In this document: one piece after another, positions 1 to 41,672 of the stretch | Numbering within the stretch: position 1 is the stretch's first letter | How the letters are laid out: every line of letters begins with the position of its first letter | IMG/VR virus record: IMGVR_UViG_3300029181_000008 | Span: 1-41,672 of that record | Length of the DNA: 41,672 bases | Reading direction: 5' to 3' (one strand) | DNA from: a virus | Program-made: the position numbers and the translations under genes | Notes under the pieces: generated by a model | Databases searched by the model: none | What the model saw: the letters and a program-made list of their open reading frames with translations, nothing else | What the model was told of the DNA's origin: nothing

Positions 1-99
1 AGAGAGTTGATAAGCACAACTCGGTAATTGAGCGGACTTACGAGCTTGAAAAGAATATGGCAGTTGTGATGGAGAAAATCGGTGTGGCAAACCACCGAA
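1..99. repeat. Terminal direct repeat, copy 1 (identical to 41574..41672)
   Basis: Base-by-base comparison gives an exact 99-nt match between the window start and end. Confidence 0.95.
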
Positions 100-134
100 T
101 CCATGACTTAGAACAGGAGGAAAAAGAGGAATGA
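1..134 (+). CDS. 3' part of the junction-spanning BhlA/UviB-like holin-family membrane protein (5' part at 41441..41672)
   Basis: Joining 41441..41672 to 100..134 gives an 88-aa ORF (MALLETLIPACISAGVTLLVCLINN...HDLEQEEKEE) with an N-terminal TM helix plus coiled coil. Its stop overlaps the next start (ATGA at 131-134). Confidence 0.7.
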   Translation, partial: RVDKHNSVIERTYELEKNMAVVMEKIGVANHRIHDLEQEEKEE

Positions 135-319
135 AGAAGTGGTTAAAAACCGTAGGTATCAGATGCGTTAAGACTATGGCGCAGGCAGCAATTGGAGTCA
201 TTGGCTCCTCTGCCATGCTTGCCGAGGTAGACTGGAAGGTGTGCCTATCAACCGTTGTGTTAGCAGGTATCACTTGCATCTTGATGAACGTAAGCCAGAT
301 CAAGGAAACGGAGGTATGA
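131..319 (+). CDS. Holin (small two-TM protein)
   Basis: 62 aa with two hydrophobic segments (AQAAIGVIGSSAML, LSTVVLAGITCILM). It sits immediately upstream of the endolysin. Confidence 0.75.
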   Translation: MKKWLKTVGIRCVKTMAQAAIGVIGSSAMLAEVDWKVCLSTVVLAGITCILMNVSQIKETEV

Positions 320-320
320 T

Positions 321-524
321 ATGTTAGCTATGCTTAAAACGTACACAGAAAAGGAAATTGAACAGGCGAAGGTACTGCTTGAAAAGATGCGTGATAACTG
401 CATAAGAAAAGATACTGATGCTTACGATGATCCAGAGCGAGGAAAGAAGAAGAAAGCTCTGGAAATGGCATTGGAAGGGTTGAGAAGATTGCCAAGAGAA
501 TTTGGAGAAGGCAGGGAAAAATAA
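321..524 (+). CDS. Hypothetical small charged helical protein in the lysis cassette
   Basis: 67-aa ORF packed tightly between holin and endolysin. No recognisable motif. Confidence 0.55.
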   Translation: MLAMLKTYTEKEIEQAKVLLEKMRDNCIRKDTDAYDDPERGKKKKALEMALEGLRRLPREFGEGREK

Positions 525-533
525 GGAGAAAAT

Positions 534-1514
534 ATGGTAAGAATCGGGTCTGCGAGAATTGACGAGAGTGGAAAATTGAAGGGCGGACAGCCTGGCGACC
601 AGACAGGGCAGGAAGTGGCGATTGAGCCATGGTATCTGCACGATAAGGGGTGGATAGTCATCCGTGCCAAAGATGCAGCAGTGCGTGAGCGTATCGCACA
701 GTGCATGGAAGCAGCGTGCGCAAATAATAATGTTGGCTATGATCAGTCTACGTCTTGGGATTTGTACGATAAGGCTAAGCAGTACGGATGGGATTGCAGC
801 AAGGTTAACACCCCAGTGGAGACAGACTGTAGCAGCCTTGTACGTGTATGTGTAGCTTTTGCTATTGGCAAGGATGTGCCGTGGTTTTCAACAGCTAATC
901 AGGTGCTTGTACTTGATGCAACAAAGCTTTTTGATGTTATTACAGATACAAGTGTTACCAATCATGATACCGCCCTTAAACGTGGGGATATTCTCTGCAC
1001 ACGCACACAGGGGCACACCGTGGTAGTCCTTGATAACGGATCGGCAGTAAGCGGCAGCACCTCAAAGCCATTAGAGGGCAATACAAGCTTCTGCGGCAAG
1101 GGTATCGGAACAGCAGTTGCAAAGACTGCAATGCATATTAGAGACGGAGCAAAAGGCTCTGCAAACTCTCTTGCTATCATCCAAAAGGGAACGGCAGTAG
1201 AAGTACTTGAAGTAACCGCTGATTTTTGGTACAAAATCGTGTGGCCAGGTGCATCATGTGGCTACGCATATACTAAGGGCGGTGAAGTGTACTACGATTA
1301 CACAGCCATTAAGTCTACAGCTATCAACGTGGGCGATACGGTATACTTTTTTGGTGGAGCGCAGTATATCTCCGCATGGGCTACAACACCAGTAGCAGCA
1401 AAAGCAGGACACGCAAAAGTTACGCAGCTTTGCGCAACTGGCAAGCATAACTATCATATTGTAGGCGATGGTGTCTACGGTTGGGTAGATGGAAACACGC
1501 TGAAAAAGGAGTAA
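534..1514 (+). CDS. Endolysin: N-terminal papain-fold (NlpC/P60- or CHAP-like) cysteine peptidase plus C-terminal SH3b-like wall-binding repeats
   Basis: Has a candidate catalytic Cys (ETDCSSLV) and His (QGHTVVVLD). The C-terminal half contains SH3b-like segments (AMHIRDGAKGS...WYKIVWPG and GDTVYFFGG...VYGWVDGNTL). It lies next to the holin. Confidence 0.8.
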   Translation: MVRIGSARIDESGKLKGGQPGDQTGQEVAIEPWYLHDKGWIVIRAKDAAVRERIAQCMEAACANNNVGYDQSTSWDLYDKAKQYGWDCSKVNTPVETDCSSLVRVCVAFAIGKDVPWFSTANQVLVLDATKLFDVITDTSVTNHDTALKRGDILCTRTQGHTVVVLDNGSAVSGSTSKPLEGNTSFCGKGIGTAVAKTAMHIRDGAKGSANSLAIIQKGTAVEVLEVTADFWYKIVWPGASCGYAYTKGGEVYYDYTAIKSTAINVGDTVYFFGGAQYISAWATTPVAAKAGHAKVTQLCATGKHNYHIVGDGVYGWVDGNTLKKE

Positions 1515-1516
1515 GT

Positions 1517-1657
1517 ATGGATGCAAAGAGAATGCTTTTGAAGGATGCGATTGAAACAGCAATCCGCACTGAACGGCAGCTAATTCATTGCCGCCTTGCG
1601 TTAGTAGTCTCAGCTCTTGCCAATGCTGCCTTGATTGCTTATATAGTAGTGAGGTAG
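1517..1657 (+). CDS. Small C-terminally membrane-anchored protein (possible lysis accessory)
   Basis: 46-aa ORF MDAKRMLLKDAIETAIRTERQLIHCRLALVVSALANAALIAYIVVR, below the ORF-track cutoff. It starts 3 nt after the endolysin stop and has a hydrophobic C-terminal tail. Confidence 0.4.
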   Translation: MDAKRMLLKDAIETAIRTERQLIHCRLALVVSALANAALIAYIVVR

Positions 1658-1662
1658 CGTAT

Positions 1663-1920
1663 ATGGATAGAGGGCTTGTTAAGGTATTTTGGGGATGCGG
1701 TGACAATGGTATAATCGAGTATGCCCTGATGAGGGCGCGACTGAATCGGAAGGAGAAAGAGGCAGTAACTTATCTTCTGGATGAGTGTATGTCTCAAGAG
1801 GAAGCAGCGGAAAAGATGTGCGTAAGTACGCGAAGATTTCAAGAGTACTGGTACGCGGCATCTGACAAGCTGCTGTCTCTTCCGTGGCTTGCGGCTTATG
1901 CGGAAGAACTGAAAAAATAG
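1663..1920 (+). CDS. Small sigma-70-region-4/LuxR-like HTH regulator
   Basis: Internal ATG of ORF 1588..1920. The segment LNRKEKEAVTYLLDECMSQEEAAEKMCVSTRRFQEYW has a region-4-like HTH pattern. Confidence 0.6.
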   Translation: MDRGLVKVFWGCGDNGIIEYALMRARLNRKEKEAVTYLLDECMSQEEAAEKMCVSTRRFQEYWYAASDKLLSLPWLAAYAEELKK

Positions 1921-1924
1921 CATG

Positions 1925-1950
1925 GGTGGGGGATTTCCTCCACCTTTTGC
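1925..1950 (+). terminator. Rho-independent terminator after the HTH gene
   Basis: 8-bp stem ggtggggg/cctccacc (one G-U pair), 4-nt loop, then TTTT. Confidence 0.6.
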
Positions 1951-1951
1951 G

Positions 1952-1980
1952 TTGACGTAATGAAAAAATAGTGATATTGT
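1952..1980 (+). promoter_or_regulatory. Sigma-A-type promoter of the secreted-protein moron
   Basis: TTGACG (1952-1957), 17-nt spacer, TG-extended TATTGT (1975-1980). Confidence 0.6.
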
Positions 1981-2013
1981 AGAAGGGCAGAAAAGAAAAT
2001 GGAGGGACACACA

Positions 2014-2583
2014 ATGAGAAAATCTTTGTACGCATTAACCATGGCACTTGCGCTTGCAGTATCTACAGCCCCAGTAATGGCAGAAGAAACAAGCACAGAA
2101 GAAGGAGCTGAGATTGCAGCAGACGAGAACACAGTAGAGGGTATCGAAGCAATGATTCAGCAACTTGAAAAGCAGATTGCGGAATTGAAGCAGAAGTTAA
2201 AAGAGCTTCGAGGAGAGGATGCAATTCAGGAGGGAGATATCGTATATCAGGACGATATGGTAATCATTACCTACAATGGCATATCTGATGAGTATGGACG
2301 ATATGATATCATGCTTACTGCCGAGAATTTGACTGATAAAAAAATTCGTGTGCAGACATCTGATACATCAATCAATGGCTACATGACATACCAAATGTTT
2401 TCTGTTGGCTTAGAAGCCAATAAAAAATCGAAGGGAACGCTTACTATTGATGACAGTGTAGAGGTTGAAAATATCGAAGATTTGCAGAATGTAGAGACAA
2501 AAATTCAAGTATTGGATGATACTACATATGAAGAGCTTCTTCTTACTGACCCAATTACTATCAATTTCAACATTGAAAAATAA
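2014..2583 (+). CDS. Secreted protein (signal peptide, coiled coil, beta-rich domain); moron
   Basis: GGAGGG RBS lies 6 nt before ATG 2014. MRKSLYALTMALALAVSTAPVMA-EE is a signal-peptidase-I type leader with no lipobox Cys. Confidence 0.75.
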   Translation: MRKSLYALTMALALAVSTAPVMAEETSTEEGAEIAADENTVEGIEAMIQQLEKQIAELKQKLKELRGEDAIQEGDIVYQDDMVIITYNGISDEYGRYDIMLTAENLTDKKIRVQTSDTSINGYMTYQMFSVGLEANKKSKGTLTIDDSVEVENIEDLQNVETKIQVLDDTTYEELLLTDPITINFNIEK

Positions 2584-2592
2584 AAAAATGAG

Positions 2593-2624
2593 AGAGCTTG
2601 CCAGAAACGGCAGGCTCTTTTTTT
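2593..2624 (+). terminator. Rho-independent terminator
   Basis: 10-bp stem agagcttgcc/ggcaggctct, loop agaaac, followed by T7. Confidence 0.8.
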
Positions 2625-2651
2625 ATGCGTAAAATCATCGTGCCTGCATCG

Positions 2652-2680
2652 TGTCTTTTCTCCCCTGCATGTGTGATAAT
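2652..2680 (+). promoter_or_regulatory. Possible promoter of the cargo operon (weak -35, extended -10)
   Basis: TGTCTT, 17 nt, then TGtGATAAT (2672-2680). The leader to RBS GGAGGG (2689-2694) would be very short. Confidence 0.3.
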
Positions 2681-2702
2681 ACAGCCATGGAGGGAAGAAC
2701 GC

Positions 2703-3086
2703 ATGTATAAAAGATATAATCCAAACCCAGTTGCAGCAAGAGTAGGAGATTGCACCGTCAGGGCATTATGCAAGGCTCTTGATCAGGACTGGGACAAGAC
2801 CTACTTACAACTTTGCGTGCAGGGCTTGCTGATGGCTGATATGCCGTCTGCAAATGCAGTGTGGGGCGCATACCTGCATGACGAAGGTTTTAGGCGAGGT
2901 ATAGTCTCTGAGGCTTGCCCTATCTGCTATAACGTTGCATCATTTGCGGCAGAACATCCACAAGGGGTGTATGTATTGGCACTGGGAAGCCATGTTGTAA
3001 CTGTGGTTGATGGTGATTATTATGATACATGGGACTCAGGGCAGGAAATCCCCCTCTACTTTTGGGAAAGGAGTGATGAGAAGTGA
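2703..3086 (+). CDS. Small Cys-His-Asp enzyme (papain/transglutaminase-like fold predicted); first gene of the cargo operon
   Basis: Internal ATG with a GGAGGG RBS. Ordered motifs are GDCTVRA (Cys), GSHVVTV (His) and YYDTWDSG (Asp). Confidence 0.65.
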   Translation: MYKRYNPNPVAARVGDCTVRALCKALDQDWDKTYLQLCVQGLLMADMPSANAVWGAYLHDEGFRRGIVSEACPICYNVASFAAEHPQGVYVLALGSHVVTVVDGDYYDTWDSGQEIPLYFWERSDEK

Positions 3087-3568
3087 GTTACCCCTACTAT
3101 GGCTATCAAAATTTTGGGCAACCGTATAGCCCACCCGTGCCAGATCAGCTAGCACAGATGAGAATGCAGCAGAGTCCACAAATGCAGGGCTATCAGAATT
3201 TTGGGCAACAGCAGCCTCAGCCCTCTGCGGACGACCGTATTTGGGTTCAAGGGCAGAATGCAGCAGAAGCCTATCTTGTAGCTGCTAATGGATTTGTGAG
3301 ACTGTGGGATAGTAGCCGACAAGTTTTCTACGAGAAACGAGCTGACAGCTCTGGACGACCTTACATGGAAACGTATGAGTATCAGCGCAAGGGTGCGGAA
3401 TCGCCCAACGTAGGCACGGAGACGCAGAAGCAAGCTGTTGACTACTCAAAAGAGATAAGCGGCTTAAAGCAGCGTTTAGCGGCTCTGGAAGCACACTTTA
3501 AGAACGGAGGTAGTGTAGATGCAATTTCAAAATCCAATGCAGATGATACAGCAATTCCAACAGTTTAA
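3083..3568 (+). CDS. Gln/Pro-rich N-terminus plus small beta domain protein
   Basis: GTG start overlaps the upstream stop (GTGA). GYQNFGQ is duplicated in a Q-rich first ~50 aa, followed by IWVQGQNAAEAYLVAANGFVRLWD. Confidence 0.65.
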   Translation: MSYPYYGYQNFGQPYSPPVPDQLAQMRMQQSPQMQGYQNFGQQQPQPSADDRIWVQGQNAAEAYLVAANGFVRLWDSSRQVFYEKRADSSGRPYMETYEYQRKGAESPNVGTETQKQAVDYSKEISGLKQRLAALEAHFKNGGSVDAISKSNADDTAIPTV

Positions 3569-3704
3569 AAAAGCATTTACTGGTGATCCCAAAGCAGAGG
3601 TTCAGAAGCTTCTTACCTCTGGGAAAATCAATCAGCAACAGCTCAATCAGTTGCAAGCAATGGCGCAACAGTTTCAAGGGTTGTTAAATAGCAATGGTAA
3701 GTAA
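3519..3704 (+). CDS. Small Gln-rich helical protein
   Basis: GGAGG RBS lies 7 nt before the ATG. 61 aa with QQFQQF, QQQLNQLQAMAQQFQ. Overlaps the previous gene by 50 nt out of frame. Confidence 0.6.
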   Translation: MQFQNPMQMIQQFQQFKKAFTGDPKAEVQKLLTSGKINQQQLNQLQAMAQQFQGLLNSNGK

Positions 3705-3757
3705 ATCACGCAAAATGCGTTGATTATACAAAAAAAACTCAGAAAGGAGAAAAATTT

Positions 3758-4612
3758 ATGAGTTTAACAAGTGAAAGTATGACTCCTGCCGATATCGCAG
3801 CCGTAACAGGTAATAACGGTAACGGAATGTGGGGTGATGGTGGTGCATGGTGGATCATCATTCTTTTCCTCTTCGTGTTCTGCGGTTGGGGAAACGGTAA
3901 CGGATGGGGAAACAACGGAGGTGCAGGCGCGGCTGATAACTACGTTTTAGCAAGCGATTTTGCAACCTTACAGCGACAGATCGACAGCTCTACAGCGTCA
4001 TTAGAGCGCAAATCCGATGCGATCAACAGTGGACTCTGTGATGGCTTTTACGCGATGAATACCACCGCTTTAAACGGCTTCTCAGGTGTCAACCAGAATC
4101 TTAGTAACGGCTTTGCACAGGCTGAATTGTCTCGTGCTAACGGACAGATGGGCTTAATGCAGCAGATGAACGCTAACAACATCACGGCTATGCAGAATGC
4201 CAACGCTTTGCAGTCTCAGCTTGCACAGTGCTGCTGCGATAACCGAGAGGCTATCTCTGGTGTGAACTACAACATGGCGATGAATACCAATGCCTTGCAG
4301 CACAGTGTAGAATCTGGATTCTGCCAGACGAACTACAACAACGCTTCCAATACGCGCGATATCATCGACAACCAGAACAGCAACGCAAGAGCGATCCTTG
4401 ATGCACTGAATGCACAGCAGATTGCGGCAAAAGATGCGAAGATTGCCGAGCAGAATCAGCAGATTTTTGGCTTGCAGCTTGCAGCATCTCAGCAGGCACA
4501 GAACAATTACTTAGTTCAGACACTTAAACCTGCACCAGTTCCGAGCTTTCCTGCTGGACAGCTCTACGGCTACATGGGTGGCTGCTGCAATCCGTGCAAT
4601 AGCTGTTCCTGA
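3758..4612 (+). CDS. Membrane-anchored Asn/Gln-rich, Cys-cluster protein
   Basis: AGGAG RBS. One TM helix (GAWWIIILFLFVFCGW) is flanked by a GNGNGWGNNGG tract. Has internal CCC (QCCCDN) and a C-terminal GGCCNPCNSCS. Confidence 0.7.
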   Translation: MSLTSESMTPADIAAVTGNNGNGMWGDGGAWWIIILFLFVFCGWGNGNGWGNNGGAGAADNYVLASDFATLQRQIDSSTASLERKSDAINSGLCDGFYAMNTTALNGFSGVNQNLSNGFAQAELSRANGQMGLMQQMNANNITAMQNANALQSQLAQCCCDNREAISGVNYNMAMNTNALQHSVESGFCQTNYNNASNTRDIIDNQNSNARAILDALNAQQIAAKDAKIAEQNQQIFGLQLAASQQAQNNYLVQTLKPAPVPSFPAGQLYGYMGGCCNPCNSCS

Positions 4613-4627
4613 TAGGGGGTGGCGAGT

Positions 4628-5038
4628 ATGGCAGAATATACGTTAACCACACCTACAGCCGTCCCTCTGGGCGGTGCAGTGCCATATACCAACACAATTA
4701 TCAAGGGTTGCTGTAACATCAAGCATAGAGCAGGTTCAGGGCAGGTGACTGTCAAGGGCGGCACTTGCTGCAACCCTGCAAAGTACCTCGTGTACTTTCA
4801 CGCCAACGTAACAGGAGTTGCAGGAGCAATTCAGCTTGCGCTGTTTTTGGATGGCGAGAGGCTTCCAGAAACCTTGATGGCTGTTGTTCCTGCCGCTGCG
4901 ACTGACGTTTGGTCAGTGAGTGCAGAAACTGAATTTTGCGTGGACTGCTGCTGTGGCACAGTCTCAGCAAGAGTAGTAGAGGGTGCAACGGTTACAGTTA
5001 ATACAGCGGAAATAATCGTGAAAAAGGAGGTGGCATAA
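4628..5038 (+). CDS. Cys-cluster beta-sandwich protein, BclA-C-terminal/C1q-like pattern
   Basis: ATG 4628 lies 8 nt after AGGGGG (the ORF track starts at GTG 4619). Pattern is KYLVYFHANVTG...IQLALFLDGERL with CC, CC and CCC clusters. Confidence 0.6.
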   Translation: MAEYTLTTPTAVPLGGAVPYTNTIIKGCCNIKHRAGSGQVTVKGGTCCNPAKYLVYFHANVTGVAGAIQLALFLDGERLPETLMAVVPAAATDVWSVSAETEFCVDCCCGTVSARVVEGATVTVNTAEIIVKKEVA

Positions 5039-5433
5039 TGGGAACAATGGAAGATTTAAAACGCATGATTTGCACAGAACTTGAAGAAATCGCCAAAAAG
5101 GGTGAAATGTCCGCAGGCGATCTTGATACAGTATACAAGCTCATCGTATCGAAGGAAAAGCTTCTGCGCATTGACGAGCTTGAAGAAAAGCTTGGCTATA
5201 GCGAAGACGGCAGAAAATGGAGATACAGCAGAGACGGAGAGCCAGATGGCGGCAGCAGCTATGGACGGCATTATGTGAGGGCACACTACAGCAGAGACGG
5301 TAGAGGACGCTACAGCATGGATGAGGGACGCACGATGCTTGCAGATCAGATCAGAGATATGATTGATAACAGTGATCTGAGCCAGAACCAGAAAGGCGCA
5401 CTCAGAAAGGCAATGGAAGCTTTGCAGGAGTGA
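5038..5433 (+). CDS. Helical protein with a central Arg/Gly/Tyr-rich YSRDG-repeat segment
   Basis: AAGGAGG RBS. Start overlaps the upstream stop (TAATG). Contains RYSRDG...HYSRDGRGRYSMDEG. Confidence 0.65.
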   Translation: MGTMEDLKRMICTELEEIAKKGEMSAGDLDTVYKLIVSKEKLLRIDELEEKLGYSEDGRKWRYSRDGEPDGGSSYGRHYVRAHYSRDGRGRYSMDEGRTMLADQIRDMIDNSDLSQNQKGALRKAMEALQE

Positions 5434-5454
5434 TGATGGAAAGGGGGTAGAGCG

Positions 5455-5778
5455 ATGCTTGATATGGACGAGATAAAAAGTGAGATTGCACGGCTTGAAA
5501 ATGGAAATATCACCTTTTCAACTGTGGAAAAGCTTGCTATGCTCTACATAGTGCAAGAGCGCAACTCCCCTATACCAGAACCAGAGCCAGTTGAGATACA
5601 GCAAATGCCAAAGTATGCGTATGCAGCCGCACCAACTGCCCCTAAATCTGATTTTTTAGAGGCGGTTGGAAAAGTACCGATAGAAAAAGCCTTAGATGTA
5701 CTGGATGAGCATATGGAAGCAATAAAGCTGCTATATCCTAAGGAGTACAAGGCTGTGATAAACAAAATATTGGCATAA
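5455..5778 (+). CDS. Hypothetical protein, last gene of the cargo operon
   Basis: AAGGGGG RBS. 107 aa with a Pro/Glu linker (PIPEPEPVEIQQ). Confidence 0.6.
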   Translation: MLDMDEIKSEIARLENGNITFSTVEKLAMLYIVQERNSPIPEPEPVEIQQMPKYAYAAAPTAPKSDFLEAVGKVPIEKALDVLDEHMEAIKLLYPKEYKAVINKILA

Positions 5779-5783
5779 AAAAG

Positions 5784-5811
5784 AAGAGGGTAGCAGTTGT
5801 GCTTCCCTCTT
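5784..5811. terminator. Bidirectional terminator between the convergent cargo operon and the minus-strand cassette
   Basis: Stem aagagggtagc/gcttccctctt (one mismatch). An A-run lies upstream, giving a U-run on the minus-strand RNA, and the + side is T-rich. Confidence 0.65.
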
Positions 5812-5830
5812 TCGACTTTTAAAATCTTAC

Positions 5831-6016
5831 CTACAATTCAACAACAATATTGGCTGAATCTTGAATCACTGCACGCTCCAATAGTGCAGCCACATAATCT
5901 GGACAACTGCGCTTGCCCTGCTCCCATGATTGCAAGGTGCGTGGTGGGATTCCATACCTTTTGCAAAATTCTTGCTGTGTGTCTCCTAACATCGCTCGCA
6001 TTTCTCGAATTTCCAT
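5831..6016 (-). CDS. XRE-family HTH protein (antitoxin-like short form)
   Basis: MEIREMRAMLGDTQQEFCKRYGIPPRTLQSWEQGKR is a classic HTH_XRE pattern. The start abuts the upstream stop. Confidence 0.8.
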   Translation of the reverse strand: MEIREMRAMLGDTQQEFCKRYGIPPRTLQSWEQGKRSCPDYVAALLERAVIQDSANIVVEL

Positions 6017-6775
6017 TTACTTTTTATCCTGCCTTTCCTTAATATCCTTTGCTTTGTATTCTGATACAATTTCTTTGATTTTCAATTCCCAACCTTGATT
6101 TTCTTCCAAAAACTTTCCGAAAATTGCATCTTCGGCAGCTTTTCTTGCAGCCTTAGCGTTTTCAATATCTTTGTAAGCTCCAAGGGAGTATTGCTTGCCC
6201 TTAAAAGTAATGTATGCACGATAGCCACCGTGTCTCCCATAAGATACACCATTGATACCAGTTGTAGAGTTAGACCAAATCTTGCCTTCTTGAACTGATT
6301 TCGCAGCTGCAAGAGAAGAACCAGAAACCAAGAACTCTTTTCGCATGTCTTGCAAGAAGTTAGCGTTTTTCTTGTGGCATGAAGAACACTGTTTCATCTT
6401 CGGCAAGTTAGTTAGATATGCTTCTGTTTCTTGCCCACAAACGGGGCAGATTGCTTTACACATATATACCTTGTAGCCATTCATTTCTCGTTGCCATACA
6501 TCTAGCACTTTAAAACCATTTATTGTGCTGCCAATCTTGCTTTTTGCTTTCTTAGCAGAGTTCTCAGATGTTTTCTTTGCAGCCTTCTTGGCTGATTCCT
6601 CTTTGAATAGGCAACCGCAAGATAATGTGAGTCCTCTGGTTAAATTCCACTTGTACACATCTTTAACAGTTCCACATGCGCATTTGCAAGTGTAGTAGTT
6701 GGGTTTGGAAGAAGGGGCTATTACTTCCCAACTTCCAAATCTATCACCTGCTTGAAGATTATGCTTACTGCTCAT
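6017..6775 (-). CDS. DNA-binding protein with two Cys4 zinc-ribbon modules and a C-terminal AP2 domain
   Basis: Two CxC...CGC / CxxC...CxxC repeats are followed by GINGVSYGRHGGYRAYITFKGKQYSLGAYKDIENAKAARKAAE (AP2/ERF-like). Confidence 0.75.
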   Translation of the reverse strand: MSSKHNLQAGDRFGSWEVIAPSSKPNYYTCKCACGTVKDVYKWNLTRGLTLSCGCLFKEESAKKAAKKTSENSAKKAKSKIGSTINGFKVLDVWQREMNGYKVYMCKAICPVCGQETEAYLTNLPKMKQCSSCHKKNANFLQDMRKEFLVSGSSLAAAKSVQEGKIWSNSTTGINGVSYGRHGGYRAYITFKGKQYSLGAYKDIENAKAARKAAEDAIFGKFLEENQGWELKIKEIVSEYKAKDIKERQDKK

Positions 6776-6905
6776 AAGCCTTTAGCTCCTCACAGATTTC
6801 CTCAGCCTCCTCCTCAGTAAGTTCATACTCAGTCATAAGCTCTTCCTTGTCAGTGCTTCTCCAACCACCATCAAATAAAGCTGCTGCATCATACTGATTG
6901 TTCAT
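6765..6905 (-). CDS. Small acidic protein
   Basis: 46-aa ORF MNNQYDAAALFDGGWRSTDKEELMTEYELTEEEAEEICEELKAYEQ, below the track cutoff. Overlaps the downstream start by 11 nt. Confidence 0.5.
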   Translation of the reverse strand: MNNQYDAAALFDGGWRSTDKEELMTEYELTEEEAEEICEELKAYEQ

Positions 6906-7128
6906 TGTCTCGTTTCTCATTTCCTTTTACCTTAACCACTCTTTGTGGTTTCCTTTCTTTGTTATGTCTATATAATATCATACAATGTATGACTTGTATA
7001 GCGATAAATATATCATGTATTGTGTGATATATTGATATTATTTAATATTTTATTGCTATTATGTTACCATGACATCTGACAAGGTGACATAATAGCAAAA
7101 AGTAAGTACAAAAAAATTGCACAAAAAT
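6906..7128. other. AT-rich non-coding region downstream of the integrase; probable attP location
   Basis: 223 nt with no plausible ORF, containing several dyad symmetries and lying immediately 3' of the serine integrase gene. Confidence 0.45.
7053..7098. repeat. 46-bp imperfect inverted repeat (attP core candidate or integrase terminator)
   Basis: ttgctattatgttacc (7053-7068) pairs with ggtgacataatagcaa (7083-7098): 15 of 16 complementary, 14-nt spacer. Confidence 0.5.
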
Positions 7129-8463
7129 TTAAACAAAGTACACCTTGTCGACTGAGTGACGCTTGATCTCGATTCTCCTCACAACTCTGTGCCAGAAATC
7201 TCGCTTTCCCTGCCTTGATAGCTGCTCGTAAATTTCCTTCCAGTTATCTGGCATCTGGCTGACTGGTAGCGCAGGTGCTGCCAAACTCTCAAGCTCCGCA
7301 AGCTGTGCTTTCAGCTCTTTTGTCTTTTCAAGATACTCAGCACGGCTCATATCACCATCAAGGTATATATCTTTCAGCCGTTCCAATCTCCCCTTGATCT
7401 TCTCAATTTTTCCCTCGGTGCTTTTTGCTTTCGCTGCAAGCTTCTGAACGCTTGCGTTATAATCTACAATCAATTCTTCCAGATGATCTATCATGTAGCT
7501 TTCCAAATTGTGTTCCATGATGAATGCAGCGTTTTTGCATTCTCCTCTCCGCACGGTTCTCATACGGCATTGATAGTATAGCTTTTCCTTTGGTTTGCCG
7601 TAGCTTGTATAGCAAGTGCACTTTGATCCCATCCTTGCACCACAGCTAGCGCAGAAGATTAACCCTGTAAAAATATATACTCTGTCTGCTTTTGGCTGTC
7701 TGGGATAATGCTGCCTTGCTTGCTGTATAAGCTCATGTTGTGCAGGTGTGATATATCCTGGCACTGATACACCATAGTAAGTGCCGTAGTACGGCTCTTT
7801 ATCAAGCAAAAAATGAGCGGTTTTCCGAGACATTTTCAAGCCCTTTTCGGCAGCTGCATCCATGGCTTGCACTGGGCTGTATGTGTTAAGATAGGTATCA
7901 AAAAAAGCTTGCATAGCTTCTTTTGTCTGAGGATCGAAGTCAATCGTAGATGCTGATGTGCGGATATATCCGAGTGGCATCTTACCTACTATGATATATC
8001 CCTGCGATTTGCGATACTCGTTAACCGCTCTGATACGCTCTGAGGTGCGGTCTGACTCAGCTTGGGCGATACTCAACATAATGTTGACTTTAAACACACC
8101 TGCGGACGTTTCCGTCTCGTAGTCCTCCCAGATAGCTCTCCATGGTACTTTTGCGGCATCAAGCTGACTCTGTACCTCATAGTAGTCCGCAACGGAGCGA
8201 AACCATCTATCGAGCTTTGTAAAAAGGATGATATCAATTTTGTGATCTTTGCAATCCTGTATAAGTTGTAGCAGCGCAGGACGTGCTTTGTACTTCTTTC
8301 TCGCACTAATGCCTGCATCGTTGTAGATGCCTGCGACTTCCAGACCGTTCTCGCGGCAGTACTTTTGCAGCGCATCAATCTGGCTATCTACTGATAAGCC
8401 GTGATCTCTTTGTTCTGCGGTTGATACGCGGACATATATAGCCGCCCTTTTCTTTCCTTCCAT
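7129..8463 (-). CDS. int: Large serine recombinase (phage integrase)
   Basis: N-terminal resolvase motif AAIYVRVSTAEQ, recombinase domain, Cys-rich zinc-ribbon segment (CASCGARMG...YYQC) and C-terminal coiled coil. 444 aa. Confidence 0.95.
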   Translation of the reverse strand: MEGKKRAAIYVRVSTAEQRDHGLSVDSQIDALQKYCRENGLEVAGIYNDAGISARKKYKARPALLQLIQDCKDHKIDIILFTKLDRWFRSVADYYEVQSQLDAAKVPWRAIWEDYETETSAGVFKVNIMLSIAQAESDRTSERIRAVNEYRKSQGYIIVGKMPLGYIRTSASTIDFDPQTKEAMQAFFDTYLNTYSPVQAMDAAAEKGLKMSRKTAHFLLDKEPYYGTYYGVSVPGYITPAQHELIQQARQHYPRQPKADRVYIFTGLIFCASCGARMGSKCTCYTSYGKPKEKLYYQCRMRTVRRGECKNAAFIMEHNLESYMIDHLEELIVDYNASVQKLAAKAKSTEGKIEKIKGRLERLKDIYLDGDMSRAEYLEKTKELKAQLAELESLAAPALPVSQMPDNWKEIYEQLSRQGKRDFWHRVVRRIEIKRHSVDKVYFV

Positions 8464-8496
8464 TTCCTTTTCTGTATCCTTTCTTACTGTGTCACG

Positions 8497-8518
8497 TTTA
8501 CATGATTAGTCATGTAAA
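8497..8518. promoter_or_regulatory. Perfect 22-bp palindrome TTTACATGA-TTAG-TCATGTAAA in the int / small-peptide intergenic region
   Basis: 9-bp perfect inverted arms with a 4-bp spacer. Lies 34 nt upstream of the int start codon, on the int leader side. Confidence 0.6.
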
Positions 8519-8596
8519 AAGTGTTAAAAAAAGTATTATATCGCTTTCCTCTTTGTGTTAGCATGAAAACATCTTTTTTTTAAGGAGGTGCATCAT

Positions 8597-8728
8597 ATGG
8601 ATAGAAAGGAGCTTATAAAAAAGATATCTAACCTGCTGCAAACCTTTGATCTTGTCACACTGTTAGCCATTTACCGCACGCTTAAACGCGTACAGAAAGG
8701 AGCCGTAAATGAAAAAGATGCTGATTAA
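8597..8728 (+). CDS. Small helical peptide, paralog 1 (43 aa)
   Basis: AAGGAGG RBS 8 nt upstream. MDRKELIKKISNLLQTFDLVTLLAIYRTLKRVQKGAVNEKDAD. Confidence 0.55.
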   Translation: MDRKELIKKISNLLQTFDLVTLLAIYRTLKRVQKGAVNEKDAD

Positions 8729-8804
8729 AAAGATAACCGATATGCTACAAACGCAAAGCGAAGATGTGTTGCTGTTGATCTACGAAATCTTGCTTAAGAT
8801 GTAG
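8709..8804 (+). CDS. Small helical peptide, paralog 2 (31 aa)
   Basis: AAAGGAG RBS. MKKMLIKKITDMLQTQSEDVLLLIYEILLKM, similar to paralog 1. Its 3' end overlaps the convergent repressor gene's 3' end by 11 nt. Confidence 0.5.
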   Translation: MKKMLIKKITDMLQTQSEDVLLLIYEILLKM

Positions 8805-9183
8805 CGTGTTTGAGTGCTTTGAGGTTGCCCAGTATGTCCCCGAAGATTTCTGCTTGATCTTCCGAGAGCTGCAAAACATACTGTACAGCCTCAATTGCAA
8901 CTTGATAGCGGCTTGATGTAGGATCAAGTTGCCTCAGTTGGCTTGCGATGTTGGAGATTTCCGCGCATGATGCAGCCTGCATTTCGCCTTTTCCAGTCCG
9001 CAACCACTCCTCTCTAATGCTGAATCTCTCGCAGATCAGCGTGATACTCTGCGTGCTTGGCTTGCTTTTTCCACTGCACATGTTAGATACTGCTGACTCC
9101 GAAATTTGCAAAGTTCGTGCCAGTCCTGCCTGTTTCATTCCCTTCATCTTCAATATCTGTAAAATTCTATCGCCGATTTCCAT
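8794..9183 (-). CDS. XRE-family repressor-like protein 1
   Basis: MEIGDRILQILKMKGMKQAGLARTLQISESAVSNMCSGKSKPS is an HTH_XRE pattern. Paralogous to 9562..9957 (shared REEWLRTGKGEM / NEAWLRTGEGEM). Confidence 0.85.
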   Translation of the reverse strand: MEIGDRILQILKMKGMKQAGLARTLQISESAVSNMCSGKSKPSTQSITLICERFSIREEWLRTGKGEMQAASCAEISNIASQLRQLDPTSSRYQVAIEAVQYVLQLSEDQAEIFGDILGNLKALKHATS

Positions 9184-9206
9184 TTTTTCACATCCCTTCT
9201 CCTCTT

Positions 9207-9235
9207 ATTATATCACATTCCCTTTTGAAAGTAAA
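9207..9235 (-). promoter_or_regulatory. Promoter of repressor-like gene 1
   Basis: On the minus strand: TTTACT, 17 nt, TGaTATAAT. Confidence 0.55.
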
Positions 9236-9267
9236 TAGACAACTTATATAGATTAAGGAAAAGACTA

Positions 9268-9412
9268 ATAAAAAAAGGAAACCAGAACAATCTGGCTTCC
9301 TAAATGCGGGGAATTATTGAGTTCTTTTCACACAACGCCCCTCGTGCCGAAAGGAAGCACGAAGGGCAGACAGAAAGGATAAAGGTACTTGCCTTTTGTG
9401 GTTATCCCACAT
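9268..9412 (-). ncRNA. Candidate small RNA of about 145 nt with its own promoter and terminator
   Basis: Bounded by the promoter at 9420-9448 and the terminator at 9276-9301. Has a central 11-bp GC-rich hairpin (gcccttcgtgc/gcacgaggggc) with a CU-rich loop. No RBS-preceded ORF. Confidence 0.5.
9276..9301 (-). terminator. Rho-independent terminator of the sRNA candidate
   Basis: Minus-strand RNA forms aggaagccaga-uugu-ucugguuuccu followed by U7. Confidence 0.75.
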
Positions 9413-9419
9413 AGAGAAA

Positions 9420-9448
9420 AGTATAAAAGATGTATGAACCCTTTACAA
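9420..9448 (-). promoter_or_regulatory. Sigma-A-type promoter driving the sRNA candidate
   Basis: On the minus strand: TTGTAA (9443-9448), 17-nt spacer, TATACT (9420-9425). Confidence 0.55.
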
Positions 9449-9477
9449 CCCTAACTATAAGTGCGATGAAAAAAAAA

Positions 9478-9503
9478 AGCAAGGACTTTTTTGAGTCCCT
9501 GCT
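9478..9503 (-). terminator. Terminator of repressor gene 2
   Basis: Minus-strand RNA forms agcagggac / guccuugcu (one G-U pair) followed by U8. Lies 59 nt past the stop codon. Confidence 0.7.
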
Positions 9504-9561
9504 TTCTTTTTTTACCCTTTTTACTGGGTGCGGTAATATGCTGCGGAAATGCAGCGTTTTT

Positions 9562-9957
9562 TTACTTTTCCCCCTTACTGATCGCAGCATTAAGCTTGCG
9601 GATCATGTCCAATACAGCTTGCATTTGGGTTTCATCCAGCTGCAAAAGAGTTTTGTTTAATGCAACTAAAAAGTTGTATGTCTCTGGGTCAGTTTCTTCC
9701 TTGCGGAAAAGCTGTGCTGTGATAGCTGCTATTTCGGATTGCTTAGTCATCGGGGCTTTCATCTCCCCTTCGCCAGTGCGTAGCCAAGCCTCGTTGATTT
9801 GAAATTCTCGACATATAGCAGAAATGATAGCATTTGAAGGTTTCCGTGAATTAGATTCATAATTAGTGATCGTATTACCTCGTACACCCAATTTTTCTCC
9901 GAATTCATTTTGTGTAAGCCCCAGTGACTTTCTTACCTCTTTGATTCTTTCATTCAT
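9562..9957 (-). CDS. XRE-family CI-like repressor 2 (adjacent to the divergent early promoter)
   Basis: MNERIKEVRKSLGLTQNEFGEKLGVRGNTITNYESNSRKPS. There is no S24 peptidase domain. Confidence 0.88.
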   Translation of the reverse strand: MNERIKEVRKSLGLTQNEFGEKLGVRGNTITNYESNSRKPSNAIISAICREFQINEAWLRTGEGEMKAPMTKQSEIAAITAQLFRKEETDPETYNFLVALNKTLLQLDETQMQAVLDMIRKLNAAISKGEK

Positions 9958-9983
9958 TAGTATGATACCTCCTTTCCGATTTT

Positions 9984-10012
9984 AGAATATCACAAAAAAC
10001 TCACATAGTCAA
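9984..10012 (-). promoter_or_regulatory. Promoter of repressor 2 (PRM-like)
   Basis: On the minus strand: TTGACT (10007-10012), 17 nt, TGaTATTCT (-10 at 9984-9989). Confidence 0.6.
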
Positions 10013-10031
10013 TATTTTTTCTAAAAACCTG

Positions 10032-10060
10032 TTGACATTAAACTCACAATGTGATATATT
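10032..10060 (+). promoter_or_regulatory. Early lytic promoter
   Basis: TTGACA (10032-10037), 17-nt spacer, TGaTATATT (-10 at 10055-10060). Confidence 0.7.
10044..10054. promoter_or_regulatory. Operator candidate: 11-bp palindrome TCACAATGTGA within the early promoter spacer
   Basis: Perfect dyad. TCACA(T/A) half-sites recur at 9188, 9213, 9990 and 10001. The same 11-mer recurs at 20217-20227. Confidence 0.5.
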
Positions 10061-10105
10061 ATAGTCACAGAGCAAGGAAAGCTCAACAGAAAGGAAGGAA
10101 ACAAA

Positions 10106-11824
10106 ATGGCAATCGCAAATTACAAGAGCTTTATTACAAGATTAGGAAAAATGATCTGCAAGAACTTCACAGATAGTGAGTTCGTCAAAACAGAATTTGA
10201 TGATGAATTTAATTCTAACACAGCTTATTTTACTATCAACGGATATTCTGCATGGGCATGTATCTATGATGATGATGATGTCATTACCGTATATGTTGCT
10301 GGCACACACACAGTCGAAATCAAAATTGACGGTACGCAGAAAGATGCTATGGCAACAGCCGTTCGTAGAATCGAAAGCCTATTAGATGAAGCAGAAATTA
10401 AAAAAGCAGAGATAGATAAAAAGGCTGAGGAAGAAGTGAATGCAGATAAGCAGGACAAGCAGGAAGCAGCAGAGAAGGAAACAGCAAAGCAGTACTTTGT
10501 AGTAAATTACGAGAAAGACGGTATTTTTCATGCAAACATTGCAAGCGCAGAAAAGAAGTCTGACGTAGAAGCGAAGTATAGCGAATATGATGCATTTGCC
10601 GTAGTCGAAGCAAACGATTATATAGTGAAAGAAGCAAAGATTAAGCACATGCCGATTATCGAGGTTGAGCCAGTAAAGCAGGAAGGAAGAAATAAAATGG
10701 AAAGTGTTAAACCATTGTCCATAAAAGTAGAGAGAGCAATCAGCAAGATGGCATTAGGTGATTGCACATTAACAGGAGTAACAGAGTTAAGTGATTATTG
10801 CCATGATATCTATGTAACTATTGAAACTGGCAAAGACAGGTATGAACTCAAAGTTATTCTCAAGCGCAATATTGATGGAGTTACAACCATTGCTATTGTT
10901 GAGGATGGAGCCGATGAAGCAACACATGTTTTTACAGATAAGGGTTGCAAGAGCCTTGATGCTATCGCTTACCACACGAAGATGCTTGTTGACGGAATGT
11001 ATGCACAGAGAATGTTCGATATGTCATGTGAGATAACCGACCCAGAGTATTTTGAAGAACATAAGAATGATGTAGAGGAAGAGGAGCAAGTTGAAGAAAA
11101 GGAGCAGGAAATTATCGTAGAAGAGGAAGACGAGAACGAAGTTATGTTAAATGTTATTAGATTTCATCTTGAAAGCAGTATGAAGAGATGGTACGAGGAT
11201 GTAGAACTTTACTACGGTATCAGCGGAAGATTCCTTGATTGCAAGGCTGAGGGTGACAACCTCTTGATTTTCTATGAAGAGAAAGGAAAGAAGTACATTA
11301 CCAGAATCTGTTCCTACAAGGACTATACACCAGAACAGATTTACAACATCTGGATGGAAGCTGACGGATGTGAAATGAGATCGGAAGAGATCGAGAGATT
11401 TTTTCCGCAGGAAGTAGAAGAGCCGCAACCGACACCAGAGGAAGCCGACAGAGAAGTAACGTATATCGACTTCAAGCCAGAGCAGGACTACAGCGAAGAA
11501 GAACAGAAAGAGATTGCTGAGACGGTTACAGGTGTAGGGCTTGAGCTACTTGAAAAGGAGCTTACAGAGCTTGAGAAGTTGGAAGAGGAAAGCGACAAAG
11601 CGGATGACGCATGGGACAAAGATCCATTGAACGCAGAGCTTGAAGTGGCAAGTAGTAAGGCATACGAGAAAGAGTGGAAAAAGTACATGGACTCAGCCAA
11701 AACGCTTGCAAGGCTTATCAACATGGACACGAAAACAGCAAAACAGATGTTGCAGAGAGGTAGCAAGAACCGTGAGAAGGTATGGAACTACTTGAAGCGC
11801 ATGAAAGTGTATGAAAACAAATAA
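10106..11824 (+). CDS. Large, highly acidic early protein of unknown function
   Basis: 572 aa and the first gene after the early promoter. Long Glu/Asp tracts (EEEEQVEEKEQEIIVEEEDENE; EEPQPTPEEADRE). Confidence 0.8.
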   Translation: MAIANYKSFITRLGKMICKNFTDSEFVKTEFDDEFNSNTAYFTINGYSAWACIYDDDDVITVYVAGTHTVEIKIDGTQKDAMATAVRRIESLLDEAEIKKAEIDKKAEEEVNADKQDKQEAAEKETAKQYFVVNYEKDGIFHANIASAEKKSDVEAKYSEYDAFAVVEANDYIVKEAKIKHMPIIEVEPVKQEGRNKMESVKPLSIKVERAISKMALGDCTLTGVTELSDYCHDIYVTIETGKDRYELKVILKRNIDGVTTIAIVEDGADEATHVFTDKGCKSLDAIAYHTKMLVDGMYAQRMFDMSCEITDPEYFEEHKNDVEEEEQVEEKEQEIIVEEEDENEVMLNVIRFHLESSMKRWYEDVELYYGISGRFLDCKAEGDNLLIFYEEKGKKYITRICSYKDYTPEQIYNIWMEADGCEMRSEEIERFFPQEVEEPQPTPEEADREVTYIDFKPEQDYSEEEQKEIAETVTGVGLELLEKELTELEKLEEESDKADDAWDKDPLNAELEVASSKAYEKEWKKYMDSAKTLARLINMDTKTAKQMLQRGSKNREKVWNYLKRMKVYENK

Positions 11825-11864
11825 TCAGTGCTGCGCTAACGGCAAGACGGGCAGAGGGGGCAAT

Positions 11865-12041
11865 ATGGTTGTAGTTAACGGACATGAAGCAGAACACCTC
11901 AGAGAATTACCGCAAGCAGATCAGGACAGCATAGCGCATAACGTGCTGAGTGAGCTGTATAGAATCTGGTTGAGAGAGCATGGAATGCACCTTGAGAGTA
12001 TTGAGGTGAGCAGAAAGAAGAAGGAGGATGTGGGTGCATAA
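11865..12041 (+). CDS. Hypothetical small protein
   Basis: Internal ATG of ORF 11811..12041, preceded by a GAGGGGG RBS. Confidence 0.55.
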   Translation: MVVVNGHEAEHLRELPQADQDSIAHNVLSELYRIWLREHGMHLESIEVSRKKKEDVGA

Positions 12042-12243
12042 GTACGAGGTATGTTTTTATATAGATTGGCAATTGGTAGCAGGCTGCATCATTGAAACCT
12101 ATGACAAGGATAGTGCAGAAAAACTAGCAACTGCCAAATTGCAAGACGAAATCAAAGAAATAGAAAATGCACTGAATGCAAAGGTTAACCGAACTTTTGT
12201 ATCACAGTTGCCAGATAATCAACACAGAAAGGAAAGACAATGA
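12028..12243 (+). CDS. Hypothetical small protein
   Basis: 71-aa ORF with GGAGGA immediately before the ATG. Overlaps both neighbours. Confidence 0.55.
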   Translation: MWVHKYEVCFYIDWQLVAGCIIETYDKDSAEKLATAKLQDEIKEIENALNAKVNRTFVSQLPDNQHRKERQ

Positions 12244-12662
12244 CAGACAAAGAGTTAAGATCAAAATTCGAGTGGATAATCAGAAACGAAGTATATCCAA
12301 ACAGCGAGGATATGCAAGATTATGTTATTCGCCAAAATGAATGCCTTATTGAGCTTTCAGGCGAGAGAATTACAAGTATCAAAAAGCCTGAGAGCCTTGG
12401 CGATATATATTGCTTCGAGGAACGCGTAGGAATGCTGAGAAAGTGTCTCAAGGGGACTCACAAGTGTAGAGCGATTAGTTTGTTGAACGGATGCAAACTT
12501 GTACATACAGTTTGCTACAAGGCAGAAGATGAGCCTGATTGGATATCTGAGAATCCACAAAAGGTATCTAAGCTCTGGAAGAGAGACATAAAACGTATCA
12601 TCGCAGGATATCAGGCAATGATCAAGCAGTATAAGAGAGCTTTAGGAGGGGCAGAGGAATGA
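12240..12662 (+). CDS. Hypothetical protein, tandem paralog A
   Basis: MTDKELRSKFEWIIRNEVYPNSEDMQDY... resembles the next gene. ATGA overlaps at both ends. Confidence 0.7.
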   Translation: MTDKELRSKFEWIIRNEVYPNSEDMQDYVIRQNECLIELSGERITSIKKPESLGDIYCFEERVGMLRKCLKGTHKCRAISLLNGCKLVHTVCYKAEDEPDWISENPQKVSKLWKRDIKRIIAGYQAMIKQYKRALGGAEE

Positions 12663-13087
12663 CGCAGAAGGAGCTGAGAAAGAAGTACATGCAGATCATC
12701 AAGACCGAGGCATATCCTCACGATGCAAAAATGCAGAAGTATTGCAAAGAAAGATGTGGCTACATTGTAGAGCTTACAGACGGTAAGTTTATCAGACTGT
12801 ATAATCCAAGAAAGCATGTTCCGTATGATTTCGCTGAGATCATTGACAAAATTACCAGATTAACGTTGTGCCTTGAAGGTTTCTTCGGGTGCAAGACATT
12901 TGTGCAGTATTCCGCATCATCAGACGATTGCGATCTGGTGCAAGAAGTTACATATTCTGGTGTAGAGTCAAAGTGGATGAAAGAAGAGGCGGCTAGAGGG
13001 CAGGACAGAAATAGCGAAGATATCCAAAGAATGATTGATGGCTATAAGTATCTGCTGATGAAATACAAGGTTGGAGGTAAGAAATGA
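12659..13087 (+). CDS. Hypothetical protein, tandem paralog B
   Basis: MTQKELRKKYMQIIKTEAYPHDAKMQKY..., with a C-terminal IQRMIDGYKYLLMKYK matching IKRIIAGYQAMIKQYK in paralog A. Confidence 0.7.
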   Translation: MTQKELRKKYMQIIKTEAYPHDAKMQKYCKERCGYIVELTDGKFIRLYNPRKHVPYDFAEIIDKITRLTLCLEGFFGCKTFVQYSASSDDCDLVQEVTYSGVESKWMKEEAARGQDRNSEDIQRMIDGYKYLLMKYKVGGKK

Positions 13088-13380
13088 AAGTAACAGATAT
13101 TATCCATAAGATTTCCAATATAGTTTGTAGAATGCCTGACACTCTTTTCCCGACTAGTGTAGCTACAGCTTGGAATGTTGGCGAGATCAATGCATTATGT
13201 TCTTTGCTATCCGAATATGCAGGAGTTGGAACAGGAGCAAATTATACTATTGATGAATCCCTTCATGTCTGCATAATTCGCGAGATCACAATAGGAAGCC
13301 ACACAATCTATCATGATAAGGCACTTGATCAGGTGGAAATTGATGCAGCACTTGAAGAATATGAATACCTTGAAATTTAA
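13084..13380 (+). CDS. Hypothetical protein
   Basis: 98-aa ORF with an ATGA overlap to the upstream gene. Confidence 0.6.
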   Translation: MKVTDIIHKISNIVCRMPDTLFPTSVATAWNVGEINALCSLLSEYAGVGTGANYTIDESLHVCIIREITIGSHTIYHDKALDQVEIDAALEEYEYLEI

Positions 13381-13390
13381 TTAAATTGTA

Positions 13391-13443
13391 GCTCCGCACG
13401 GATTACCCTTCGGGTAATGCAGGTTCGACTCCTGCACGGAGTG
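13391..13443 (+). ncRNA. tRNA-like element lacking D-arm and variable loop (not a canonical tRNA)
   Basis: Canonical T-arm gcagg-TTCGACT-cctgc (13419-13435). Acceptor-like pairing of 13391-13396 with 13437-13442. A 17-nt hairpin attaccc-ttc-gggtaat (13402-13418). Confidence 0.45.
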
Positions 13444-13497
13444 ATCAGGTTTGCGCAGACCTTGTAACTATTGGAATAGCACAAGAAAGGAGTACAC

Positions 13498-15120
13498 ATG
13501 TTAGAGTACACAAACGAAGAGTTTGGAAGAATCAGAGTTGAACTGATAACGTCTAAAACATATTTCTATGCCGCTGACATTTGCAGAATTCTCGGAAAAG
13601 GCACATGGACAGGCACATATACACAGAGATATGCAGGAGAAGAGCATATCAAGCAGATTAAGAATGGCTTGAAGAAAGCAAACCTAATTGACCTTGATGG
13701 AGTAATGAATTTGTGTGAGAAGGCACAGACAAAGACTAGTAATTTGCTTATGAGTGTAGCAGAGAGAATCAACTACAATGTCATGTTTTTAGAAGAATCG
13801 TTCACTGGAACGAGATATTTACCTTTTTGCAAAGATGAACAGCAGGGATATGAAAACGGTGCAGGAGATTTTAAGGTTTTCTATCACCCAATTTTCTGGA
13901 AAGTTAGAGCAATGCTAATTGGTGAAAACGTATATTTTTATGCAACTGATATTTGCAATGCATTGGGATTTAAGCGATATGGCAGTACATACGCTAATCG
14001 CTATGCAGGGGAAGAAAACTTAAAACAGATTGTACATGAATCAATGAGAGGTATGCGCTGCATCAATGTTATAAATGTTGCTGGCATAAGCAATTTGTGC
14101 AAGCGCAGCAAATTAGAGGAAGAAAGCTTGTCTAATTTTCAAGAATGGGTTGACATAATGTGCAATGCTATGAAACCACAGGCAGAGGAAAAGCCAGTAG
14201 AAGAGAAACCACTTGAAATTGAAGCCAATGAGCATTCGGATAATACAAGCATTCCGCTTGCCAAAGCTAATAGCTATACCGCCAAAGAACCTATTTTGAT
14301 GGAAGAAGTAAAGCAGGAACTAGAAGAGCATGAAGAAGTCAAGGAGGAAGAAACGATGGAATCAAACGCAATGAAGATTTTTAGCAATCCAGAATTTGGA
14401 GATATCAGAACAGAGGTTATCAACGGTGAGCCGTGGTTTTGCCTGAGTGATGTATGCAAGGCATTAGAGCTTGAGCAGGTAAGCAGAGTCAAAGCAAGAC
14501 TTAATTCAGCCGGGGTTACTACTAGTAAGGTAGGGGTGCAAACAGGGCTGAAAGCAGATGGAACACCATCCATTCAGATTGTATCAATGAGTTTTGTCAA
14601 CGAAGCAAACCTCTACAAGACCATCTTCCAGAGCCGCAAGGAAAGTGCAGAACGCTTTACAGACTGGGTTGCAGGTGAGGTACTTCCTTCAATTCGTAAG
14701 ACTGGCAGCTATCAGCAGACTCCACCGCTTACAGCAGCAGAACAGATACAGCTAATTGCGAAGGGGTGTGTAGAGCTTACACAGCAGGTTGCCACCCTTG
14801 GGGCAGAGGTAACAGAGCTGAAAACAGATATGCCGCTGTATGGATGCGAGATTGACGAGGTACAGCAGCACGTAAAGCGCAAGGGAGTGCAGTGTTTAGG
14901 CGGTAAGGACAGCGAAGCATACGCAGACGGCAGCATCAGAAGCCAAGTGTATAAGGACATTTACAGCCAGTTGAAAAGAGAGTATGGCTGTGTGAGTACC
15001 TATAAGAGTATCAAGCGTAAGTATATTGCAGATGTACATGATTTCATTGACTGCTATCAGCTTCCGACAGTACTTGAGGAGCAGATCACGGCAGCCAACG
15101 CACAGCAGAGATTGTTTTAA
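13498..15120 (+). CDS. Antirepressor-type protein with three Bro-N-like modules and a C-terminal ORF6C-like domain
   Basis: Modules start at residues 1, about 125 and about 300. The third is canonical (FSNPEFGDIRTEVINGEPWFCLSDVCKALEL...ERFTDWVAGEVLPSIRKTG). Confidence 0.8.
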   Translation: MLEYTNEEFGRIRVELITSKTYFYAADICRILGKGTWTGTYTQRYAGEEHIKQIKNGLKKANLIDLDGVMNLCEKAQTKTSNLLMSVAERINYNVMFLEESFTGTRYLPFCKDEQQGYENGAGDFKVFYHPIFWKVRAMLIGENVYFYATDICNALGFKRYGSTYANRYAGEENLKQIVHESMRGMRCINVINVAGISNLCKRSKLEEESLSNFQEWVDIMCNAMKPQAEEKPVEEKPLEIEANEHSDNTSIPLAKANSYTAKEPILMEEVKQELEEHEEVKEEETMESNAMKIFSNPEFGDIRTEVINGEPWFCLSDVCKALELEQVSRVKARLNSAGVTTSKVGVQTGLKADGTPSIQIVSMSFVNEANLYKTIFQSRKESAERFTDWVAGEVLPSIRKTGSYQQTPPLTAAEQIQLIAKGCVELTQQVATLGAEVTELKTDMPLYGCEIDEVQQHVKRKGVQCLGGKDSEAYADGSIRSQVYKDIYSQLKREYGCVSTYKSIKRKYIADVHDFIDCYQLPTVLEEQITAANAQQRLF

Positions 15121-15130
15121 GGAGGAAAAA

Positions 15131-15313
15131 ATGATGTTAAACGAGATTAAAGAGTATTTCAGCGACAAGCAGCGCGAGGCATTGCCACTTATCATCACAG
15201 AAGCGGCAACCCTGCCGAGCAACTATAGAACATTCCTGCTTGGCTATACATCAGGTATGGCAGACGCAGCAAGACTTGAAGTAATGCGCCAGGCGAAGAG
15301 GGAAGCAAAATGA
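15131..15313 (+). CDS. Hypothetical small protein
   Basis: GGAGGA RBS. Internal ATG of ORF 15026..15313. Confidence 0.55.
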   Translation: MMLNEIKEYFSDKQREALPLIITEAATLPSNYRTFLLGYTSGMADAARLEVMRQAKREAK

Positions 15314-15531
15314 AGGTGATTTGGCAACCCACACTAGAAGCAGAAAAGCTTGTAAGTAATGCAGAGAGAGCATTACAGTGCCAGATTTCAAGAGGATTCA
15401 AAGCGCGACTTGAGAAGGAAGCGAAGCACGAAAGATTCCTTGATGCAATTGCTAAGGGTATCTCAGACCTGATTCTTGGATGTGTTATCTTTGGCAGCTT
15501 GGCAATAGCATTATACTTTGGTTCAAAATAA
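15310..15531 (+). CDS. Small protein with a C-terminal TM helix
   Basis: ATGA overlap with the upstream gene. Contains LILGCVIFGSLAIALYFG. Confidence 0.55.
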   Translation: MKVIWQPTLEAEKLVSNAERALQCQISRGFKARLEKEAKHERFLDAIAKGISDLILGCVIFGSLAIALYFGSK

Positions 15532-15544
15532 GGAGGATAAAAAA

Positions 15545-15787
15545 ATGAGCAGTGTTACAGGATATGTTTTGACGGGAAATGACGGAAAGCCGTATTACAG
15601 CTTGGCTATCACAAATACAGAATTGATTGAAAGACTTCACCAGTACTTAACTGATGCAGCGGCAGACGCAATGGACATTCAGCATTACAAGGAAGCAGAG
15701 GAGCTTCTTCACAGCGCAAACAACCTGAGTGATCTTATCATAGAGGCAGAGGCAGAAGAGAAAACAGAAGCGGAGGTAGAAGAATAA
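15545..15787 (+). CDS. Hypothetical acidic protein
   Basis: AGGAGGA RBS. Internal ATG of ORF 15518..15787. Confidence 0.55.
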   Translation: MSSVTGYVLTGNDGKPYYSLAITNTELIERLHQYLTDAAADAMDIQHYKEAEELLHSANNLSDLIIEAEAEEKTEAEVEE

Positions 15788-16284
15788 TGGCATTTTCACT
15801 GTATGAAATCAATTCGCAGATTGAGCAGGCATGGGGCGCAGCAGTAGACCCAGACACAGGAGAGATCATCAACGAGGAAGCATTGCAGGAGCTTGACGGA
15901 TTAACAATGCAGCGTGAGGAGAAGCTTGAGAACCTGGCACTGTTTTACAAGAATCTTTCGGCAGAGGCAGAAGCTTTGAAAGCCGAGAAGATGCGCCTTG
16001 CAGCACGTCAGGCGGCAGCAGAAAAAAAGGCAGAGGGTATTAAGAAGTACATTGCGGAGTCTATGGATTCCGCAGGAGGCGAGAAGATCAAGACAAGCAA
16101 GGTTGCCATTGGTTGGAGAAAGTCAGAAAGCGTCCAGATCAATGCAGGGGCATTCCTGCCTGATGAGTACCTTACCTACAAAGAGCCAGAGCCTAATAAG
16201 GCAGCAATTAAAAAGGCATTAAAGGCAGGGGCTTCTATTGATGGTGCAACACTCGTTACCACTAGCAATATCCAAATCAAGTAA
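15787..16284 (+). CDS. Siphovirus Gp157-like protein
   Basis: N-terminal SLYEINSQIEQAW...DPDTGEI and a central coiled coil, the pattern typical of the Gp157 family and its usual position before the recombination genes. Confidence 0.65.
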   Translation: MAFSLYEINSQIEQAWGAAVDPDTGEIINEEALQELDGLTMQREEKLENLALFYKNLSAEAEALKAEKMRLAARQAAAEKKAEGIKKYIAESMDSAGGEKIKTSKVAIGWRKSESVQINAGAFLPDEYLTYKEPEPNKAAIKKALKAGASIDGATLVTTSNIQIK

Positions 16285-16300
16285 GCAGGGGGAAGAAGGA

Positions 16301-17035
16301 ATGAAAGAAATTATTAAGATTAACTACGAGTTAGAACAGCCTACTGTATCAGCAAGAGAACTGCATGAGGGATTGGGTATCAATACAAAGTTTTCTACGT
16401 GGTTTCCACGTATGTGTGAATATGGTTTTGAGCCAGAAAGAGATTTCGAAAAGTGCTACCCAAATTTGGGTAGCGGTTCCAATGGAGGTCAAAATGCAAC
16501 TGACTATCAAATCTCCATCGACATGGCAAAGCAAATCTGCATGGTTCAGCGTACCGACAAGGGCAAGCAGTACCGCCAGTATTTCCTTGATCTTGAAAAG
16601 GCATGGAATACACCAGAACAGGTGATGGCACGAGCCTTAAAGATTGCCAATAACGAGATTGATAAGCTCAAGGCAGATAACAGAGTCTTGATAGCAGATA
16701 CGGAGCGCATGAGGCCAAAAGAAATCTTCGCGGATGCCGTATCATCAAGCAAAGACTCCTGCCTGATTGGAGACTTAGCTAAGATCATTTGCCAGAATGG
16801 TTACAAGATCGGACGGAATAGATTATTTGAGTGGATGAAAACCAACGGCTATCTTATCAAGGGTGGAAGTAGTAAGAATATGCCTACTCAGAAAGCTATG
16901 GAAATGAAATTGTTTGAGGTAAAGGAAAACACAATCACTGCCCCAGATGGAAGCACCAACGTTAAAAGGACAACAAAAGTAACTGGAAAAGGGCAGGTAT
17001 ATTTTGTGAATAAGTTTGCAGAGGTGGAAGGATGA
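16301..17035 (+). CDS. Antirepressor (AntA-like N-terminal domain plus KilAC/ANT C-terminal domain)
   Basis: VSARELHEGLGINTKFSTWFPRMCEYGF...DYQISIDMAKQICMVQRTDKGKQYRQYFLDLEK, then a C-terminal IGDLAKIICQNGYKIGRNRLFEWMKTNGYL. Confidence 0.8.
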   Translation: MKEIIKINYELEQPTVSARELHEGLGINTKFSTWFPRMCEYGFEPERDFEKCYPNLGSGSNGGQNATDYQISIDMAKQICMVQRTDKGKQYRQYFLDLEKAWNTPEQVMARALKIANNEIDKLKADNRVLIADTERMRPKEIFADAVSSSKDSCLIGDLAKIICQNGYKIGRNRLFEWMKTNGYLIKGGSSKNMPTQKAMEMKLFEVKENTITAPDGSTNVKRTTKVTGKGQVYFVNKFAEVEG

Positions 17036-17289
17036 ATAAACGGCAGAGAAAGAAGCAGTTCAAGAAGCTTCACGGCATGAACCCGAAGCAGTATTTCCTT
17101 GAAAAAGCAATGCCAGAAATTGTAAAAGTTGTAGTAGATGTAGCTAATGCCATGATTAAAGTATTGTGCAAGCTTAACGGTACTCTTTGGGAGATTGCCA
17201 GAGTACGGATGGCACATGCTAACCTGCTGAAAAACCTTACAGAGCAGCGAAAGCAGGGGAAGAGAAAGAAAGGAAAATGGAGTAGATGA
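17032..17289 (+). CDS. Hypothetical basic protein
   Basis: 85-aa ORF with ATGA overlaps. Both termini are Lys/Arg-rich. Confidence 0.55.
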   Translation: MNKRQRKKQFKKLHGMNPKQYFLEKAMPEIVKVVVDVANAMIKVLCKLNGTLWEIARVRMAHANLLKNLTEQRKQGKRKKGKWSR

Positions 17290-18041
17290 AATTTAGAGCA
17301 TTAACAGCGGATGATGTGGAGGTTCGCATTGCAACTGTAAAGAAAAATGGCGTGTCACTCCTGCTGTATAAAGACGCAAGAGTAGATCAGAATATCTTAG
17401 ATGATACCGCAGGAGCTGAAAATTGGCAGAAAAAGTATGAAGTAATTGGCGGCAACCTCTTTTGCAGCGTAGGCATTCGAGTGCTGCACGAAGATTCACA
17501 GGATAGAGAATGGATTTGGAAGCAGGATGTAGGAGTGGAGAGCTACACCGAGAAGGAAAAGGGACAAGCTTCGGACGCTTTCAAGAGAGCATGTTTCTGC
17601 TGGGGCATTGGAAGAGAGCTGTATACAGCCCCGTTTATCTGGATTCCTGCCGATAAGTGTAAGATTGATCAAGTCGCAGGCGATTACCAGAGGTATACCT
17701 GCTACGAGCGATTCCGCGTAAAGAGTATGCAGGTTGTATGCGGTAAAATCACTGCATTAAGTATTGCCAATGATAAGGGCATAGAGGTTTACAGGATGGG
17801 AGCCATTGCGATTCAAGATGTCTCCCAGCAAGCGACAAAAACAGGAACGAGCCGACCAACACCAATTCTTGTTGAAGAAACAGAAATCAATATTATTAAG
17901 GCAGAGCTTGCGAGAACTGGAGTCACAGAGTCGCAGATTTGTGAAGCATACCATATCACAAACCTGAAAGAAATGTCTATGAATCAGTTTTACAATTGCA
18001 AGGCTAGATTAAAAGCTTCAAAAACTAAGGAGGAAAAATAA
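17286..18041 (+). CDS. Rad52/Sak-type single-strand annealing protein
   Basis: EKEKGQASDAFKRACFCWGIGRELY matches the Rad52/22-family signature. Adjacent to SSB. Confidence 0.75.
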   Translation: MKFRALTADDVEVRIATVKKNGVSLLLYKDARVDQNILDDTAGAENWQKKYEVIGGNLFCSVGIRVLHEDSQDREWIWKQDVGVESYTEKEKGQASDAFKRACFCWGIGRELYTAPFIWIPADKCKIDQVAGDYQRYTCYERFRVKSMQVVCGKITALSIANDKGIEVYRMGAIAIQDVSQQATKTGTSRPTPILVEETEINIIKAELARTGVTESQICEAYHITNLKEMSMNQFYNCKARLKASKTKEEK

Positions 18042-18277
18042 TGGCAAAGTTGACACCATTGAAAGCAATTCGCGCCAAGTGCATGGATTGCACAGCAGGG
18101 CAGTTTATCGAGATTCGCCTTTGTACCTGCACAAAATGCCCTCTGTACGAGTACAGAATGGGAAAACGTCCTAAGGGTGAGGAAAGTATCGCTGAGGAAG
18201 TCGAAACCGAGAATAGCGCAGATAGCGCGGCACTTATTGGCACAGATGAAGAATTTGAGGAGGGTGAAGATGAATAA
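18041..18277 (+). CDS. Small Cys-rich (zinc-binding) protein with an acidic tail
   Basis: KCMDCTAGQFIEIRLCTCTKCPLYEY. Confidence 0.6.
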   Translation: MAKLTPLKAIRAKCMDCTAGQFIEIRLCTCTKCPLYEYRMGKRPKGEESIAEEVETENSADSAALIGTDEEFEEGEDE

Positions 18278-18722
18278 AGTAATTTTGATGGGAAGATTGA
18301 CACGTGATCCAGAAGTCAGATACGCGAATCAGGGCACACGACAGATGGCGGTTGCTAGATACACTCTGGCAGTAGATCGCAGAGTATCAAAGCAAGGAGA
18401 CCAGACAGCAGATTTTATCAACTGCGTAGCATTTGACAATCAGGCAGAGTTTTGCGAGAAGTATATGCATCAGGGAATGAAGATGCTTATAACAGGGCAC
18501 TTGCAGACAGGCAGCTACACCAACAGAGAGGGGCAGAAGGTGTACACCACTGATGTGGTAATTGAATCGCAGGAGTTTTGCGAGAAGAGAAGCGAGGGCG
18601 AGTCATACGTACCTCATCCTGCTATGGCAGAGGCACAGAAGAACACACCGCCAAGTCAGCATAAGGGCGGATGGATGAATATTCCTGACGGCGTAGAAGA
18701 TGAGGGTTTACCATTCAATTAA
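18270..18722 (+). CDS. ssb: Single-stranded DNA-binding protein
   Basis: MNKVILMGRLTRDPEVRY...FINCVAF (OB fold) and a C-terminal acidic tip DEGLPF. Internal ATG of ORF 18177..18722. Confidence 0.92.
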   Translation: MNKVILMGRLTRDPEVRYANQGTRQMAVARYTLAVDRRVSKQGDQTADFINCVAFDNQAEFCEKYMHQGMKMLITGHLQTGSYTNREGQKVYTTDVVIESQEFCEKRSEGESYVPHPAMAEAQKNTPPSQHKGGWMNIPDGVEDEGLPFN

Positions 18723-18736
18723 AGGAGATTTAAATA

Positions 18737-18970
18737 ATGTTTTTAGTGGATTTATCAAGACGCAAAGCTTACAACGTTGATAATTTTTCGTGCATCTATT
18801 ATGTCAAGAACCGCTTATACATCGGAACCGAACATAACGAAGCGACTGTGGCAGAATATGATAGTGAAAACGATTGTGCAAAAGCGTTTTACAAAATCGT
18901 TACACAGATGAGCAAAAAGGGAACAAAATTAGTTTTTGCGCCAACACAGATTGAGGTTGATCAATGGTAG
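18737..18970 (+). CDS. Hypothetical protein
   Basis: 77-aa ORF preceded by an AAGGAG RBS. Confidence 0.55.
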   Translation: MFLVDLSRRKAYNVDNFSCIYYVKNRLYIGTEHNEATVAEYDSENDCAKAFYKIVTQMSKKGTKLVFAPTQIEVDQW

Positions 18971-19497
18971 TTTCTGGAAAGTTTGACAGCGTGAGCTTGT
19001 CACTAGATGGCAAGCTGAAAATCACTTTTTCCGTAGTTGAGAAAGAAAAAGCTCTGCGAGAGGTGGAAGAAATAAAAGACGTAGAAAAGCTAGATATTAC
19101 TGCGGAAAAGCACCGTAGCAAGCGAAGCTTGGATGCAAATGCATATTTTTGGGTGCTGTGCGATAAGATGGCGAAACGTCTAGGCTCTGATAAGTGGTCG
19201 ATCTACCTCTTGCAGCTCTCAAAGTATGGAGTTTTTGCAGACCTGAGAGCAACCGCCCAGGCACTGGATATCTTGAAAGAAAAGTTCCGATACACTGAGA
19301 TTTTGAGCGCGGATGATGATAGCTATATAGTGCGATGCTACTTTGGTTCATCCACCTACAACACGAAAGAAATGAGTGATTTGATACATGGGACGGTATC
19401 GGACGCAGAGTCATTGGGCATTGATACCATCACACCCGAAGAATTAGAGAGGATGCTTGCTATCTGGAAGGGTAGCAACAACATGAAAGATTACTGA
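18964..19497 (+). CDS. NinB/Orf-family recombination mediator
   Basis: KRSLDANAYFWVLCDKMA and FGSSTYNTKEMSDLIHG parallel lambda Orf's RSLDQNRKLWACLGDVS and GQSTSRMRVGEFAELLE (compared from memory). Confidence 0.65.
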   Translation: MVVSGKFDSVSLSLDGKLKITFSVVEKEKALREVEEIKDVEKLDITAEKHRSKRSLDANAYFWVLCDKMAKRLGSDKWSIYLLQLSKYGVFADLRATAQALDILKEKFRYTEILSADDDSYIVRCYFGSSTYNTKEMSDLIHGTVSDAESLGIDTITPEELERMLAIWKGSNNMKDY

Positions 19498-19618
19498 TAG
19501 CGTTTAACCCCCTCGTAGATGCCTTTTAAAGCGATTTGAGGTTTTAACTGATAACTTATAAGCTAGAGCATATCAAACTGCTAAAAGGCATAGCAGAGGG
19601 GAAAGAAAGGAGTAAAGA

Positions 19619-19801
19619 ATGAGAATTATGAAGTATGGCACTAAAAAGTTAAAGATGCAGCGTTTTACATGCCCGTATTGCGGAAGCATTTTTGACGCGG
19701 AACCGGGTGAGTACAAAACGAATTTTACAAAGGGTGTTCAATACAACATTATCACATGCCCTTGCTGTCGCTTGCAGGTGATGCAGGCAGAGGAGGAATA
19801 A
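19619..19801 (+). CDS. Small zinc-ribbon protein
   Basis: CPYC...CPCC. AAAGGAG RBS. Confidence 0.6.
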   Translation: MRIMKYGTKKLKMQRFTCPYCGSIFDAEPGEYKTNFTKGVQYNIITCPCCRLQVMQAEEE

Positions 19802-19805
19802 ACGG

Positions 19806-20837
19806 ATGGCGAAAAGGTACTATTGGTTAAAGCTCTCAGATGATTTTTTTAAAAGCAAACCAGTTAAAAAGCTTCGTAGAATCGCAGGTGGCGATACTTA
19901 CACAGTAATTTACTTGAAGATGCTTTTAGTTGCCTTAAAGCAGGATGGAAAAATCTACTATGATGGAGTCGAGGACACATTTGCGGATGAGCTTGCGCTT
20001 GATCTTGATGAGGATGCAGAGAATGTAAAGGTTACAATCGCATTCTTAAAAGCTCAAAATCTCTTGATTGATGGCGATGCAGAAAACGAGTATATCTTGC
20101 CAGAGTGCGCAGCCATGACAGGAACAGAGAGCGATAGCGCAGAGAGAATGCGCAGAATGAGAGAGCGCAAAGCGTTACAATGCAACGATGATCCGTCACA
20201 ATGTTATGCAAAAGTGTCACAATGTGACGGTGATGTGACGGACAGTTACGAAAATGTGACCCTAGAGAAAGAGAATAGATATAAGAGTTTAGATAAAGAC
20301 TTAGATACTAGATATAAGAGTATAGATACAGACTCAGAGACTAGATACAAGAGTAATACAAGTAATAGTCAATCTGACGATGTGACTTGTGAAACGCAAA
20401 GCGTCTCACTTGATATCAAGGAGATTGCAGAGGCTTGGAATGAGTTGCAGAGCTTAGGAATCAAGCCTATCAGTAAGATGGCTGCATCAAGTGCAAGATA
20501 TAGAAAGTTGTCAGCACGAATCCGAGAGCATGGAAAAGATAAAGTGTTGTCAGCTATTGAGCAAATCAAAGTAAGCAACTTCTTACAGGGTTTAAATGAT
20601 CGAGGTTGGGCGATTACTTTTGATTGGTTTGTAATGCCGAACAACTTTGTGAAGGTTCTGGACGGAAATTACAGCAACCGAGTGACGAGAGAGCAGGAAA
20701 AGAAAGGTGATGACAGATATGATGGAATCAAGTCTTGGGCAATCAAAAACGGGCTTAACACCGGAGAAGGAAGCGTGGTTGCAGATAACAACGATTCTGA
20801 AAACAGCGTATCCGACAAAGGGTTTTTTGGATTCTGA
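19806..20837 (+). CDS. Phage replisome organizer (replication initiator, DnaD-like N-terminal domain)
   Basis: MAKRYYWLKLSDDFFKSKPVKKLRRIAGGDTYTVIYLKMLL is the replisome-organizer N-terminal signature. The central linker carries DNA iterons. Confidence 0.85.
   Translation: MAKRYYWLKLSDDFFKSKPVKKLRRIAGGDTYTVIYLKMLLVALKQDGKIYYDGVEDTFADELALDLDEDAENVKVTIAFLKAQNLLIDGDAENEYILPECAAMTGTESDSAERMRRMRERKALQCNDDPSQCYAKVSQCDGDVTDSYENVTLEKENRYKSLDKDLDTRYKSIDTDSETRYKSNTSNSQSDDVTCETQSVSLDIKEIAEAWNELQSLGIKPISKMAASSARYRKLSARIREHGKDKVLSAIEQIKVSNFLQGLNDRGWAITFDWFVMPNNFVKVLDGNYSNRVTREQEKKGDDRYDGIKSWAIKNGLNTGEGSVVADNNDSENSVSDKGFFGF
20195..20354. repeat. Probable origin of replication: GTCACA/TGTGAC half-site cluster plus TAGATA iterons inside the organizer gene
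   Basis: 13-bp palindrome GTCACAATGTGAC (20216-20228). Further half-sites at 20195, 20235 and 20255. Six TAGATA copies (20276-20347), with (C)TAGATAYAAGAGT repeated three times at exact 33-bp spacing. Confidence 0.65.
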
Positions 20838-21375
20838 TGCAGCGGTTGAGCTGTGGTATAAGATGCTGCAAGATATCCCGATGCAGAAGGTGCAGAACGC
20901 AGCAGCGAGATATATCATGGAGGAGCACTTCCCACCTACAATTGCAGATATCCGCAAGCGGTGTGCAGAGGATAATGCAGCGAGTCTCCCAGACTGGGAG
21001 CAGGGTTGGGCTGAGACCATAAACGCAATCCATCGTTGGGGCTATATGCGAGAGTCTGAGGCTCTTGCAAGCCTCAATCCGATCACGGCAGAGGTTGTAA
21101 AGTCCTTGGGGTATCAAGCGTTATGTGCGAGCGACAACCCAGAGGGAGACAGAATTGCATTCCGTGAAGTCCATACTAGATACACGGAGAGAGAAAAGCA
21201 GAATTTGCAGTTGCCAGACCGCTTAAAGGTGGGACATTATCAGATACAACAAAATGACGGAGTGCTACAAATCGAAGAAATGCAGAGAAATATGCGTTTC
21301 ATTGGTTCAGATCAGCGCACGGAAGGGTATGCAGGTGTTTCCGCAAACCGCATCAGAGAGAGGATTGGTGAGTGA
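20710..21375 (+). CDS. Helicase loader, G39P-like (start uncertain: 20707/20710/20719/20722)
   Basis: TPEKEAWLQITTILKTAYP...FPPTIADIRK resembles the SPP1 G39P-type loader N-terminus. Overlaps the organizer gene by more than 110 nt. Confidence 0.6.
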   Translation: MTDMMESSLGQSKTGLTPEKEAWLQITTILKTAYPTKGFLDSDAAVELWYKMLQDIPMQKVQNAAARYIMEEHFPPTIADIRKRCAEDNAASLPDWEQGWAETINAIHRWGYMRESEALASLNPITAEVVKSLGYQALCASDNPEGDRIAFREVHTRYTEREKQNLQLPDRLKVGHYQIQQNDGVLQIEEMQRNMRFIGSDQRTEGYAGVSANRIRERIGE

Positions 21376-21638
21376 TGAAAGATATTAGAGCCAAGGCAGA
21401 GGAGTGGAACGCAGGATCAACGAAAAAAGTGCCGTATGAGTTTGTTGAGTTCTGTGAGGGCAAGAGAAGCATTGATGCAAGCAAGAAGTATTGCACATGG
21501 GAACATTACTCTCATATAAGCTTGGAATCTGTAAATACAGCTTGCGGAAAAGATACCGCATTTGCAAATATTAGAACGTTAGAAAAGTATGATTTTTGCC
21601 CATACTGTGGGAAGAAAATCAAATTATTGGCAAAATGA
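21375..21638 (+). CDS. Hypothetical protein with a C-terminal zinc knuckle
   Basis: CPYCGKK. TGATG overlap with the upstream gene. Confidence 0.55.
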   Translation: MKDIRAKAEEWNAGSTKKVPYEFVEFCEGKRSIDASKKYCTWEHYSHISLESVNTACGKDTAFANIRTLEKYDFCPYCGKKIKLLAK

Positions 21639-21973
21639 AATTTGAGAAAATCAAAATAGAGACCTACTACAGATGCCCGATTTGTGGAGAAAATTCTACT
21701 AATCGAGCAAAAATAGAAATGCATTTTCGCGAAGCTCATCAAGTTAGAGTTGACAAATTTGTTTGCTGCGGCATTTGTGGAGAGGGTTGGAACACAAAAA
21801 GATTCGGTGAAGAAGGAGCTAGAAAATTAGCGGAGCAGCACTACCAAAGTCACATTGATGATGGTAGTGCAGATGCTACAGCCAGAAGTGCTTATTTTCT
21901 TTCACATGGCTATTGGGGCTATGCGAAAAGTATAAAAGGAGGGCGTGAGGATGGAGAAGGTGAAAAAGATTAA
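21635..21973 (+). CDS. Zinc-finger protein
   Basis: CPICGE...H..AH plus CCGICGE. ATGA overlap. Internal ATG of ORF 21596..21973. Confidence 0.6.
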   Translation: MKFEKIKIETYYRCPICGENSTNRAKIEMHFREAHQVRVDKFVCCGICGEGWNTKRFGEEGARKLAEQHYQSHIDDGSADATARSAYFLSHGYWGYAKSIKGGREDGEGEKD

Positions 21974-21985
21974 GCAGAAATAGCA

Positions 21986-22171
21986 ATGCTGCCAGTAGAA
22001 GGGCTGCAAAACATGACGAAAAATGAGGATTTGGTATATATGCGCAGATACGAGAAACCAGAGCGCATTTTAAATTCGCTCCAAGAGTGCAAAGAAAAAA
22101 TTATGAAGCTGTTGGGAGAAGATAAAAAGGAATTGCCAGAAGGGCAGTTATCAATATTTGATTTTATGTAG
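21986..22171 (+). CDS. Hypothetical small protein (alternative start 22013)
   Basis: 61-aa ORF. The RBS context is weak at both candidate starts. Confidence 0.45.
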   Translation: MLPVEGLQNMTKNEDLVYMRRYEKPERILNSLQECKEKIMKLLGEDKKELPEGQLSIFDFM

Positions 22172-22180
22172 GAGGAAGAA

Positions 22181-22360
22181 ATGAAAAATAGCCATGATGA
22201 TGCAAAATTAAATAGCTTAATGGGGGAGAATGTAAGGGTAACATTTTTTAATGGTATACAGTCAACAGGAAAGCTTGAACGCGATTTTGACGGGAAATAC
22301 AGAGTTGATAACTGGCGCTTTTACAAAAGCCATATCAAGAAAATAGAGGTAATCAAATGA
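22181..22360 (+). CDS. Hypothetical small beta-rich protein
   Basis: 59-aa ORF (MKNSHDDAKLNSLMGENVRVTFFNGIQSTGKLERDFDGKYRVDNWRFYKSHIKKIEVIK), below the track cutoff. AGGAGGA RBS and an ATGA overlap downstream. Confidence 0.55.
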   Translation: MKNSHDDAKLNSLMGENVRVTFFNGIQSTGKLERDFDGKYRVDNWRFYKSHIKKIEVIK

Positions 22361-22647
22361 GAGGAGCAGCAAGTTATATTGACTATGAGGCGGAAAAATT
22401 CCCGATCAGACCAGAAGAGATTAAGACATTCAAGGACAGCCTGAGAGTGGGAAGTATGTTGAAGATCACGAAGAAGAAGCCGATTTACATTGCAGGAAGC
22501 GTTGTAAGCTATGAGTTTAGAAGCAGAATCTACGTGGTAACGGCAAAATATCCAAATGTGGTGCGTCTGGAAACGTGGAAGCACGGCAAGGCGAAGAAAA
22601 TCACGATGGATTACACAAAGCTGTATATACTAGCGAGTTTGGAGTAG
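22357..22647 (+). CDS. Hypothetical protein
   Basis: 96-aa ORF translationally coupled to the upstream gene. Confidence 0.55.
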   Translation: MRGAASYIDYEAEKFPIRPEEIKTFKDSLRVGSMLKITKKKPIYIAGSVVSYEFRSRIYVVTAKYPNVVRLETWKHGKAKKITMDYTKLYILASLE

Positions 22648-22650
22648 AGA

Positions 22651-22959
22651 ATGAAAAGCATCTTACAAAATGCAAAGGAGTGCTACATTTGCCGAGAACT
22701 GGTAGGGGCAGAAATGTCCCTGCCAGACACAGGGCTTGAAATGCACCACATCTTCGGAGGGACGGCAAACAGAAAGCTATCCGAGAAGTATGGCTTAAAG
22801 GTTTGGCTGTGCCATAGCCACCACAACGAGCCGCCCTGCGGTGTGCATTTCTGTAAAGAGGCAGCGGAAAAGCTGCATGAGGAAGGGCAAAAGGCATTTG
22901 AAAGAAAATATCCCAATGATGATTTTAAAACGATTTTTGGGAAGAATTACAGGAGGTAA
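22651..22959 (+). CDS. Zinc-binding HNH/NinG-Rap-like nuclease (possible junction-resolving enzyme)
   Basis: CYIC...LEMHHIFGG..NR...LCHSHHN...GVH has a Cys/His layout typical of small phage HNH-type or NinG-like proteins. Confidence 0.5.
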   Translation: MKSILQNAKECYICRELVGAEMSLPDTGLEMHHIFGGTANRKLSEKYGLKVWLCHSHHNEPPCGVHFCKEAAEKLHEEGQKAFERKYPNDDFKTIFGKNYRR

Positions 22960-22962
22960 GAA

Positions 22963-23931
22963 ATGGCAGAAAGTGAGTGGAATCCAAAAATTGGAGACAA
23001 GGTATATTGTGTATGTGAGTACTACACAAGCGATTACACGATGAGATATAAGGGACTGGAAGGTTTTAGAAATTACGGACTTGAGGTAGTGGAGAGCATT
23101 GTAAAATCTCCGTACAAGTGGAAAAGTGGTGGGCTAGGCTGCGTATCTGTGTGCTTGCACAGAGAGGTGGGTGACAATGCCAATAACTTATTCTATTGGA
23201 AAAAGAGCGACCTAGGTGCAAGATTATTTGCTACACGCGAGGAAGCCGCGGCTGTAGCAGATGTTCGTGCTCACAACATGGACTTGGGACTGTGGGGGAA
23301 GAAGTACGAGAACCGCCCCATGTACAAGAACTGGTTGCACTGGGAAAAACCAGAAATGCGGAAAAATGGAGCAGAAGCCACAAAATCTCCAGAAAATGGA
23401 GCAAAGACCAGGGAGCGCACAAAGAGAAAATCAAAGCAGGTATTTAAACGCAAGGCAGAGCTACCAGAAGAAATCTATACACAGTGGAGAGATGGAAAGC
23501 TTACAACCGCAGAAGGGGCAAAGATAATCGGGGTAGCAGCAGTAACTTTTGAAAAGTACGCATACGAGCAGATAAAAGCCAGAGGAGAAAAGCACACAGG
23601 ATATTCCAGAAACAGAAAGAAACTTGAAATTGAAAATTTTGAAGAAAATTATCAGAAATGGAGAGACGGCAAGTTAAGCGGAGTAGATGCTGCTGAGAGA
23701 TGTAAGGTATCACAGGCAACATTTACAAAATATGCAAATGAGCAGCTTAAAGCCAGAGGAGAAAGTAAAAAAAGCTCTCCACATTGCCCTCTTCCAGATA
23801 ATTTTTATGAAATTTTCGCAAAAGTGGATAGCGGGAGAATCCCGATAGCAGAAGGTGCAAGGCAGTGCAATATGCCGTATCGCAGATTTTTATATCAGGT
23901 GGAACGGGTACGGAAGGAAAAGAAAAACTGA
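22963..23931 (+). CDS. Protein with three tandem HTH-like repeats in its C-terminal half
   Basis: Repeats: YTQWRDGKLTTAEGAKIIGVAAVTFEKYAYEQIKARGE / YQKWRDGKLSGVDAAERCKVSQATFTKYANEQLKARGE / FAKVDSGRIPIAEGARQCNMPYRRFLYQVERVR. Confidence 0.7.
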   Translation: MAESEWNPKIGDKVYCVCEYYTSDYTMRYKGLEGFRNYGLEVVESIVKSPYKWKSGGLGCVSVCLHREVGDNANNLFYWKKSDLGARLFATREEAAAVADVRAHNMDLGLWGKKYENRPMYKNWLHWEKPEMRKNGAEATKSPENGAKTRERTKRKSKQVFKRKAELPEEIYTQWRDGKLTTAEGAKIIGVAAVTFEKYAYEQIKARGEKHTGYSRNRKKLEIENFEENYQKWRDGKLSGVDAAERCKVSQATFTKYANEQLKARGESKKSSPHCPLPDNFYEIFAKVDSGRIPIAEGARQCNMPYRRFLYQVERVRKEKKN

Positions 23932-23944
23932 AGGAGGATTAAAC

Positions 23945-24037
23945 ATGGAAATTGCAGTATTTGTAGCAGGAGTATTTACAGGAATCATTGTAACTATCGT
24001 TTTTGCATTGTGTGCAGCAGGTGGTGATGATGATTGA
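23945..24037 (+). CDS. 30-aa single-TM peptide
   Basis: AAGGAGGA RBS. MEIAVFVAGVFTGIIVTIVFALCAAGGDDD. Confidence 0.45.
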   Translation: MEIAVFVAGVFTGIIVTIVFALCAAGGDDD

Positions 24038-24336
24038 ACACATCACGCTATAAGAACTGGTGGTACAACATAGTACTGGGAATGATTAACCACTATGCAA
24101 GGGCTACACCCAATACGCGACAAGGAAAATTGATAGAAAAGGCAATGGAGCAGGCTGTAAAAGAAACTGCAATAAAGCATGGGAATTACAGAGATAGGCT
24201 GCAAGCTATAGAGCTGCTATTCTTCGAGGGCTACAGCGTGCCTAAGGTATCAATGATATTAAGCTTCTCGGAGCGCACAATTCAGCGGTGGAAAATAGAT
24301 TTTGTAAACTCCGTTGGAAAAAATGCAGGTTTCTAA
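24034..24336 (+). CDS. RinA/ArpU-like (sigma region-4-like) late transcription activator
   Basis: C-terminal HTH GYSVPKVSMILSFSERTIQRWKIDFVNSVG. Positioned directly before terS. TTG start overlaps the upstream TGA. Confidence 0.6.
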   Translation: MNTSRYKNWWYNIVLGMINHYARATPNTRQGKLIEKAMEQAVKETAIKHGNYRDRLQAIELLFFEGYSVPKVSMILSFSERTIQRWKIDFVNSVGKNAGF

Positions 24337-24373
24337 AAGTTGGCACAACATCAATCAAAATTAGTTCTACAAT
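24336..24373 (+). promoter_or_regulatory. Late promoter element 1 (conserved 25-mer plus TACAAT)
   Basis: AAAGTTGGCACAACATCAATCAAAA (24336-24360) is identical to 29511-29535. A TAnnnT hexamer follows 7 nt later in both copies. Confidence 0.6.
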
Positions 24374-24496
24374 ATGGGAGTACGGAGAAAGCTGTTGACG
24401 ACTCTATACACCTCCTATAAGCCACAGGCGGTAAAAGTGGCTGAGTTGATACACTCCCCCAGTGCAATTCTGGTTCGCCACACCCTCAGGGTGCAT

Positions 24497-24522
24497 AGCC
24501 GTCTGGAAAGGCGGCTTTTCTT
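24497..24522 (+). terminator. Terminator-like hairpin in the terS leader (possible attenuator)
   Basis: agccgtc-tggaaa-ggcggct (7 bp, one G-U pair) followed by TTTCTT. Lies 25 nt upstream of the terS start. Confidence 0.4.
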
Positions 24523-24547
24523 GATATACGGAAAGCAGGTGAACAAA

Positions 24548-25477
24548 TTGGCAAGAGCACCAGATGCAAGGATTGATCAGGCGAAGAAATTGTATTTGCA
24601 GGGTAAGAAATTAACCGAGATTGCAAGTCAGTTGGGCTTGCCAGAAGGAACGGTTAGACGATGGAAAAGCACTTACAAGTGGGATAAGGGAGGCACCGAG
24701 CGTTCGGAAAAGAAAAGCGAACGTTCGCTAAAAAATAACGAGCGTTCGGATAAAAAGAAAACCCTAAAGGAAAGAACTGTAAATGCTGATGTTGAGTCTG
24801 TGAACAAAAATGCAGAATTGACAGAGAAACAGCGGCTTTTCTGCATGTTTTACGTCCGCTGTTTTAATGCAACAAAAGCCTATCAGAAAGCCTATGAATG
24901 CAGTTATGAATCAGCTAACGTAGAAGGTTATAAGACCCTAGTAAAACCTAGTATCCAAAACGAGATTCAACGATTGAAGCAGTCCCGATTGAATCGGGAG
25001 CTTTTAGATGAATCCGACATCTTTCAGAAATATATGGATATTGCATTTTCTGATATCACCGATTATCTAACCTTTGGAACGGAGGAAGTTCCAGTAATAG
25101 GGGCATCTGGACTGGTAGAAGTAAAAGACCCCGACACAGGAGAGAAAAAACCACTTACCAAGATTGTTAATGTCGTTCGTTTTAAGCCCTCTGCCGAGAT
25201 AGACGGAACTATTCTTGCAGAAGTTAAGCAGGGAAAAGATGGGGCAAGTATCAAGCTAGCTGACCGTATGAAAGCACTTGATTGGCTAGCAGCGCATATG
25301 GACTTAGCTACAGCCGAGCAAAAGGCAAAGATAGCACAGATCAACGCACAAACCGAGCGGCTAAAGCAGGATAACGAGCAGGAGGGGCTTGCTGATGACG
25401 GATTCCTGCAAGCACTTGAAGGTAATGCCGCTGCGGATTGGGAGGGCTGGACAGATGAGCCTAGTGAAGAAAGTTAA
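24548..25477 (+). CDS. terS: Terminase small subunit
   Basis: TTG start after an AGGTGA RBS gives (M)ARAPDARIDQAKKLYLQGKKLTEIASQLGLPEGTVRRWKS (N-terminal HTH), then LTEKQRLFCMFYV...NATKAY (Terminase_2-like). Confidence 0.85.
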   Translation: MARAPDARIDQAKKLYLQGKKLTEIASQLGLPEGTVRRWKSTYKWDKGGTERSEKKSERSLKNNERSDKKKTLKERTVNADVESVNKNAELTEKQRLFCMFYVRCFNATKAYQKAYECSYESANVEGYKTLVKPSIQNEIQRLKQSRLNRELLDESDIFQKYMDIAFSDITDYLTFGTEEVPVIGASGLVEVKDPDTGEKKPLTKIVNVVRFKPSAEIDGTILAEVKQGKDGASIKLADRMKALDWLAAHMDLATAEQKAKIAQINAQTERLKQDNEQEGLADDGFLQALEGNAAADWEGWTDEPSEES

Positions 25478-26765
25478 ACAGTTTTTTCATTTTAAACCAT
25501 TCTCTCCAAAGCAACGTAAGGTGCTTAATTGGTGGTGCGATACATCACCAGTAAAAGATATGGAGGGCATCATTGCAGATGGTGCTATTCGATCAGGCAA
25601 AACACTGAGTATGTCACTAGCCTTTGTATTTTGGGCTATGACTACCTTCGAAAATCAGAATTTTGCAATGTGTGGTAAAACCATTGGATCATTTCGCCGC
25701 AACGTTCTTTTTTGGCTAAAGCTGATGCTAAGAGCCAGAGGCTATAAAGTAGAAGATCATCGAGCTGACAATCTGATTGTTATATCGAGAGGAGAAACGG
25801 AGAACTATTTTTATGTCTTTGGCGGCAAGGATGAGCGATCACAAGATTTGATACAGGGTATCACGCTTGCAGGTGTATTTTTTGATGAAGTGGCTCTTAT
25901 GCCTGAGAGCTTCGTTAACCAAGCGACAGGACGATGCTCAGTAAACGGCTCAAAATTCTGGTTTAACTGCAATCCTGATTCACCTTCGCACTGGTTCAAG
26001 GTAAATTGGATAGACAAGCGCAAGGAAAAGAAACTGATTTACCTGCACTTCACCATGGACGACAACCTTTCACTCTCGGAAGAGATCAAAGAACGATATC
26101 GCAGCATGTACGTGGGAGTGTTCTATAAGCGTTATATTCTCGGACTCTGGTGCATAGCTGAGGGACTTGTATATGATATGTTTTCGAAAGAAGAGAACGT
26201 GTTGAAAGAAGAACCTGACACAATCGGAGATTATTACGTTTCTTCTGACTTTGGTATTCAAAACGCAACGACTTTTCTGCTCTGGCGCAGAATTGCAGGG
26301 ACAGACGATTGGCTATGCCTGAAAGAATACTACTACAGTGGGCGAGAGAAGAGTCAACAAAAGACAGTGGGACAGCTTGTAGACGGACTTGCGGAAATGC
26401 TAAATGGAATCAAGCCAAAGCAGGTAATCATTGACCCCTCTGCTGCTGCGCTGAAAGTAGAGGTAAGAAACCGAGGGCTGCATGTAAAGGATGCGGATAA
26501 CGATGTAACGAATGGAATTTCAGACGTTTCAACCATGCTGCAAACTAGGCGATTAAAGTTTATGGCTTGCTGCAAATACACCATAAAAGAGTTTGGGGCT
26601 TACGTGTGGGATCAGAAAGCCCTAGACCGAGGAGAGGAGAAAGTGGACAAGGAAAGCGATCATTGCATGGATGCAGTACGATATTTTGTAAGAACCAAGA
26701 GATTGATAAAAAAGACAAGAGCCGCACTTGATGCAGCAGTAGCAAGCGGCAATTACATGCTGTAA
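25455..26765 (+). CDS. terL: Terminase large subunit (PBSX/Terminase_3-like)
   Basis: Walker A-like DGAIRSGKTLS, Walker B-like VFFDEV, and a nuclease region with a C-terminal DHCMDAVRY. GGAGGG RBS before ATG 25455. Confidence 0.92.
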   Translation: MSLVKKVKQFFHFKPFSPKQRKVLNWWCDTSPVKDMEGIIADGAIRSGKTLSMSLAFVFWAMTTFENQNFAMCGKTIGSFRRNVLFWLKLMLRARGYKVEDHRADNLIVISRGETENYFYVFGGKDERSQDLIQGITLAGVFFDEVALMPESFVNQATGRCSVNGSKFWFNCNPDSPSHWFKVNWIDKRKEKKLIYLHFTMDDNLSLSEEIKERYRSMYVGVFYKRYILGLWCIAEGLVYDMFSKEENVLKEEPDTIGDYYVSSDFGIQNATTFLLWRRIAGTDDWLCLKEYYYSGREKSQQKTVGQLVDGLAEMLNGIKPKQVIIDPSAAALKVEVRNRGLHVKDADNDVTNGISDVSTMLQTRRLKFMACCKYTIKEFGAYVWDQKALDRGEEKVDKESDHCMDAVRYFVRTKRLIKKTRAALDAAVASGNYML

Positions 26766-26774
26766 GGAGGACAT

Positions 26775-28169
26775 ATGCTAACTTATCAAGATTTGCTTGC
26801 TGTTGGGGTAAGCGATGAGGCTAGAGGAGCTTTTTGCCGTGATGCTGTAGACAGCTTCAAATGCTCACGAGAATATGCGGAAGCACAGGACGGAGAAAGG
26901 TACTTTGCAAAGCACAACACGACTATCGAGAAATTTCAGAAAATGCTGTATACCTTGAGTGGGAAACAGGTAGCTGACGTTTTTTCGTCCAATTTTAAAA
27001 CAAAGACACTGGCCTTCCGCAGGCTGTGCCAACAACAGGTGCAGTACGTGCTAGGAAATGGACTCAAACTGGAAAAGCCAGAGAATAAGGCAAAGTTGGG
27101 AAAAAACTTCGATTTCAAATTACAGCTTGCGGCAAAAAGAGCAATGGCAGGTGGAAGAGGCTTTGGATTTTGGAATGTGGATCATCTGGAAGTGTTCGGT
27201 TATGCTGACACACCGTCAAAGCCAGGTTTCTGCCCACTGTATAGCGAAGAAACTTCGCAGCTTATGGCAGGTATAAGGTATTGGTGCAGGGTAGTTGGAG
27301 ACGATATTGTTTTCAAGTGTACTTTGTATGAGCCTGATGGCTATACAGATTTTCAACAAGTCAACCGTGAGCCTGTTAAGGTAGTAAACCCAAAGAGGGG
27401 ATATATCAAAACGATCACTAAGACGGCTGTAGGAGTAGACGATGAAATAGAGAGCAACTATGCAGGGCTGCCAATTATCCCACTGTATGCCAATGACGAG
27501 CACGAAAGTGAGTTGGTTGGTATCAGAGAAAGCATTGATTGCTACGACTATGTCAAGAACGGACTTGCGAATGATATTGATGATGCGGCAGGATTCTACT
27601 GGATTCTGAAAAATGAGGGCGGTATGGACGACCCAGACCTTGCAAAGTTCATTCAACGCATGGCATCTGTAAGGGCGGCAGTAGTAGAGGATGGAACGGA
27701 AGCGGAAGCTCACACGCTAGAGGTTCCAGTAGAATCAAGGCAAGCAATGCTTGAGCTGCTGCGTAATGATCTATATGAGGATTTCCAAGCTTTGGACGTT
27801 AAGACCCTCTCAGCAGCGCCAAAAACCACTCAAGAGATAAAAGCGGCATATCAGTCACAGGATAACAAGTGTGCTGATTTTGAATATTATGTACTGGATT
27901 TCGTGCAGCAGATTCTTGAACTCGCAGGAATCAGCGACAATCCTACTTTTACTTGGAACAGAGTTGCAAACCAAAGTGAGCAGACAAACATGGTATTATC
28001 AGCCGCAAACTACCTTTCTGATGAATGCGTGATTCAGCATCTGCCATTCCTCACGCCAGAAGAGGCGATGGCAGAAATTAAAAAACGGCAGGATGAAGAA
28101 ATTAAAAGATTTTCAGCAGACGATGAAGAGGACGAGGATGACGAAGAGGAAGGGACTGATACTGAGTGA
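26775..28169 (+). CDS. Portal protein (SPP1 gp6-like)
   Basis: 464 aa, immediately after terL, with an acidic C-terminus (DDEEDEDDEEEG). Confidence 0.88.
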   Translation: MLTYQDLLAVGVSDEARGAFCRDAVDSFKCSREYAEAQDGERYFAKHNTTIEKFQKMLYTLSGKQVADVFSSNFKTKTLAFRRLCQQQVQYVLGNGLKLEKPENKAKLGKNFDFKLQLAAKRAMAGGRGFGFWNVDHLEVFGYADTPSKPGFCPLYSEETSQLMAGIRYWCRVVGDDIVFKCTLYEPDGYTDFQQVNREPVKVVNPKRGYIKTITKTAVGVDDEIESNYAGLPIIPLYANDEHESELVGIRESIDCYDYVKNGLANDIDDAAGFYWILKNEGGMDDPDLAKFIQRMASVRAAVVEDGTEAEAHTLEVPVESRQAMLELLRNDLYEDFQALDVKTLSAAPKTTQEIKAAYQSQDNKCADFEYYVLDFVQQILELAGISDNPTFTWNRVANQSEQTNMVLSAANYLSDECVIQHLPFLTPEEAMAEIKKRQDEEIKRFSADDEEDEDDEEEGTDTE

Positions 28170-29092
28170 GTAGTTACTCCGACAAATACACAGAAAAAAG
28201 GCTGAGAGAGGTAGAAAAGCGGCTACAACAGGTATATCAGGAAGCACACAAAGAGCTGAAAGAAAAGGCTACGGAGTACTTTAAAACGTTTCAATCACGC
28301 TATCTGAAAGAGTATAACGCATACATGGAAGGGAAATATACAGATGCAGAGTTCTTCCAGTGGATCAACAATCAGGTAGCACGAGGGGCGAGGTGGGAAG
28401 CTTTGAGAGATCAGATGGCAAGGCGACTCACTGATGCAAACAAATTGGCGGCTGACTATATCAACAACGTTACCCCTGAGGTGTTCCGCGAGAACTACAA
28501 CTACTCAGCCTATGAGATTGAGAAGGGAAGCGGCATAAGCTTTGATCTTCTGGACGAGGACACAATCAGGAGACTGTCTGAGGGTGAGATTGAGTTGCTA
28601 CCACCTGCAAGAGTAGATATCCCAAAGGATGAGCGATGGAATCGCCAAAAGGTGCAGAATGCAGTGCTGCAAGGTATCTTACAAGGGGATGCAGTGAGTG
28701 ATTTAGCCAAAAGGCTAGAAAACGTCACCAACATGAACCGCAGCGCAGCTATCAGCAATGCAAGGACGATGATAACAGGCGCGCAGAATGGTGGGCGGCA
28801 GGAAAGCTATAACCGTGCCTCTGCCATAGGGATTGAAATACAGAAAGAATGGATGTCGGCAAACGACAACCAAGTGAGAAATTCACACAGGCAATTAAAC
28901 GGAGTAAGGGTGAGGTATGATGAGCCTTTCCCAAACGGCTGTATGTACCCTGCTGACCCTAAAGGCAAGCCGTGCGAGGTATACGGCTGCCGCTGCACTA
29001 TGGTAGCAATCACGATACATGCAGACCAGACGAGGAGAAACGATCACAGTGTAAAAAGTTATAAGGAGTGGAAACAGAGACATGGGAAGTAG
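28166..29092 (+). CDS. Minor head protein (Mu F / SPP1 gp7-like)
   Basis: ARTMITGAQNGGRQESY...WMSANDNQVRNSHRQLNG...C..YGCRC matches the Mu-F-like signature. Confidence 0.85.
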   Translation: MSSYSDKYTEKRLREVEKRLQQVYQEAHKELKEKATEYFKTFQSRYLKEYNAYMEGKYTDAEFFQWINNQVARGARWEALRDQMARRLTDANKLAADYINNVTPEVFRENYNYSAYEIEKGSGISFDLLDEDTIRRLSEGEIELLPPARVDIPKDERWNRQKVQNAVLQGILQGDAVSDLAKRLENVTNMNRSAAISNARTMITGAQNGGRQESYNRASAIGIEIQKEWMSANDNQVRNSHRQLNGVRVRYDEPFPNGCMYPADPKGKPCEVYGCRCTMVAITIHADQTRRNDHSVKSYKEWKQRHGK

Positions 29093-29483
29093 CATAAGAA
29101 TTGAGATTGATAATACTGATGCTGTTATCCGTGCCAGTCGCGATCAGATCAAAAAAGCACTAGAGGAGTGCGGACTGACAGCGGAACGATATGCCAAAGA
29201 GAAATGCCCTGTAGACACTGGAAACCTACGCAATAGCATCACACACCAGATGGACGGAGATAACAAGGTGCTGATAGGCTCTAATACTTCTTATGCCGCG
29301 TATGTTGAGTGCGGCACCGGAAAGTATGCTGACGGTGGAAGAAAAACCTCGTGGGTATACGAGGATAGCAAGGGCAACTGGCATATGACGAATGGGCAGA
29401 AAGCGCGACCATATCTAAAACCTGCGCTTGCAAATCATACAGATGAGTATGCGAAGATCATACGAGAGAATTTGGAGGGTTAA
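29082..29483 (+). CDS. HK97 gp10-like neck/tail-completion protein
   Basis: AKEKCPVDTGNLRNSI...SNTSYAAYVECGTG...ARPYLKPA. Confidence 0.75.
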   Translation: MGSSIRIEIDNTDAVIRASRDQIKKALEECGLTAERYAKEKCPVDTGNLRNSITHQMDGDNKVLIGSNTSYAAYVECGTGKYADGGRKTSWVYEDSKGNWHMTNGQKARPYLKPALANHTDEYAKIIRENLEG

Positions 29484-29500
29484 CGCCCTCCTTTTTCTTT
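29474..29500 (+). terminator. Rho-independent terminator ending the packaging operon
   Basis: ggaggg(t)-taac-(g)ccctcc followed by TTTTTCTTTT. Confidence 0.75.
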
Positions 29501-29510
29501 TGCCATTTTG

Positions 29511-29548
29511 AAAGTTGGCACAACATCAATCAAAAATCATGGTAGGGT
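29511..29548 (+). promoter_or_regulatory. Late promoter element 2 (conserved 25-mer plus TAGGGT)
   Basis: Exact copy of the 25-mer at 24336-24360. Lies upstream of the scaffold/capsid genes. Confidence 0.6.
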
Positions 29549-29627
29549 GTAGCCACTGTAAAGAATAACAGTCGCAATACGGCTATAGCGCGAGAATGCG
29601 CCCCAAAGAATAGGAGAAGAAATAGCA

Positions 29628-30215
29628 ATGGGTTTAAAGAAATCAGATATTAGAGCAGTGCTTAAAAACGAGAATGCAACAGATGAGGAGAAGATTGGAG
29701 AAATCCTCGATCTTCTGCACGTGGAAACCGACCAGTTAAAGGCTGAGTTAGATGATGCAAAGGACAGTGCAAAGAACAAGGCTGGCGAGTGGGAAATCAA
29801 GGCGAAGGAGTGGGAAAACAAGTACAACTCCGAACATACGGCATTTGAGGACTATAAGGCTAATGAGACTAAGGCACAGGAAACAAAGGCGAAAGAAAAC
29901 GCTTACAAAGAGTTGCTTACAAGTGCAGGAGTATCAAATAAGTTGGTTGATCTGGTGGTTAAGGCAAGCGCCAAGGAAATTGAAGCATTAACCTTGAAAG
30001 ATGGCAAGATTGAGGGAGCTGAGGAGCTTACCAAGAGCATCAAGGAAAACTACAAGGACTACATTACAACCACAGAGCAGCGAGGAGCAGATACCCAGAA
30101 TCCACCTGATAATGGCGGTGGGTCAGCGTTTGAGAAAATGTCTCTTAGTGAAAAGATGGAGTACGCAAATGCACATCCTGATGCGCCAGACGTTAAAGCA
30201 TGGCTCGGAAAGTAA
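29628..30215 (+). CDS. Scaffolding protein (GP20-like)
   Basis: Charged coiled-coil protein directly upstream of the major capsid gene. Confidence 0.8.
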   Translation: MGLKKSDIRAVLKNENATDEEKIGEILDLLHVETDQLKAELDDAKDSAKNKAGEWEIKAKEWENKYNSEHTAFEDYKANETKAQETKAKENAYKELLTSAGVSNKLVDLVVKASAKEIEALTLKDGKIEGAEELTKSIKENYKDYITTTEQRGADTQNPPDNGGGSAFEKMSLSEKMEYANAHPDAPDVKAWLGK

Positions 30216-30225
30216 GAGGTAAAAT

Positions 30226-31245
30226 ATGTCGGTTTTTGACGATAAACATTTTAATGGCGAAGTATTTGGAAAGTATCTGGAAGGTGTGCCAAGAATTAAG
30301 CAGAATGCTTTCTTAAAGGCAGGAATTTTCAGAGACAGACCAGAGTTAAAGACAATGCTTGCTGAGAACACAGGCGGCAACTATGCATCTATCCCAATGG
30401 TAGGCTTAATTGGTGGCGATTCGCAGAATTACGATGGAAATACCACTATCACAACCACAGGCATTGATACTTACTTGCAGGGCATGATTGCTTATGGACG
30501 TGCCAAAGCATGGAAAGAAAAAGATTTTACACACGATATCACAGGGCATGATTTTATGGCTGAGATTGCAAAGCAGGTTGGAGGCTACTGGGACGATGAT
30601 CAGCAGCTTAACATTCTTGCGATCTTAGAGGGCATTTTCTCCATGACAGCGACTAACGATAAAAAGTTCGTAGACGCTCACACACTGGATATCACGGAAG
30701 AAACGGAAAAGACTGTTAATGCAACAACACTCAACAGTGCTATTCAGAAGGCGGCAGGAGCTAACAAGAATATCTTTTCCCTCGTGATCATGCACTCTCA
30801 GGTATCAACCAATCTGGAGAACATGCAGCTCTTGCAGTATGGCAAGGGAGTAGACGCTAACGGAGTGGAAAAGGAACTTGCACTTGCAACATGGAACGGC
30901 AGAACCGTTCTGATTGATGATGATGTGCCGTTTGATGAGGAAACAGGTGCATACACTTCTTATATTCTCGGCAGAGGATCAATGGACTACTGCGACATCG
31001 GTGCAACAGTCCCTAACGAAACAACACGTGATCCTCTGACTAATGGCGGTGAAGATATTCTTGTAACTCGCCAGAGAAAGGTAATTGCACCAAGGGGTAT
31101 TACCTTCAAGAAGCCTACAGGCATTATTTCCCCTATGCCGACAGATTTTAAGACAGCAACCAACTGGACATTGGTAGAGAACACCAAAGGTACTAAGATC
31201 AATCACAAGGCGATCCCAATTGCACGCATCAAGTCTCTAGGCTAA
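30226..31245 (+). CDS. Major capsid protein
   Basis: 339 aa, in the position after the scaffold gene. AAGAGG RBS. Confidence 0.85.
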   Translation: MSVFDDKHFNGEVFGKYLEGVPRIKQNAFLKAGIFRDRPELKTMLAENTGGNYASIPMVGLIGGDSQNYDGNTTITTTGIDTYLQGMIAYGRAKAWKEKDFTHDITGHDFMAEIAKQVGGYWDDDQQLNILAILEGIFSMTATNDKKFVDAHTLDITEETEKTVNATTLNSAIQKAAGANKNIFSLVIMHSQVSTNLENMQLLQYGKGVDANGVEKELALATWNGRTVLIDDDVPFDEETGAYTSYILGRGSMDYCDIGATVPNETTRDPLTNGGEDILVTRQRKVIAPRGITFKKPTGIISPMPTDFKTATNWTLVENTKGTKINHKAIPIARIKSLG

Positions 31246-31258
31246 GAAAGGTGGGGCT

Positions 31259-31696
31259 ATGCTGTATCAGGTATTAACACACATACGCAACTTTTTTGTT
31301 GCACCTAATGGCACACATGAGGGTGTTTTCACACTCCGAGATAATAATATCTACATTGATGATGCAGGAGTACAGCAGCCCATCACCTTTCTGCAAGAGG
31401 GGCAATATTTTCTGGTGCAAGGCTCTGTCTTTCACGATGGGGTGTATAGATATCCTTGCGAATGCAGAGTGGAGGAGCGATTTACCGGTTCGATTTCCGC
31501 CCTCTGCATACCGCAGGAAGTCGTTGATCTTGCACTGGATATCGAGGAGTGGCAGAAGAAATACGGAGACCCTACACCGTATATGTCGGAGTCCTTTGGC
31601 GGTTATAGCTATACCAAGGCGACTCAGGGAAGCACAGGCACAGCTACTTGGCAGGAGGCTTTCAGAAACCGCCTGCACACATGGAGGAAGATATGA
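31259..31696 (+). CDS. Head-tail connector/adaptor protein
   Basis: Synteny: first gene after the capsid gene. 145 aa. Confidence 0.6.
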   Translation: MLYQVLTHIRNFFVAPNGTHEGVFTLRDNNIYIDDAGVQQPITFLQEGQYFLVQGSVFHDGVYRYPCECRVEERFTGSISALCIPQEVVDLALDIEEWQKKYGDPTPYMSESFGGYSYTKATQGSTGTATWQEAFRNRLHTWRKI

Positions 31697-32043
31697 AACT
31701 TGTAGAAAATATGATGGAAGATTGTAGACTGATTGAGAAAAAGCGTGTGCCAGATGGTGCAGGAGGCTTTCAAACTACATGGGTAGAAGGGGCAGGCTTT
31801 CAGGCGGCTATTAGCCGTGATACATCCCTAGACGCTCGTGTCGCTGAGAAATCAGGGGTAACAAGCGTTTTTACAATTACGACTCATAGATCATGTCAGC
31901 TTGCATATCATGACGTTTTCAAGCGGCTTTCGGACGGCAAGACCTTCCGCGTAACCTCTGATGCAGGAGACAAGGTATCACCGCAGGTATCGGGATTAGA
32001 CATGGCGCAGGTAACAGCAGAGAAGTGGGAGCTGACAACATGA
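31693..32043 (+). CDS. Head closure (head-tail joining, gp16-like) protein
   Basis: ATGA overlap with the upstream gene. IEKKRVPDGAGGFQTTWVEGAGFQAAI is the typical N-terminal pattern. Confidence 0.7.
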   Translation: MKLVENMMEDCRLIEKKRVPDGAGGFQTTWVEGAGFQAAISRDTSLDARVAEKSGVTSVFTITTHRSCQLAYHDVFKRLSDGKTFRVTSDAGDKVSPQVSGLDMAQVTAEKWELTT

Positions 32044-32405
32044 CGAAAGATAAGGCGCTACAGGCATGGTTTACGGCTTTTGGTATGACGGCTTATCCTT
32101 CCACATCCGTTCCTGATGACACAGTTTTTCCGTGGCTGACCTATGAGTATATCACAGGCAGCTTTGGGGATTCTGACGTGGCTATAGTAGTCAATATGTG
32201 GTTTCGGACGGAATCAGAGTCAATCCCCAACCAAAAAGCCGAAGAGTTCAGAAAATATATCTTAGAACATGATTTGATTGAGTGTGACGAGGGCTTGATC
32301 TGGGTAAAAACTGGTGTTCCGTGGTGTCAGTCCCTCACGGACGAGACATCACGGACAGTAAAACGCAGATACATGAACGTCACACTCGAATATTTAACGA
32401 GGTAA
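32040..32405 (+). CDS. Tail completion/terminator protein
   Basis: ATGA overlap with the upstream gene. Positioned just before the major tail gene. Confidence 0.6.
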   Translation: MTKDKALQAWFTAFGMTAYPSTSVPDDTVFPWLTYEYITGSFGDSDVAIVVNMWFRTESESIPNQKAEEFRKYILEHDLIECDEGLIWVKTGVPWCQSLTDETSRTVKRRYMNVTLEYLTR

Positions 32406-32410
32406 TCAAA

Positions 32411-32977
32411 ATGGGAAAAGCAGCAACAAAATTGCCAGATAAAGTATTTGAGCATATTCAAATGAATGCAGGCATTTTAATGTCTGAGTTTGATCCTCAG
32501 ACATGGACAATTACTGCAACAAATATTATCGGTGCAACTTCTGGCGGTATCAATTTCTCTGATACTCCATCTTTTACGGATTATGGCGAGGACATTGATA
32601 ACTGCCCAAAGAACACCAAGGAGCTGAAAGAGCTTGATAGCCGAGAAATCAAGGTATCAGGCACTTACGTAGCAGTAACAGCAGAGCAGATTAAGAATCT
32701 TGCGGCAGCAGCAGACATTGACACATCAAAGGCAACGATCACCCCTCGTACAACACTTACAGATGCAGATTTTGCAGATATCTGGTTTGTGGGTGATTAC
32801 GGCAAGGGTGGATTTATCGCGATCAACATTAAGAATGCACTTTCAACAGGCGGTTTTAACTTGCAGACCACCGACAAGGCAAAGGGTACTTTTACCTTTG
32901 AGTATACCGCACACTACTCTCTTGAGAATCCAGATGAAGTGCCATACAAAGTATACGTTAAGGCAGGTGGCGAGTGA
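32411..32977 (+). CDS. Major tail (tube) protein
   Basis: Position before the chaperone pair and tape measure. GAGG RBS. 188 aa. Confidence 0.75.
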   Translation: MGKAATKLPDKVFEHIQMNAGILMSEFDPQTWTITATNIIGATSGGINFSDTPSFTDYGEDIDNCPKNTKELKELDSREIKVSGTYVAVTAEQIKNLAAAADIDTSKATITPRTTLTDADFADIWFVGDYGKGGFIAINIKNALSTGGFNLQTTDKAKGTFTFEYTAHYSLENPDEVPYKVYVKAGGE

Positions 32978-33312
32978 TGAAATTATCAGATATCAAAGGC
33001 GATCAGGTACTTGATGTACTTGCAGAAGTAATTGTGCCAGTAACCAATATTGCAATGGATGAAGCAGCAGCGGCAATTTTTAAAAAGGCAGAGCTTCCAG
33101 AGGGCGAAAGCAGAACTACTTTTGCATTGAAACGCATTCAGAAAAATATTCCTGCACTCATCAAGGGGCATAAGGACGATCTAATCAAAATTATGGCTAT
33201 TATCTCACAGCAGACTGAGGACGAGTACAAGCAGGGGTTGAGCATGGCATCGTTTATTCACGATCTTACTGACCTAATGTCAGACGAGGAATTCGTAAAG
33301 CTTTTTACCTGA
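32974..33312 (+). CDS. Tail assembly chaperone (G-like)
   Basis: Acidic 112-aa protein between the tube protein and the tape measure. Confidence 0.75.
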   Translation: MMKLSDIKGDQVLDVLAEVIVPVTNIAMDEAAAAIFKKAELPEGESRTTFALKRIQKNIPALIKGHKDDLIKIMAIISQQTEDEYKQGLSMASFIHDLTDLMSDEEFVKLFT

Positions 33313-33617
33313 GCGCAGACGAGGAGACGCGGAGAGTGCTTTACCTCTGCATAGGAGATTACAGAGGTAGAACACTAGCAGGTTTTTTCGCGTATGTGCA
33401 AGGCAGACATGCACAGTACGTAGAAAACCTGCTTTATCGCGTTTATTTGACGGATGCGCTGCAAAAAATCTGCGAAAACACTGCTAACTTTGCAGGCGGG
33501 CACATCATGAAGCAGCGATATTATGATGTGGCATATGGAAAGCCTAAAAAGGAAGAAGATGCAGAAGAGATCATAACAAAAATTATTAAAGCGGCAGGAC
33601 TGGAGGTGAGGCTGTGA
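33303..33617 (+). CDS. T-like extension of the tail assembly chaperone, reached by a -1 frameshift (fusion 32974..33617)
   Basis: The -1 frame is open from 33273. A T5 run (33302-33306) sits two codons before the G stop. There is no RBS or ATG for independent initiation (the track start is GTG 33336). Confidence 0.55.
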   Translation, partial: FYLSADEETRRVLYLCIGDYRGRTLAGFFAYVQGRHAQYVENLLYRVYLTDALQKICENTANFAGGHIMKQRYYDVAYGKPKKEEDAEEIITKIIKAAGLEVRL

Positions 33618-36600
33618 ATATACTTGAACTTGTTGCAGGGATATCTGTTGATTCGTCAGGCATGGAAGAGGGCTTAGAATCTCTTGCTACACGTGCTGTA
33701 GCGAAGGGAAAGCTAATTGCAGATGCTATAGGCACAGTAGCCACTAAAGGCTTTGATCTACTGAAAGGTGCTATATCATCATCAGTAGAAACTGGAAAGT
33801 CATTTGACACAGCTATCTCACAGGTTGCAGCGACAACAGGTCAGACAGTAGACCAAATTGGAGACTTGAAGGCTGCTGCTGAGGAAATGGGAGCAACCAC
33901 AAAATTCACAGCCACCGAAGCAGCAGAAGGTATCAATATATTATCGCAGGCTGGCATGTCGGCGGCTGATATTTTAAACGAAGATGCCAACGGAGCTACC
34001 CTTTTAAGTACGACACTTGATCTTGCTTCGGCTGGCGCAATGTCGATGGAATCCTCTGCTACATACCTTACATCATCCTTGAAAGGCTTTAAAAAAGAGG
34101 GCAAATCCGCGGCATACTATGCAGATTTGATGGCTAAGGGTGCTACTCTTGCAAATACTAATGTAAGCGGTTTGGGCGAGGCATTATCTGGTGTCTCTGC
34201 CAATGCCTCAGCTTACGGGCAAGCTTCTGATTCTGTAACGCTATCTCTGCTTAAATTAGCAGAGGCTAATGTTACTGGCTCGAATGCAACGACTGCGCTT
34301 AACTCTGCAATGTCTGAGGTTTACACGCCTACAGATCAGGCTAAAAAGGCTTTGGATAGCTTGGGAGTATCTGCATATAACGCTGATGGAACTGCACGTG
34401 ATTTTAACGATGTGGTAGATAATCTCACAGGGGCATTATCTGGGATGACGGATCAGCAAAAGAACGCTACCCTTAATACTATCTTTGGTGTGCAAGGGCT
34501 TGATGCATACAATAAGATGGCGGCTGTATCGGCTGATAAAACAAACGAGTTTAAAGCGGCTCTTGCAGATGCAGGAGGTTCGGCTGCATCGCAGGCACAG
34601 ACTCAGCTTGATAATTTAGGCGGTTCATTTACCCTTTTAAGCTCTGCAACTGATGGTTTAAAGCTTGCGTTTTACAACCTCTTTTCCAAGACGTTAAAGG
34701 ACGGTGTAGACCTTGCCACAGACTCAATCACTATCTTAACTGATGGGTTGAGTTCTGGCGGTTTACTGGGGCTTGTGGAGTCTCTGGGAGGTGTTGCTGA
34801 TAATGCAGTAACCAAGCTGTTAGGAAAACTTAGCTCTCTCACCAAGCTTCCTCTGGTATCTTGGTTCAAGCAAATCAAAAAAACTGGTGCAGATGCTTTC
34901 TCTGGTCTTGGCGGTGCTGTAAAAACTCTTTTTTCTGCATTTGATCCAGTTATCAGTGCTGTAAAAGAATTTTTAGGACTCACAGATGATGCAGGAGGCA
35001 CAATTGATAATGCACGAGCCAAGATGGATGCAGGAAAGTCAGCTCTCGAAGCGATCAAGCAAGCGATCAGCGTAGCAGGGCAGGTTGTAACGTGGTTTGT
35101 ATCAGTTCCGCTAACTGGGCTTGCAAATATCCTTGGGCAGAGTTTGCTTGCTAAATTTAACATTTTAAAAGCTGTATTTACATCGGCTGTTGATTTTATA
35201 TCAAGCTTGCCTGTCATGGACTGGCTTGAAAAGCTTCAAAGTGCTTTCTCTAGTGCGTTTGATTCCATTGCAAGTGCGATTTCACCATTAGTTGATGCAG
35301 TGCTTAATTTTTCCAATTATCTGGTGAGCCTGGTAACTGATTTTTCAGACGCAGGGACACAAAGCACAGCGTTTGGAACTGCATTATCAGTGCTTAATGT
35401 GATTGTTGATGGCATTGCAACTGCGATCCAGTTTGCAGGTGATATTATCTCTGGTGTTATCTCAGTACTAGCGCAAGCGATCAACCAGATTGTAACTGAT
35501 GCACAGACAGATGGTACGCTTATCAACTCAATTATCACTGGCATTCAGTCAGCAGTGGAGACTGCATTTGCGATAATTGCGGATGTATGGCAAAACGTAT
35601 TACTACCAGTTTTTACTGGCATCTATACATGGCTATCTGAAAATATCGGCCCGATATCAACGGAGGTTTTTAATGCTCTCGGTGAAGTTGTAACGGCTGT
35701 TTTTTCGGTGATTGAGGCAGTTTGGAACAACGTATTGCTGCCAGTATTTACCGCTTTGTTGTCCTCGCTTGAAGATAACATAAAACCGCTTTTTGAGACT
35801 ACTTTTCAAGCAGCACAAGAAGCTGTCAGTGTAGCATTCCAGATGATTGCAGACACTTGGGAAAACCACTTGAAACCTTGCTGGGACGCAATCAAGACTT
35901 TCGCAGATGAAACGCTTTTGCCATGTTTTCAAGCGATTGGAGATTTCCTTAGAGAAAATCTTAAACCAGTATTTGACGAGGTTTTTAAGGCGGTATCAGA
36001 GAGTGTAACAACGGCTTTTGATACAATCGTAAGTTGGTGGGATAATGTTTTGAAGCCGCTTTTTGATGGAATGCTAGATTTTGTAACTAACATCTTTTCA
36101 GGCAAATGGAGTGATGCTTGGAACGGAATTGTAAGTACATTTTCGACTGTTTTTGCAGGCATTATAGAGTTTGCAAAAACACCAATCAATGCAGTTATCA
36201 AGTTGATTAACGGTGCAATAGCTGGCATAGAGTCGGCTTTAAATGCAGTTATCGGAGCGATGAACAAAATCTCAGTAACAATTCCAGATTGGGTTCCGGG
36301 CTTTGGCGGTAGCAACTTTGGAATAAATATACCAACTGTCGGATTTGGAAGAATCGGAGAGCTTGAAAAAGGCGGTATCTTGCGTAAAGGTCAGAAGGGA
36401 TTGCTAGAGGGAAAAGGTGACGAAGCAGTTGTGCCTCTGGAGAAGTCTGAAGGATGGCTCAACAAGCTTGCTGAGAAGATCAACGACAATCCAAAGCCTA
36501 CACAAGTAACCGTAGTGATAGACGGCTACGACAAGGATAAGAAAGAGCTTGCAGAAGCTGTAGCTGAGGAGGTATCAAAGCAGATGGCAGACGATTATGA

Positions 36601-36625
36601 CAGAGATAGGAGGGTATTTGCATGA
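33614..36625 (+). CDS. Tail tape measure protein
   Basis: 1003 aa, Ala/Gly/Ser-rich and helical, with a TP901-type core (TTKFTATEAAEGINILSQAGM). Confidence 0.92.
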   Translation: MNILELVAGISVDSSGMEEGLESLATRAVAKGKLIADAIGTVATKGFDLLKGAISSSVETGKSFDTAISQVAATTGQTVDQIGDLKAAAEEMGATTKFTATEAAEGINILSQAGMSAADILNEDANGATLLSTTLDLASAGAMSMESSATYLTSSLKGFKKEGKSAAYYADLMAKGATLANTNVSGLGEALSGVSANASAYGQASDSVTLSLLKLAEANVTGSNATTALNSAMSEVYTPTDQAKKALDSLGVSAYNADGTARDFNDVVDNLTGALSGMTDQQKNATLNTIFGVQGLDAYNKMAAVSADKTNEFKAALADAGGSAASQAQTQLDNLGGSFTLLSSATDGLKLAFYNLFSKTLKDGVDLATDSITILTDGLSSGGLLGLVESLGGVADNAVTKLLGKLSSLTKLPLVSWFKQIKKTGADAFSGLGGAVKTLFSAFDPVISAVKEFLGLTDDAGGTIDNARAKMDAGKSALEAIKQAISVAGQVVTWFVSVPLTGLANILGQSLLAKFNILKAVFTSAVDFISSLPVMDWLEKLQSAFSSAFDSIASAISPLVDAVLNFSNYLVSLVTDFSDAGTQSTAFGTALSVLNVIVDGIATAIQFAGDIISGVISVLAQAINQIVTDAQTDGTLINSIITGIQSAVETAFAIIADVWQNVLLPVFTGIYTWLSENIGPISTEVFNALGEVVTAVFSVIEAVWNNVLLPVFTALLSSLEDNIKPLFETTFQAAQEAVSVAFQMIADTWENHLKPCWDAIKTFADETLLPCFQAIGDFLRENLKPVFDEVFKAVSESVTTAFDTIVSWWDNVLKPLFDGMLDFVTNIFSGKWSDAWNGIVSTFSTVFAGIIEFAKTPINAVIKLINGAIAGIESALNAVIGAMNKISVTIPDWVPGFGGSNFGINIPTVGFGRIGELEKGGILRKGQKGLLEGKGDEAVVPLEKSEGWLNKLAEKINDNPKPTQVTVVIDGYDKDKKELAEAVAEEVSKQMADDYDRDRRVFA

Positions 36626-37332
36626 TGCACTACTTGATATACAATGGCGAGTCCTCTGCCGACTACGATCTTTTAGTGGGAGCGCAAAACACTTTTAACG
36701 CTCCCAAAAGAAGCGTAACAAAGTATACGATACCTGGCAGAAACGGAGATTTAATCAAAGATAATGGATGCTTTGAAAATATCTCAGTAGCCTACACTAT
36801 AGTGTGTAAGAATCGGTTTGAGAGCCTTGCGGACTCTATCAGCGCATGGCTCAAAAGCCCTACAAGCTATTGCAGGCTAGAGGATAGTCACCATCCAGAG
36901 TACTACAGGATGGGACTTGTGACGGATGCTATTACCTATACAACTGGGACACTCAATCACAGTGCAAAAGCCACAGTGACTTTTGATTGCAAGCCCCAGA
37001 AATGGCTTATAGAGGGCGAGCAAAAGCAGACGTTTACCGCAGCAAGTACAATTTACAATCCAACCAAATTTACATCGTTACCACTTGTAAGAGTATATGG
37101 CAGCGGTGCAGGTACGGTGACAATTGCGGGGCATCTTATCACACTCAAATCTATCAATGGCTATATAGATTTAGATTCAGAATTGCAGGATTGCTACAAA
37201 GATACGGCTAACCTTAATTCGCAGGTTGTACTTGCAACAGGTTTCCCACAGCTCAAATCTGGAACGAATGCAGTCACTTTTACTGGCGGTGTAACAGCCG
37301 TAGAAATTACTGGAAGGTGGTGGACAATTTGA
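36622..37332 (+). CDS. Distal tail protein (Dit)
   Basis: YNGESSADYDLLV...IPGRNGDL and its position after the tape measure. Confidence 0.85.
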   Translation: MMHYLIYNGESSADYDLLVGAQNTFNAPKRSVTKYTIPGRNGDLIKDNGCFENISVAYTIVCKNRFESLADSISAWLKSPTSYCRLEDSHHPEYYRMGLVTDAITYTTGTLNHSAKATVTFDCKPQKWLIEGEQKQTFTAASTIYNPTKFTSLPLVRVYGSGAGTVTIAGHLITLKSINGYIDLDSELQDCYKDTANLNSQVVLATGFPQLKSGTNAVTFTGGVTAVEITGRWWTI

Positions 37333-39470
37333 TTCCTATTTTATACGCAGCGACTGAGAAAAAGTTTAAATCGCAAGGCTTAGGAGCTTTGGTGGATGCG
37401 ATCACTTGCAAAGTCACTGAGGAAAGAAACGGCTCATATGAGTTGACGATGACTTACCCTTTGAGTGGTCAGCATTTTGAAGATTTGGAGCTGTCAAGAA
37501 TTATCAAAGCCGTACCGTCTTACAAAACCGACCCAGAACCGTTTCGCATCTACGCTATCAGCAAGCCATTAAGCGGAATTGTAAAAGTAAGTGCGGAGCA
37601 TATCTCATATCAGCTATCACACATACCAGTAACACCCTTTGAAGCATCTAACGTAGTTGAGGCGATGGATAACCTCAAAAAGTACTCAGCAGAGGATAAC
37701 CCTTTTTCTTTCTGGACTAGCAAAGAAACGCAAGCAAAAATGGCTTTTACAGTTCCGACCTCTTGCCGTGCTCTGCTTGGTGGTGTAGAAGGGAGCATTT
37801 TGGATACCTACAGGGGAGAGTATGAGTTTGCTGGGTACACTGTAAAGCTACATCAAAACCGAGGATCGAATAAAGGTGTAACGATTCGCTATGGCAAGAA
37901 CCTCACTGATTTAAAGCAAGAGGAAAGTATTGCAAACACGATCACAGGTATCTGCCCTTTCTGGAAAAGTGAGGAAACCGAAGAGGTTGTAACACTTCCA
38001 GAAGTATCAGTGTACAGCAAGTACGCAAATAACTTCCCTTATAAACGGACTGCGGTACATGATTTTTCGGCAAGCTTTGAGGAAAAACCAACCTTAGAAC
38101 AACTTAGAGCCAAGGCAGAAAGCTACATTACGCAGAGTGGTGTAGGTGTGCCTGATGTATCCCTTACAGTATCTTTTGTAGTGCTGTCGCAGTTTGAAGA
38201 GTACAAAGATATAGCTGCATTAGAGTCCGTCAACCTCTGCGATACAGTAAATGTTATATTTGATGATTTGAGCATAAACACAACTGCAAAAGTTGTGAAA
38301 ACCGTGTATGACGTGCTACTTGATAAGTACGATAGTATCACGGTTGGAAGTACTCAAAACAGCCTCACCAAGAAGCTCACAGAGATTGACGAGAACACGC
38401 AAGAGGAAATCAACAAGGAAACCTCTGCCAGAAAAAGAGCGATTACAGAGCTTGTAAAGAAGGTAGAGCAGGGCAGCGGTTTGTATGTAACTGATAAAGG
38501 AACTGGTGGGGCGCATGATTGGTTTTTGCATGATAAGCCAGTCCTTGAAGAATCTCAGACCATCATTCGTATCAATGATGGTGGCATAATTTTTTCTATT
38601 GATGGTGGTGAGACTTACAACGGCTTAGATTGGAGCGGTACAGCAATCTTGCAAAAAATTTACACTGTGGGCATCAACGCAGCGTATATAGATACTGGAC
38701 AGCTAAAGGTTGTAGATAACACTGGAAAGACTCTTTTTTGTGCCGATATGGACACTGGCGAGGTTGCTATAAACTCTGGCTTGCTTAAAGTTGGTGCAGG
38801 ATATATTAACACTAACGGACGTTTTAAAATTGGCTCTATGTATTCGCAGGGTGGAGTATATAACAAAGATACAGGGATATACGAGCGGCAAGATGTGTGT
38901 TTTGATAAGGCAATATTTATCAATTACGGAATTGAGCTTTACGGTAACAACGACTCAGCTGAGGGCATTGCATACTGTGATTTTCACTCTGGGTCAGACG
39001 TGACGACAGGTGATAGTTTGTATGATTACACTGGACGTTTGCAAAACTATCTTGCGCCTGCTGGGACAAGTGAGTTTACGTTTTCTGGAAAAAAGAAAGT
39101 TGATGATACAGAGGCAGGTACTTGCACAGTAGCAGTAAACGGAACGATTGTGCATTCATCTGACAGGCGATTAAAAGATAACATTGAAGATATATCTTGT
39201 GATACTGCAACAGACTGGATAATGGCTCTAAACCCAGTGAAGTATAATTATAAAGCTGATAGTGAACTCAAAGTGCATCATGGACTTGTATATCAAGAGG
39301 TACAGGAAACCGCCAAAGAATTATCTATGGATAATCTGGCATTGCTTCAAGAGTTCCGAGGAGCTGATAAAGTGGTTTACGGTGCTATCGGATACGAAGA
39401 ACTGATAGCCGATCTCATAAAAGTGGTACAAAATCATGAGAAAATTTTGAGAGGAGAACAAAATGATTAA
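37317..39470 (+). CDS. Tail-associated protein (Tal) with a C-terminal S74 intramolecular-chaperone domain
   Basis: N-terminal LIPILYAATEKKFKSQGLGAL (minor structural protein N-terminal type). C-terminal SSDRRLKDNIEDI...ALNPVKYNYK...HGLVYQEV. Confidence 0.85.
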   Translation: MVDNLIPILYAATEKKFKSQGLGALVDAITCKVTEERNGSYELTMTYPLSGQHFEDLELSRIIKAVPSYKTDPEPFRIYAISKPLSGIVKVSAEHISYQLSHIPVTPFEASNVVEAMDNLKKYSAEDNPFSFWTSKETQAKMAFTVPTSCRALLGGVEGSILDTYRGEYEFAGYTVKLHQNRGSNKGVTIRYGKNLTDLKQEESIANTITGICPFWKSEETEEVVTLPEVSVYSKYANNFPYKRTAVHDFSASFEEKPTLEQLRAKAESYITQSGVGVPDVSLTVSFVVLSQFEEYKDIAALESVNLCDTVNVIFDDLSINTTAKVVKTVYDVLLDKYDSITVGSTQNSLTKKLTEIDENTQEEINKETSARKRAITELVKKVEQGSGLYVTDKGTGGAHDWFLHDKPVLEESQTIIRINDGGIIFSIDGGETYNGLDWSGTAILQKIYTVGINAAYIDTGQLKVVDNTGKTLFCADMDTGEVAINSGLLKVGAGYINTNGRFKIGSMYSQGGVYNKDTGIYERQDVCFDKAIFINYGIELYGNNDSAEGIAYCDFHSGSDVTTGDSLYDYTGRLQNYLAPAGTSEFTFSGKKKVDDTEAGTCTVAVNGTIVHSSDRRLKDNIEDISCDTATDWIMALNPVKYNYKADSELKVHHGLVYQEVQETAKELSMDNLALLQEFRGADKVVYGAIGYEELIADLIKVVQNHEKILRGEQND

Positions 39471-41289
39471 AGCAATTTATGATTTGGATATGACACCAAG
39501 AAGAAGCCTTCCAATCATCATCAACGTTTCGCAGAATGATGATCTTGGAAGAACGCTCGTCTTTAACCTCTTTTCTTCAACTGGAACATGGACAGCACCA
39601 GACAGTGCAACAGCAACTCTTGAAGGTGGAAAGCCAGATGGAAAATTCTTTTCTTTTAACTGTACATACTCTAAGGGGACTGTAACAGCGATTATTCAAC
39701 AGCAGATGACAGCGGTATCTGGAAAAGTTGTTTGTAAGGTCAAGATACAGTCTGGAAACAAGGTAATTGAGTCTGCGCCAATCTACATGATGGTAGATGC
39801 AGCAGGCATTCCAGATGGTGCAGACATGTCTAAGTCTGATGTTAACGATGCAGTGGCAGCGGCTACTAAAAAGATTGTTGAGCAGGTAGCAGGAAGTATA
39901 CCAGAGGACTATAGCGCACTTAACAAATCAGTTGATGAGCTAAAGCAGGATTTAGGTAGCCAAAATACAATTTTTAATGGTGCATTATTTGATTACAAGT
40001 ATAATCTTTTAGCCGGTAGAATATGGGTTCATGGTAGTTGGGCATCAAGTAAGCCTACAGACGTTAAAAACAGAATTAGAACAGGAATTATAAATATTGA
40101 TGGGTTGCCAAATACGTTTTTTGTAAAAGTTGCTGATGGATATTTGTGGAATTATTATGCGTTCAATGGAGCTTATATTGGTGCTGGAAATGAATGGAAA
40201 AAAACTGGATATTTTAAGCTTTCACAACACGGAAACCCAACCCAAATTTCTGTTTTAATTAAAAGAGAAGATGATGCTGAAATTACTGATATAACTAATA
40301 CAGCATCTAAAATAAAAATCGAATTTGAATTGTTTAATTCTTTTTACAAAGACCTACGAATGATAAAAAATGGTGCTTTATCTGACTACAATAATGCAGA
40401 AGGCTTTTATGGTTGTAATGCATCGAATATTTCTAATATTACAGACTTACCCAGTAATATATCTACTGGATTTATTTTAAGAAATGAGCAAATCAAGCTC
40501 TCTGATACATCTGTATTCGGAACTTTTCAGACCGTTCAGAGTAGGCATGGGGAAATTGCAACAAGATTCATTACTACGTCAAATGTTGCTGATGATTGGA
40601 CTGTTCTGCGAACAAAATCTATTGAGATGGTATCAATAGGTGATTCTATACCACTTGGTACATATTCGTGGTTTGATGAATCTGCACAATGGGGGCATCT
40701 ATCAGCAGTTGATACAAAAATATCTTATGTACAAAAAATGTGTAACATAAAAGGAATTGTCAACAGGAATTATTGTCATGGGGGACTCGGTTGGTTAAGG
40801 ACTGCAAATGATGAAACGTCGCTAAAACCATTGCTGGACACGATAGATTTTACTTCGGTAAATTATGTATACATTCAACTTGGAACAAACGACTGGAATT
40901 ATTCATTTACTTTAGGTTCTGTTGAGGATGCAAAAGATTCTGACACAGTTTGCGGAAATATTAGATATGCTATTGAATATATCTATGACAAAAACCCAAT
41001 AATTAAATTATGTGTTGCACTACCTTTTAATCGCGCTCCGGGCGGTGCGAGCTATAAATACAACTGGGGATATGGCGCAATGAACAGTCAATCTAAGACT
41101 TTGAAAGATTACTGTGATGTTATAAAAAATATATGCGATGAATATGGAGTACAATATATAGATTGGACTACAAACAGTGCAATCGGACGACTTAACATTC
41201 AAAAAATGCTTCCAGATGGAACTCATCCGTCTGTTAAGGCACATGAAATATTGGCACATGAACTAGCTGGGCGAATTCCATTTAATTAA
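39463..41289 (+). CDS. Receptor-binding/baseplate protein: BppU-like N-terminus plus C-terminal SGNH (GDSL) esterase
   Basis: N-terminal IKAIYDLDMTPRRSLPIIINVSQNDDLGR. SGNH blocks are SIGDSIPLG, QLGTNDW and PDGTHPS. Confidence 0.8.
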   Translation: MIKAIYDLDMTPRRSLPIIINVSQNDDLGRTLVFNLFSSTGTWTAPDSATATLEGGKPDGKFFSFNCTYSKGTVTAIIQQQMTAVSGKVVCKVKIQSGNKVIESAPIYMMVDAAGIPDGADMSKSDVNDAVAAATKKIVEQVAGSIPEDYSALNKSVDELKQDLGSQNTIFNGALFDYKYNLLAGRIWVHGSWASSKPTDVKNRIRTGIINIDGLPNTFFVKVADGYLWNYYAFNGAYIGAGNEWKKTGYFKLSQHGNPTQISVLIKREDDAEITDITNTASKIKIEFELFNSFYKDLRMIKNGALSDYNNAEGFYGCNASNISNITDLPSNISTGFILRNEQIKLSDTSVFGTFQTVQSRHGEIATRFITTSNVADDWTVLRTKSIEMVSIGDSIPLGTYSWFDESAQWGHLSAVDTKISYVQKMCNIKGIVNRNYCHGGLGWLRTANDETSLKPLLDTIDFTSVNYVYIQLGTNDWNYSFTLGSVEDAKDSDTVCGNIRYAIEYIYDKNPIIKLCVALPFNRAPGGASYKYNWGYGAMNSQSKTLKDYCDVIKNICDEYGVQYIDWTTNSAIGRLNIQKMLPDGTHPSVKAHEILAHELAGRIPFN

Positions 41290-41352
41290 CTAAATTAGGC
41301 TATAGTTAATTACTTGCACCGATAGAAATGTCGGTGTGATAGGAGGAAAAAC

Positions 41353-41454
41353 TTGAAAATATACCGTTTTGAAGCGTTGGTGCGTGCTGATCCGCACACG
41401 AAAGAAAACCAAAAATCTCAAAAGAAGGAGACTAGAAATCATGGCATTGCTTGA
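41353..41454 (+). CDS. Possible 33-aa peptide (TTG start)
   Basis: AGGAGG lies 6 nt before the TTG. (M)KIYRFEALVRADPHTKENQKSQKKETRNHGIA. Overlaps the next start. Confidence 0.25.
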   Translation: MKIYRFEALVRADPHTKENQKSQKKETRNHGIA

Positions 41455-41672
41455 AACCTTGATCCCTGCATGTATCTCGGCAGGAGTCACCTTGCTTGTG
41501 TGCCTCATCAATAATCGAGGGCAACAGGAGCGCACACGAGCGTTGATGGAGTACAAACTTGATGAGCTTGCAAAGAGAGTTGATAAGCACAACTCGGTAA
41601 TTGAGCGGACTTACGAGCTTGAAAAGAATATGGCAGTTGTGATGGAGAAAATCGGTGTGGCAAACCACCGAA
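41441..41672 (+). CDS. 5' part of the junction-spanning BhlA/UviB-like holin-family protein (continues at 100..134)
   Basis: AAGGAG RBS 9 nt upstream. N-terminal TM helix then coiled coil. The reading frame continues through the 99-nt overlap. Confidence 0.7.
   Translation, partial: MALLETLIPACISAGVTLLVCLINNRGQQERTRALMEYKLDELAKRVDKHNSVIERTYELEKNMAVVMEKIGVANHR
41574..41672. repeat. Terminal direct repeat, copy 2 (identical to 1..99)
   Basis: Exact 99-nt match, consistent with a circular-assembly overlap or a short terminal redundancy. Confidence 0.95.

Follow-up and report, generated by a model that had tools for sequence, protein, structure and literature searches.

Seven co-directional genes (g1 to g7; positions 2703-5778, all on the + strand) lie between the lysis genes and the integrase in the viral DNA analyzed here (IMG/VR record IMGVR_UViG_3300029181_000008; the whole stretch of 41,672 nucleotides is referred to as the window), and the locus raises the question of what such a set does for a phage. 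The original prediction had seen in it the cargo of a prophage, specifying a spore-coat- or exosporium-like layer and hence a new type of lysogenic conversion. Reading of the open reading frames confirmed the seven genes and their junctions, including a GTGA junction, a 50-nt overlap between g2 and g3 (3519-3568) and a TAATG junction, and the motifs noted before were present in the translations of g4, g5, g6 and g7. The content of Gln/Asn and Cys is indeed extreme. Gln and Asn together make up 16.8% of g2, 34.4% of g3 and 22.2% of g4, compared to 8.4 ± 2.0% (maximum 13.0%) in 30 other proteins of the window, and g5 contains 5.9% Cys compared to 1.6 ± 1.1%. As claimed, none of the products matched a profile for virion, replication or lysis functions. 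Defence profiles gave no match either (Pfam, NCBIfam, PADLOC; nothing from PADLOC anywhere in the cassette), and six of the seven belong to PHROGs without known function.

The cassette had further been proposed to be an autonomous unit, which agrees with the terminators that flank it on either side (Table 1). The upstream hairpin (-20.8 kcal/mol, z = -4.9; equally good folding in 0 of 200 shuffles) is both the end of the lysis-region transcript and the 5' limit of the cassette. The downstream hairpin folds with -17.5 kcal/mol on the + strand (z = -4.4) and -15.8 kcal/mol on the - strand (z = -3.9); because A runs precede and T runs trail it, this terminator is bidirectional, and the cassette shares it with a convergent HTH_3 gene (5831-6016, - strand). 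Neither terminator appeared in the output of a simple consensus scan. A candidate extended -10 element is situated 22 nt 5' of the g1 start codon; it was not listed by the consensus promoter scan because a good -35 is missing, and is a weak candidate for a sigma-70-type promoter. Downstream of the cassette, the - strand carries a small HTH gene, an HNH/AP2-like gene and the serine integrase. Where the phage is integrated, a few small genes on the reverse strand separate g7 from the host genes, and the cassette lies at the attR end of the prophage.

Table 1 Features of the cassette and its surroundings in the window.
Feature	Position	Strand	Description
r1t-type holin	131-319		upstream of cassette
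ELLD endolysin	534-1514		upstream of cassette
secreted 194-aa protein	1999-2583		upstream of cassette
upstream intrinsic terminator	2590-2628	+	hairpin 2590-2621: 13-bp stem, 6-nt loop, T7 run
candidate extended -10 element	2672-2680	+	TGtGATAAT, putative, read from the sequence
g1	2703-3086	+	127 aa, phrog_3754, minimal papain-like Cys-His-Asp thiol hydrolase layout
g2	3083-3568	+	161 aa, phrog_21718, Gln/Tyr/Pro-rich N-terminus, conserved domain, coiled-coil tail
g3	3519-3704	+	61 aa, phrog_22984, helical, 26% Gln
g3/g4 intergenic gap	3705-3757	+	insertion-tolerant seam between two sub-modules
g4	3758-4612	+	284 aa, phrog_16490, single-pass Cys-rich Gln/Asn-rich helical membrane protein
g5	4628-5038	+	136 aa, phrog_20016, stand-alone TNF/C1q-like jelly-roll
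g6	5038-5433	+	131 aa, phrog_28802, N-terminal helical domain, linker, C-terminal helix
g7	5455-5778	+	107 aa, helical, Pro/Glu linker (PIPEPEPVE)
downstream bidirectional terminator	5783-5812	both	cassette 3' limit
serine integrase	7129-8463	-	downstream of cassette

The window carries one copy of an accessory cassette that is restricted to phages and widespread in those of the gut and rumen. Its order, in two halves (g1-g2-g3 and g4-g5-g6, with or without g7), recurs in more than 100 diverse loci and has been kept in tailed phages that are very diverse and infect anaerobes of these two habitats. Among 144 g4 loci examined, the commonest patterns were g1 to g7 (41 loci) and g1 to g6 (32 loci). 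In the 109 loci with enough flank, g5 was present in 91%, g6 in 83% (90/109), g2 in 75%, g1 in 72%, g3 in 62% and g7 in 36% (39/109), and g5 adjoined g4 in 99. That the seven families might show no conserved co-occurrence outside this genome, which had been named as a possible objection, therefore does not apply. The boundaries recur as well. A strong hairpin with a T run was detected in the 300 nt preceding the cassette in 39 of 71 loci, and in the 150 nt following it in 53 of 84. In the respective controls, the same detector reported such sites in 53 and 16 of 492 random windows; it also reported them in 2 of 108 windows placed within g4 and in 1 of 68 placed behind g3. Every context of the cassette was a phage or prophage, and the single match in a plasmid collection was a prophage on an 861-kb replicon.

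The full module is carried by Butyrivibrio phage Ceridwen (host Butyrivibrio fibrisolvens; g4 and g5 are QHJ73768 and QHJ73769), whose record annotates terminators on either side of it and which was seen to grow only lytically and judged virulent by its authors (PMC7372960). It also occurs in prophages of Butyrivibrio sp. INlla21 and Vescimonas fastidiosa, and g4 is found in a plaque-isolated Bacteroides uniformis phage, among recombination genes; its depositors labelled this homologue 'outer capsid protein/viral fiber'. Butyrivibrio, Vescimonas and Bacteroides are not known to sporulate. The location varies: the module may follow the endolysin, lie between tail and lysin genes or among fibre genes, or precede replication genes. 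On its downstream side there are integrases, replication genes or an endolysin. The position expected for lysogenic conversion, between lysis genes and integrase, was correctly recognized in the window, but many of the phages have no integrase nearby. Within the lineage of the window the module is core-like: it is constant in the near relatives examined, whereas the reverse-strand genes that separate g7 from the integrase differ from phage to phage and are the truly variable cargo. These carriers, together with the varied, usually terminator-bracketed locations, argue against spore-coat conversion, and the role of the cassette is probably not spore-layer assembly.

The most widespread component is g4, with at least 7,997 clusters at 90% identity and neither a Pfam family nor a name. 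The protein of the window shows the motifs GNGNGWGNNGG, CCC and a C-terminal CCNPCNSCS. Across the family, the acidic N-tail contains MPVAP, and a hydrophobic run of the WWIIILL type, with a median length of 15 aa, has Gly/Asn/Trp on either side. Further conserved elements are CCC(E/D)NR, which is invariant, LCQDK, a stretch rich in Pro (YLAPxPRPAY) and NPNCC..GCGC at the terminus. The median is 10.5 Cys per protein, and about ten cysteines are conserved. There is one strongly hydrophobic segment (13-21 aa, Kyte-Doolittle about 2.3). Its N-flank has 0.3 K/R per 30 aa and a net charge of -2.3, compared to -1.0 for the C-flank, and is the more negative side in 79% of 132 sequences. All other products start with polar sequences and have no N-terminal hydrophobic export signal.

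For g5, which the family alignment starts at ATG 4628 (MAEY...) and not at GTG 4619, a relationship to BclA C-terminal and C1q-like domains had been predicted, and the fold model (AF2; pLDDT 93.8, pTM 0.87) bears this out. In a Foldseek search of the PDB, the C-terminal domain (CTD) of F-BclA ranked on top (9h38; E 3.6e-10, TM 0.78), and ExsFA (7r5i), BxpB (8d02) and BclA (1wck) were also matched. With these Bacillus exosporium proteins g5 has the jelly-roll in common (TM 0.75-0.80, E 1e-8 to 4e-10) and, with ExsFA/BxpB, a single domain of about 140 aa without a signal peptide. In contrast, sequence identity is just 12-15%, g5 lacks a collagen stalk, an exosporium leader and the Pfam BclA_C signature, and it is phage-encoded, including in hosts believed not to sporulate. 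Its three cysteine clusters (CC/CC/CCC), located in loops, are absent from the exosporium proteins. Many phage proteins of 130-150 aa matched g5 in BFVD, and the family comprises 959 representatives at 50% identity; the best 150 of these are all 81-196 aa long, and no fusion to a shaft was seen among them. We presume that g5 forms trimers.

g1 had been taken for an enzyme, and its invariant residues (N6, N8, D16, C17, R20, H97, D108, W110, besides a conserved C72-x-x-C75) support this in so far as Cys17, His97 and Asp108 are arranged as in papain-like (clan CA-type) cysteine hydrolases. In the AF2 model (pLDDT 93.1), C17 opens helix 17-26, H97 precedes strand 98-102 and D108 ends strand 105-108; the Cys at the helix N-terminus, the His at the start of a strand, the Asp on the next strand and preceding conserved Asn residues are all shared with these enzymes. 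However, g1 is only 127 aa long, has no Pfam family and gave no significant match in a structure search of the PDB, where the best was Josephin-2 (E 0.067, TM 0.46) and the other neighbours included ataxin-3, M48 USP and PaTox. Protease, isopeptidase, transglutaminase and acyltransferase cannot be told apart from the sequence. The family exceeds 1,311 clusters. Tsamsa/Kirov-like phages of Bacillus and Geobacillus phage GBK2 carry g1 on its own, in GBK2 and Kirov among small early-type genes, and its link to the rest of the cassette is loose.

The low-complexity N-terminus of g2 is followed by a conserved domain of about 50 aa (WVxGE...DS...YxKS.D..G.P), and two g2 alleles (63% and 98% identity) exist among phages that are near-identical elsewhere. 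The overlap between g2 and g3 is conserved across loci (median -8 nt). The g3/g4 gap has a median of 65 nt, whereas the other junctions are tight. Homing endonucleases sit in this gap in one phage locus (L217) and in Dulem virus 33, and rumen phages have large fibre-like proteins or secreted GDSL, metallophosphoesterase and LRR proteins inserted there. g6 consists of a helical domain (LCxELEE...KG.LS), an Arg/Tyr/Ser/Gly-rich linker with two YSRDG repeats and a C-terminal helix; like g2, it has no relative in Pfam or the PDB. The least conserved member, g7, matched no PHROG or Pfam family and was picked up in Ceridwen and Vescimonas by an iterated profile.

We tentatively favor, as a possible reading, that the cassette is an independently transcribed phage module whose g4, g5 and g6 form a membrane-anchored complex serving the phage in infected or lysogenic cells. 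Judging from flank charge, g4 would insert with its short, acidic, K/R-free N-tail facing outward, leaving the large helical domain with its many cysteines on the cytoplasmic side. Such a layout, a single N-terminal hydrophobic anchor followed by a long helical region, is known from the i-spanin Rz, phi29 p16.7 and PBSX XhlA, and Rz also has conserved cysteines, which it uses for covalent multimerization. Nevertheless, g4 shows no sequence or profile similarity to these proteins, has no outer-membrane lipoprotein partner and no detectable DNA-binding domain, and its hosts are mostly monoderm. ExsF is a peptide-docking adaptor: the clefts between the protomers of its trimers bind a leader peptide rich in Pro (PMC12357932). 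By analogy with ExsF and the Pro-rich leader of F-Anchor and BclA, g5 trimers may dock on the Pro-rich peptide of g4. When covariation of pairwise identities was compared, the g4 tail did not stand out as the part that pairs with g5 (Spearman rho 0.19, compared to 0.43 for the N-terminal 60 residues of g4), which speaks against this part of the reading. g6, g7 and the Gln-rich g2 and g3 might be adaptors or scaffolds, and g1 might process or cross-link a component or act independently.

The frequent location beside or between tail-fibre genes suits a role in the virion equally well. g4 trimers would then make up a helical shaft, to which g5, encoded separately, would add a TNF-like knob coupled by the cysteine clusters, in parallel to BclA, PRD1 P5 and the Sf6 needle knob; the remaining five products would be assembly or processing factors, and the complex, as a decoration of the tail or head, would aid adsorption or particle stability. 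TNF/C1q knobs commonly tip phage and giant-virus fibres, and the module lies between fibre genes in one locus (L061; Laminin_G_3, LRR_5, Mtd_N), between tail genes and lysin in another (L055) and near large tail proteins, away from the lysis genes, in a third (L057), in addition to the fibre-like inserts in the g3/g4 gap. The lack of an export signal in every product but g4, which suits parts put together in the cytoplasm, the presence in both temperate and apparently virulent phages and the depositors' label on the Bacteroides homologue also fit. We nevertheless consider this rather unlikely: the strongly hydrophobic segment of g4 is atypical for fibres, terminators cut the module off from the structural operon in most loci, its place in the window, as in many relatives, is behind the lysis genes, the Bacteroides g4 is among recombination genes, and there is neither similarity to structurally annotated PHROGs nor a shaft fusion among the best g5 relatives.

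Distinctly unlikely is an accessory role in lysis or egress, in which g4, formally like Rz or PBSX XhlA/XepA in being a membrane-anchored coiled coil with intermolecular cysteines, would with its partners disrupt or remodel the envelope after the endolysin has acted, or set lysis timing. The nearest large upstream gene encodes endolysin- or tail-fibre-type domains in many loci, and endolysin-type domains are the commonest matches (78 loci; PG_binding_1 12, GH25 6, Amidase_2 5, NlpC/P60 5, ELLD 3). In L055 the module directly precedes the lysin, the anchor, helical region, conserved Cys and Pro-rich segment of g4 would be suitable, and in rumen phages the module has taken up insertions that encode secreted GDSL esterases and phosphoesterases. 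Yet the mostly monoderm Clostridia that serve as hosts need no spanin, the lipoprotein partner is absent, the window already has an r1t-type holin, and the module is a separate transcription unit that is not beside lysis genes in L057 and the Bacteroides phage. A related endolysin (64-68% identity) is encoded in 68 loci, most of which lie on phage contigs of about 50-90 kb, and 50 of these loci have no module within 9 kb.

It is similarly improbable that the cassette is an early host take-over or anti-defence set, in which g1, as a Josephin-like isopeptidase or protease, would strip off a host modification or cut a host factor and the g4 complex would tether a phage process to the membrane, much as phi29 p16.7 does for replication. 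The structural neighbours of g1 are solely papain-like deubiquitinases and toxin proteases, its relatives in GBK2 and Kirov lie among early-type genes, and replication or recombination genes directly adjoin the module, in the same orientation, in L057, Ceridwen and the Bacteroides phage. On the other hand, the neighbours of g1 all have E of at least 0.067, nothing ties g4 to g6 to DNA or any defence pathway, most loci have the module at the late end of the genome, and in temperate members the lysogeny module separates it from the early genes. Finally, a prophage-borne set of a Cys-protease or transglutaminase, Gln-rich and Cys-rich proteins and a BclA/ExsF-like trimer that adds to or remodels the spore or surface layer of the lysogen is very improbable: the structural matches of g5, a chemistry (Gln-rich proteins, Cys clusters, Arg/Ser/Tyr-rich linker, Cys-His-Asp enzyme) mirroring that of coat and exosporium (GerQ/Tgl, ExsY/CotY, CdeC, YabG), the lack of signal peptides outside g4, as in layers assembled by the mother cell, and the attR position are outweighed by the carriers described above, the frequent lack of a nearby integrase, the missing leader, collagen repeat and BclA_C signature and the restriction to phage contexts.

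Returning to the membrane-anchored complex, the cassette resembles morons and lysogenic-conversion cassettes such as lambda bor/lom, HK97 gp15 and the streptococcal toxin/paratox region between lysin and attR. Like these, it is independently terminated, lies between lysis genes and attachment site, includes a membrane protein and has a slightly higher G+C content than its surroundings. Unlike these, it consists of six to seven genes in fixed order, is constant within lineages and occurs in apparently virulent phages. As no experiment, profile, structure or paper ties any of the families to a function, the mechanism is of low confidence. Known exclusion proteins are single small proteins, not cassettes of six or seven genes, and usually vary between related phages, and the promoter upstream of g1 is a weak candidate; both points count against this reading. 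The presence of the cassette in apparently virulent phages means that prophage expression cannot be its sole mode of action. The complex would build no spore or cell-surface layer for the host; it may instead act at the membrane for the phage itself, by exclusion of or competition with other phages or by control of a membrane-associated step.

The window holds a complete, circularly permuted siphovirus genome in which seven co-directional open reading frames (g1 to g7) occupy the space between the lysis genes and the integrase; the features are listed in the table. The gene junctions of the original prediction (GTGA, 50 nt and TAATG) were confirmed in the sequence. The hairpins bracketing the genes are equally real, with folding energies of -20.8 kcal/mol (z = -4.9) and -17.5 kcal/mol (z = -4.4), both far beyond those of shuffled sequences, and the second, downstream one also works on the minus strand. 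All motifs that had been named were found in the products, and their composition is indeed extreme: Gln and Asn make up 16.8% of g2, 34.4% of g3 and 22.2% of g4, compared to 8.4 ± 2.0% in the rest of the phage, and the Cys content of g5 is 5.9%. The start of g5 had been placed at GTG 4619; because the family begins with MAEY, the alignment puts it at ATG 4628 instead. Rfam and tRNA scans of the window gave no RNA element.

Features of the window and of phage loci compared with it
Feature	Locus	Position	Strand	Remarks
r1t-type holin	window	131-319
ELLD endolysin	window	534-1514
85-aa ORF	window	1663-1920	+	conserved; 3' of endolysin
Secreted 194-aa protein	window	1999-2583	+	between endolysin and cassette
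Cargo hot spot	window	5831-7000	-	g7 to serine integrase; compare L214-L219 ~11200-12800
Small HTH_3 gene	window	5831-6016	-	in cargo stretch
HNH/AP2-like 252-aa gene	window	6017-6775	-	in cargo stretch
Serine integrase	window	7129-8463	-
CI-like repressor	window	8794-9183	-
Large terminase	window	25389-26765		portal and major head protein also encoded
Tape measure	window	33614-36625		Dit, tail protein and tail fibre likewise present
HNH/NUMOD4 homing endonuclease	L217	8465-9016	-	exactly in g3/g4 gap, opposite strand
HNH/NUMOD4 homing endonuclease	L002 (Dulem virus 33)	6163-6714	-	exactly in g3/g4 gap, opposite strand
Large variable insert	L025	2739-4979		at g3/g4 seam or just 5' of g4
Large variable insert	L035	3229-4863		at g3/g4 seam or just 5' of g4
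Large variable insert	L079	5322-6887		at g3/g4 seam or just 5' of g4
Large variable insert	L048	3297-5087		at g3/g4 seam or just 5' of g4
Large variable insert	L026	1102-4053		at g3/g4 seam or just 5' of g4
173-aa zinc-ribbon protein	L214	7436-7957		between secreted protein and g1; equivalents in L215, L216, L218
Lone g1 homologue	L143 (Bacillus phage Kirov)	4983-5381
Lone g1 homologue	L142 (Geobacillus phage GBK2)	4986-5375
g4 homologue and two following genes	L144 (Bacteroides phage C3_41T2LP)	4722-6789		followed by 180-aa and 177-aa proteins

To compare the cassette with other phages, loci were collected from IMG/VR via g5, from GTDB genomes via g4, from contigs encoding g4 relatives and from GenBank phages, and were searched with iterated profiles of the seven families. 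Metagenome-bin host names (e.g. Alloprevotella, Methanobrevibacter) were left out as evidence, as phage-sized contigs are easily mis-binned. At the 144 g4 loci the families recurred together in conserved order outside the window, most commonly as g1 g2 g3 g4 g5 g6 g7 (41 loci) or g1 to g6 (32 loci). Where enough flank was available (109 loci), g4 was accompanied by g5 in 91%, g6 in 83%, g2 in 75%, g1 in 72%, g3 in 62% and g7 in 36%; gene fusions between any two of the families were not found. All junctions are tight but that of g3 and g4, which lie about 65 nt apart. This gap is an insertion seam, and the unit is therefore composed of two halves. It houses homing endonucleases in one close relative and in the distant Dulem virus 33, and in rumen phages large fibre-like or secreted GDSL, phosphoesterase and LRR proteins. 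Some of these rumen-phage inserts combine signal peptides with GDSL-lipase or metallophosphoesterase domains, others show tail-fibre-like N-termini or BspA-type LRR and DUF6273 domains.

The full module is present in Butyrivibrio phage Ceridwen, for which only lytic growth has been seen so far and which is virulent according to its authors (PMC7372960). Among isolates, Butyrivibrio sp. INlla21 and Vescimonas fastidiosa MM35 have it in their prophages, and the carriers include contigs of about 140 kb. Hosts are mostly Clostridia, and integrated copies are flanked by Firmicutes-type genes (glycogen-synthase-type glycosyltransferase, NFACT, YicC, RemA, guanylate kinase). A plaque-isolated Bacteroides uniformis phage has g4 alone (E 1.7e-41), amid recombination genes. 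In Bacteroides phage C3_41T2LP, the two proteins encoded after g4 match neither the g5 nor the g6 profile; the first is beta-rich with a CC pair and may be a partner that is either non-homologous or strongly diverged. No non-phage context of the module was seen at the collected loci. Its interpretation as a defence island or plasmid cargo was rejected, because PADLOC was empty and the plasmid collection yielded a single match, a prophage located on an 861-kb replicon.

Terminators flank the module at individual loci irrespective of its position. A strict hairpin and T-run detector, used in place of a looser version that was positive in 46% of random windows, scored upstream of the module at 39 of 71 loci and downstream at 53 of 84, compared to 11% (upstream-type) and 3% (downstream-type) of random windows and almost nothing inside the module. 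Fisher P-values for this enrichment overstate independence because the loci are related to one another, but the contrast is still large. With morons, the cassette thus shares its own terminator and a terminator separating it from the upstream operon. Unlike a moron, it is not patchy among close relatives and behaves as lineage-core: all 40-44 kb relatives examined carry it, and within the window lineage it is constant while the reverse-strand genes from g7 to the integrase are exchanged between phages. Of a moron promoter it has only a candidate extended -10 element at 2672-2680, read from the sequence and absent from the list of the consensus promoter scan.

The cargo stretch of the window also contains a 51-aa gene, and near-identical relatives differ there in reverse-strand genes (312 and 137 aa; 154, 194 and 97 aa; 190, 79 and 78 aa; and others). 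The secreted 194-aa protein has a signal peptide with an AxA-type site and a coiled coil, occurs in two alleles among relatives (about 69% and 98% identity) and weakly matches T4 Spackle (Pfam E 0.11; phrog_1586 E 0.032); its gene may be of the exclusion type, distinct from the cassette. Some close relatives encode a zinc-ribbon protein next to it, which the window lacks. The 85-aa ORF, to which relatives add a 46-aa ORF, gave no Pfam match at E <= 0.01; its C-terminal half looks like a helix-turn-helix or sigma region 4.

Sequence searches with the cassette proteins were of little help. Scanning all seven against Pfam, NCBIfam and PADLOC, and g1, g2 and g6 family members against Pfam, returned nothing usable, no protein matched PADLOC-DB below E 0.02, and PDB sequence and profile searches with g1, g2, g4, g5 and g6 gave chance-level matches only. 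Six of the seven matched PHROG families, all of unknown function. As PHROGs already lists the families, albeit anonymously, the genes themselves are not novel; in the literature, we found no description of the families as a conserved cassette, nor of their folds.

For g5, an AlphaFold2 model built with 30 homologues was confidently all-beta (pLDDT 93.8) and showed the ten-strand jelly-roll of the TNF/C1q superfamily throughout its 136 aa, with all eight cysteines located in three inter-strand loops. Foldseek ranked the F-BclA C-terminal domain (9h38), ExsFA (7r5i), BxpB (8d02) and BclA (1wck) first in the PDB (E down to 3.6e-10, probability 1.00, TM 0.75-0.80), followed by EDA (EDA-A1), C1q and TNF proteins; in a viral structure library, many single-domain phage proteins of 130-150 aa share the fold. 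The best 150 of 959 representative g5 relatives are all 81-196 aa long. The earlier call of a BclA/C1q-like protein is therefore correct at the level of the fold. Membership in the BclA family did not hold: g5 lacks the collagen-like GXY stalk and N-terminal leader of BclA-type glycoproteins, the NCBIfam exosporium leader was not found in any of the seven proteins, and a Pfam scan of g5 gave no match at E <= 1, including the BclA_C and C1q families. Thus g5 resembles BclA, ExsFA and C1q by fold, but not by family tests. Against PDB sequences, phmmer found nothing and the profile search yielded only chance-level matches to CFA/I fimbrial subunits; the CFA/I match (E 2.8e-4) was rejected, as its score was inflated by a triplicated chain and the fold search contradicts it.

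In a profile search, the g4 family amounted to at least 7,997 clusters (90% identity), almost all of 257-286 aa, and it has neither a Pfam family nor a name. Its members share a short, acidic N-tail bearing MPVAP, and a hydrophobic run of the WWIIILL type (median 15 aa) flanked by Gly, Asn and Trp. Their helical region is rich in Gln and Asn and contains an invariant CCC(E/D)NR as well as two more cysteines. A Pro-rich YLAPxPRPAY stretch is likewise conserved, as is NPNCC..GCGC at the terminus; two Pro-rich peptides are conserved. The N-flank of the hydrophobic run is nearly devoid of Lys and Arg, with 0.3 per 30 residues and a net charge of -2.3, and in 79% of 132 sequences it exceeds the C-flank in negative charge. 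Given the short N-tail, the Lys/Arg-poor N-flank and the positive-inside and charge-difference rules, g4 is predicted to sit N-out/C-in in the membrane. In this orientation its Cys-rich domain would be cytoplasmic, as would g5, g6, g7, g2, g3 and g1, in none of which an export signal was found. An alignment of the Gly-rich hydrophobic start of g4 with the fusion-peptide end of influenza HEF2 was weak (E 0.5), non-significant and discarded. Of the other cassette proteins, g2 combines a Gln/Tyr/Pro-rich low-complexity head with a small conserved domain, and g3 is a mini-protein rich in Gln. An Arg/Tyr/Ser/Gly-rich linker connects the helical ends of g6, and the helical g7 contains a Pro/Glu linker; none of the four has relatives in Pfam or the PDB.

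As g4 and g5 are strictly adjacent, a complex of the two is the simplest reading. In ExsF, which is structurally a neighbour of g5, Pro-rich leader peptides are bound in clefts between protomers (PMC12357932), and by analogy g5 might contact the Pro-rich peptides of g4 in similar clefts. Pairwise-identity covariation did not support the g4 tail as the g5 contact (rho 0.19 for the tail versus 0.43 for the g4 N-terminus).

The g1 model is confident (pLDDT 93.1), and C17, H97 and D108 are invariant in alignments of 24 and of 41 sequences. C17 lies at the N-terminus of helix 17-26, H97 before or at the start of strand 98-102 and D108 on strand 105-108, which is the papain-like layout of a Cys at a helix start and His and Asp on adjacent strands. 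However, the best structural match, Josephin-2 (6pgv; E 0.067, probability 0.75, TM 0.46), is non-significant, other papain-like structures matched at E > 1, and profile searches of the PDB and Pfam found nothing. The similarity of g1 to papain-like cysteine peptidases is hence one of layout only, and a putative Cys-His-Asp enzyme is plausible. Its gene is loosely attached to the cassette, with a separate allele pattern among near-identical phages, and occurs without the rest in Bacillus Tsamsa/Kirov-type phages and Geobacillus phage GBK2. The Kirov and GBK2 homologues, which match the family profile at E 1e-44 to 1e-47, lie amid small early-type genes, and some lone homologues are annotated as 'putative peptidase'. 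The nearest structural neighbours are deubiquitinase-like; a role of the putative enzyme against host Ubl-type defences is conceivable.

The seven genes thus form an autonomous, conserved and phage-restricted unit that encodes a TNF-like protein, a helical protein rich in Cys with a single anchor, and a papain-like protein. In kind, it is a presumably independently transcribed phage accessory cassette, and a conserved unit of six to seven genes must have an important task for these phages. Because it is restricted to phages, lies where the late and lysogeny regions meet and is retained by both temperate and virulent-type phages, we judge a role at the membrane likeliest and tentatively propose an independently transcribed membrane complex acting there for the phage. 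Such a complex would serve exclusion or competition, or control a membrane-linked step. That the cassette represents a phage machine of a new sort is a rather doubtful extension. Here, the Cys-rich coiled-coil membrane anchor would capture the TNF/C1q-like trimer and Gln-, Tyr- and Arg-rich low-complexity partners, and the papain-like enzyme would cross-link or process them into a covalently stabilised assembly, using spore-coat/exosporium chemistry for the phage's own ends. The product might, for instance, be an oxidation-hardened shell or a tether for the progeny of strict anaerobes, or a submembrane lattice blocking incoming genomes.

The fibre-gene neighbourhoods of the module make a virion fibre or knob a serious rival to this membrane complex, although still a doubtful one; the module lies between fibre-type genes in locus L061, and fibre-type domains were found in the nearest large upstream gene at several of 78 loci. 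In that gene, endolysin-type Pfam domains were commonest, and the module lies 3' of holin and endolysin in the window, in locus L058 and in Vescimonas, and between tail genes and endolysin in L055. A function in lysis or egress nevertheless appears improbable. The module is not invariably beside lysis genes (locus L057, Bacteroides phage), and obligate coupling to the ELLD endolysin was rejected, since of 68 loci with related endolysins (64-68% identity), most of them on contigs of about 50-90 kb, 50 had no module within 9 kb. Unlike a two-component spanin, which pairs an i-spanin of N-terminal TM and periplasmic coiled coil with an outer-membrane lipoprotein in a diderm host, the cassette shows no signal peptide or lipobox in the g5 and g6 sequences, and it did not qualify as a spanin, holin, set of exosporium proteins or known defence system. 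We give equally little credence to early take-over. The module stands immediately 5' of replication genes in L057, and downstream of it, 15 of 93 loci had a tyrosine integrase and 2 of 93 a serine recombinase, others having helicases, glycosyltransferases or an endolysin. Spore-layer assembly by a prophage, as originally predicted, is very unlikely: spore coat and exosporium systems would be expected in endospore-formers only, while the module occurs in Ceridwen, INlla21 and MM35 and g4 in a Bacteroides uniformis phage, and the Butyrivibrio, Vescimonas and Bacteroides uniformis hosts are non-sporulating.

The cassette is found in a large share of the tailed phages of Clostridia in the human gut and rumen. 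It shows that the TNF/C1q 'exosporium' fold can serve phages as a free-standing module. With culturable carriers in Butyrivibrio phage Ceridwen and the prophages of Vescimonas fastidiosa MM35 and Butyrivibrio sp. INlla21, it is directly testable. Once known, its role, whether in exclusion, virion decoration, egress or otherwise, would annotate thousands of 'hypothetical' genes of the gut virome.

Follow-up and report, generated by a model that had tools for sequence, protein, structure and literature searches.

A putative papain-fold cysteine hydrolase and its Gln-rich neighbours belong to a conserved gene cassette in siphophages of gut Clostridia

What is the task of a small phage protein that carries Cys, His and Asp in the order used by papain-fold enzymes, and whose gene is directly followed by two genes for Gln-rich proteins? 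The question is raised by positions 2703 to 3704 of a viral sequence of 41,672 nucleotides (IMG/VR record IMGVR_UViG_3300029181_000008; this whole stretch is called the window here), for which a sequence-only reading had suggested an enzyme-substrate pairing: either a transglutaminase cross-linking the Gln-rich proteins, in analogy to Tgl and GerQ of Bacillus spores, or a peptidase with its substrates. The genes and signals concerned are the following:

2703..3086, plus strand: CHD, first gene of the cassette, 127-aa protein with a predicted papain fold and Cys17/His97/Asp108, phrog_3754 (model, conservation)
3083..3568, plus strand: YQP, 161 aa, phrog_21718, with a Q/P/Y-rich N-terminus, a small alpha/beta core, a helix and an acidic tail
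3101..3208, plus strand: span of both copies of a 21-nt repeat, an allele-specific duplication (DNA comparison)
3506..3510, plus strand: GGAGG ribosome binding site of the small gene, within the YQP coding sequence (sequence)
3519..3704, plus strand: small Q-rich protein, 61 aa, phrog_22984 (family consensus)

Every sequence feature described by that reading is present in the window. The CHD frame opens with ATG, and its product carries GDC at residues 15-17, SHVV at 96-99 and DTWDS at 108-112; the YQP frame opens with GTG and overlaps the CHD stop by 4 nt (as GTGA), and its product contains GYQNFGQ twice (residues 7-13 and 36-42), encoded by two direct DNA copies of 21 nt that differ at a single base (20/21 identical; 3101-3121 and 3188-3208). 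The small gene starts with ATG, and both QQFQQFKK and QQQLNQLQAMAQQFQ are found in its product; its out-of-frame overlap with YQP indeed measures 50 nt (3519-3568), and GGAGG lies 8 nt ahead of the ATG. Neither the duplication nor the long overlap is a family trait, however: GYQNFGQ is duplicated in the window's allele only, the alternative allele having a single GFQGFGQ, and the overlap is typically 4, 8 or 17 nt in homologous loci (values which depend on the automatic choice of the first ATG as start). It is the tight coupling which is conserved, with the 4-nt overlap of CHD stop and YQP start present in 40/80 loci.

The Gln richness of both downstream proteins lies far above chance: among the 62 non-overlapping ORFs of the window (mean Gln content 4.4%, sd 3.5) they rank first and second, with 26% in the 61-aa protein and 12.4% in the 161-aa protein (26% in its first 50 residues), followed at rank 3 by TM284 (3758-4612, 8.8%). 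This richness is kept in the homologues, the family means being 24.5% for the small protein and 11.2% for YQP. The N-terminus of YQP (residues 1-48) is disordered and Q/P/Y-rich and encloses a conserved PDQLAQ(L/M)R motif. Residues 50-100 form a small core of alpha/beta type, which is conserved, and residues 121-140 a helix; the tail is acidic (SxSNADDTA). Sequence or fold relatives of the core were not found in the PDB, the fold search with the YQP model gave nothing significant (best E = 0.4), and a conserved cleavage motif was looked for in YQP and not found. The small protein family has the 80% consensus MxQQFxQFxxxFxGDPxxEVxxLxxSGxxxQQQLNQxQxxAxQF.

The structure predicted for CHD by AlphaFold (pLDDT 93, pTM 0.88) bears out the expected papain-like topology: in the model, helix 17-26 begins at Cys17, the strands come after it at 64-123, and, read from the topology, His97 stands directly ahead of strand 98-102 and Asp108 at the end of strand 105-108. 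In this model the arrangement of Cys17, His97 and Asp108 is the canonical papain-like layout, and by this prediction CHD is an enzyme of the papain fold. All three residues are invariant in 61 CHD sequences and retained in ~96-99% of 149 family representatives (Cys in 128/133, His in 104/106 and Asp in 100/101, counting only representatives with a residue at the aligned position); the triad is also intact in homologues from Bacillus, Geobacillus and Butyrivibrio phages at ~40% identity. Such retention over deep divergence, together with the near-invariance of Asn8, Asp16, Arg20 and Trp30 in the sequence flanks of the Cys, argues against an adjacency without enzymatic meaning, in which CHD would be inactive or structural and the Gln-rich stretches linkers or scaffold-like segments. 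We regard this as the least probable of the explanations and hardly credible, even though pseudo-enzyme copies exist (Cys and His are gone from the second domains of two tandem proteins, P0330 and P0350), and phage scaffold-like proteins are commonly helical and rich in Gln, with the cassette lying beside the scaffold gene in half of the judged loci.

The top PDB fold match of CHD is the deubiquitinase Josephin-2 (6pgv_A), at a marginal level (probability 0.94, TM 0.49, E = 0.017, rmsd 5.9 A), and staphopain is also among the matches; the BFVD matches comprise a phage protein annotated 'Peptidase C39 domain' (TM 0.57), a viral Josephin protein and structurally similar small proteins from phages of Pseudomonas, Sphingomonas, Acidovorax, Cellulophaga and Enterococcus. 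With the Josephin/MJD enzymes CHD, as modelled, shares the small single-domain papain fold, the nucleophile Cys near the N-terminus at a helix start, and a His followed by an acidic or amide residue on the C-terminal hairpin. It differs from them in lacking any sequence or HMM similarity (no Pfam match to PF02099, no sequence match to the Josephins of the PDB), in the poor fit, in the absence of a ubiquitin-like protein from the cassette and in the spacing from His to Asp, which is 11 residues in CHD and ~15 in Josephins. Peptidase C39 domains resemble CHD by their ~130 aa and the 'DC' nucleophile motif, and the linear triad positions of ComA PEP (Cys17, His96, Asp112) match those of CHD. The NPLFNALGGG segment, with which most small-protein homologues begin, furthermore resembles a double-glycine leader; for the window this idea fails, the segment being missing in its allele, as it also is in that of Butyrivibrio phage Ceridwen. 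C39 is also contradicted by the lack of any PF03412 match at E <= 10 in the 61 CHD members and of an ABC transporter in or near the cassette, and a C39 structure is not found among the best 50 PDB matches. Peptidase HMMs, including C39 and Josephin, gave no CHD match in Pfam or NCBIfam, and sequence and profile searches of the PDB with CHD, YQP and Cys139 did not find relatives. Weak recurrent matches to TcpS and 'Phage_YunG-like' were dropped, being far under the cut-offs; a literature search for YunG returned surnames only.

The three genes do not stand alone. They are accompanied in the window by the following features:

1588..1920, plus strand: small sigma-70 region-4-like HTH protein, 110 aa from TTG, start uncertain (weak Sigma70_r4_2 and phrog_1190 matches)
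2590..2628, plus strand: intrinsic terminator, 13-bp stem followed by seven U, closing the upstream unit (fold energy)
2672..2680, plus strand: extended -10-like candidate promoter element TGTGATAAT, 22 nt ahead of the CHD start (sequence reading)
3758..4612, plus strand: TM284, 284 aa, phrog_16490, with the hydrophobic segment WWIIILFLFVFCGW and a CCC motif
4619..5038, plus strand: Cys139, Cys-rich and probably all-beta, phrog_20016, with invariant HRxGSG and CC motifs
5038..5433, plus strand: p131, 131 aa, helical ends around an R/D/G/Y/S-rich middle, phrog_28802
5455..5778, plus strand: p107, 107 aa, last cassette gene, found in most loci, not all
5783..5822, plus strand: terminator-like hairpin and U-rich tract, closing the cassette (fold energy)

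The linkage proposed for the three genes held in 80/80 viral loci and in 18/18 further ones; the extent did not, as they are the first three of a cassette of six to seven genes in the order CHD, YQP, small Q-rich protein, TM284, Cys139, p131 and p107. The order from CHD to p131 recurs in all of these loci and in ~56/80 of a second sample. On both sides the cassette is bounded by stable hairpins, at 2590..2628 with -20.8 kcal/mol (z-score -4.8) and at 5783..5822 with -17.5 kcal/mol (z-score -3.8), 0/200 shuffles being equally stable in either case. The element TGTGATAAT may be the promoter element of the cassette, judged by its letters; a similar TG(C/A)GATAAT element comes after a terminator in one group of loci (L067-L082). 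The sigma-region-4-like protein (phrog_1190 is labelled 'RNA polymerase sigma factor') is a probable regulator travelling with the cassette: its homologues are encoded just 5' of CHD in several loci and between CHD and YQP in head-located cassettes.

As to the remaining proteins, TM284 consists of WWIIILFLFVFCGW, a G/N/W-rich linker, an N/Q-rich and probably helical region, an invariant CCC and a C-terminus rich in Cys. No other cassette member is as widespread: at 90% identity its matches make up at least 8,000 clusters, and among the best 120 of these matches every named entry is 'hypothetical' and the rest are unnamed. Cys139 probably starts at the ATG at 4628 (MAEYT...); a BclA/C1q-like fold was considered for its sequence pattern and set aside, as there is no PDB or Pfam match. 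The first five cassette proteins fall into PHROG 3754, 21718, 22984, 16490 and 20016 (E = 1e-19 to 1e-33), all labelled 'unknown function'. When all cassette proteins were compared with Pfam, NCBIfam and PADLOC, nothing rose above noise (a single chance-level match, E = 0.022, to the PADLOC 2.0 anti-phage defence models), and tRNA and Rfam scans of the window yielded nothing.

The cassette diverges as one block: in 136 distinct loci with all six genes, the pairwise-distance matrices of the cassette genes correlate with r = 0.75-0.96. A co-evolution specific to CHD and YQP (r = 0.95) is indistinguishable from this cassette-wide signal, not being above that of CHD and p131 (r = 0.96), and their border is a recombination breakpoint, at which CHD and YQP alleles recombine freely (98% versus 65% identity in locus L005, the reverse in L007). 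The carriers are siphophages of gut Clostridia with SPP1-type heads, in which the cassette is very common and has two homes, both on the late-gene strand: one after the lysin and beside the integrase, as in the window, and one between the MuF-type minor capsid and the scaffold/major capsid genes, supported by Pfam matches to PF06152 upstream and PF06810 downstream. In the head-located cassettes CHD comes directly after the MuF-type gene and overlaps it. The cassette thus adjoins the scaffold gene in half of the judged loci and is equally often distant from head genes. One carrier, Butyrivibrio phage Ceridwen, is cultured and has been seen in the lytic cycle only; its host is described as non-sporulating. 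The lytic-only carrier and the head-operon cassettes also weaken the idea of a lysogenic-conversion moron or prophage-defence element.

A second form of the cassette bears on the type of chemistry to be expected. Type-A YQP is accompanied by CHD in 104/104 judgeable loci, whereas CHD is found in 0/15 cassettes with the divergent type-B YQP (the same phrog_21718). In 12 of these 15 another gene is present, encoding a protein of 113-128 aa with an invariant HExxH motif and weak matches to Zn-protease and metalloprotease models; three of the 15 contain neither CHD nor the HExxH gene. For the pattern search the TM284 alignment was used, the type-B YQP alignment being too divergent. The HExxH gene takes a position in its cassette different from that of CHD, and the mutual exclusion may reflect just a few evolutionary events. 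It is Met and Asn, not Gln, that abound in the small proteins of type B.

The earlier enzyme-substrate interpretation can be judged against these data: papain fold and linkage are supported, and the analogy to Tgl and GerQ is not. It would have CHD join the Gln-rich YQP and small proteins by Gln-Lys isopeptides into an insoluble assembly. Several observations suit such an activity: Cys-His-Asp on a papain-like fold also serves transglutaminases, CHD is directly followed by the window's top three ORFs in Gln content, whose richness is conserved, the Gln residues of YQP sit in a disordered, accessible segment, and the remaining cassette proteins are Cys-rich or of low complexity, like spore-coat proteins. 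The resemblance to Tgl and GerQ extends to the general layout, i.e. a small Cys-nucleophile enzyme beside a protein in which a Gln-rich N-terminus precedes a small globular domain, with Cys-rich proteins among the further cassette members. CHD is nevertheless not homologous to Tgl, nor YQP or the small protein to GerQ: CHD matched neither PF01841 nor the Tgl models in Pfam and NCBIfam, the 161-aa and 61-aa proteins did not match Spore_GerQ or its TIGRFAM equivalent at E <= 0.1, and no transglutaminase is among the best 50 PDB fold matches of CHD. The active site of B. subtilis Tgl is Cys/Glu, not Cys-His-Asp, and GerQ is cross-linked via its N-terminal lysines, thus as lysine donor, not by its glutamines. 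A conserved lysine is absent from the 80% consensus of the small protein, and the sole near-invariant Lys of YQP lies within the folded core. With neither homology nor a sporulation context found for the cassette, which also resides within head-assembly operons, we rejected the spore-coat reading. An HExxH enzyme would be incapable of transamidation, so that its replacement of CHD in the sister cassettes argues against cross-linking, as do the Met- and Asn-rich small proteins of these. Hydrolysis is favoured over cross-linking by this replacement, by intact-triad CHD homologues without Gln-rich neighbours in Bacillus and Geobacillus phages, and by the lytic-only record of Ceridwen. Altogether, we consider a transglutaminase very improbable, and the peptidase-substrate alternative the better half of the earlier idea.

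The standalone homologues lead to another possibility. The CHD family counts 2,928 representatives at 50% identity, and in Bacillus Tsamsa-like and Geobacillus GBK2 phages its members occur amid unrelated small genes. CHD could hence be a host- or phage-directed effector (a hydrolase, deamidase, isopeptidase or acyl-transferase) with a target that is not part of the cassette, and with YQP and the small protein as co-regulated partners or adaptors instead of substrates. The solitary intact-triad copies are in line with such a role, as are the similar small proteins in phages of other hosts (e.g. Pseudomonas, Enterococcus), the deubiquitinase as nearest solved fold, and the interchangeability of CHD and YQP alleles; the head-located CHD, following and overlapping the MuF-type minor capsid gene, moreover stands at a place known for toxin domains that phages deliver (PMC5576092). 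Within the Clostridia clade, however, CHD is never apart from type-A YQP, it is translationally coupled to it, its divergence keeps pace with that of every gene of the cassette, the HExxH alternative turns up exactly in those cassettes that are without CHD, and no anti-defence or toxin family was matched. We hold an effector of this kind to be unlikely, yet deserving of serious consideration. Gene fusions help little as functional clues: full-length in-frame CHD-YQP fusions count in favour of the peptidase-substrate reading, yet they are rare (P0318, P0369) and are singletons on one or two contigs, Pfam domains were not found in long CHD proteins, and truncated chimeras of CHD with Cys139, p131 or p107 (P0362) were discarded as a functional clue, probably being deletions or assembly artefacts.

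We tentatively favour, as the likeliest explanation and with confidence somewhat below the halfway mark, that CHD is the dedicated processing peptidase of a late accessory cassette, made together with YQP and acting by limited proteolysis on one or more cassette proteins. The seven genes would form a self-contained accessory operon, reaching from the promoter-like element at ~2672 to the terminator at ~5820, and would move as a block among siphophages of gut Clostridia. CHD would be a small cytoplasmic cysteine hydrolase of the papain fold, most like Josephin or C39 enzymes, kept in fixed proportion to YQP by translational coupling, and would cleave at least one of the low-complexity proteins of the cassette, among which YQP is the foremost candidate. 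That CHD is active as a peptidase, that its substrate lies within the cassette and when the genes are expressed is what we infer from these patterns; a substrate inside the cassette is not obligatory, since Bacillus and Geobacillus phages have CHD but not the cassette, and three type-B cassettes are without either peptidase. For the matured proteins our leading guesses are a cargo, either associated with the capsid or injected, and a late structure anchored in the membrane.

For the head-located half of the cassettes, and for these only, the favoured reading finds a likeness in prohead-protease systems, where a protease gene stands amid small helical or disordered proteins between portal/minor-head and scaffold/major capsid genes. 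T4 gp21 with gp22, gp67, gp68 and the IP proteins provides an analogy of working, not of membership: CHD has no relationship to serine prohead proteases, be they of the S78, U35 or T4 gp21 type, and the cassette is as often far from head genes and has its own terminators and regulator and a membrane protein. A wider interpretation, which we consider possible and on balance somewhat unlikely, sees in the cassette an undescribed, horizontally mobile phage module for a multi-protein assembly matured by a dedicated peptidase (CHD or the HExxH enzyme). The assembly would be built of prion-like Q/P/Y-rich proteins, helical ones rich in Gln, membrane-anchored ones with the CCC motif and beta-type ones rich in Cys, and the product could be either a cargo that is associated with the capsid and delivered together with the DNA or a late structure anchored in the membrane.

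Whichever of these applies, the cassette is among the commonest unannotated gene blocks in phages of gut Clostridia, and its linkage, its two homes and the alternation of a Cys or Zn peptidase are not annotated in the records or literature examined. Recognised as one co-diverging unit, with two preferred homes (one of them inside a head-assembly operon) and two putative, interchangeable peptidase types, it makes of seven 'hypothetical proteins' a defined target for experiments, which are possible because Ceridwen, a carrier, is cultured. If CHD is a maturation peptidase, it would found a new family of small phage cysteine peptidases, and the structural relatives of this family extend to phages of Gram-negative hosts.

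The window is a siphophage genome, complete or nearly so, of the gut-Clostridia kind, with SPP1-type head genes (terminase subunits, SPP1-type portal, Mu F-like minor head protein, PF06810 scaffold and Gp13-like major capsid protein), and it carries the genes considered here between the lysin on one side and the integrase on the other:

131-319, r1t-type holin
534-1514, endolysin
2703-3086, CHD, a 127-aa Cys-His-Asp protein
3083-3568, YQP, a 161-aa Gln/Pro/Tyr-rich protein with a GTG start, overlapping the CHD stop by 4 nt
3519-3704, small Gln-rich protein of 61 aa
7129-8463, strand opposite to the cassette, serine recombinase

All features listed by the sequence-only reading were found where it had placed them: GDC, SHVV and DTWDS in CHD (yielding Cys17, His97 and Asp108), the duplicated GYQNFGQ of YQP, whose two copies are encoded by a direct repeat of 21 nt differing at a single base, the 50-nt overlap of the small gene with YQP and the GGAGG at 3506-3510 upstream of the small gene. 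Glutamine richness is a strong outlier in the window and is kept in homologues; among the 62 window ORFs the small protein (26%), YQP (12.4%) and the next gene (8.8%) rank as the top three, the mean being 4.4% (sd 3.5). Comparison of homologues revealed that the GYQNFGQ duplication is allele-specific and that the 50-nt overlap is unusual, tight gene coupling being the rule.

The first five genes from 2703 onward all fall into PHROG families of unknown function. A common gene order was observed in 80 of the 80 viral contigs recovered through CHD: CHD, YQP, the small protein, a 250-285-aa protein (hydrophobic segment, invariant CCC motif, Cys-rich end), a ~140-aa Cys-rich protein, a ~130-aa protein (p131) and usually a ~110-aa protein. 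This order is also kept in the Butyrivibrio phage Ceridwen, in Dulem virus 33, in prophages within larger contigs and in ten species-representative genomes (mostly MAGs). Since the pairwise-distance matrices of the six core genes correlate (r = 0.75-0.96; 136 distinct loci with all six), the cassette diverges as a block. Co-divergence of CHD with YQP (r = 0.95) is not tighter than that of CHD with p131 (r = 0.96), and the CHD/YQP border is a recombination breakpoint: in locus L005, CHD is 98% and YQP 65% identical, and L007 shows the reverse. The general idea that the enzyme is tied to the genes following it is supported, the unit, however, comprising six or seven genes and not three.

Several details of annotation should also be noted. 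The Cys-rich 139-aa ORF more likely starts at the ATG at 4628, giving 136 aa, because the listed GTG (start region at window 4619-4630) has a poor ribosome-binding site and the homologues start with MAEYT. In several loci a conserved 45-56-aa ORF (...RLIAAGM...AMWY..QGDD..LE.YV...) extends up to the CHD start or past it; it is absent from the window and may be an eighth cassette gene:

L002, 5874-6023, 45-56-aa ORF
L085, 7470-7640, 45-56-aa ORF
also in L024, L038, L062, L070, L077 and L084

Three cassette contigs (L090, L091, L092; 34.7-48.8 kb) sit in MAGs that bear the labels Methanarcanum and Paludibacteraceae; they probably come from Clostridia phages and were placed there in error, and so are not evidence for such hosts. 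In the window, the interval between an HTH gene and the cassette encodes a 194-aa protein (1999-2583) that has a coiled coil and an N-terminus resembling a signal peptide; as it is confined to the nearest relatives (5 loci), it is not a member of the conserved cassette. Downstream of the cassette, the minus strand (5831-6775) encodes an XRE-type HTH protein of 61 aa (PF01381) and a protein of 252 aa that matches HNH-endonuclease families of PHROG; the serine recombinase comes next.

The papain-type order of Cys, His and Asp proposed for CHD agrees in topology with the predicted structure (pLDDT 93.2, pTM 0.88), a model built with a 61-sequence alignment and read for topology. Cys17 opens a helix, His97 directly precedes a strand and Asp108 ends the following strand, which in the model is the standard papain-like arrangement. 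The nearest solved structure is the Josephin-2 deubiquitinase (probability 0.94, TM 0.49, E = 0.017), with staphopain lower in the match list; the predicted viral structures that resemble CHD are numerous small proteins, uncharacterised and from phages of widely differing hosts; among them are a Josephin protein of a giant virus and one annotated with a C39 peptidase domain. Sequence searches of Pfam, NCBIfam, PADLOC and PDB gave no match. CHD belongs to a large family, with 1,311 clusters at 90% identity and 2,928 representatives at 50% identity; the three residues are conserved in 96-99% of its members, and the triad is intact in ~40%-identity homologues of Bacillus Tsamsa-like phages, Geobacillus phage GBK2 and Ceridwen. 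A CPxC motif (Cys72-Pro-x-Cys75, window 2916-2927), nearly invariant in the Clostridia-phage clade, gives way to a Lys-rich loop in the homologues from Bacillus and Geobacillus phages; it falls in the least confident region of the model (pLDDT about 80) and might serve as a redox or metal site. In two family members, P0330 (299 aa) and P0350 (354 aa), CHD is present twice in tandem; the second copy no longer has the Cys and His and looks like a pseudo-enzyme. A hydrophobic signal or anchor at the N-terminus of P0350 suggests that some members work outside the cytoplasm.

YQP, of which an identical copy is recorded on 41 contigs (the longest 43.5 kb), begins with 48 disordered, Gln/Pro/Tyr-rich residues, where a short PDQLAQ(L/M)R motif is the sole conserved element. 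Nearly all invariant positions (DERIWVQG...FVRLWD...FYEKRAD..GRP) lie in a small alpha/beta core (residues 50-100), confidently predicted (pLDDT above 90), followed by a helix (121-140) and an acidic tail; searches by sequence and by fold returned no relative with a solved structure. The family of the 61-aa protein is Gln-rich and well conserved; the window's member is without the N-terminal NPLFNALGGG segment found in most others.

The cassette occupies two kinds of genomic position. One, seen in the window and its relatives, is between the lysis genes and an integrase, whose type varies; the other, seen in Dulem virus 35, in Bajarodcaudo virus 2 and in about 55 loci of a second viral sample (80 loci), has the MuF-type minor capsid gene (PF06152) on one side and the scaffold (PF06810) and major capsid genes on the other, CHD even overlapping the minor capsid gene end in L118. 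Among the loci of type A, one of two cassette forms told apart by YQP sequence, 51 of the 104 that could be judged are head-located and 53 are not, counts which stem from two biased samples and do not represent natural frequencies. Head-located loci carry, between CHD and YQP, a 101-149-aa protein (transmembrane segment and coiled coil) and a sigma-r4-like HTH gene.

L118, 5211-9998, head-operon cassette
L100, 5974-12165, head-operon cassette
L111, 4574-11377, head-operon cassette

Given these head-operon cassettes and the observation of the lytic cycle alone in Ceridwen, we consider a late role in the lytic cycle more likely than lysogenic conversion or a link to sporulation.

Transcription signals frame the window cassette: upstream, a strong intrinsic terminator (-20.8 kcal/mol, seven-U run); downstream, a terminator-like hairpin. 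An extended -10-like element, TGTGATAAT, precedes the cassette and may act as its promoter, and a small sigma-region-4-like HTH gene travels with the cassette. In one large locus group (L016-L059), a motif of 11-12 nt (variants AACTGAGGCACA, AAGTGATGCACA, AATTGATACACA) is repeated in tandem, in 2-4 copies, some 40-90 nt ahead of the CHD start; absent from the window, these copies look like operator or promoter repeats.

Type-B YQP shares the PHROG of type A but differs in sequence, and the type-B small protein is Met- and Asn-rich. CHD occurs in all 104 type-A loci, none of which has the gene for a protein of 113-128 aa in which HE(L/V/I)xH is invariant; type-B loci never contain CHD (0/15), and 12 of the 15 encode the HExxH protein, which weakly matches Zn-protease and metalloprotease models, after the p131-like gene.

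L111, 8947-9288, HExxH protein
L104, 7003-7389, HExxH protein
21 sequences in L104-L187

This family (about 110-130 aa, phrog_1233, unknown function) has a conserved acidic EQEE/EEI motif downstream and is confined to CHD-less cassettes. Type-B cassettes without either peptidase encode instead a 259-332-aa protein (L102:7140-8138; L106:6203-6982) with a low-complexity, Asn/Ser/Gly/Met-rich N-terminus and a conserved FLGL.GFK..(H/A)E segment. If CHD and the HExxH protein are functional substitutes, their shared function would be hydrolysis, and this exclusion is the main argument for a peptidase over a transglutaminase, although the two genes occupy different cassette positions, few evolutionary events may be involved and three of the 15 type-B loci have neither. 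The analogy with the Tgl transglutaminase and its substrate GerQ, suggested by the Gln-rich neighbours, was unsupported by every test run, and such chemistry is unlikely for CHD.

As regards YQP as a substrate, a link is favoured by its strict co-occurrence with CHD in the Clostridia clade, by the translational coupling of the two and by P0318 and P0369, CHD-YQP fusions that are full-length and in frame but occur on just one or two contigs. Several points speak against exclusivity: in phages of Bacillus and Geobacillus CHD is found on its own, Gln-rich neighbours being absent; type-B cassettes have YQP without CHD; and no conserved cleavage motif was found. The main rival, that CHD is an effector directed at the host or at the phage, appears rather unlikely to us. 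We tentatively prefer CHD as a small papain-fold processing peptidase that would be dedicated to the cassette, itself presumably a mobile, late-expressed, uncharacterised accessory unit.

Follow-up and report, generated by a model that had tools for sequence, protein, structure and literature searches.

Why should a phage encode, directly one after the other, a membrane protein and a small free-standing protein with a BclA/C1q-like fold, and equip both with clusters of vicinal cysteines? This question is posed by two neighbouring open reading frames, both on the plus strand of a viral sequence of 41,672 nucleotides (IMG/VR record IMGVR_UViG_3300029181_000008), the whole of which is called the window below. 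Our tentative answer, to which we assign a probability of about 0.4, is that the two products, P1 and P2, form a membrane-tethered complex that is joined via their cysteine clusters, is matured by a peptidase, and constitutes the core of an accessory cassette of phages.

The two proteins and their cysteine clusters

P1 (3758..4612, plus strand; 284 aa, phrog_16490), the gene of which has a good ribosome-binding site (AAAGGAG), is a bitopic membrane protein. From the N-terminus onwards, it consists of an acidic tail, a conserved hydrophobic helix and a Gly/Trp/Asn linker, followed by a helical domain rich in Ala, Asn and Gln with an invariant CCC triplet, a Pro-rich motif and a Cys/Gly tail. 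A reading made earlier from the letters of the window (the sequence-only reading) had assigned one transmembrane helix to the protein, and there is indeed a single hydrophobic segment (3842..3892, plus strand, about residues 29-45), the core of which, AWWIIILFLFVFCGW at about residues 30-44, has a mean Kyte-Doolittle value of 2.4 (best 15-residue window 2.36); the stretch GAWWIIILFLF in this helix is conserved far above the level of a generic anchor. The described richness in Asn, Gln and Ala was also borne out (14.8% A, 13.5% N and 10.9% Q past residue 55). In contrast, the claim that this region contains several similar segments could not be upheld, as the best off-diagonal score of 74 lies within the range of shuffled sequences (55 +/- 10, maximum 83) and is not significant; the only unit that varies in copy number between homologues is a short one containing NGF. 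A coiled-coil stalk, and with it a "stalk-and-knob fibre", was considered for P1 and dropped, because the protein has no heptad (3.5-residue) periodicity above that of shuffled sequences. The AlphaFold2 monomer of P1 (alignment of 22 sequences) reached a pLDDT of 45, and searches of Pfam, NCBIfam, PADLOC and PDB sequences, the last including a profile search with the P1 alignment, returned no match.

The P1 family comprises at least 7,966 clusters at 90% identity and at least 2,209 at 50%. The CCC triplet (C158-C160 in QCCCDN; 4229..4237, plus strand, codons TGC TGC TGC) is kept in 84 of 85 non-redundant relatives, and a further cysteine, C189, lies in the motif GFCQTN. The C-terminal region (4529..4609, plus strand) combines the Pro-rich motif P.P.P[AS][YF] with the tail GGCCNPCNSCS, P260 and P262 being invariant across the family alignment. 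At the other end of the protein, a motif LSxxD[IV]AxxxG is conserved that resembles a double-glycine leader. In one protein, P0181, the N-terminal half of P1 is fused to a C-terminus like that of cl5, another cassette protein described below.

P2 (4628..5038, plus strand; 136 aa) matches phrog_20016 with an E-value of 2e-27. Its gene most likely starts at the ATG at 4628 and not at the GTG at 4619, because a ribosome-binding site, GGGGGTGG, precedes the ATG and close homologues are 136 aa long and begin with MAEY. The AlphaFold2 model (alignment of 30 sequences) is all-beta, with 11 strands, a mean pLDDT of 94.3 and a pTM of 0.86. When it was compared with the PDB using Foldseek, the C-terminal domain of F-BclA ranked first (9h38; E = 6e-9, TM 0.78), further leading matches were BclA (1wck, 3tyj), BxpB (8d02) and ExsFA/ExsF (7r5i, 9h3d), and EDA and C1q heads were also listed, with a probability of 1.00 and TM scores of 0.70-0.79 overall. 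The model thus shows a TNF/C1q jelly-roll fold, the nearest solved relatives of which are the C-terminal domain of BclA and BxpB/ExsF, as the sequence-only reading had suspected from a beta-sandwich-like pattern. Matches in BFVD included stand-alone analogues of 130-145 aa from Sipho-, Myo- and Podoviridae that are uncultured; the name "BclA protein" is attached to some of these. P2 has no collagen repeats, signal peptide or lipobox, and in the model its first beta strand begins at residue 2. At the sequence level, it matched no Pfam family at E <= 1, including BclA_C (PF18573), and phmmer found nothing among PDB sequences at E <= 10; NCBIfam gave no match at E <= 0.1 for either protein, including the exosporium leader TIGR03720.

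The cysteines of P2 lie in three clusters on the plus strand: C28 and C29 (KGCCNIK; 4709..4714) in a loop between the strands 22-25 and 31-33, C47 and C48 (GGTCCNP; 4766..4771) in a loop between the strands 40-43 and 51-62, and C104 and C107-C109 (CVDCCCG; 4937..4954) in a hairpin between the strands 95-106 and 109-118. Among 61 relatives, C47 is conserved in 82%, C108 in 93% and C109 in 90%; members of the family have four to eight cysteines in the three loops, which hold 285 of the 306 cysteines (93%) of these relatives, with 1+1+2 as the modal pattern. All cysteine motifs that had been listed for the two proteins are present, and their unusual character is underlined by the conservation of the clusters and by the count of CC dipeptides, of which P1 and P2 together have seven in 420 aa, versus two in the other 46 open reading frames of the window (11,556 aa). 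The cysteine content is 3.5% in P1 and 5.9% in P2, versus 1.6% in the other open reading frames. One detail has to be corrected: CCNP does occur in both proteins of the window, but it is missing from the P1 tail even in homologues with 93% identity, and it is therefore not a conserved shared motif.

Pairing of P1 and P2

The view that the two proteins belong together holds far beyond the window. A relative of P1 is encoded directly upstream of the P2 relative in all 52 P2-anchored loci, down to 25-35% identity, and the gene next after P1 belongs to the P2 family in 70 of the 80 viral loci anchored on P1 and in 60 of the 85 non-redundant loci; in another 11 of these 85, the slot of P2 is occupied by a different small open reading frame that is rich in beta strands or cysteines. 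Judged from gene order, synteny of the P1 and P2 genes across very deep divergence is therefore shown.

The tail of P1 changes together with its neighbour. All 60 P1 relatives that have a P2-family gene next to them carry cysteine in the last ten residues. In the three loci without P2 (L135, L136, L142), terminal cysteines are absent from each of the three P1 proteins, the tails of which end in runs of Thr, and in the locus L127 a P1 without terminal cysteine is accompanied by a jelly-roll-like partner that is itself free of cysteine. The alignments thus show co-variation of the terminal cysteine tail with the presence of a cysteine-bearing partner. It should be noted that the three P1 proteins without P2 fall into one broad subgroup (56-69% identity), so that the co-variation may stem from few independent events. 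In some cassettes, a non-homologous Cys-rich protein (cl223-type) replaces P2. Proteins of this type were considered as divergent P2 proteins and rejected (hhalign probability 2%), and a Pfam scan of them found nothing. Cassettes without P2, this replacement and the cysteine-free partner in L127 indicate that P2 and its cysteines are dispensable.

The cassette, its peptidases and its carriers

P1 and P2 belong to a cassette of six to seven genes that is found in thousands of phages of gut Firmicutes, usually in the order cl3, cl1, cl7, P1, P2 and cl4, followed by cl5 in the subgroup of the window; in some loci, cl3 is situated at the far end. In the window, all of these genes are on the plus strand. 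The protein cl1 (3083..3568; phrog_21718, E = 2e-20), the gene of which directly precedes those of cl7 and P1 in most loci, has a disordered N-terminus rich in Gln, Pro and Tyr; this is followed by a small conserved domain of beta type (IWVQG..GA.AY.V....V.L.DS...FY.K..D..G.P) and, at the C-terminus, by a helix. The Q-rich helical protein cl7 (3519..3704; 61 aa) is conserved between cl1 and P1, with HMM matches in most GTDB loci. The helical protein cl4 (5038..5433; phrog_28802, E = 9e-6), which follows P2 in most loci, has a central low-complexity region rich in Arg, Gly, Tyr, Asp and Ser, and its start codon overlaps the stop codon of P2 (ATAATG), which suggests translational coupling. The last gene in the window's subgroup is cl5 (5455..5778; 107 aa), the cluster of which occurs in 62 loci and for which HMM matches were also obtained. 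Diverse members of cl1, cl3 and cl4 matched no Pfam family, PADLOC gave no match for P1, P2, cl3, cl4, cl5 and cl7 and just E = 0.022 to PDC-S16 for cl1, and in PHROGs the cassette proteins matched only families of unknown function. All six families of the cassette are devoid of a Pfam, NCBIfam or PADLOC model and of a PHROG function.

The usual place of the cassette is behind the lysis genes and ahead of the integrase, and it is always co-oriented with the late genes. Its upstream neighbours are enriched in holins, lysins and Sigma70_r4 proteins, and on the downstream side 16 integrases occur, as do host genes. A small HTH protein resembling region 4 of sigma-70 recurs just upstream. In the window it is encoded at 1663..1920 (plus strand), the mechanical open reading frame beginning at 1588 and homologues supporting a start with MDRGLVKV; its matches to region 4 are weak (phrog_1190, E = 7e-4; TIGR02937, E = 0.058). 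Homologous small HTH proteins are present in L047, L145 and the Ceridwen locus (L133), and among 146 upstream neighbours from diverse loci, five matched Sigma70_r4 and three r4_2 of Pfam. A terminator-like hairpin (1924..1945, plus strand; 9-bp stem with six GC pairs, followed by a T-run) divides the lysis and HTH genes from the cassette, with a promoter-like site (1952..1980, plus strand; TTGACG-17-TATTGT, extended TG) behind it; both calls are consensus matches only. Other settings also occur: in L127, the cassette is placed among head genes, flanked by the portal/MuF genes on one side and the scaffold/major-capsid genes on the other, stop codons overlapping start codons, and in L106, L047, L116 and L102 it comes immediately after tail-fibre genes.

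The first cassette gene in the window encodes cl3 (2703..3086; phrog_3754, E = 7e-29), a predicted papain-like cysteine peptidase. Among 17 diverse sequences, N7, N9, D17-C18, R21, H98, G105 and D109 are invariant, and C18, H98 and D109 would form the ordered Cys-His-Asp catalytic set of such enzymes. Homologues in the Bacillus phages Kirov, Izhevsk and KoopaTroopa are labelled "putative peptidase". The cl3 alignment profile found nothing among PDB sequences. In the 85 non-redundant loci, 57 have cl3 only, at either end of the cassette, 12 have only cl133, an HExxH protein of the Pfam family DUF6782 (putative metallopeptidases), and none has both. Within these loci, the cassette is thus shown to carry a putative peptidase of the Cys type or of the Zn type, but never of both. 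The notion that cl3 is strictly bound to the cassette was abandoned, as it is true within phages of Clostridia only; cl3 is solitary in Tsamsa-like phages of Bacillus and in the Geobacillus phage GBK2.

Carriers of the cassette are phages and prophages of Firmicutes that are dominant in the gut and rumen (Lachnospiraceae, Oscillospiraceae, Ruminococcus, Acutalibacter and Erysipelotrichaceae-like Bacilli); most of the hosts are Clostridia, with many spore-forming ones among them, and Bacilli also occur. When 50,697 phage records were searched with P1, cl1, cl3 and cl4 (tblastn), the only cassette carriers were unannotated metagenomic phages from gut and lemur samples and the Butyrivibrio phage Ceridwen, a cultured and apparently virulent phage of Butyrivibrio fibrisolvens. 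Literature searches brought up no relevant work on BclA/C1q-like pairs in phages. The wide spread, the fixed order, the obligatory peptidase of either class and a regulator of its own argue that the cassette serves a selected step of general importance to these phages, one that annotation currently fails to reveal.

Topology and possible roles of the proposed complex

The sequence-only reading had assumed, without an observation to show it, that both proteins lie outside the cytoplasm. The evidence leans against this: signal peptides are present neither in P2 nor in the other conserved cassette proteins, and the N-tail of P1 is strongly acidic, with 60 Lys/Arg versus 250 Asp/Glu in 85 non-redundant sequences. 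The 15 residues that flank the helix on its N-terminal side contain 27 Lys/Arg and 106 Asp/Glu, those on the C-terminal side 38 and 36. From this charge bias alone, an N-out/C-in topology is predicted, which would put the Cys-rich helical domain on the cytoplasmic side of the membrane. Double-glycine leaders are cleaved in the cytoplasm, and if the motif LSxxD[IV]AxxxG were such a leader, the opposite orientation of the N-terminus would suit better.

In the scenario that we favour, P1 would be inserted in the predicted orientation with its Cys-rich domain facing the cytoplasm, in which P2 and the other cassette proteins without signal peptides would be produced. The jelly roll of P2 would have its three cysteine loops at the "base" pole, beside the N- and C-termini, a placement deduced from the canonical TNF topology. 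The Pro-rich motif and the Cys/Gly tail of P1 might dock onto this Cys-lined base or into a cleft of a P2 trimer, akin to the Pro-rich leaders of BclA and F-Anchor in ExsF/BxpB trimers, and shared metal ions could secure the junction while the cell is reducing, or disulfides could do so after oxidation. Metal binding, the alternative named in the sequence-only reading, is in our view the more likely cysteine chemistry for a cytoplasmic protein of strict anaerobes. A dedicated peptidase would mature one of the cassette proteins, and the product would be a membrane-tethered knob complex, the genes of which would form a transcription unit of their own where the late region ends, adjoining the lysis genes. 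Most likely, this complex would act on the cell envelope around lysis or egress, or in superinfection control; we do not think that it is a surface lattice.

The closest analogues of P2 are BxpB and ExsFA (ExsF) of the Bacillus cereus group (8d02, 7r5i, 9h3d), likewise stand-alone jelly rolls (about 140-170 aa) that lack a collagen stalk and a signal peptide and have TM scores of 0.75-0.79 to P2. There is no sequence similarity to P2, with 12-14% identity in structural alignments and no phmmer match. The clefts at the trimer interface of ExsF bind the Pro-rich leader of F-Anchor (PMC12357932). While this Pro-rich peptide is N-terminal, the partner of P2 is a membrane protein with a conserved Pro-rich motif at its C-terminus. 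In further contrast to BxpB/ExsFA, P2 is phage-encoded and carries the Cys-rich loops, an exosporium leader was not detected, and many hosts of the cassette, including the cultured host Butyrivibrio, are not known to form an exosporium. With BclA, F-BclA and the C1q/TNF superfamily (9h38, 1wck, 1pk6, 1rj7), which gave the best Foldseek E-values (6e-9 to 1e-7), P2 has the ten-strand jelly roll in common, but it consists of this domain alone, without a collagen-like GXX region, and its Cys-rich pole has no counterpart in BclA or C1q. The lattices of ExsY/CotY and the Ena1/2 fibres (DUF3992) share vicinal cysteines with P1 and P2 and use them for intermolecular cross-linking. Ena2A bears the motif C12C13; the CC connector of Ena is N-terminal, whereas the cysteines of P2 are in internal loops and in a phage context. 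Ena and ExsY structures were missing from the top 50 Foldseek matches of P2, and neither protein matched DUF3992/Ena or CotY/ExsY in Pfam and NCBIfam. Late genes of phages also encode knobs of the same fold at the tips of fibres and spikes (the central spike of phi812, 9eul; cyanophage A4, 9k09; PRD1 P5-type heads). These are C-terminal domains of long fibres, whereas P2 is free-standing, has a membrane protein as its partner and is usually encoded outside the structural operon.

P1 also recalls the spanin Rz, which, with its small partner Rz1, is a bitopic helical membrane protein with functional intermolecular cysteines encoded near the holin and endolysin genes; P1 is likewise bitopic, has a helical domain and cysteines, adjoins the lysis genes and is paired with a small partner. 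Nevertheless, P1 was rejected as an i-spanin: the charge bias predicts the opposite orientation, the 3.5-residue periodicity is missing, P2 is a jelly roll without lipobox or signal peptide and not a Pro-rich lipoprotein like an o-spanin, and the hosts are monoderm Firmicutes.

A disulfide lattice outside the cytoplasm, comparable to those of ExsY and Ena and proposed by the sequence-only reading, would mean that P1 is oriented N-in/C-out and forms with P2 a surface lattice or appendage of the lysogen or the spore, as a case of lysogenic conversion comparable to ExsY/BxpB/BclA and Ena. The best structural relatives of P2 are proteins of the exosporium and of endospore appendages, the cassette usually has the lysin on one side and the integrase or attachment site on the other, which is the classic position of conversion genes, a sigma-like regulator and a promoter-like site belonging to the cassette are located upstream, and the hosts are chiefly Clostridia, many of them spore-forming. 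In addition, the Q-rich, Cys-rich and Tyr/Gly-rich low-complexity proteins of the cassette recall spore-coat proteins, and exosporium proteins, too, come from the mother cell without signal peptides. For display on vegetative cells, however, the absence of signal peptides leaves no export route, the charge bias points to the opposite topology, and models for BclA_C, the exosporium leader, DUF3992 and CotY/ExsY did not match. Moreover, one carrier of the cassette is a B. fibrisolvens phage for which only lytic growth has been seen, in L127 it is embedded among head genes with a cysteine-free partner, and its order is kept across more than 2,000 clusters (50% identity), while conversion genes are usually patchy. 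A surface lattice is therefore unlikely. It is also improbable that the proteins are accessories of the virion, with P2 as a trimeric knob or decoration and P1, cl1 and cl4 as minor, internal or ejection proteins that are matured by the peptidase, their hydrophobic helix entering the host membrane at infection. TNF-like knobs are common on phage fibre tips (9eul, 9k09 and collagen- or fibre-linked BFVD matches), and the late-gene orientation, the loci with the cassette among head genes or after tail-fibre genes and its presence in the apparently virulent Ceridwen would fit. Against this, most genomes have the cassette past the lysis genes, outside the structural operon and behind a terminator-like site, its position varies among phages while that of core structural genes does not, and P2 lacks an N-terminal shaft or attachment domain.

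We also regard it as doubtful that there is no specific complex at all and that P1 and P2 are neighbours in a mobile "moron" block, with purely intramolecular structural metal or disulfide sites and CC motifs that they share by coincidence. The lack of conservation of CCNP in P1, the absence or replacement of P2 in some loci and the non-significant correlation between the cysteines of the P1 tail and those of P2 (rho = 0.17, p = 0.20) would agree with this, whereas the strict adjacency over deep divergence, the loss of the terminal cysteine tail exactly where P2 is missing, the correlation of the total cysteine number of P1 with that of P2 (rho = 0.38, p = 0.003) and the translational coupling through the block speak for a complex. 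It is very unlikely that cl3 or the HExxH protein removes a double-glycine-type leader from P1 to yield a membrane-active or secreted Cys-rich bacteriocin or toxin, freed at lysis. In the P1 N-terminus, Gly at -2 is preceded by hydrophobic residues at -4, -7 and -12 and by an acidic one at -8, we take the spacing of Cys18, His98 and Asp109 in cl3 to resemble that of C39 peptidase domains, a peptidase of one type or the other is obligatory, the P1 gene of L037 is directly preceded by a canonical stand-alone Peptidase_C39 gene, and in L102 AgrB-like genes are found upstream. However, position -1 is Asn or Arg and not Gly, Ala or Ser, the second N-terminal type of P1 (MPVAPxYG) lacks the motif and yet cl3 is kept, an ABC exporter is absent, and a protein of 284 aa with a transmembrane helix is unlike the known substrates. 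P1 was thus discarded as a double-glycine/C39 substrate, neither it nor cl3 having an NCBIfam (including bacteriocin leaders) or Pfam match, and cl3 was discarded as a relative of C39, as its hhalign comparison with the C39 domain of L037, a genuine one, gave a probability of 0.1%. Of the three neighbours with a "Peptidase_C39" match, two were ordinary endolysins of the C39_2 type.

A self-assembly system of phages that follows the logic of the exosporium, in which P2 as an anchor trimer, P1, the low-complexity proteins, the peptidase and the sigma-like regulator would build a cross-linked layer or appendage, seems quite unlikely. If it were true, the membrane, the spore or the particle would bear such a structure in gut Clostridia, cross-linked through redox chemistry or metals, and this would be a virus-encoded envelope or coat of a kind undescribed for tailed phages. 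P2 offers a testable handle, having a confidently modelled fold and relatives that are well-studied docking platforms, and if the cysteine clusters turned out to form, in strict anaerobes, a junction under redox or metal control, this would bear on phage assemblies that meet the change from anoxic to oxic conditions.

The P1 and P2 genes and the predicted fold of P2

Both open reading frames singled out in the sequence-only reading are real. P1 (3758..4612), the membrane protein with cysteine clusters, has 284 aa and a strong ribosome-binding site. The listed start of its partner P2 is a GTG at 4619; an ATG at 4628 is preceded by GGGGGTGG and close homologues have 136 aa and the N-terminus MAEY, so that the gene likely extends from 4628 to 5038. 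Its stop codon overlaps the start codon of the next gene (ATAATG). All of the cysteine motifs that had been quoted were found in the two proteins, and the 420 residues of P1 and P2 contain seven CC dipeptides, compared with two in the 11,556 residues of the 46 other ORFs. The CCC motif is kept in 84 of 85 P1 relatives (a set non-redundant at 70% identity), and among 61 P2 relatives C47, C108 and C109 are conserved in 82%, 93% and 90%, respectively. P1 is indeed rich in Ala (14.8%), Asn (13.5%) and Gln (10.9%); the similar segments that it had seemed to contain do not stand as repeats, the best off-diagonal score of 74 not being significant against shuffled sequences (55 +/- 10). The finding is real and non-random, and its genomic breadth is more interesting than was visible from the single sequence.

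P2 has no match in Pfam, NCBIfam, PADLOC or the PDB sequences, and in PHROGs it matches only phrog_20016, a family of unknown function. However, its AlphaFold2 model, built from a 30-sequence alignment, is all-beta and confident (pLDDT 94.3, pTM 0.86), and the top Foldseek matches in the PDB are the F-BclA C-terminal domain (9h38), BclA (3tyj, 1wck, 2z5w), BxpB (8d02) and ExsFA/ExsF (7r5i, 9h3d), followed by EDA, C1q and C1q-like heads (TM-scores 0.70-0.79, E down to 6e-9). The TNF/C1q-like fold that had been guessed for P2 is thus borne out at the level of the predicted structure. BxpB/ExsF and the BclA C-terminal domain are the closest known proteins and share the fold, but P2 does not belong to their families at the sequence level and has neither leader nor collagen stalk; its domain-only architecture is closer to BxpB/ExsF than to BclA. 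Phage fibre knobs also have this fold, but in a different architecture. The nearest predicted viral structures are stand-alone proteins of 130-145 aa from uncultured sipho-, myo- and podoviruses, and two of these carry the depositors' name 'BclA protein'. P2 is a new phage-borne variant of a known fold class, with cysteine loops.

A conserved cassette and its genomic position

The pairing of the two genes extends far beyond the window. At loci found via P2, a P1 relative lies directly upstream in 52 of 52 viral contigs, down to 25-35% identity, and at loci found via P1 a P2-family ORF lies directly downstream in 70 of 80 viral contigs, four of the other ten ending at P1. Clustering of all neighbouring ORFs, together with HMM scans of 80 further GTDB loci, yielded a cassette in two fixed orders, cl3 - cl1 - cl7 - P1 - P2 - cl4 (- cl5) and cl1 - cl7 - P1 - P2 - cl4 - cl3, where the cl numbers denote clusters of encoded proteins. 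In the window, cl3 is at 2703..3086, cl1 at 3083..3568, cl7 at 3519..3704, cl4 at 5038..5433 and cl5 at 5455..5778. The cl1 protein has a disordered N-terminus rich in Q/P/Y followed by a small conserved domain, cl4 has a middle part rich in R/G/Y/D, and Pfam scans returned no family for cl3, cl1 or cl4. P1 and the cassette as a whole are without a described counterpart.

The predicted papain-like cysteine peptidase cl3 has the invariant set Asn/Asn...Asp-Cys...His...Asp; some homologues in Bacillus phages, where the gene stands alone, are labelled 'putative peptidase'. Among 85 non-redundant loci, 57 carry cl3, 12 carry cl133, an unrelated HExxH protein of about 105 aa that matches the putative metallopeptidase family DUF6782 of Pfam, and none carries both; cl133 replaces cl3 at the cassette end (L116:7873-8187, L132:7959-8327 and 10 other loci; L numbers denote loci from other phages and prophages). 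The fact that the two exclude one another speaks for proteolysis as an integral part of the cassette. The cl3 family also occurs without P1/P2 among early or accessory genes of Geobacillus phages (L214 = GBK2) and Bacillus Tsamsa-like phages (L215 = Kirov).

The P2 slot has other occupants. A cysteine-rich family of 120-150 aa is found there at nine non-redundant loci (L102:6877-7269, L106:7821-8273, L190:3273-3677 and six others), with CxxxCxLC at the N-terminus and CC.P at the C-terminus; it has no Pfam family and no detectable homology to P2 (hhalign probability 2%). Divergent ORFs with a sequence pattern like that of the BclA C-terminal domain occupy the slot at L127:6813-7202 (also L130 and L131), L117:6867-7382 and L137:3682-4134, and are missed by the P2 HMM. 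The L127 type is jelly-roll-like and free of cysteine; the L137 type has an additional cysteine-rich N-terminal extension and a DCCCCG motif.

The two ORFs upstream of the cassette are enriched at diverse loci in holins, lysins (glucosaminidase, CHAP, amidase, ELLD and C39_2 types) and small sigma-70 region-4 proteins. On the downstream side there are, among others, 12 tyrosine and four serine recombinases, metabolic genes of the host that indicate where a prophage ends, and, at two loci, scaffold proteins. Hence, the cassette usually closes the late region, with lysis genes before it and integration genes after it. Exceptions are L106 and L047, where it lies between tail-fibre and lysis genes, L127, where it lies between portal/MuF and scaffold/capsid genes, and L116, where it is at the late-operon end in larger phages with nucleotide-metabolism genes. 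In the window, a small sigma-70 region-4-like HTH protein is encoded at about 1663..1920 (ORF from 1588); after it, and ahead of the cassette, come a terminator-like hairpin (1924..1945) and a promoter-like site (1952..1980). Distant phages (L047, L145, L205 and Ceridwen) encode similar small region-4 proteins shortly before their cassettes, and the window protein may be a dedicated regulator.

The GTDB genomes point to Clostridia of the gut and rumen as the main hosts, along with some Bacilli; the few Bacteroidota labels on metagenome-assembled genomes are probably binning errors, since the contigs are phage-sized. Butyrivibrio phage Ceridwen is the one carrier in culture; its cassette genes (QHJ73765-QHJ73769 and those after them) are all annotated as hypothetical, and only lytic growth of this phage has been seen.

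A predicted cysteine junction between P1 and P2

The orphan family of which P1 is a member is very large: at least 7,966 of 8,000 candidates were significant in a word-indexed search, and an exhaustive HMM search gave 2,209 clusters at 50% identity with E <= 1e-3 and 1,073 with E <= 1e-10; its best 150 matches have 129-340 aa, with no domain fusions among them. Relatives at 27-97% identity share an acidic N-tail of about 25-35 residues, with the motif (L/M)(S/T)xxD(I/V)Axx(S/T)G in many members and MPVAPxYG in others, a strikingly conserved hydrophobic helix (GAWWIIILFLF), a linker rich in Gly/Trp/Asn, a predicted helical part of about 190 residues, the motifs CCC(D/E)N, ASQxxQ and P.P.P(A/S)(Y/F).V.NP, and a Cys/Gly tail. 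AlphaFold2 gave no usable model of the P1 monomer (pLDDT 45). A coiled coil was considered for the P1 domain and dropped because the family profile shows no significant heptad periodicity. In P0181, a homologue of 327 aa, the first three quarters of P1 run into a C-terminus like that of cl5, and P2 and cl4 are skipped; early and late parts of the cassette are joined in this protein, probably through a deletion or an assembly artefact.

The positive-inside and charge-difference rules relate the charge of the flanks to membrane orientation. In 85 non-redundant P1 sequences, the N-tail contains 60 K/R versus 250 D/E; the 15 residues before the helix contain 27 K/R and 106 D/E, and the 15 residues after it 38 and 36. 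These rules predict an N-out/C-in orientation, which would place the cysteine-rich domain in the cytoplasm together with the conserved neighbours: cl1, cl3, cl4 and cl7 have no signal peptide, nor has P2, in which strand 1 of the model begins at residue 2. It should be noted that if a cytoplasmic peptidase cleaves the leader-like N-terminal motif of P1, the N-terminus must be cytoplasmic at some stage.

Within the P2 family, 285 of 306 cysteines in 61 relatives fall into three loops (residues 22-32, 41-50 and 100-112), most commonly as 1+1+2, expanded to 2+2+4 in the window protein. In the canonical TNF topology the N-terminus is at the base and the strands alternate in direction, up and then down; with the model strands mapped onto it, the three loops correspond to A'-B', B-C and F-G, and all of them would lie at the base pole beside both termini. 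P1 proteins followed by a P2-family gene have cysteine in the last ten residues in 60 of 60 relatives; the P1 proteins of L135, L136 and L142, whose cassettes have no room for P2, have Thr-rich tails without terminal cysteine, and the L127-type P1, with its cysteine-free partner, ends in ...YYNGTTIA. The three P2-less proteins are no closer to each other (56-64% identity) than to P2-containing relatives (65-69%), but all fall within one broad subgroup, so that few independent events are represented. Total cysteine numbers of P1 and P2 are weakly correlated (rho 0.38, p 0.003), and those of the P1 tail alone are not correlated with P2. On these observations as a whole, the P1 tail and the P2-slot protein appear to share a cysteine-based junction. 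As these would be cytoplasmic proteins of strict anaerobes, coordination of a metal (Zn or Fe-S) is a better candidate than lasting disulfides; cross-links might also form by oxidation once the cell has lysed.

We propose that P1 is anchored in the membrane N-out/C-in and that its Pro-rich motif and Cys/Gly tail would dock on the cysteine-lined base or an inter-subunit cleft of a P2 trimer. The solved complex of ExsF with its partner F-Anchor, in which a Pro-rich leader meanders through the clefts of the trimer interface (PMC12357932), offers a precedent by analogy. One component would be matured by the cassette peptidase, and the unit would have a transcript of its own where the late region ends. 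Since the cassette is constantly associated with lysis genes and includes a membrane anchor, we are inclined to see a role in the envelope, in egress or in exclusion, on the inside of the membrane. P1 resembles spanins in context and as a bitopic, cysteine-bearing protein only, and lacks their defining features.

Other explanations have to be weighed against this proposal. The sequence-only reading envisaged an extracytoplasmic disulfide lattice on the surface or the spore; its fold assignment for P2 held, but the extracytoplasmic premise is at odds with the absence of signal peptides and with the orientation predicted from the charge bias of P1, and we consider such a lattice unlikely. It is likewise improbable that P1 and P2 are virion accessories: at a few loci the cassette adjoins tail-fibre, portal or capsid genes and fibre knobs share the P2 fold, but the usual position is next to lysis genes. 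That the two proteins form no specific complex would agree with the uncorrelated tail cysteines, but the invariable terminal cysteine of P1 proteins that precede P2 points to a junction; we give the absence of a complex only a small chance. Very unlikely, finally, is a leader-processing and release system. Residues 1-20 of P1 (3758..3820) contain the conserved motif (M/L)(S/T)xxD(I/V)Axx(S/T)G(N/R), which fits a double-glycine leader at the hydrophobic positions -4, -7 and -12, the acidic -8 and Gly -2, but not at -1, and no leader HMM matched the P1 N-terminus. A rumen phage has a canonical stand-alone Peptidase_C39 gene directly upstream of P1 (L037:4567-4980), and two AgrB-like membrane proteins are encoded upstream of another cassette (L102:4078-5100); together with the leader-like motif, these genes hint at peptide processing.

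The window genome and additional genes near the cassette

The window appears to be the complete genome of a temperate, SPP1-like siphophage. It encodes an r1t-type holin (131..319), an endolysin-like domain with SH3 (534..1514), a serine recombinase (7129..8463, minus strand), a CI-type repressor (8794..9183, minus strand), a tape-measure protein (33614..36625), a large terminase, an SPP1-type portal and a gp13-like capsid protein. A tail or baseplate protein, in which a BppU N-terminal domain is fused to a GDSL/SGNH esterase (39463..41289), may be a receptor-modifying (deacetylating) tail enzyme. The P1/P2 block has the lysis genes on one side and, on the other, the integrase, which is oriented convergently. 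GC content is highest over P1/P2 (0.50 at 4001..5000, versus 0.34-0.48 elsewhere in the window), which fits either the Gly/Ala/Cys codon content or a separate origin of the block.

Between the HTH gene and the cassette, 1999..2583 encodes a secreted protein that has a signal peptide (MRKSLYALTMALALAVSTAPVMA), a segment of coiled coil and a C-terminus rich in beta structure; it is confined to close relatives (cluster 16, 22 loci) and is thus outside the conserved core. Between the cassette and the integrase, 6017..6775 (minus strand) encodes a cysteine-rich protein with repeated CxC...CGC modules and matches to HNH-endonuclease PHROGs. In another cassette, P1 and the P2-slot gene are separated by an inserted relative of this protein (L106:6904-7725; 41% identity over the repeat, E 3e-12), which suggests a mobile gene of the homing type with this region as its target.

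Follow-up and report, generated by a model that had tools for sequence, protein, structure and literature searches.

The c4 RNA of phages P1 and P7 and the CI RNA of P4 are immunity RNAs that lysogens produce. Acting in trans by way of brief stretches of complementarity, one of which covers a ribosome-binding site (RBS), they silence a lytic or anti-immunity function (PMC12197685). In P22, the small RNA Sar is encoded in a second immunity region, immI, together with a second repressor, and pairs with an RBS to block translation initiation (PMC12197685). DicF of the Qin prophage, svsR, 24B_1 and StxS are terminator-ended prophage small RNAs (sRNAs) that pair with translation-initiation regions (PMC12197685). 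These four act mainly on host genes or originate in lytic-strand operons, and all belong to Proteobacteria. The c4 RNA derives by processing from the operon that also encodes its target, release from a longer precursor by RNase P being a hallmark of the c4/CI family, and Sar is a cis-antisense RNA that is fully complementary to its target. In Firmicutes, RsaE/RoxS and the hairpins of RNAIII present pyrimidine-rich motifs that are unpaired or exposed in loops, often in two redundant copies, and pair with G-rich Shine-Dalgarno (SD) sequences. To our knowledge, the known RNA regulators of phage lysogeny (c4, CI, Sar, OOP and 24B_1) all belong to phages of Proteobacteria. The term 'Gram-positive' is absent from the text of a 2025 review of phage-derived sRNAs (PMC12197685).

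Here we describe a conserved, structured and non-coding element that lies between the two repressor genes of a gut phage and is most likely an sRNA gene. Functionally, P1/P7 c4, P4 CI and P22 Sar would be its closest counterparts, and it appears to belong to none of these classes. Like the element, c4 is proposed to act through complementary motifs exposed by its fold; however, the covariance model of the c4/CI family (Rfam C4, RF01695) does not match the element (cmscan at E <= 10 over positions 8000-11000, and at the gathering score over the whole window), which offers one 10-11-nt seed towards SD boxes and a loop motif that is reduced to 6 nt of complementarity in half the variants. In contrast to c4, the element ends in a terminator of its own and is encoded on the strand opposite to that of its proposed targets, and the hosts of c4/CI are enterobacteria, whereas that of the element is probably a Gram-positive gut anaerobe. 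Compared with Sar, its complementarity is limited to 10-11 nt and its nearest candidate target is about 700 nt away. The candidate targets at 10086, 12224 and 8692 are all distant and share 10 nt with the element, unlike those of cis-antisense RNAs of the P22 Sar or lambda OOP type, and no conserved ORF or RBS is found opposite the element. None of DicF, svsR, 24B_1 and StxS matches it in sequence or structure. RsaE/RoxS and RNAIII are chromosomal, metabolic regulators without an Rfam match to the element, and use CCCC where the element has CCUUUC. In every testable respect apart from a demonstrated promoter, the element fits the general description of a terminator-ended, trans-acting sRNA: it has a Rho-independent terminator at its 3' end, no conserved coding potential, and a conserved, accessible seed with conserved complementary sites, the specificity of which is modest. 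We regard it as a probable new phage sRNA.

The window, that is, the whole stretch of DNA analysed, comprises 41,672 nt (IMG/VR record IMGVR_UViG_3300029181_000008) and is a temperate phage genome. Many metagenome assemblies contain exact copies of its repressor 1 gene, on contigs that measure about 41-42 kb and never exceed 50 kb, so that the window is probably a complete phage genome. Contigs with an identical repressor 1 recur across many human-gut runs, and the nearest relatives of its integrase (43-49% identity) are encoded by Lachnospira, Anaerovibrio and Oscillospiraceae MAGs. The element occupies the 378-nt gap between the genes for repressors 1 and 2 (Table 1), and beyond repressor 2 lie a strong, divergent plus-strand promoter and the first early gene. 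A palindrome, TCACAATGTGA, overlaps this early promoter at 10044-10054, and AACTCACA recurs about 40 nt upstream; both are probably operators of repressor 2. The first early protein itself is strongly mosaic, with at least four unrelated N-terminal modules and lengths of 257-589 aa in the window and four relatives (L004, L009, L010 and L015), and an acidic segment, PTPEEADREVTYIDFKPEQDYSE, is common to its variants. Searches of PHROGs gave no function for the early genes, and for the first early protein only two marginal matches (E about 0.004-0.008), to families of unknown function.

Table 1. Features of the immunity region and candidate target sites (window coordinates; SD, Shine-Dalgarno sequence)
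Feature	Position	Strand	Remarks
Serine integrase	7129-8463	minus	
Third copy of the 10-nt box	8692-8701	plus	RBS of small ORF 8709-8804; first base varies in relatives
Repressor 1	8794-9183	minus	HTH regulator
Repressor 1 promoter, TTTACT-17-TATAAT with upstream TG	9235-9207	minus	downstream of terminator H3; conserved
RNA element	9452-9269	minus	lysogeny strand, between the repressor genes
H3, intrinsic terminator	9269-9301	minus	11-bp stem (9301-9276), 4-nt loop, then U7
Linker from H2 to terminator	9302-9336	minus	variable in alignments
ORF, 36 aa	9304-9414	plus	no SD
ORF, 32 aa	9412-9314	minus	only ORF on the RNA strand; no SD
H2, GC-rich hairpin	9337-9367	minus	12 bp, UCCUUUC loop; fold prediction and RNAalifold
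Unpaired 21-mer AGUACCUUUAUCCUUUCUGUC	9369-9389	minus	unpaired in MFE and centroid structures; candidate anti-SD seed
UCCUUUCUGU within the seed	9379-9370	minus	exact complement of ACAGAAAGGA
H1, small hairpin UGUGG-GAUAA-CCACA	9397-9411	minus	fold prediction
H0, predicted 5' hairpin	9417-9451	minus	14 pairs, G.U-rich; RNAalifold
Earlier-proposed promoter TTGTAA-17-TATACT	9420-9448	minus	9/12 in promoter scan; within predicted H0
Candidate -10, TATAGT	9454-9459	minus	17 nt after TTGCTT; invariant in all 23 variants
Repressor-2 terminator	9468-9503	minus	invariant in all loci
Candidate -35, TTGCTT	9477-9482	minus	overlaps 3' arm of repressor-2 terminator; invariant in all aligned loci
Plus-strand-only terminator	9538-9564	plus	hairpin + T7; abuts repressor-2 stop codon
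Repressor 2	9562-9957	minus	
SD box of first early gene, ACAGAAAGGA(AG)	10086-10097	plus	proposed target; 10-nt ACAGAAAGGA at 10086-10095; ATG at 10106
First early gene	10106-11824	plus	
Second copy of the 10-nt box	12224-12233	plus	RBS of gene 12240; precedes two alternative genes in relatives

The element has been found in about 33 loci on about 30 contigs, recovered by searches with the repressor proteins and with DNA patterns from 17 IMG/VR contigs, 16 metagenome contigs and 5 Logan contigs, many of them sampled more than once. Together they represent 23 sequence variants, mostly from human-gut metagenomes, and the metagenome contigs that name a source in their title all name the human gut. 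Two stretches of public metagenome contigs, L159:880-900 and L161:1-40, were left out of the alignments as assembly artefacts; here a sequencing adapter (AGATCGGAAGAGCACACGTC, or CTGTCTCTTATACACATCT in reverse) is fused to phage DNA. No match to the intergenic region was obtained by BLASTN against GenBank phages, an invariant 20-mer is absent from the GTDB species-representative genomes, and searches with a covariance model built on the core were negative both for 63 loci whose repressor homologues are more distant and for the surroundings of the integrase relatives in Lachnospira and Oscillospiraceae MAGs. The element thus appears confined to one shallow clade of gut Clostridia phages, and since all homologues belong to this clade, the conservation counts given below are not independent.

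Within this clade, the element forms a conserved island that is better preserved than either of the flanking repressor genes. Its core is 77-100% identical, the lowest value being due to a 14-nt deletion, whereas identity falls to 55% for repressor-1 DNA and to 66-78% for repressor-2 DNA, and to 32-36% for the repressor-1 protein. Repressor 1 occurs in three types, and repressor 2 with its operators in four unrelated types (loci L001-L017); the two genes have been exchanged independently among relatives, together with matching promoter/operator regions, in what looks like a two-repressor mosaic immunity system. In some relatives (L004, at 3680-3800, L014, L150, L151, L153 and L154), about 105 additional nt are inserted between the terminator of the RNA and the repressor-1 promoter. 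This insert has its own extended -10 element (TGTGATATAAT) and a hairpin resembling a terminator, and may contain a small hydrophobic ORF (MRQTFWFMSFYGIELAARCFFLVFF...), with an in-frame 9-nt indel in L153; it could encode a second small RNA or a small membrane peptide.

The predicted fold is considerably more stable than expected from composition: the 148 nt from 9415 to 9268 fold at -55.6 kcal/mol (z = -6.1 against dinucleotide shuffles) and the 185 nt from 9452 to 9268 at -64 kcal/mol (z = -5.5), while the plus strand folds 11 kcal/mol worse than the minus strand. On an RNAalifold consensus of 15 distinct long variants, scored on the same alignment from which it was derived, 98.5% of the cells are paired, with 134 G.U cells as against 6 A.C cells on the minus strand. 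Changes on both sides of a pair are seen at four pairs, one in H1 and three in H3, the latter as compensatory double changes such as GGGGGUCAGA/UCUGAUCCCC in L004/L014. The asymmetry between G.U and A.C cells, along with the compensatory pairs of the terminator, assigns the RNA to the minus strand. Given how similar the sequences are, and that the family could not be widened, there is little covariation. H2 and H3 are well supported as predicted helices, H1 is moderately supported and H0 is tentative. The 11-bp GC-rich hairpin of an initial sequence-only reading corresponds to H2 at 9367-9337, which has 12 pairs when two U.G pairs next to the loop are counted; U.G and C-G alternate among variants, and the closing pair is G-C, G.U or A-U. 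The closing pair of H1 varies in the same way (G-C, G.U or A-U). In H0, all three variable pairs remain paired (G.U/G-C or G.U/A-U; 100% of cells), which is weak evidence, as these changes are one-sided only.

The strong terminator that had been placed at the end of the RNA is borne out by H3 (11 pairs, 4-nt loop and T7 at 9301-9269). In a short form of the element (L010, L015, L017 and L149) the linker before H3 is absent and H2 is directly followed by UUUUCU, so H2 probably serves as the terminator; hence, both the long and the short architecture end in a hairpin and a U-run on the minus strand. The linker is replaced in L008/L011, and H1 is deleted in the shortest variants, L015 and L017. 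A CsrA-type reading of the plus strand, with GGA in a hairpin loop and a further GGA downstream, was rejected, as the G.U pattern and both terminator types fit the minus strand only. The Rfam searches described above yielded nothing beyond sub-threshold noise, mostly on terminators, and ARAGORN found no tRNA or tmRNA.

The element also lacks conserved coding potential. As the sequence-only reading had noted, it contains no RBS-preceded ORF: in L010-type variants a stop codon cuts the 32-aa ORF of the RNA strand to 6 codons, other variants have it frame-shifted, and the region of the 36-aa plus-strand ORF is deleted in the short variants. That the locus encodes a small protein from either ORF is extremely improbable on these grounds and because neither has an SD, even though the ATG at 9412 lies 8 nt after TATACT, a spacing that would suit a leaderless mRNA; both small-protein readings were rejected. 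A small hydrophobic toxin ORF, as in type I toxin-antitoxin systems, is absent from 9184-9561 of the window. The only hydrophobic small ORF was seen in the extra insert of the L004-type relatives.

Where transcription of the element begins is less clear-cut. The promoter proposed from sequence alone, TTGTAA-17-TATACT, has its hexamers in place (9448-9443 and 9425-9420), but sites of this quality occur at about chance frequency (12 sites matching 9/12 were found in 4 kb, with 8.5 expected), and in about half of the variants it is degraded: the -10 reads TATACC, TACACC or TACAAC and the -35 reads CTGTAA, each in 11/22 variants. The T-to-C changes in TATACT amount to G.U-to-G-C changes within H0. 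By comparison, TTGCTT-17-TATAGT, located just upstream, is invariant and appears to suit the promoter role better, although TTGCTT has only 3/6 matches to the -35 consensus and neither candidate is strong (8/12 and 9/12 matches for the two). If this is the promoter, transcription would start near 9449-9446 and yield an RNA of about 180 nt with a 5'-terminal hairpin. The length of about 145 nt given previously, which would follow from the TATACT start, is not supported either. What stands of the sRNA reading is a discrete, terminator-ended, non-coding and structured element on the lysogeny strand, without the promoter and the length originally attached to it.

With both candidate promoters weak and the element lying directly between two genes of the same strand, it could be argued that it is not an independent gene, and instead is a processed or read-through 3' part of the repressor 2 transcript, or belongs to repressor 1 as its 5' leader or as an attenuator. 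We consider this very unlikely. Read-through from repressor 2 would have to pass its strong and invariant terminator, which consists of a 10-bp hairpin (9503-9478) and a run of 10 U (9478-9469) that begins within the 3' arm. A leader, attenuator or riboswitch of repressor 1 is unlikely since the strong, conserved, extended -10 promoter of repressor 1, which had already been recognized as separate and is confirmed at 9235-9207, lies downstream of H3; moreover, no Rfam cis-regulatory family matches the element at threshold. The element has also stayed constant while both its neighbours were exchanged, which argues further against its being part of either.

The most conserved part of the RNA is predicted to lie outside the helices. 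The longest invariant run in the alignments is the 21-mer AGUACCUUUAUCCUUUCUGUC (9389-9369), predicted to be unpaired, the 20-nt core of which (9388-9369) is identical in all related loci, and the second longest, CCUUUCGGCACGAGGGG, comprises the H2 loop core, CCUUUCGG, and the 3' arm; hairpin loops and linkers vary. The 21-mer is predicted to be accessible, with an opening cost of 0.4-0.9 kcal/mol, and an invariant, accessible segment of this kind is the pattern that would be expected of the seed of a trans-acting sRNA. The CU-rich motifs of the RNA had been reported to be complementary to the SD region of the first early gene, and this is exact for both pairs, UCCUUUCUGU/ACAGAAAGGA in the seed and CUUCCUUUC/GAAAGGAAG in the H2 loop. 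GAAAGGAAG is located at 10089-10097, 9 nt before the ATG at 10106. The loop motif, however, cannot be upheld as a specific partner, as half of the variants have UUUACCUUUC in the loop and a complementarity of 6 nt to the same target sequence. Seed and loop could not pair simultaneously, because ACAGAAAGGA and GAAAGGAAG overlap on the mRNA.

Several observations connect the seed with early lytic genes. ACAGAAAGGA occurs four times in the window, with 0.18 occurrences expected, always on the plus strand; three copies are at RBSs (of 10106, 12240 and 8709), while the remaining one is simply the seed read in antisense. The box of the early gene has been kept across four unrelated promoter/operator (immunity) modules and at least four N-terminal coding modules. 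Where the RNA is present, 35-44% of the AGAAAGGA sites are preceded by AC, as compared to 6% in related loci without it. The 10-bp duplex between seed and box has a predicted energy of -13.3 kcal/mol, and opening the targets costs 0.06-0.8 kcal/mol (0.8 for the early gene). For the 10-nt match to the 42-nt leader of the early gene, dinucleotide-shuffled RNAs give P = 0.03, which is suggestive, not compelling. In a segment-wise, accessibility-corrected interaction scan of both strands of the window, the top-ranked predicted interactions all involve the seed, and of the five best sites four are regions of translation initiation. With -13.7 kcal/mol, the same predicted energy as for gene 12240, the site of the early gene comes 4th-5th, behind 26884, which is in coding sequence, and 36598 and 19592, both of which are RBSs; the energies form a continuum. 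A 14-nt perfect complement of the 3' arm of H0 (CUUUUAUACUUUUC) lies at 21925-21938 on the plus strand, inside the 3' end of ORF 21596-21973. It was rejected as a target, as it is not at a real start and probably arose by chance (rough expectation about 0.06-0.15).

The complementarity needs to be read with care. The sequence-only reading had itself cautioned that complementarity to SD sequences is weak evidence, and this caveat proved justified: several other sites equal or surpass the early gene in score, AGAAAGGA is in itself a strong extended Shine-Dalgarno sequence of generic type, and many unrelated viral contigs without the RNA use the box with a CTTS prefix as an RBS. The seed core UCCUUUCU matches the 3' tail of Firmicute 16S rRNA, and owing to this resemblance the complementarity of the seed to AGAAAGGA is partly generic. 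The RNA might hence be a genuine phage sRNA with its main targets elsewhere, namely host mRNAs, the small plus-strand ORFs and the integrase beyond repressor 1, or strong SDs in general. The many sites of similar score in the window, among them the RBS of the integrase (-12.4) and the regions where the two small ORFs start (-11.6 and -11.4), fit this possibility, as does the full box that immediately follows the start codon of the first of these ORFs in L017 and L081. It nevertheless seems somewhat unlikely, given that the best-conserved 10-nt boxes are those of the early gene and gene 12240, and that the box of ORF 8709 loses its first base freely. That base is a synonymous wobble position (GTA/GTC/GTT), so only 9 nt are constrained there. 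Compensatory changes between RNA and target are not seen, since both sides are invariant. Overall, the early gene is a plausible but unproven target.

The small ORFs (8597-8728, 43 aa; 8709-8804, 31 aa) are overlapping paralogues on the plus strand, convergent with the 3' end of repressor 1. They are kept in relatives, where most changes are synonymous, and nothing in PHROGs matches them; lying beside the integrase, they may function in excision or as anti-repressors. The sequence TTTACATGA-TTAG-TCATGTAAA (8497-8518), a perfect palindrome, is situated between the integrase start and these ORFs, downstream of a minus-strand TATAAT, and is likely an operator for the integrase or the small ORFs.

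Probable plus-strand transcription of this region suggests a further alternative, in which the element has no role in trans. It would then be a cis-acting insulator and antisense module, made up of stacked terminators and hairpins, that separates the repressor-2 and repressor-1 units, its transcript being the perfect antisense partner of plus-strand read-through from the side of the small ORFs or an agent of transcriptional interference, and its conservation would reflect module exchange that recombines at the element; we judge the cis or antisense role unlikely, and this account of the conservation equally so. The repressor-2 terminator is bidirectional, as a T-rich run (TTCTTTTTTT) flanks its hairpin on the plus strand, and together with the plus-strand-only terminator, which six relatives lack by deletion, it places terminators able to act on the plus strand just past the element (9478-9503 and 9538-9557). 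A terminator scan found none between 8287 and 9483, so plus-strand transcription probably runs antisense across both repressor 1 and the RNA gene. The mosaic breakpoints on both flanks of the element and the indels directly after H2 and H3 are likewise in keeping with a module of this kind. A spacer, however, fails to account for the greatest invariance being found in the unpaired 21-mer, with variable loops and linkers around it, or for the strand-specific G.U pattern of four helices, and the promoter scan found no plus-strand promoter for the small ORFs.

Hence, we tentatively favour, as the best single hypothesis, an anti-SD mechanism aimed at early lytic genes. The minus-strand, non-coding RNA would be made in the lysogen together with the two repressors, and would consist of one or more 5' hairpins, the unpaired CU-rich seed AGUACCUUUAUCCUUUCUGUC, the GC-rich hairpin with its CCUUUCGG loop and the intrinsic terminator. 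The seed may pair with the extended SD box ACAGAAAGGA of lytic-strand mRNAs, chiefly those of the first early gene and gene 12240, and block binding of the 30S subunit, which would place a post-transcriptional lock on leaky early transcripts. As the seed and the SD box of the early gene stay constant while repressors and operators are swapped, cross-immunity is conceivable. In this wider scheme, which we consider quite unlikely, the RNA would be an immunity-type-independent lock in heteroimmune gut phages: RNA from a resident prophage would shut off early translation in superinfecting relatives that escape recognition by the protein repressor of the prophage, and upon induction plus-strand read-through, as a perfect complement of the RNA, would act as a sponge and release the lock.

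The anti-SD hypothesis can easily be put to the test, as it involves a seed and a target box that are both short and clearly delimited; for instance, the seed could be changed from UCCUUUCUGU to UCGAAUCUGU. If validated, the element would represent a lysogeny-strand riboregulator in temperate phages of human-gut Clostridia, located between two exchangeable repressor modules and conserved independently of both, and would bear on how these abundant prophages are kept silent and on mutual exclusion among related phages.
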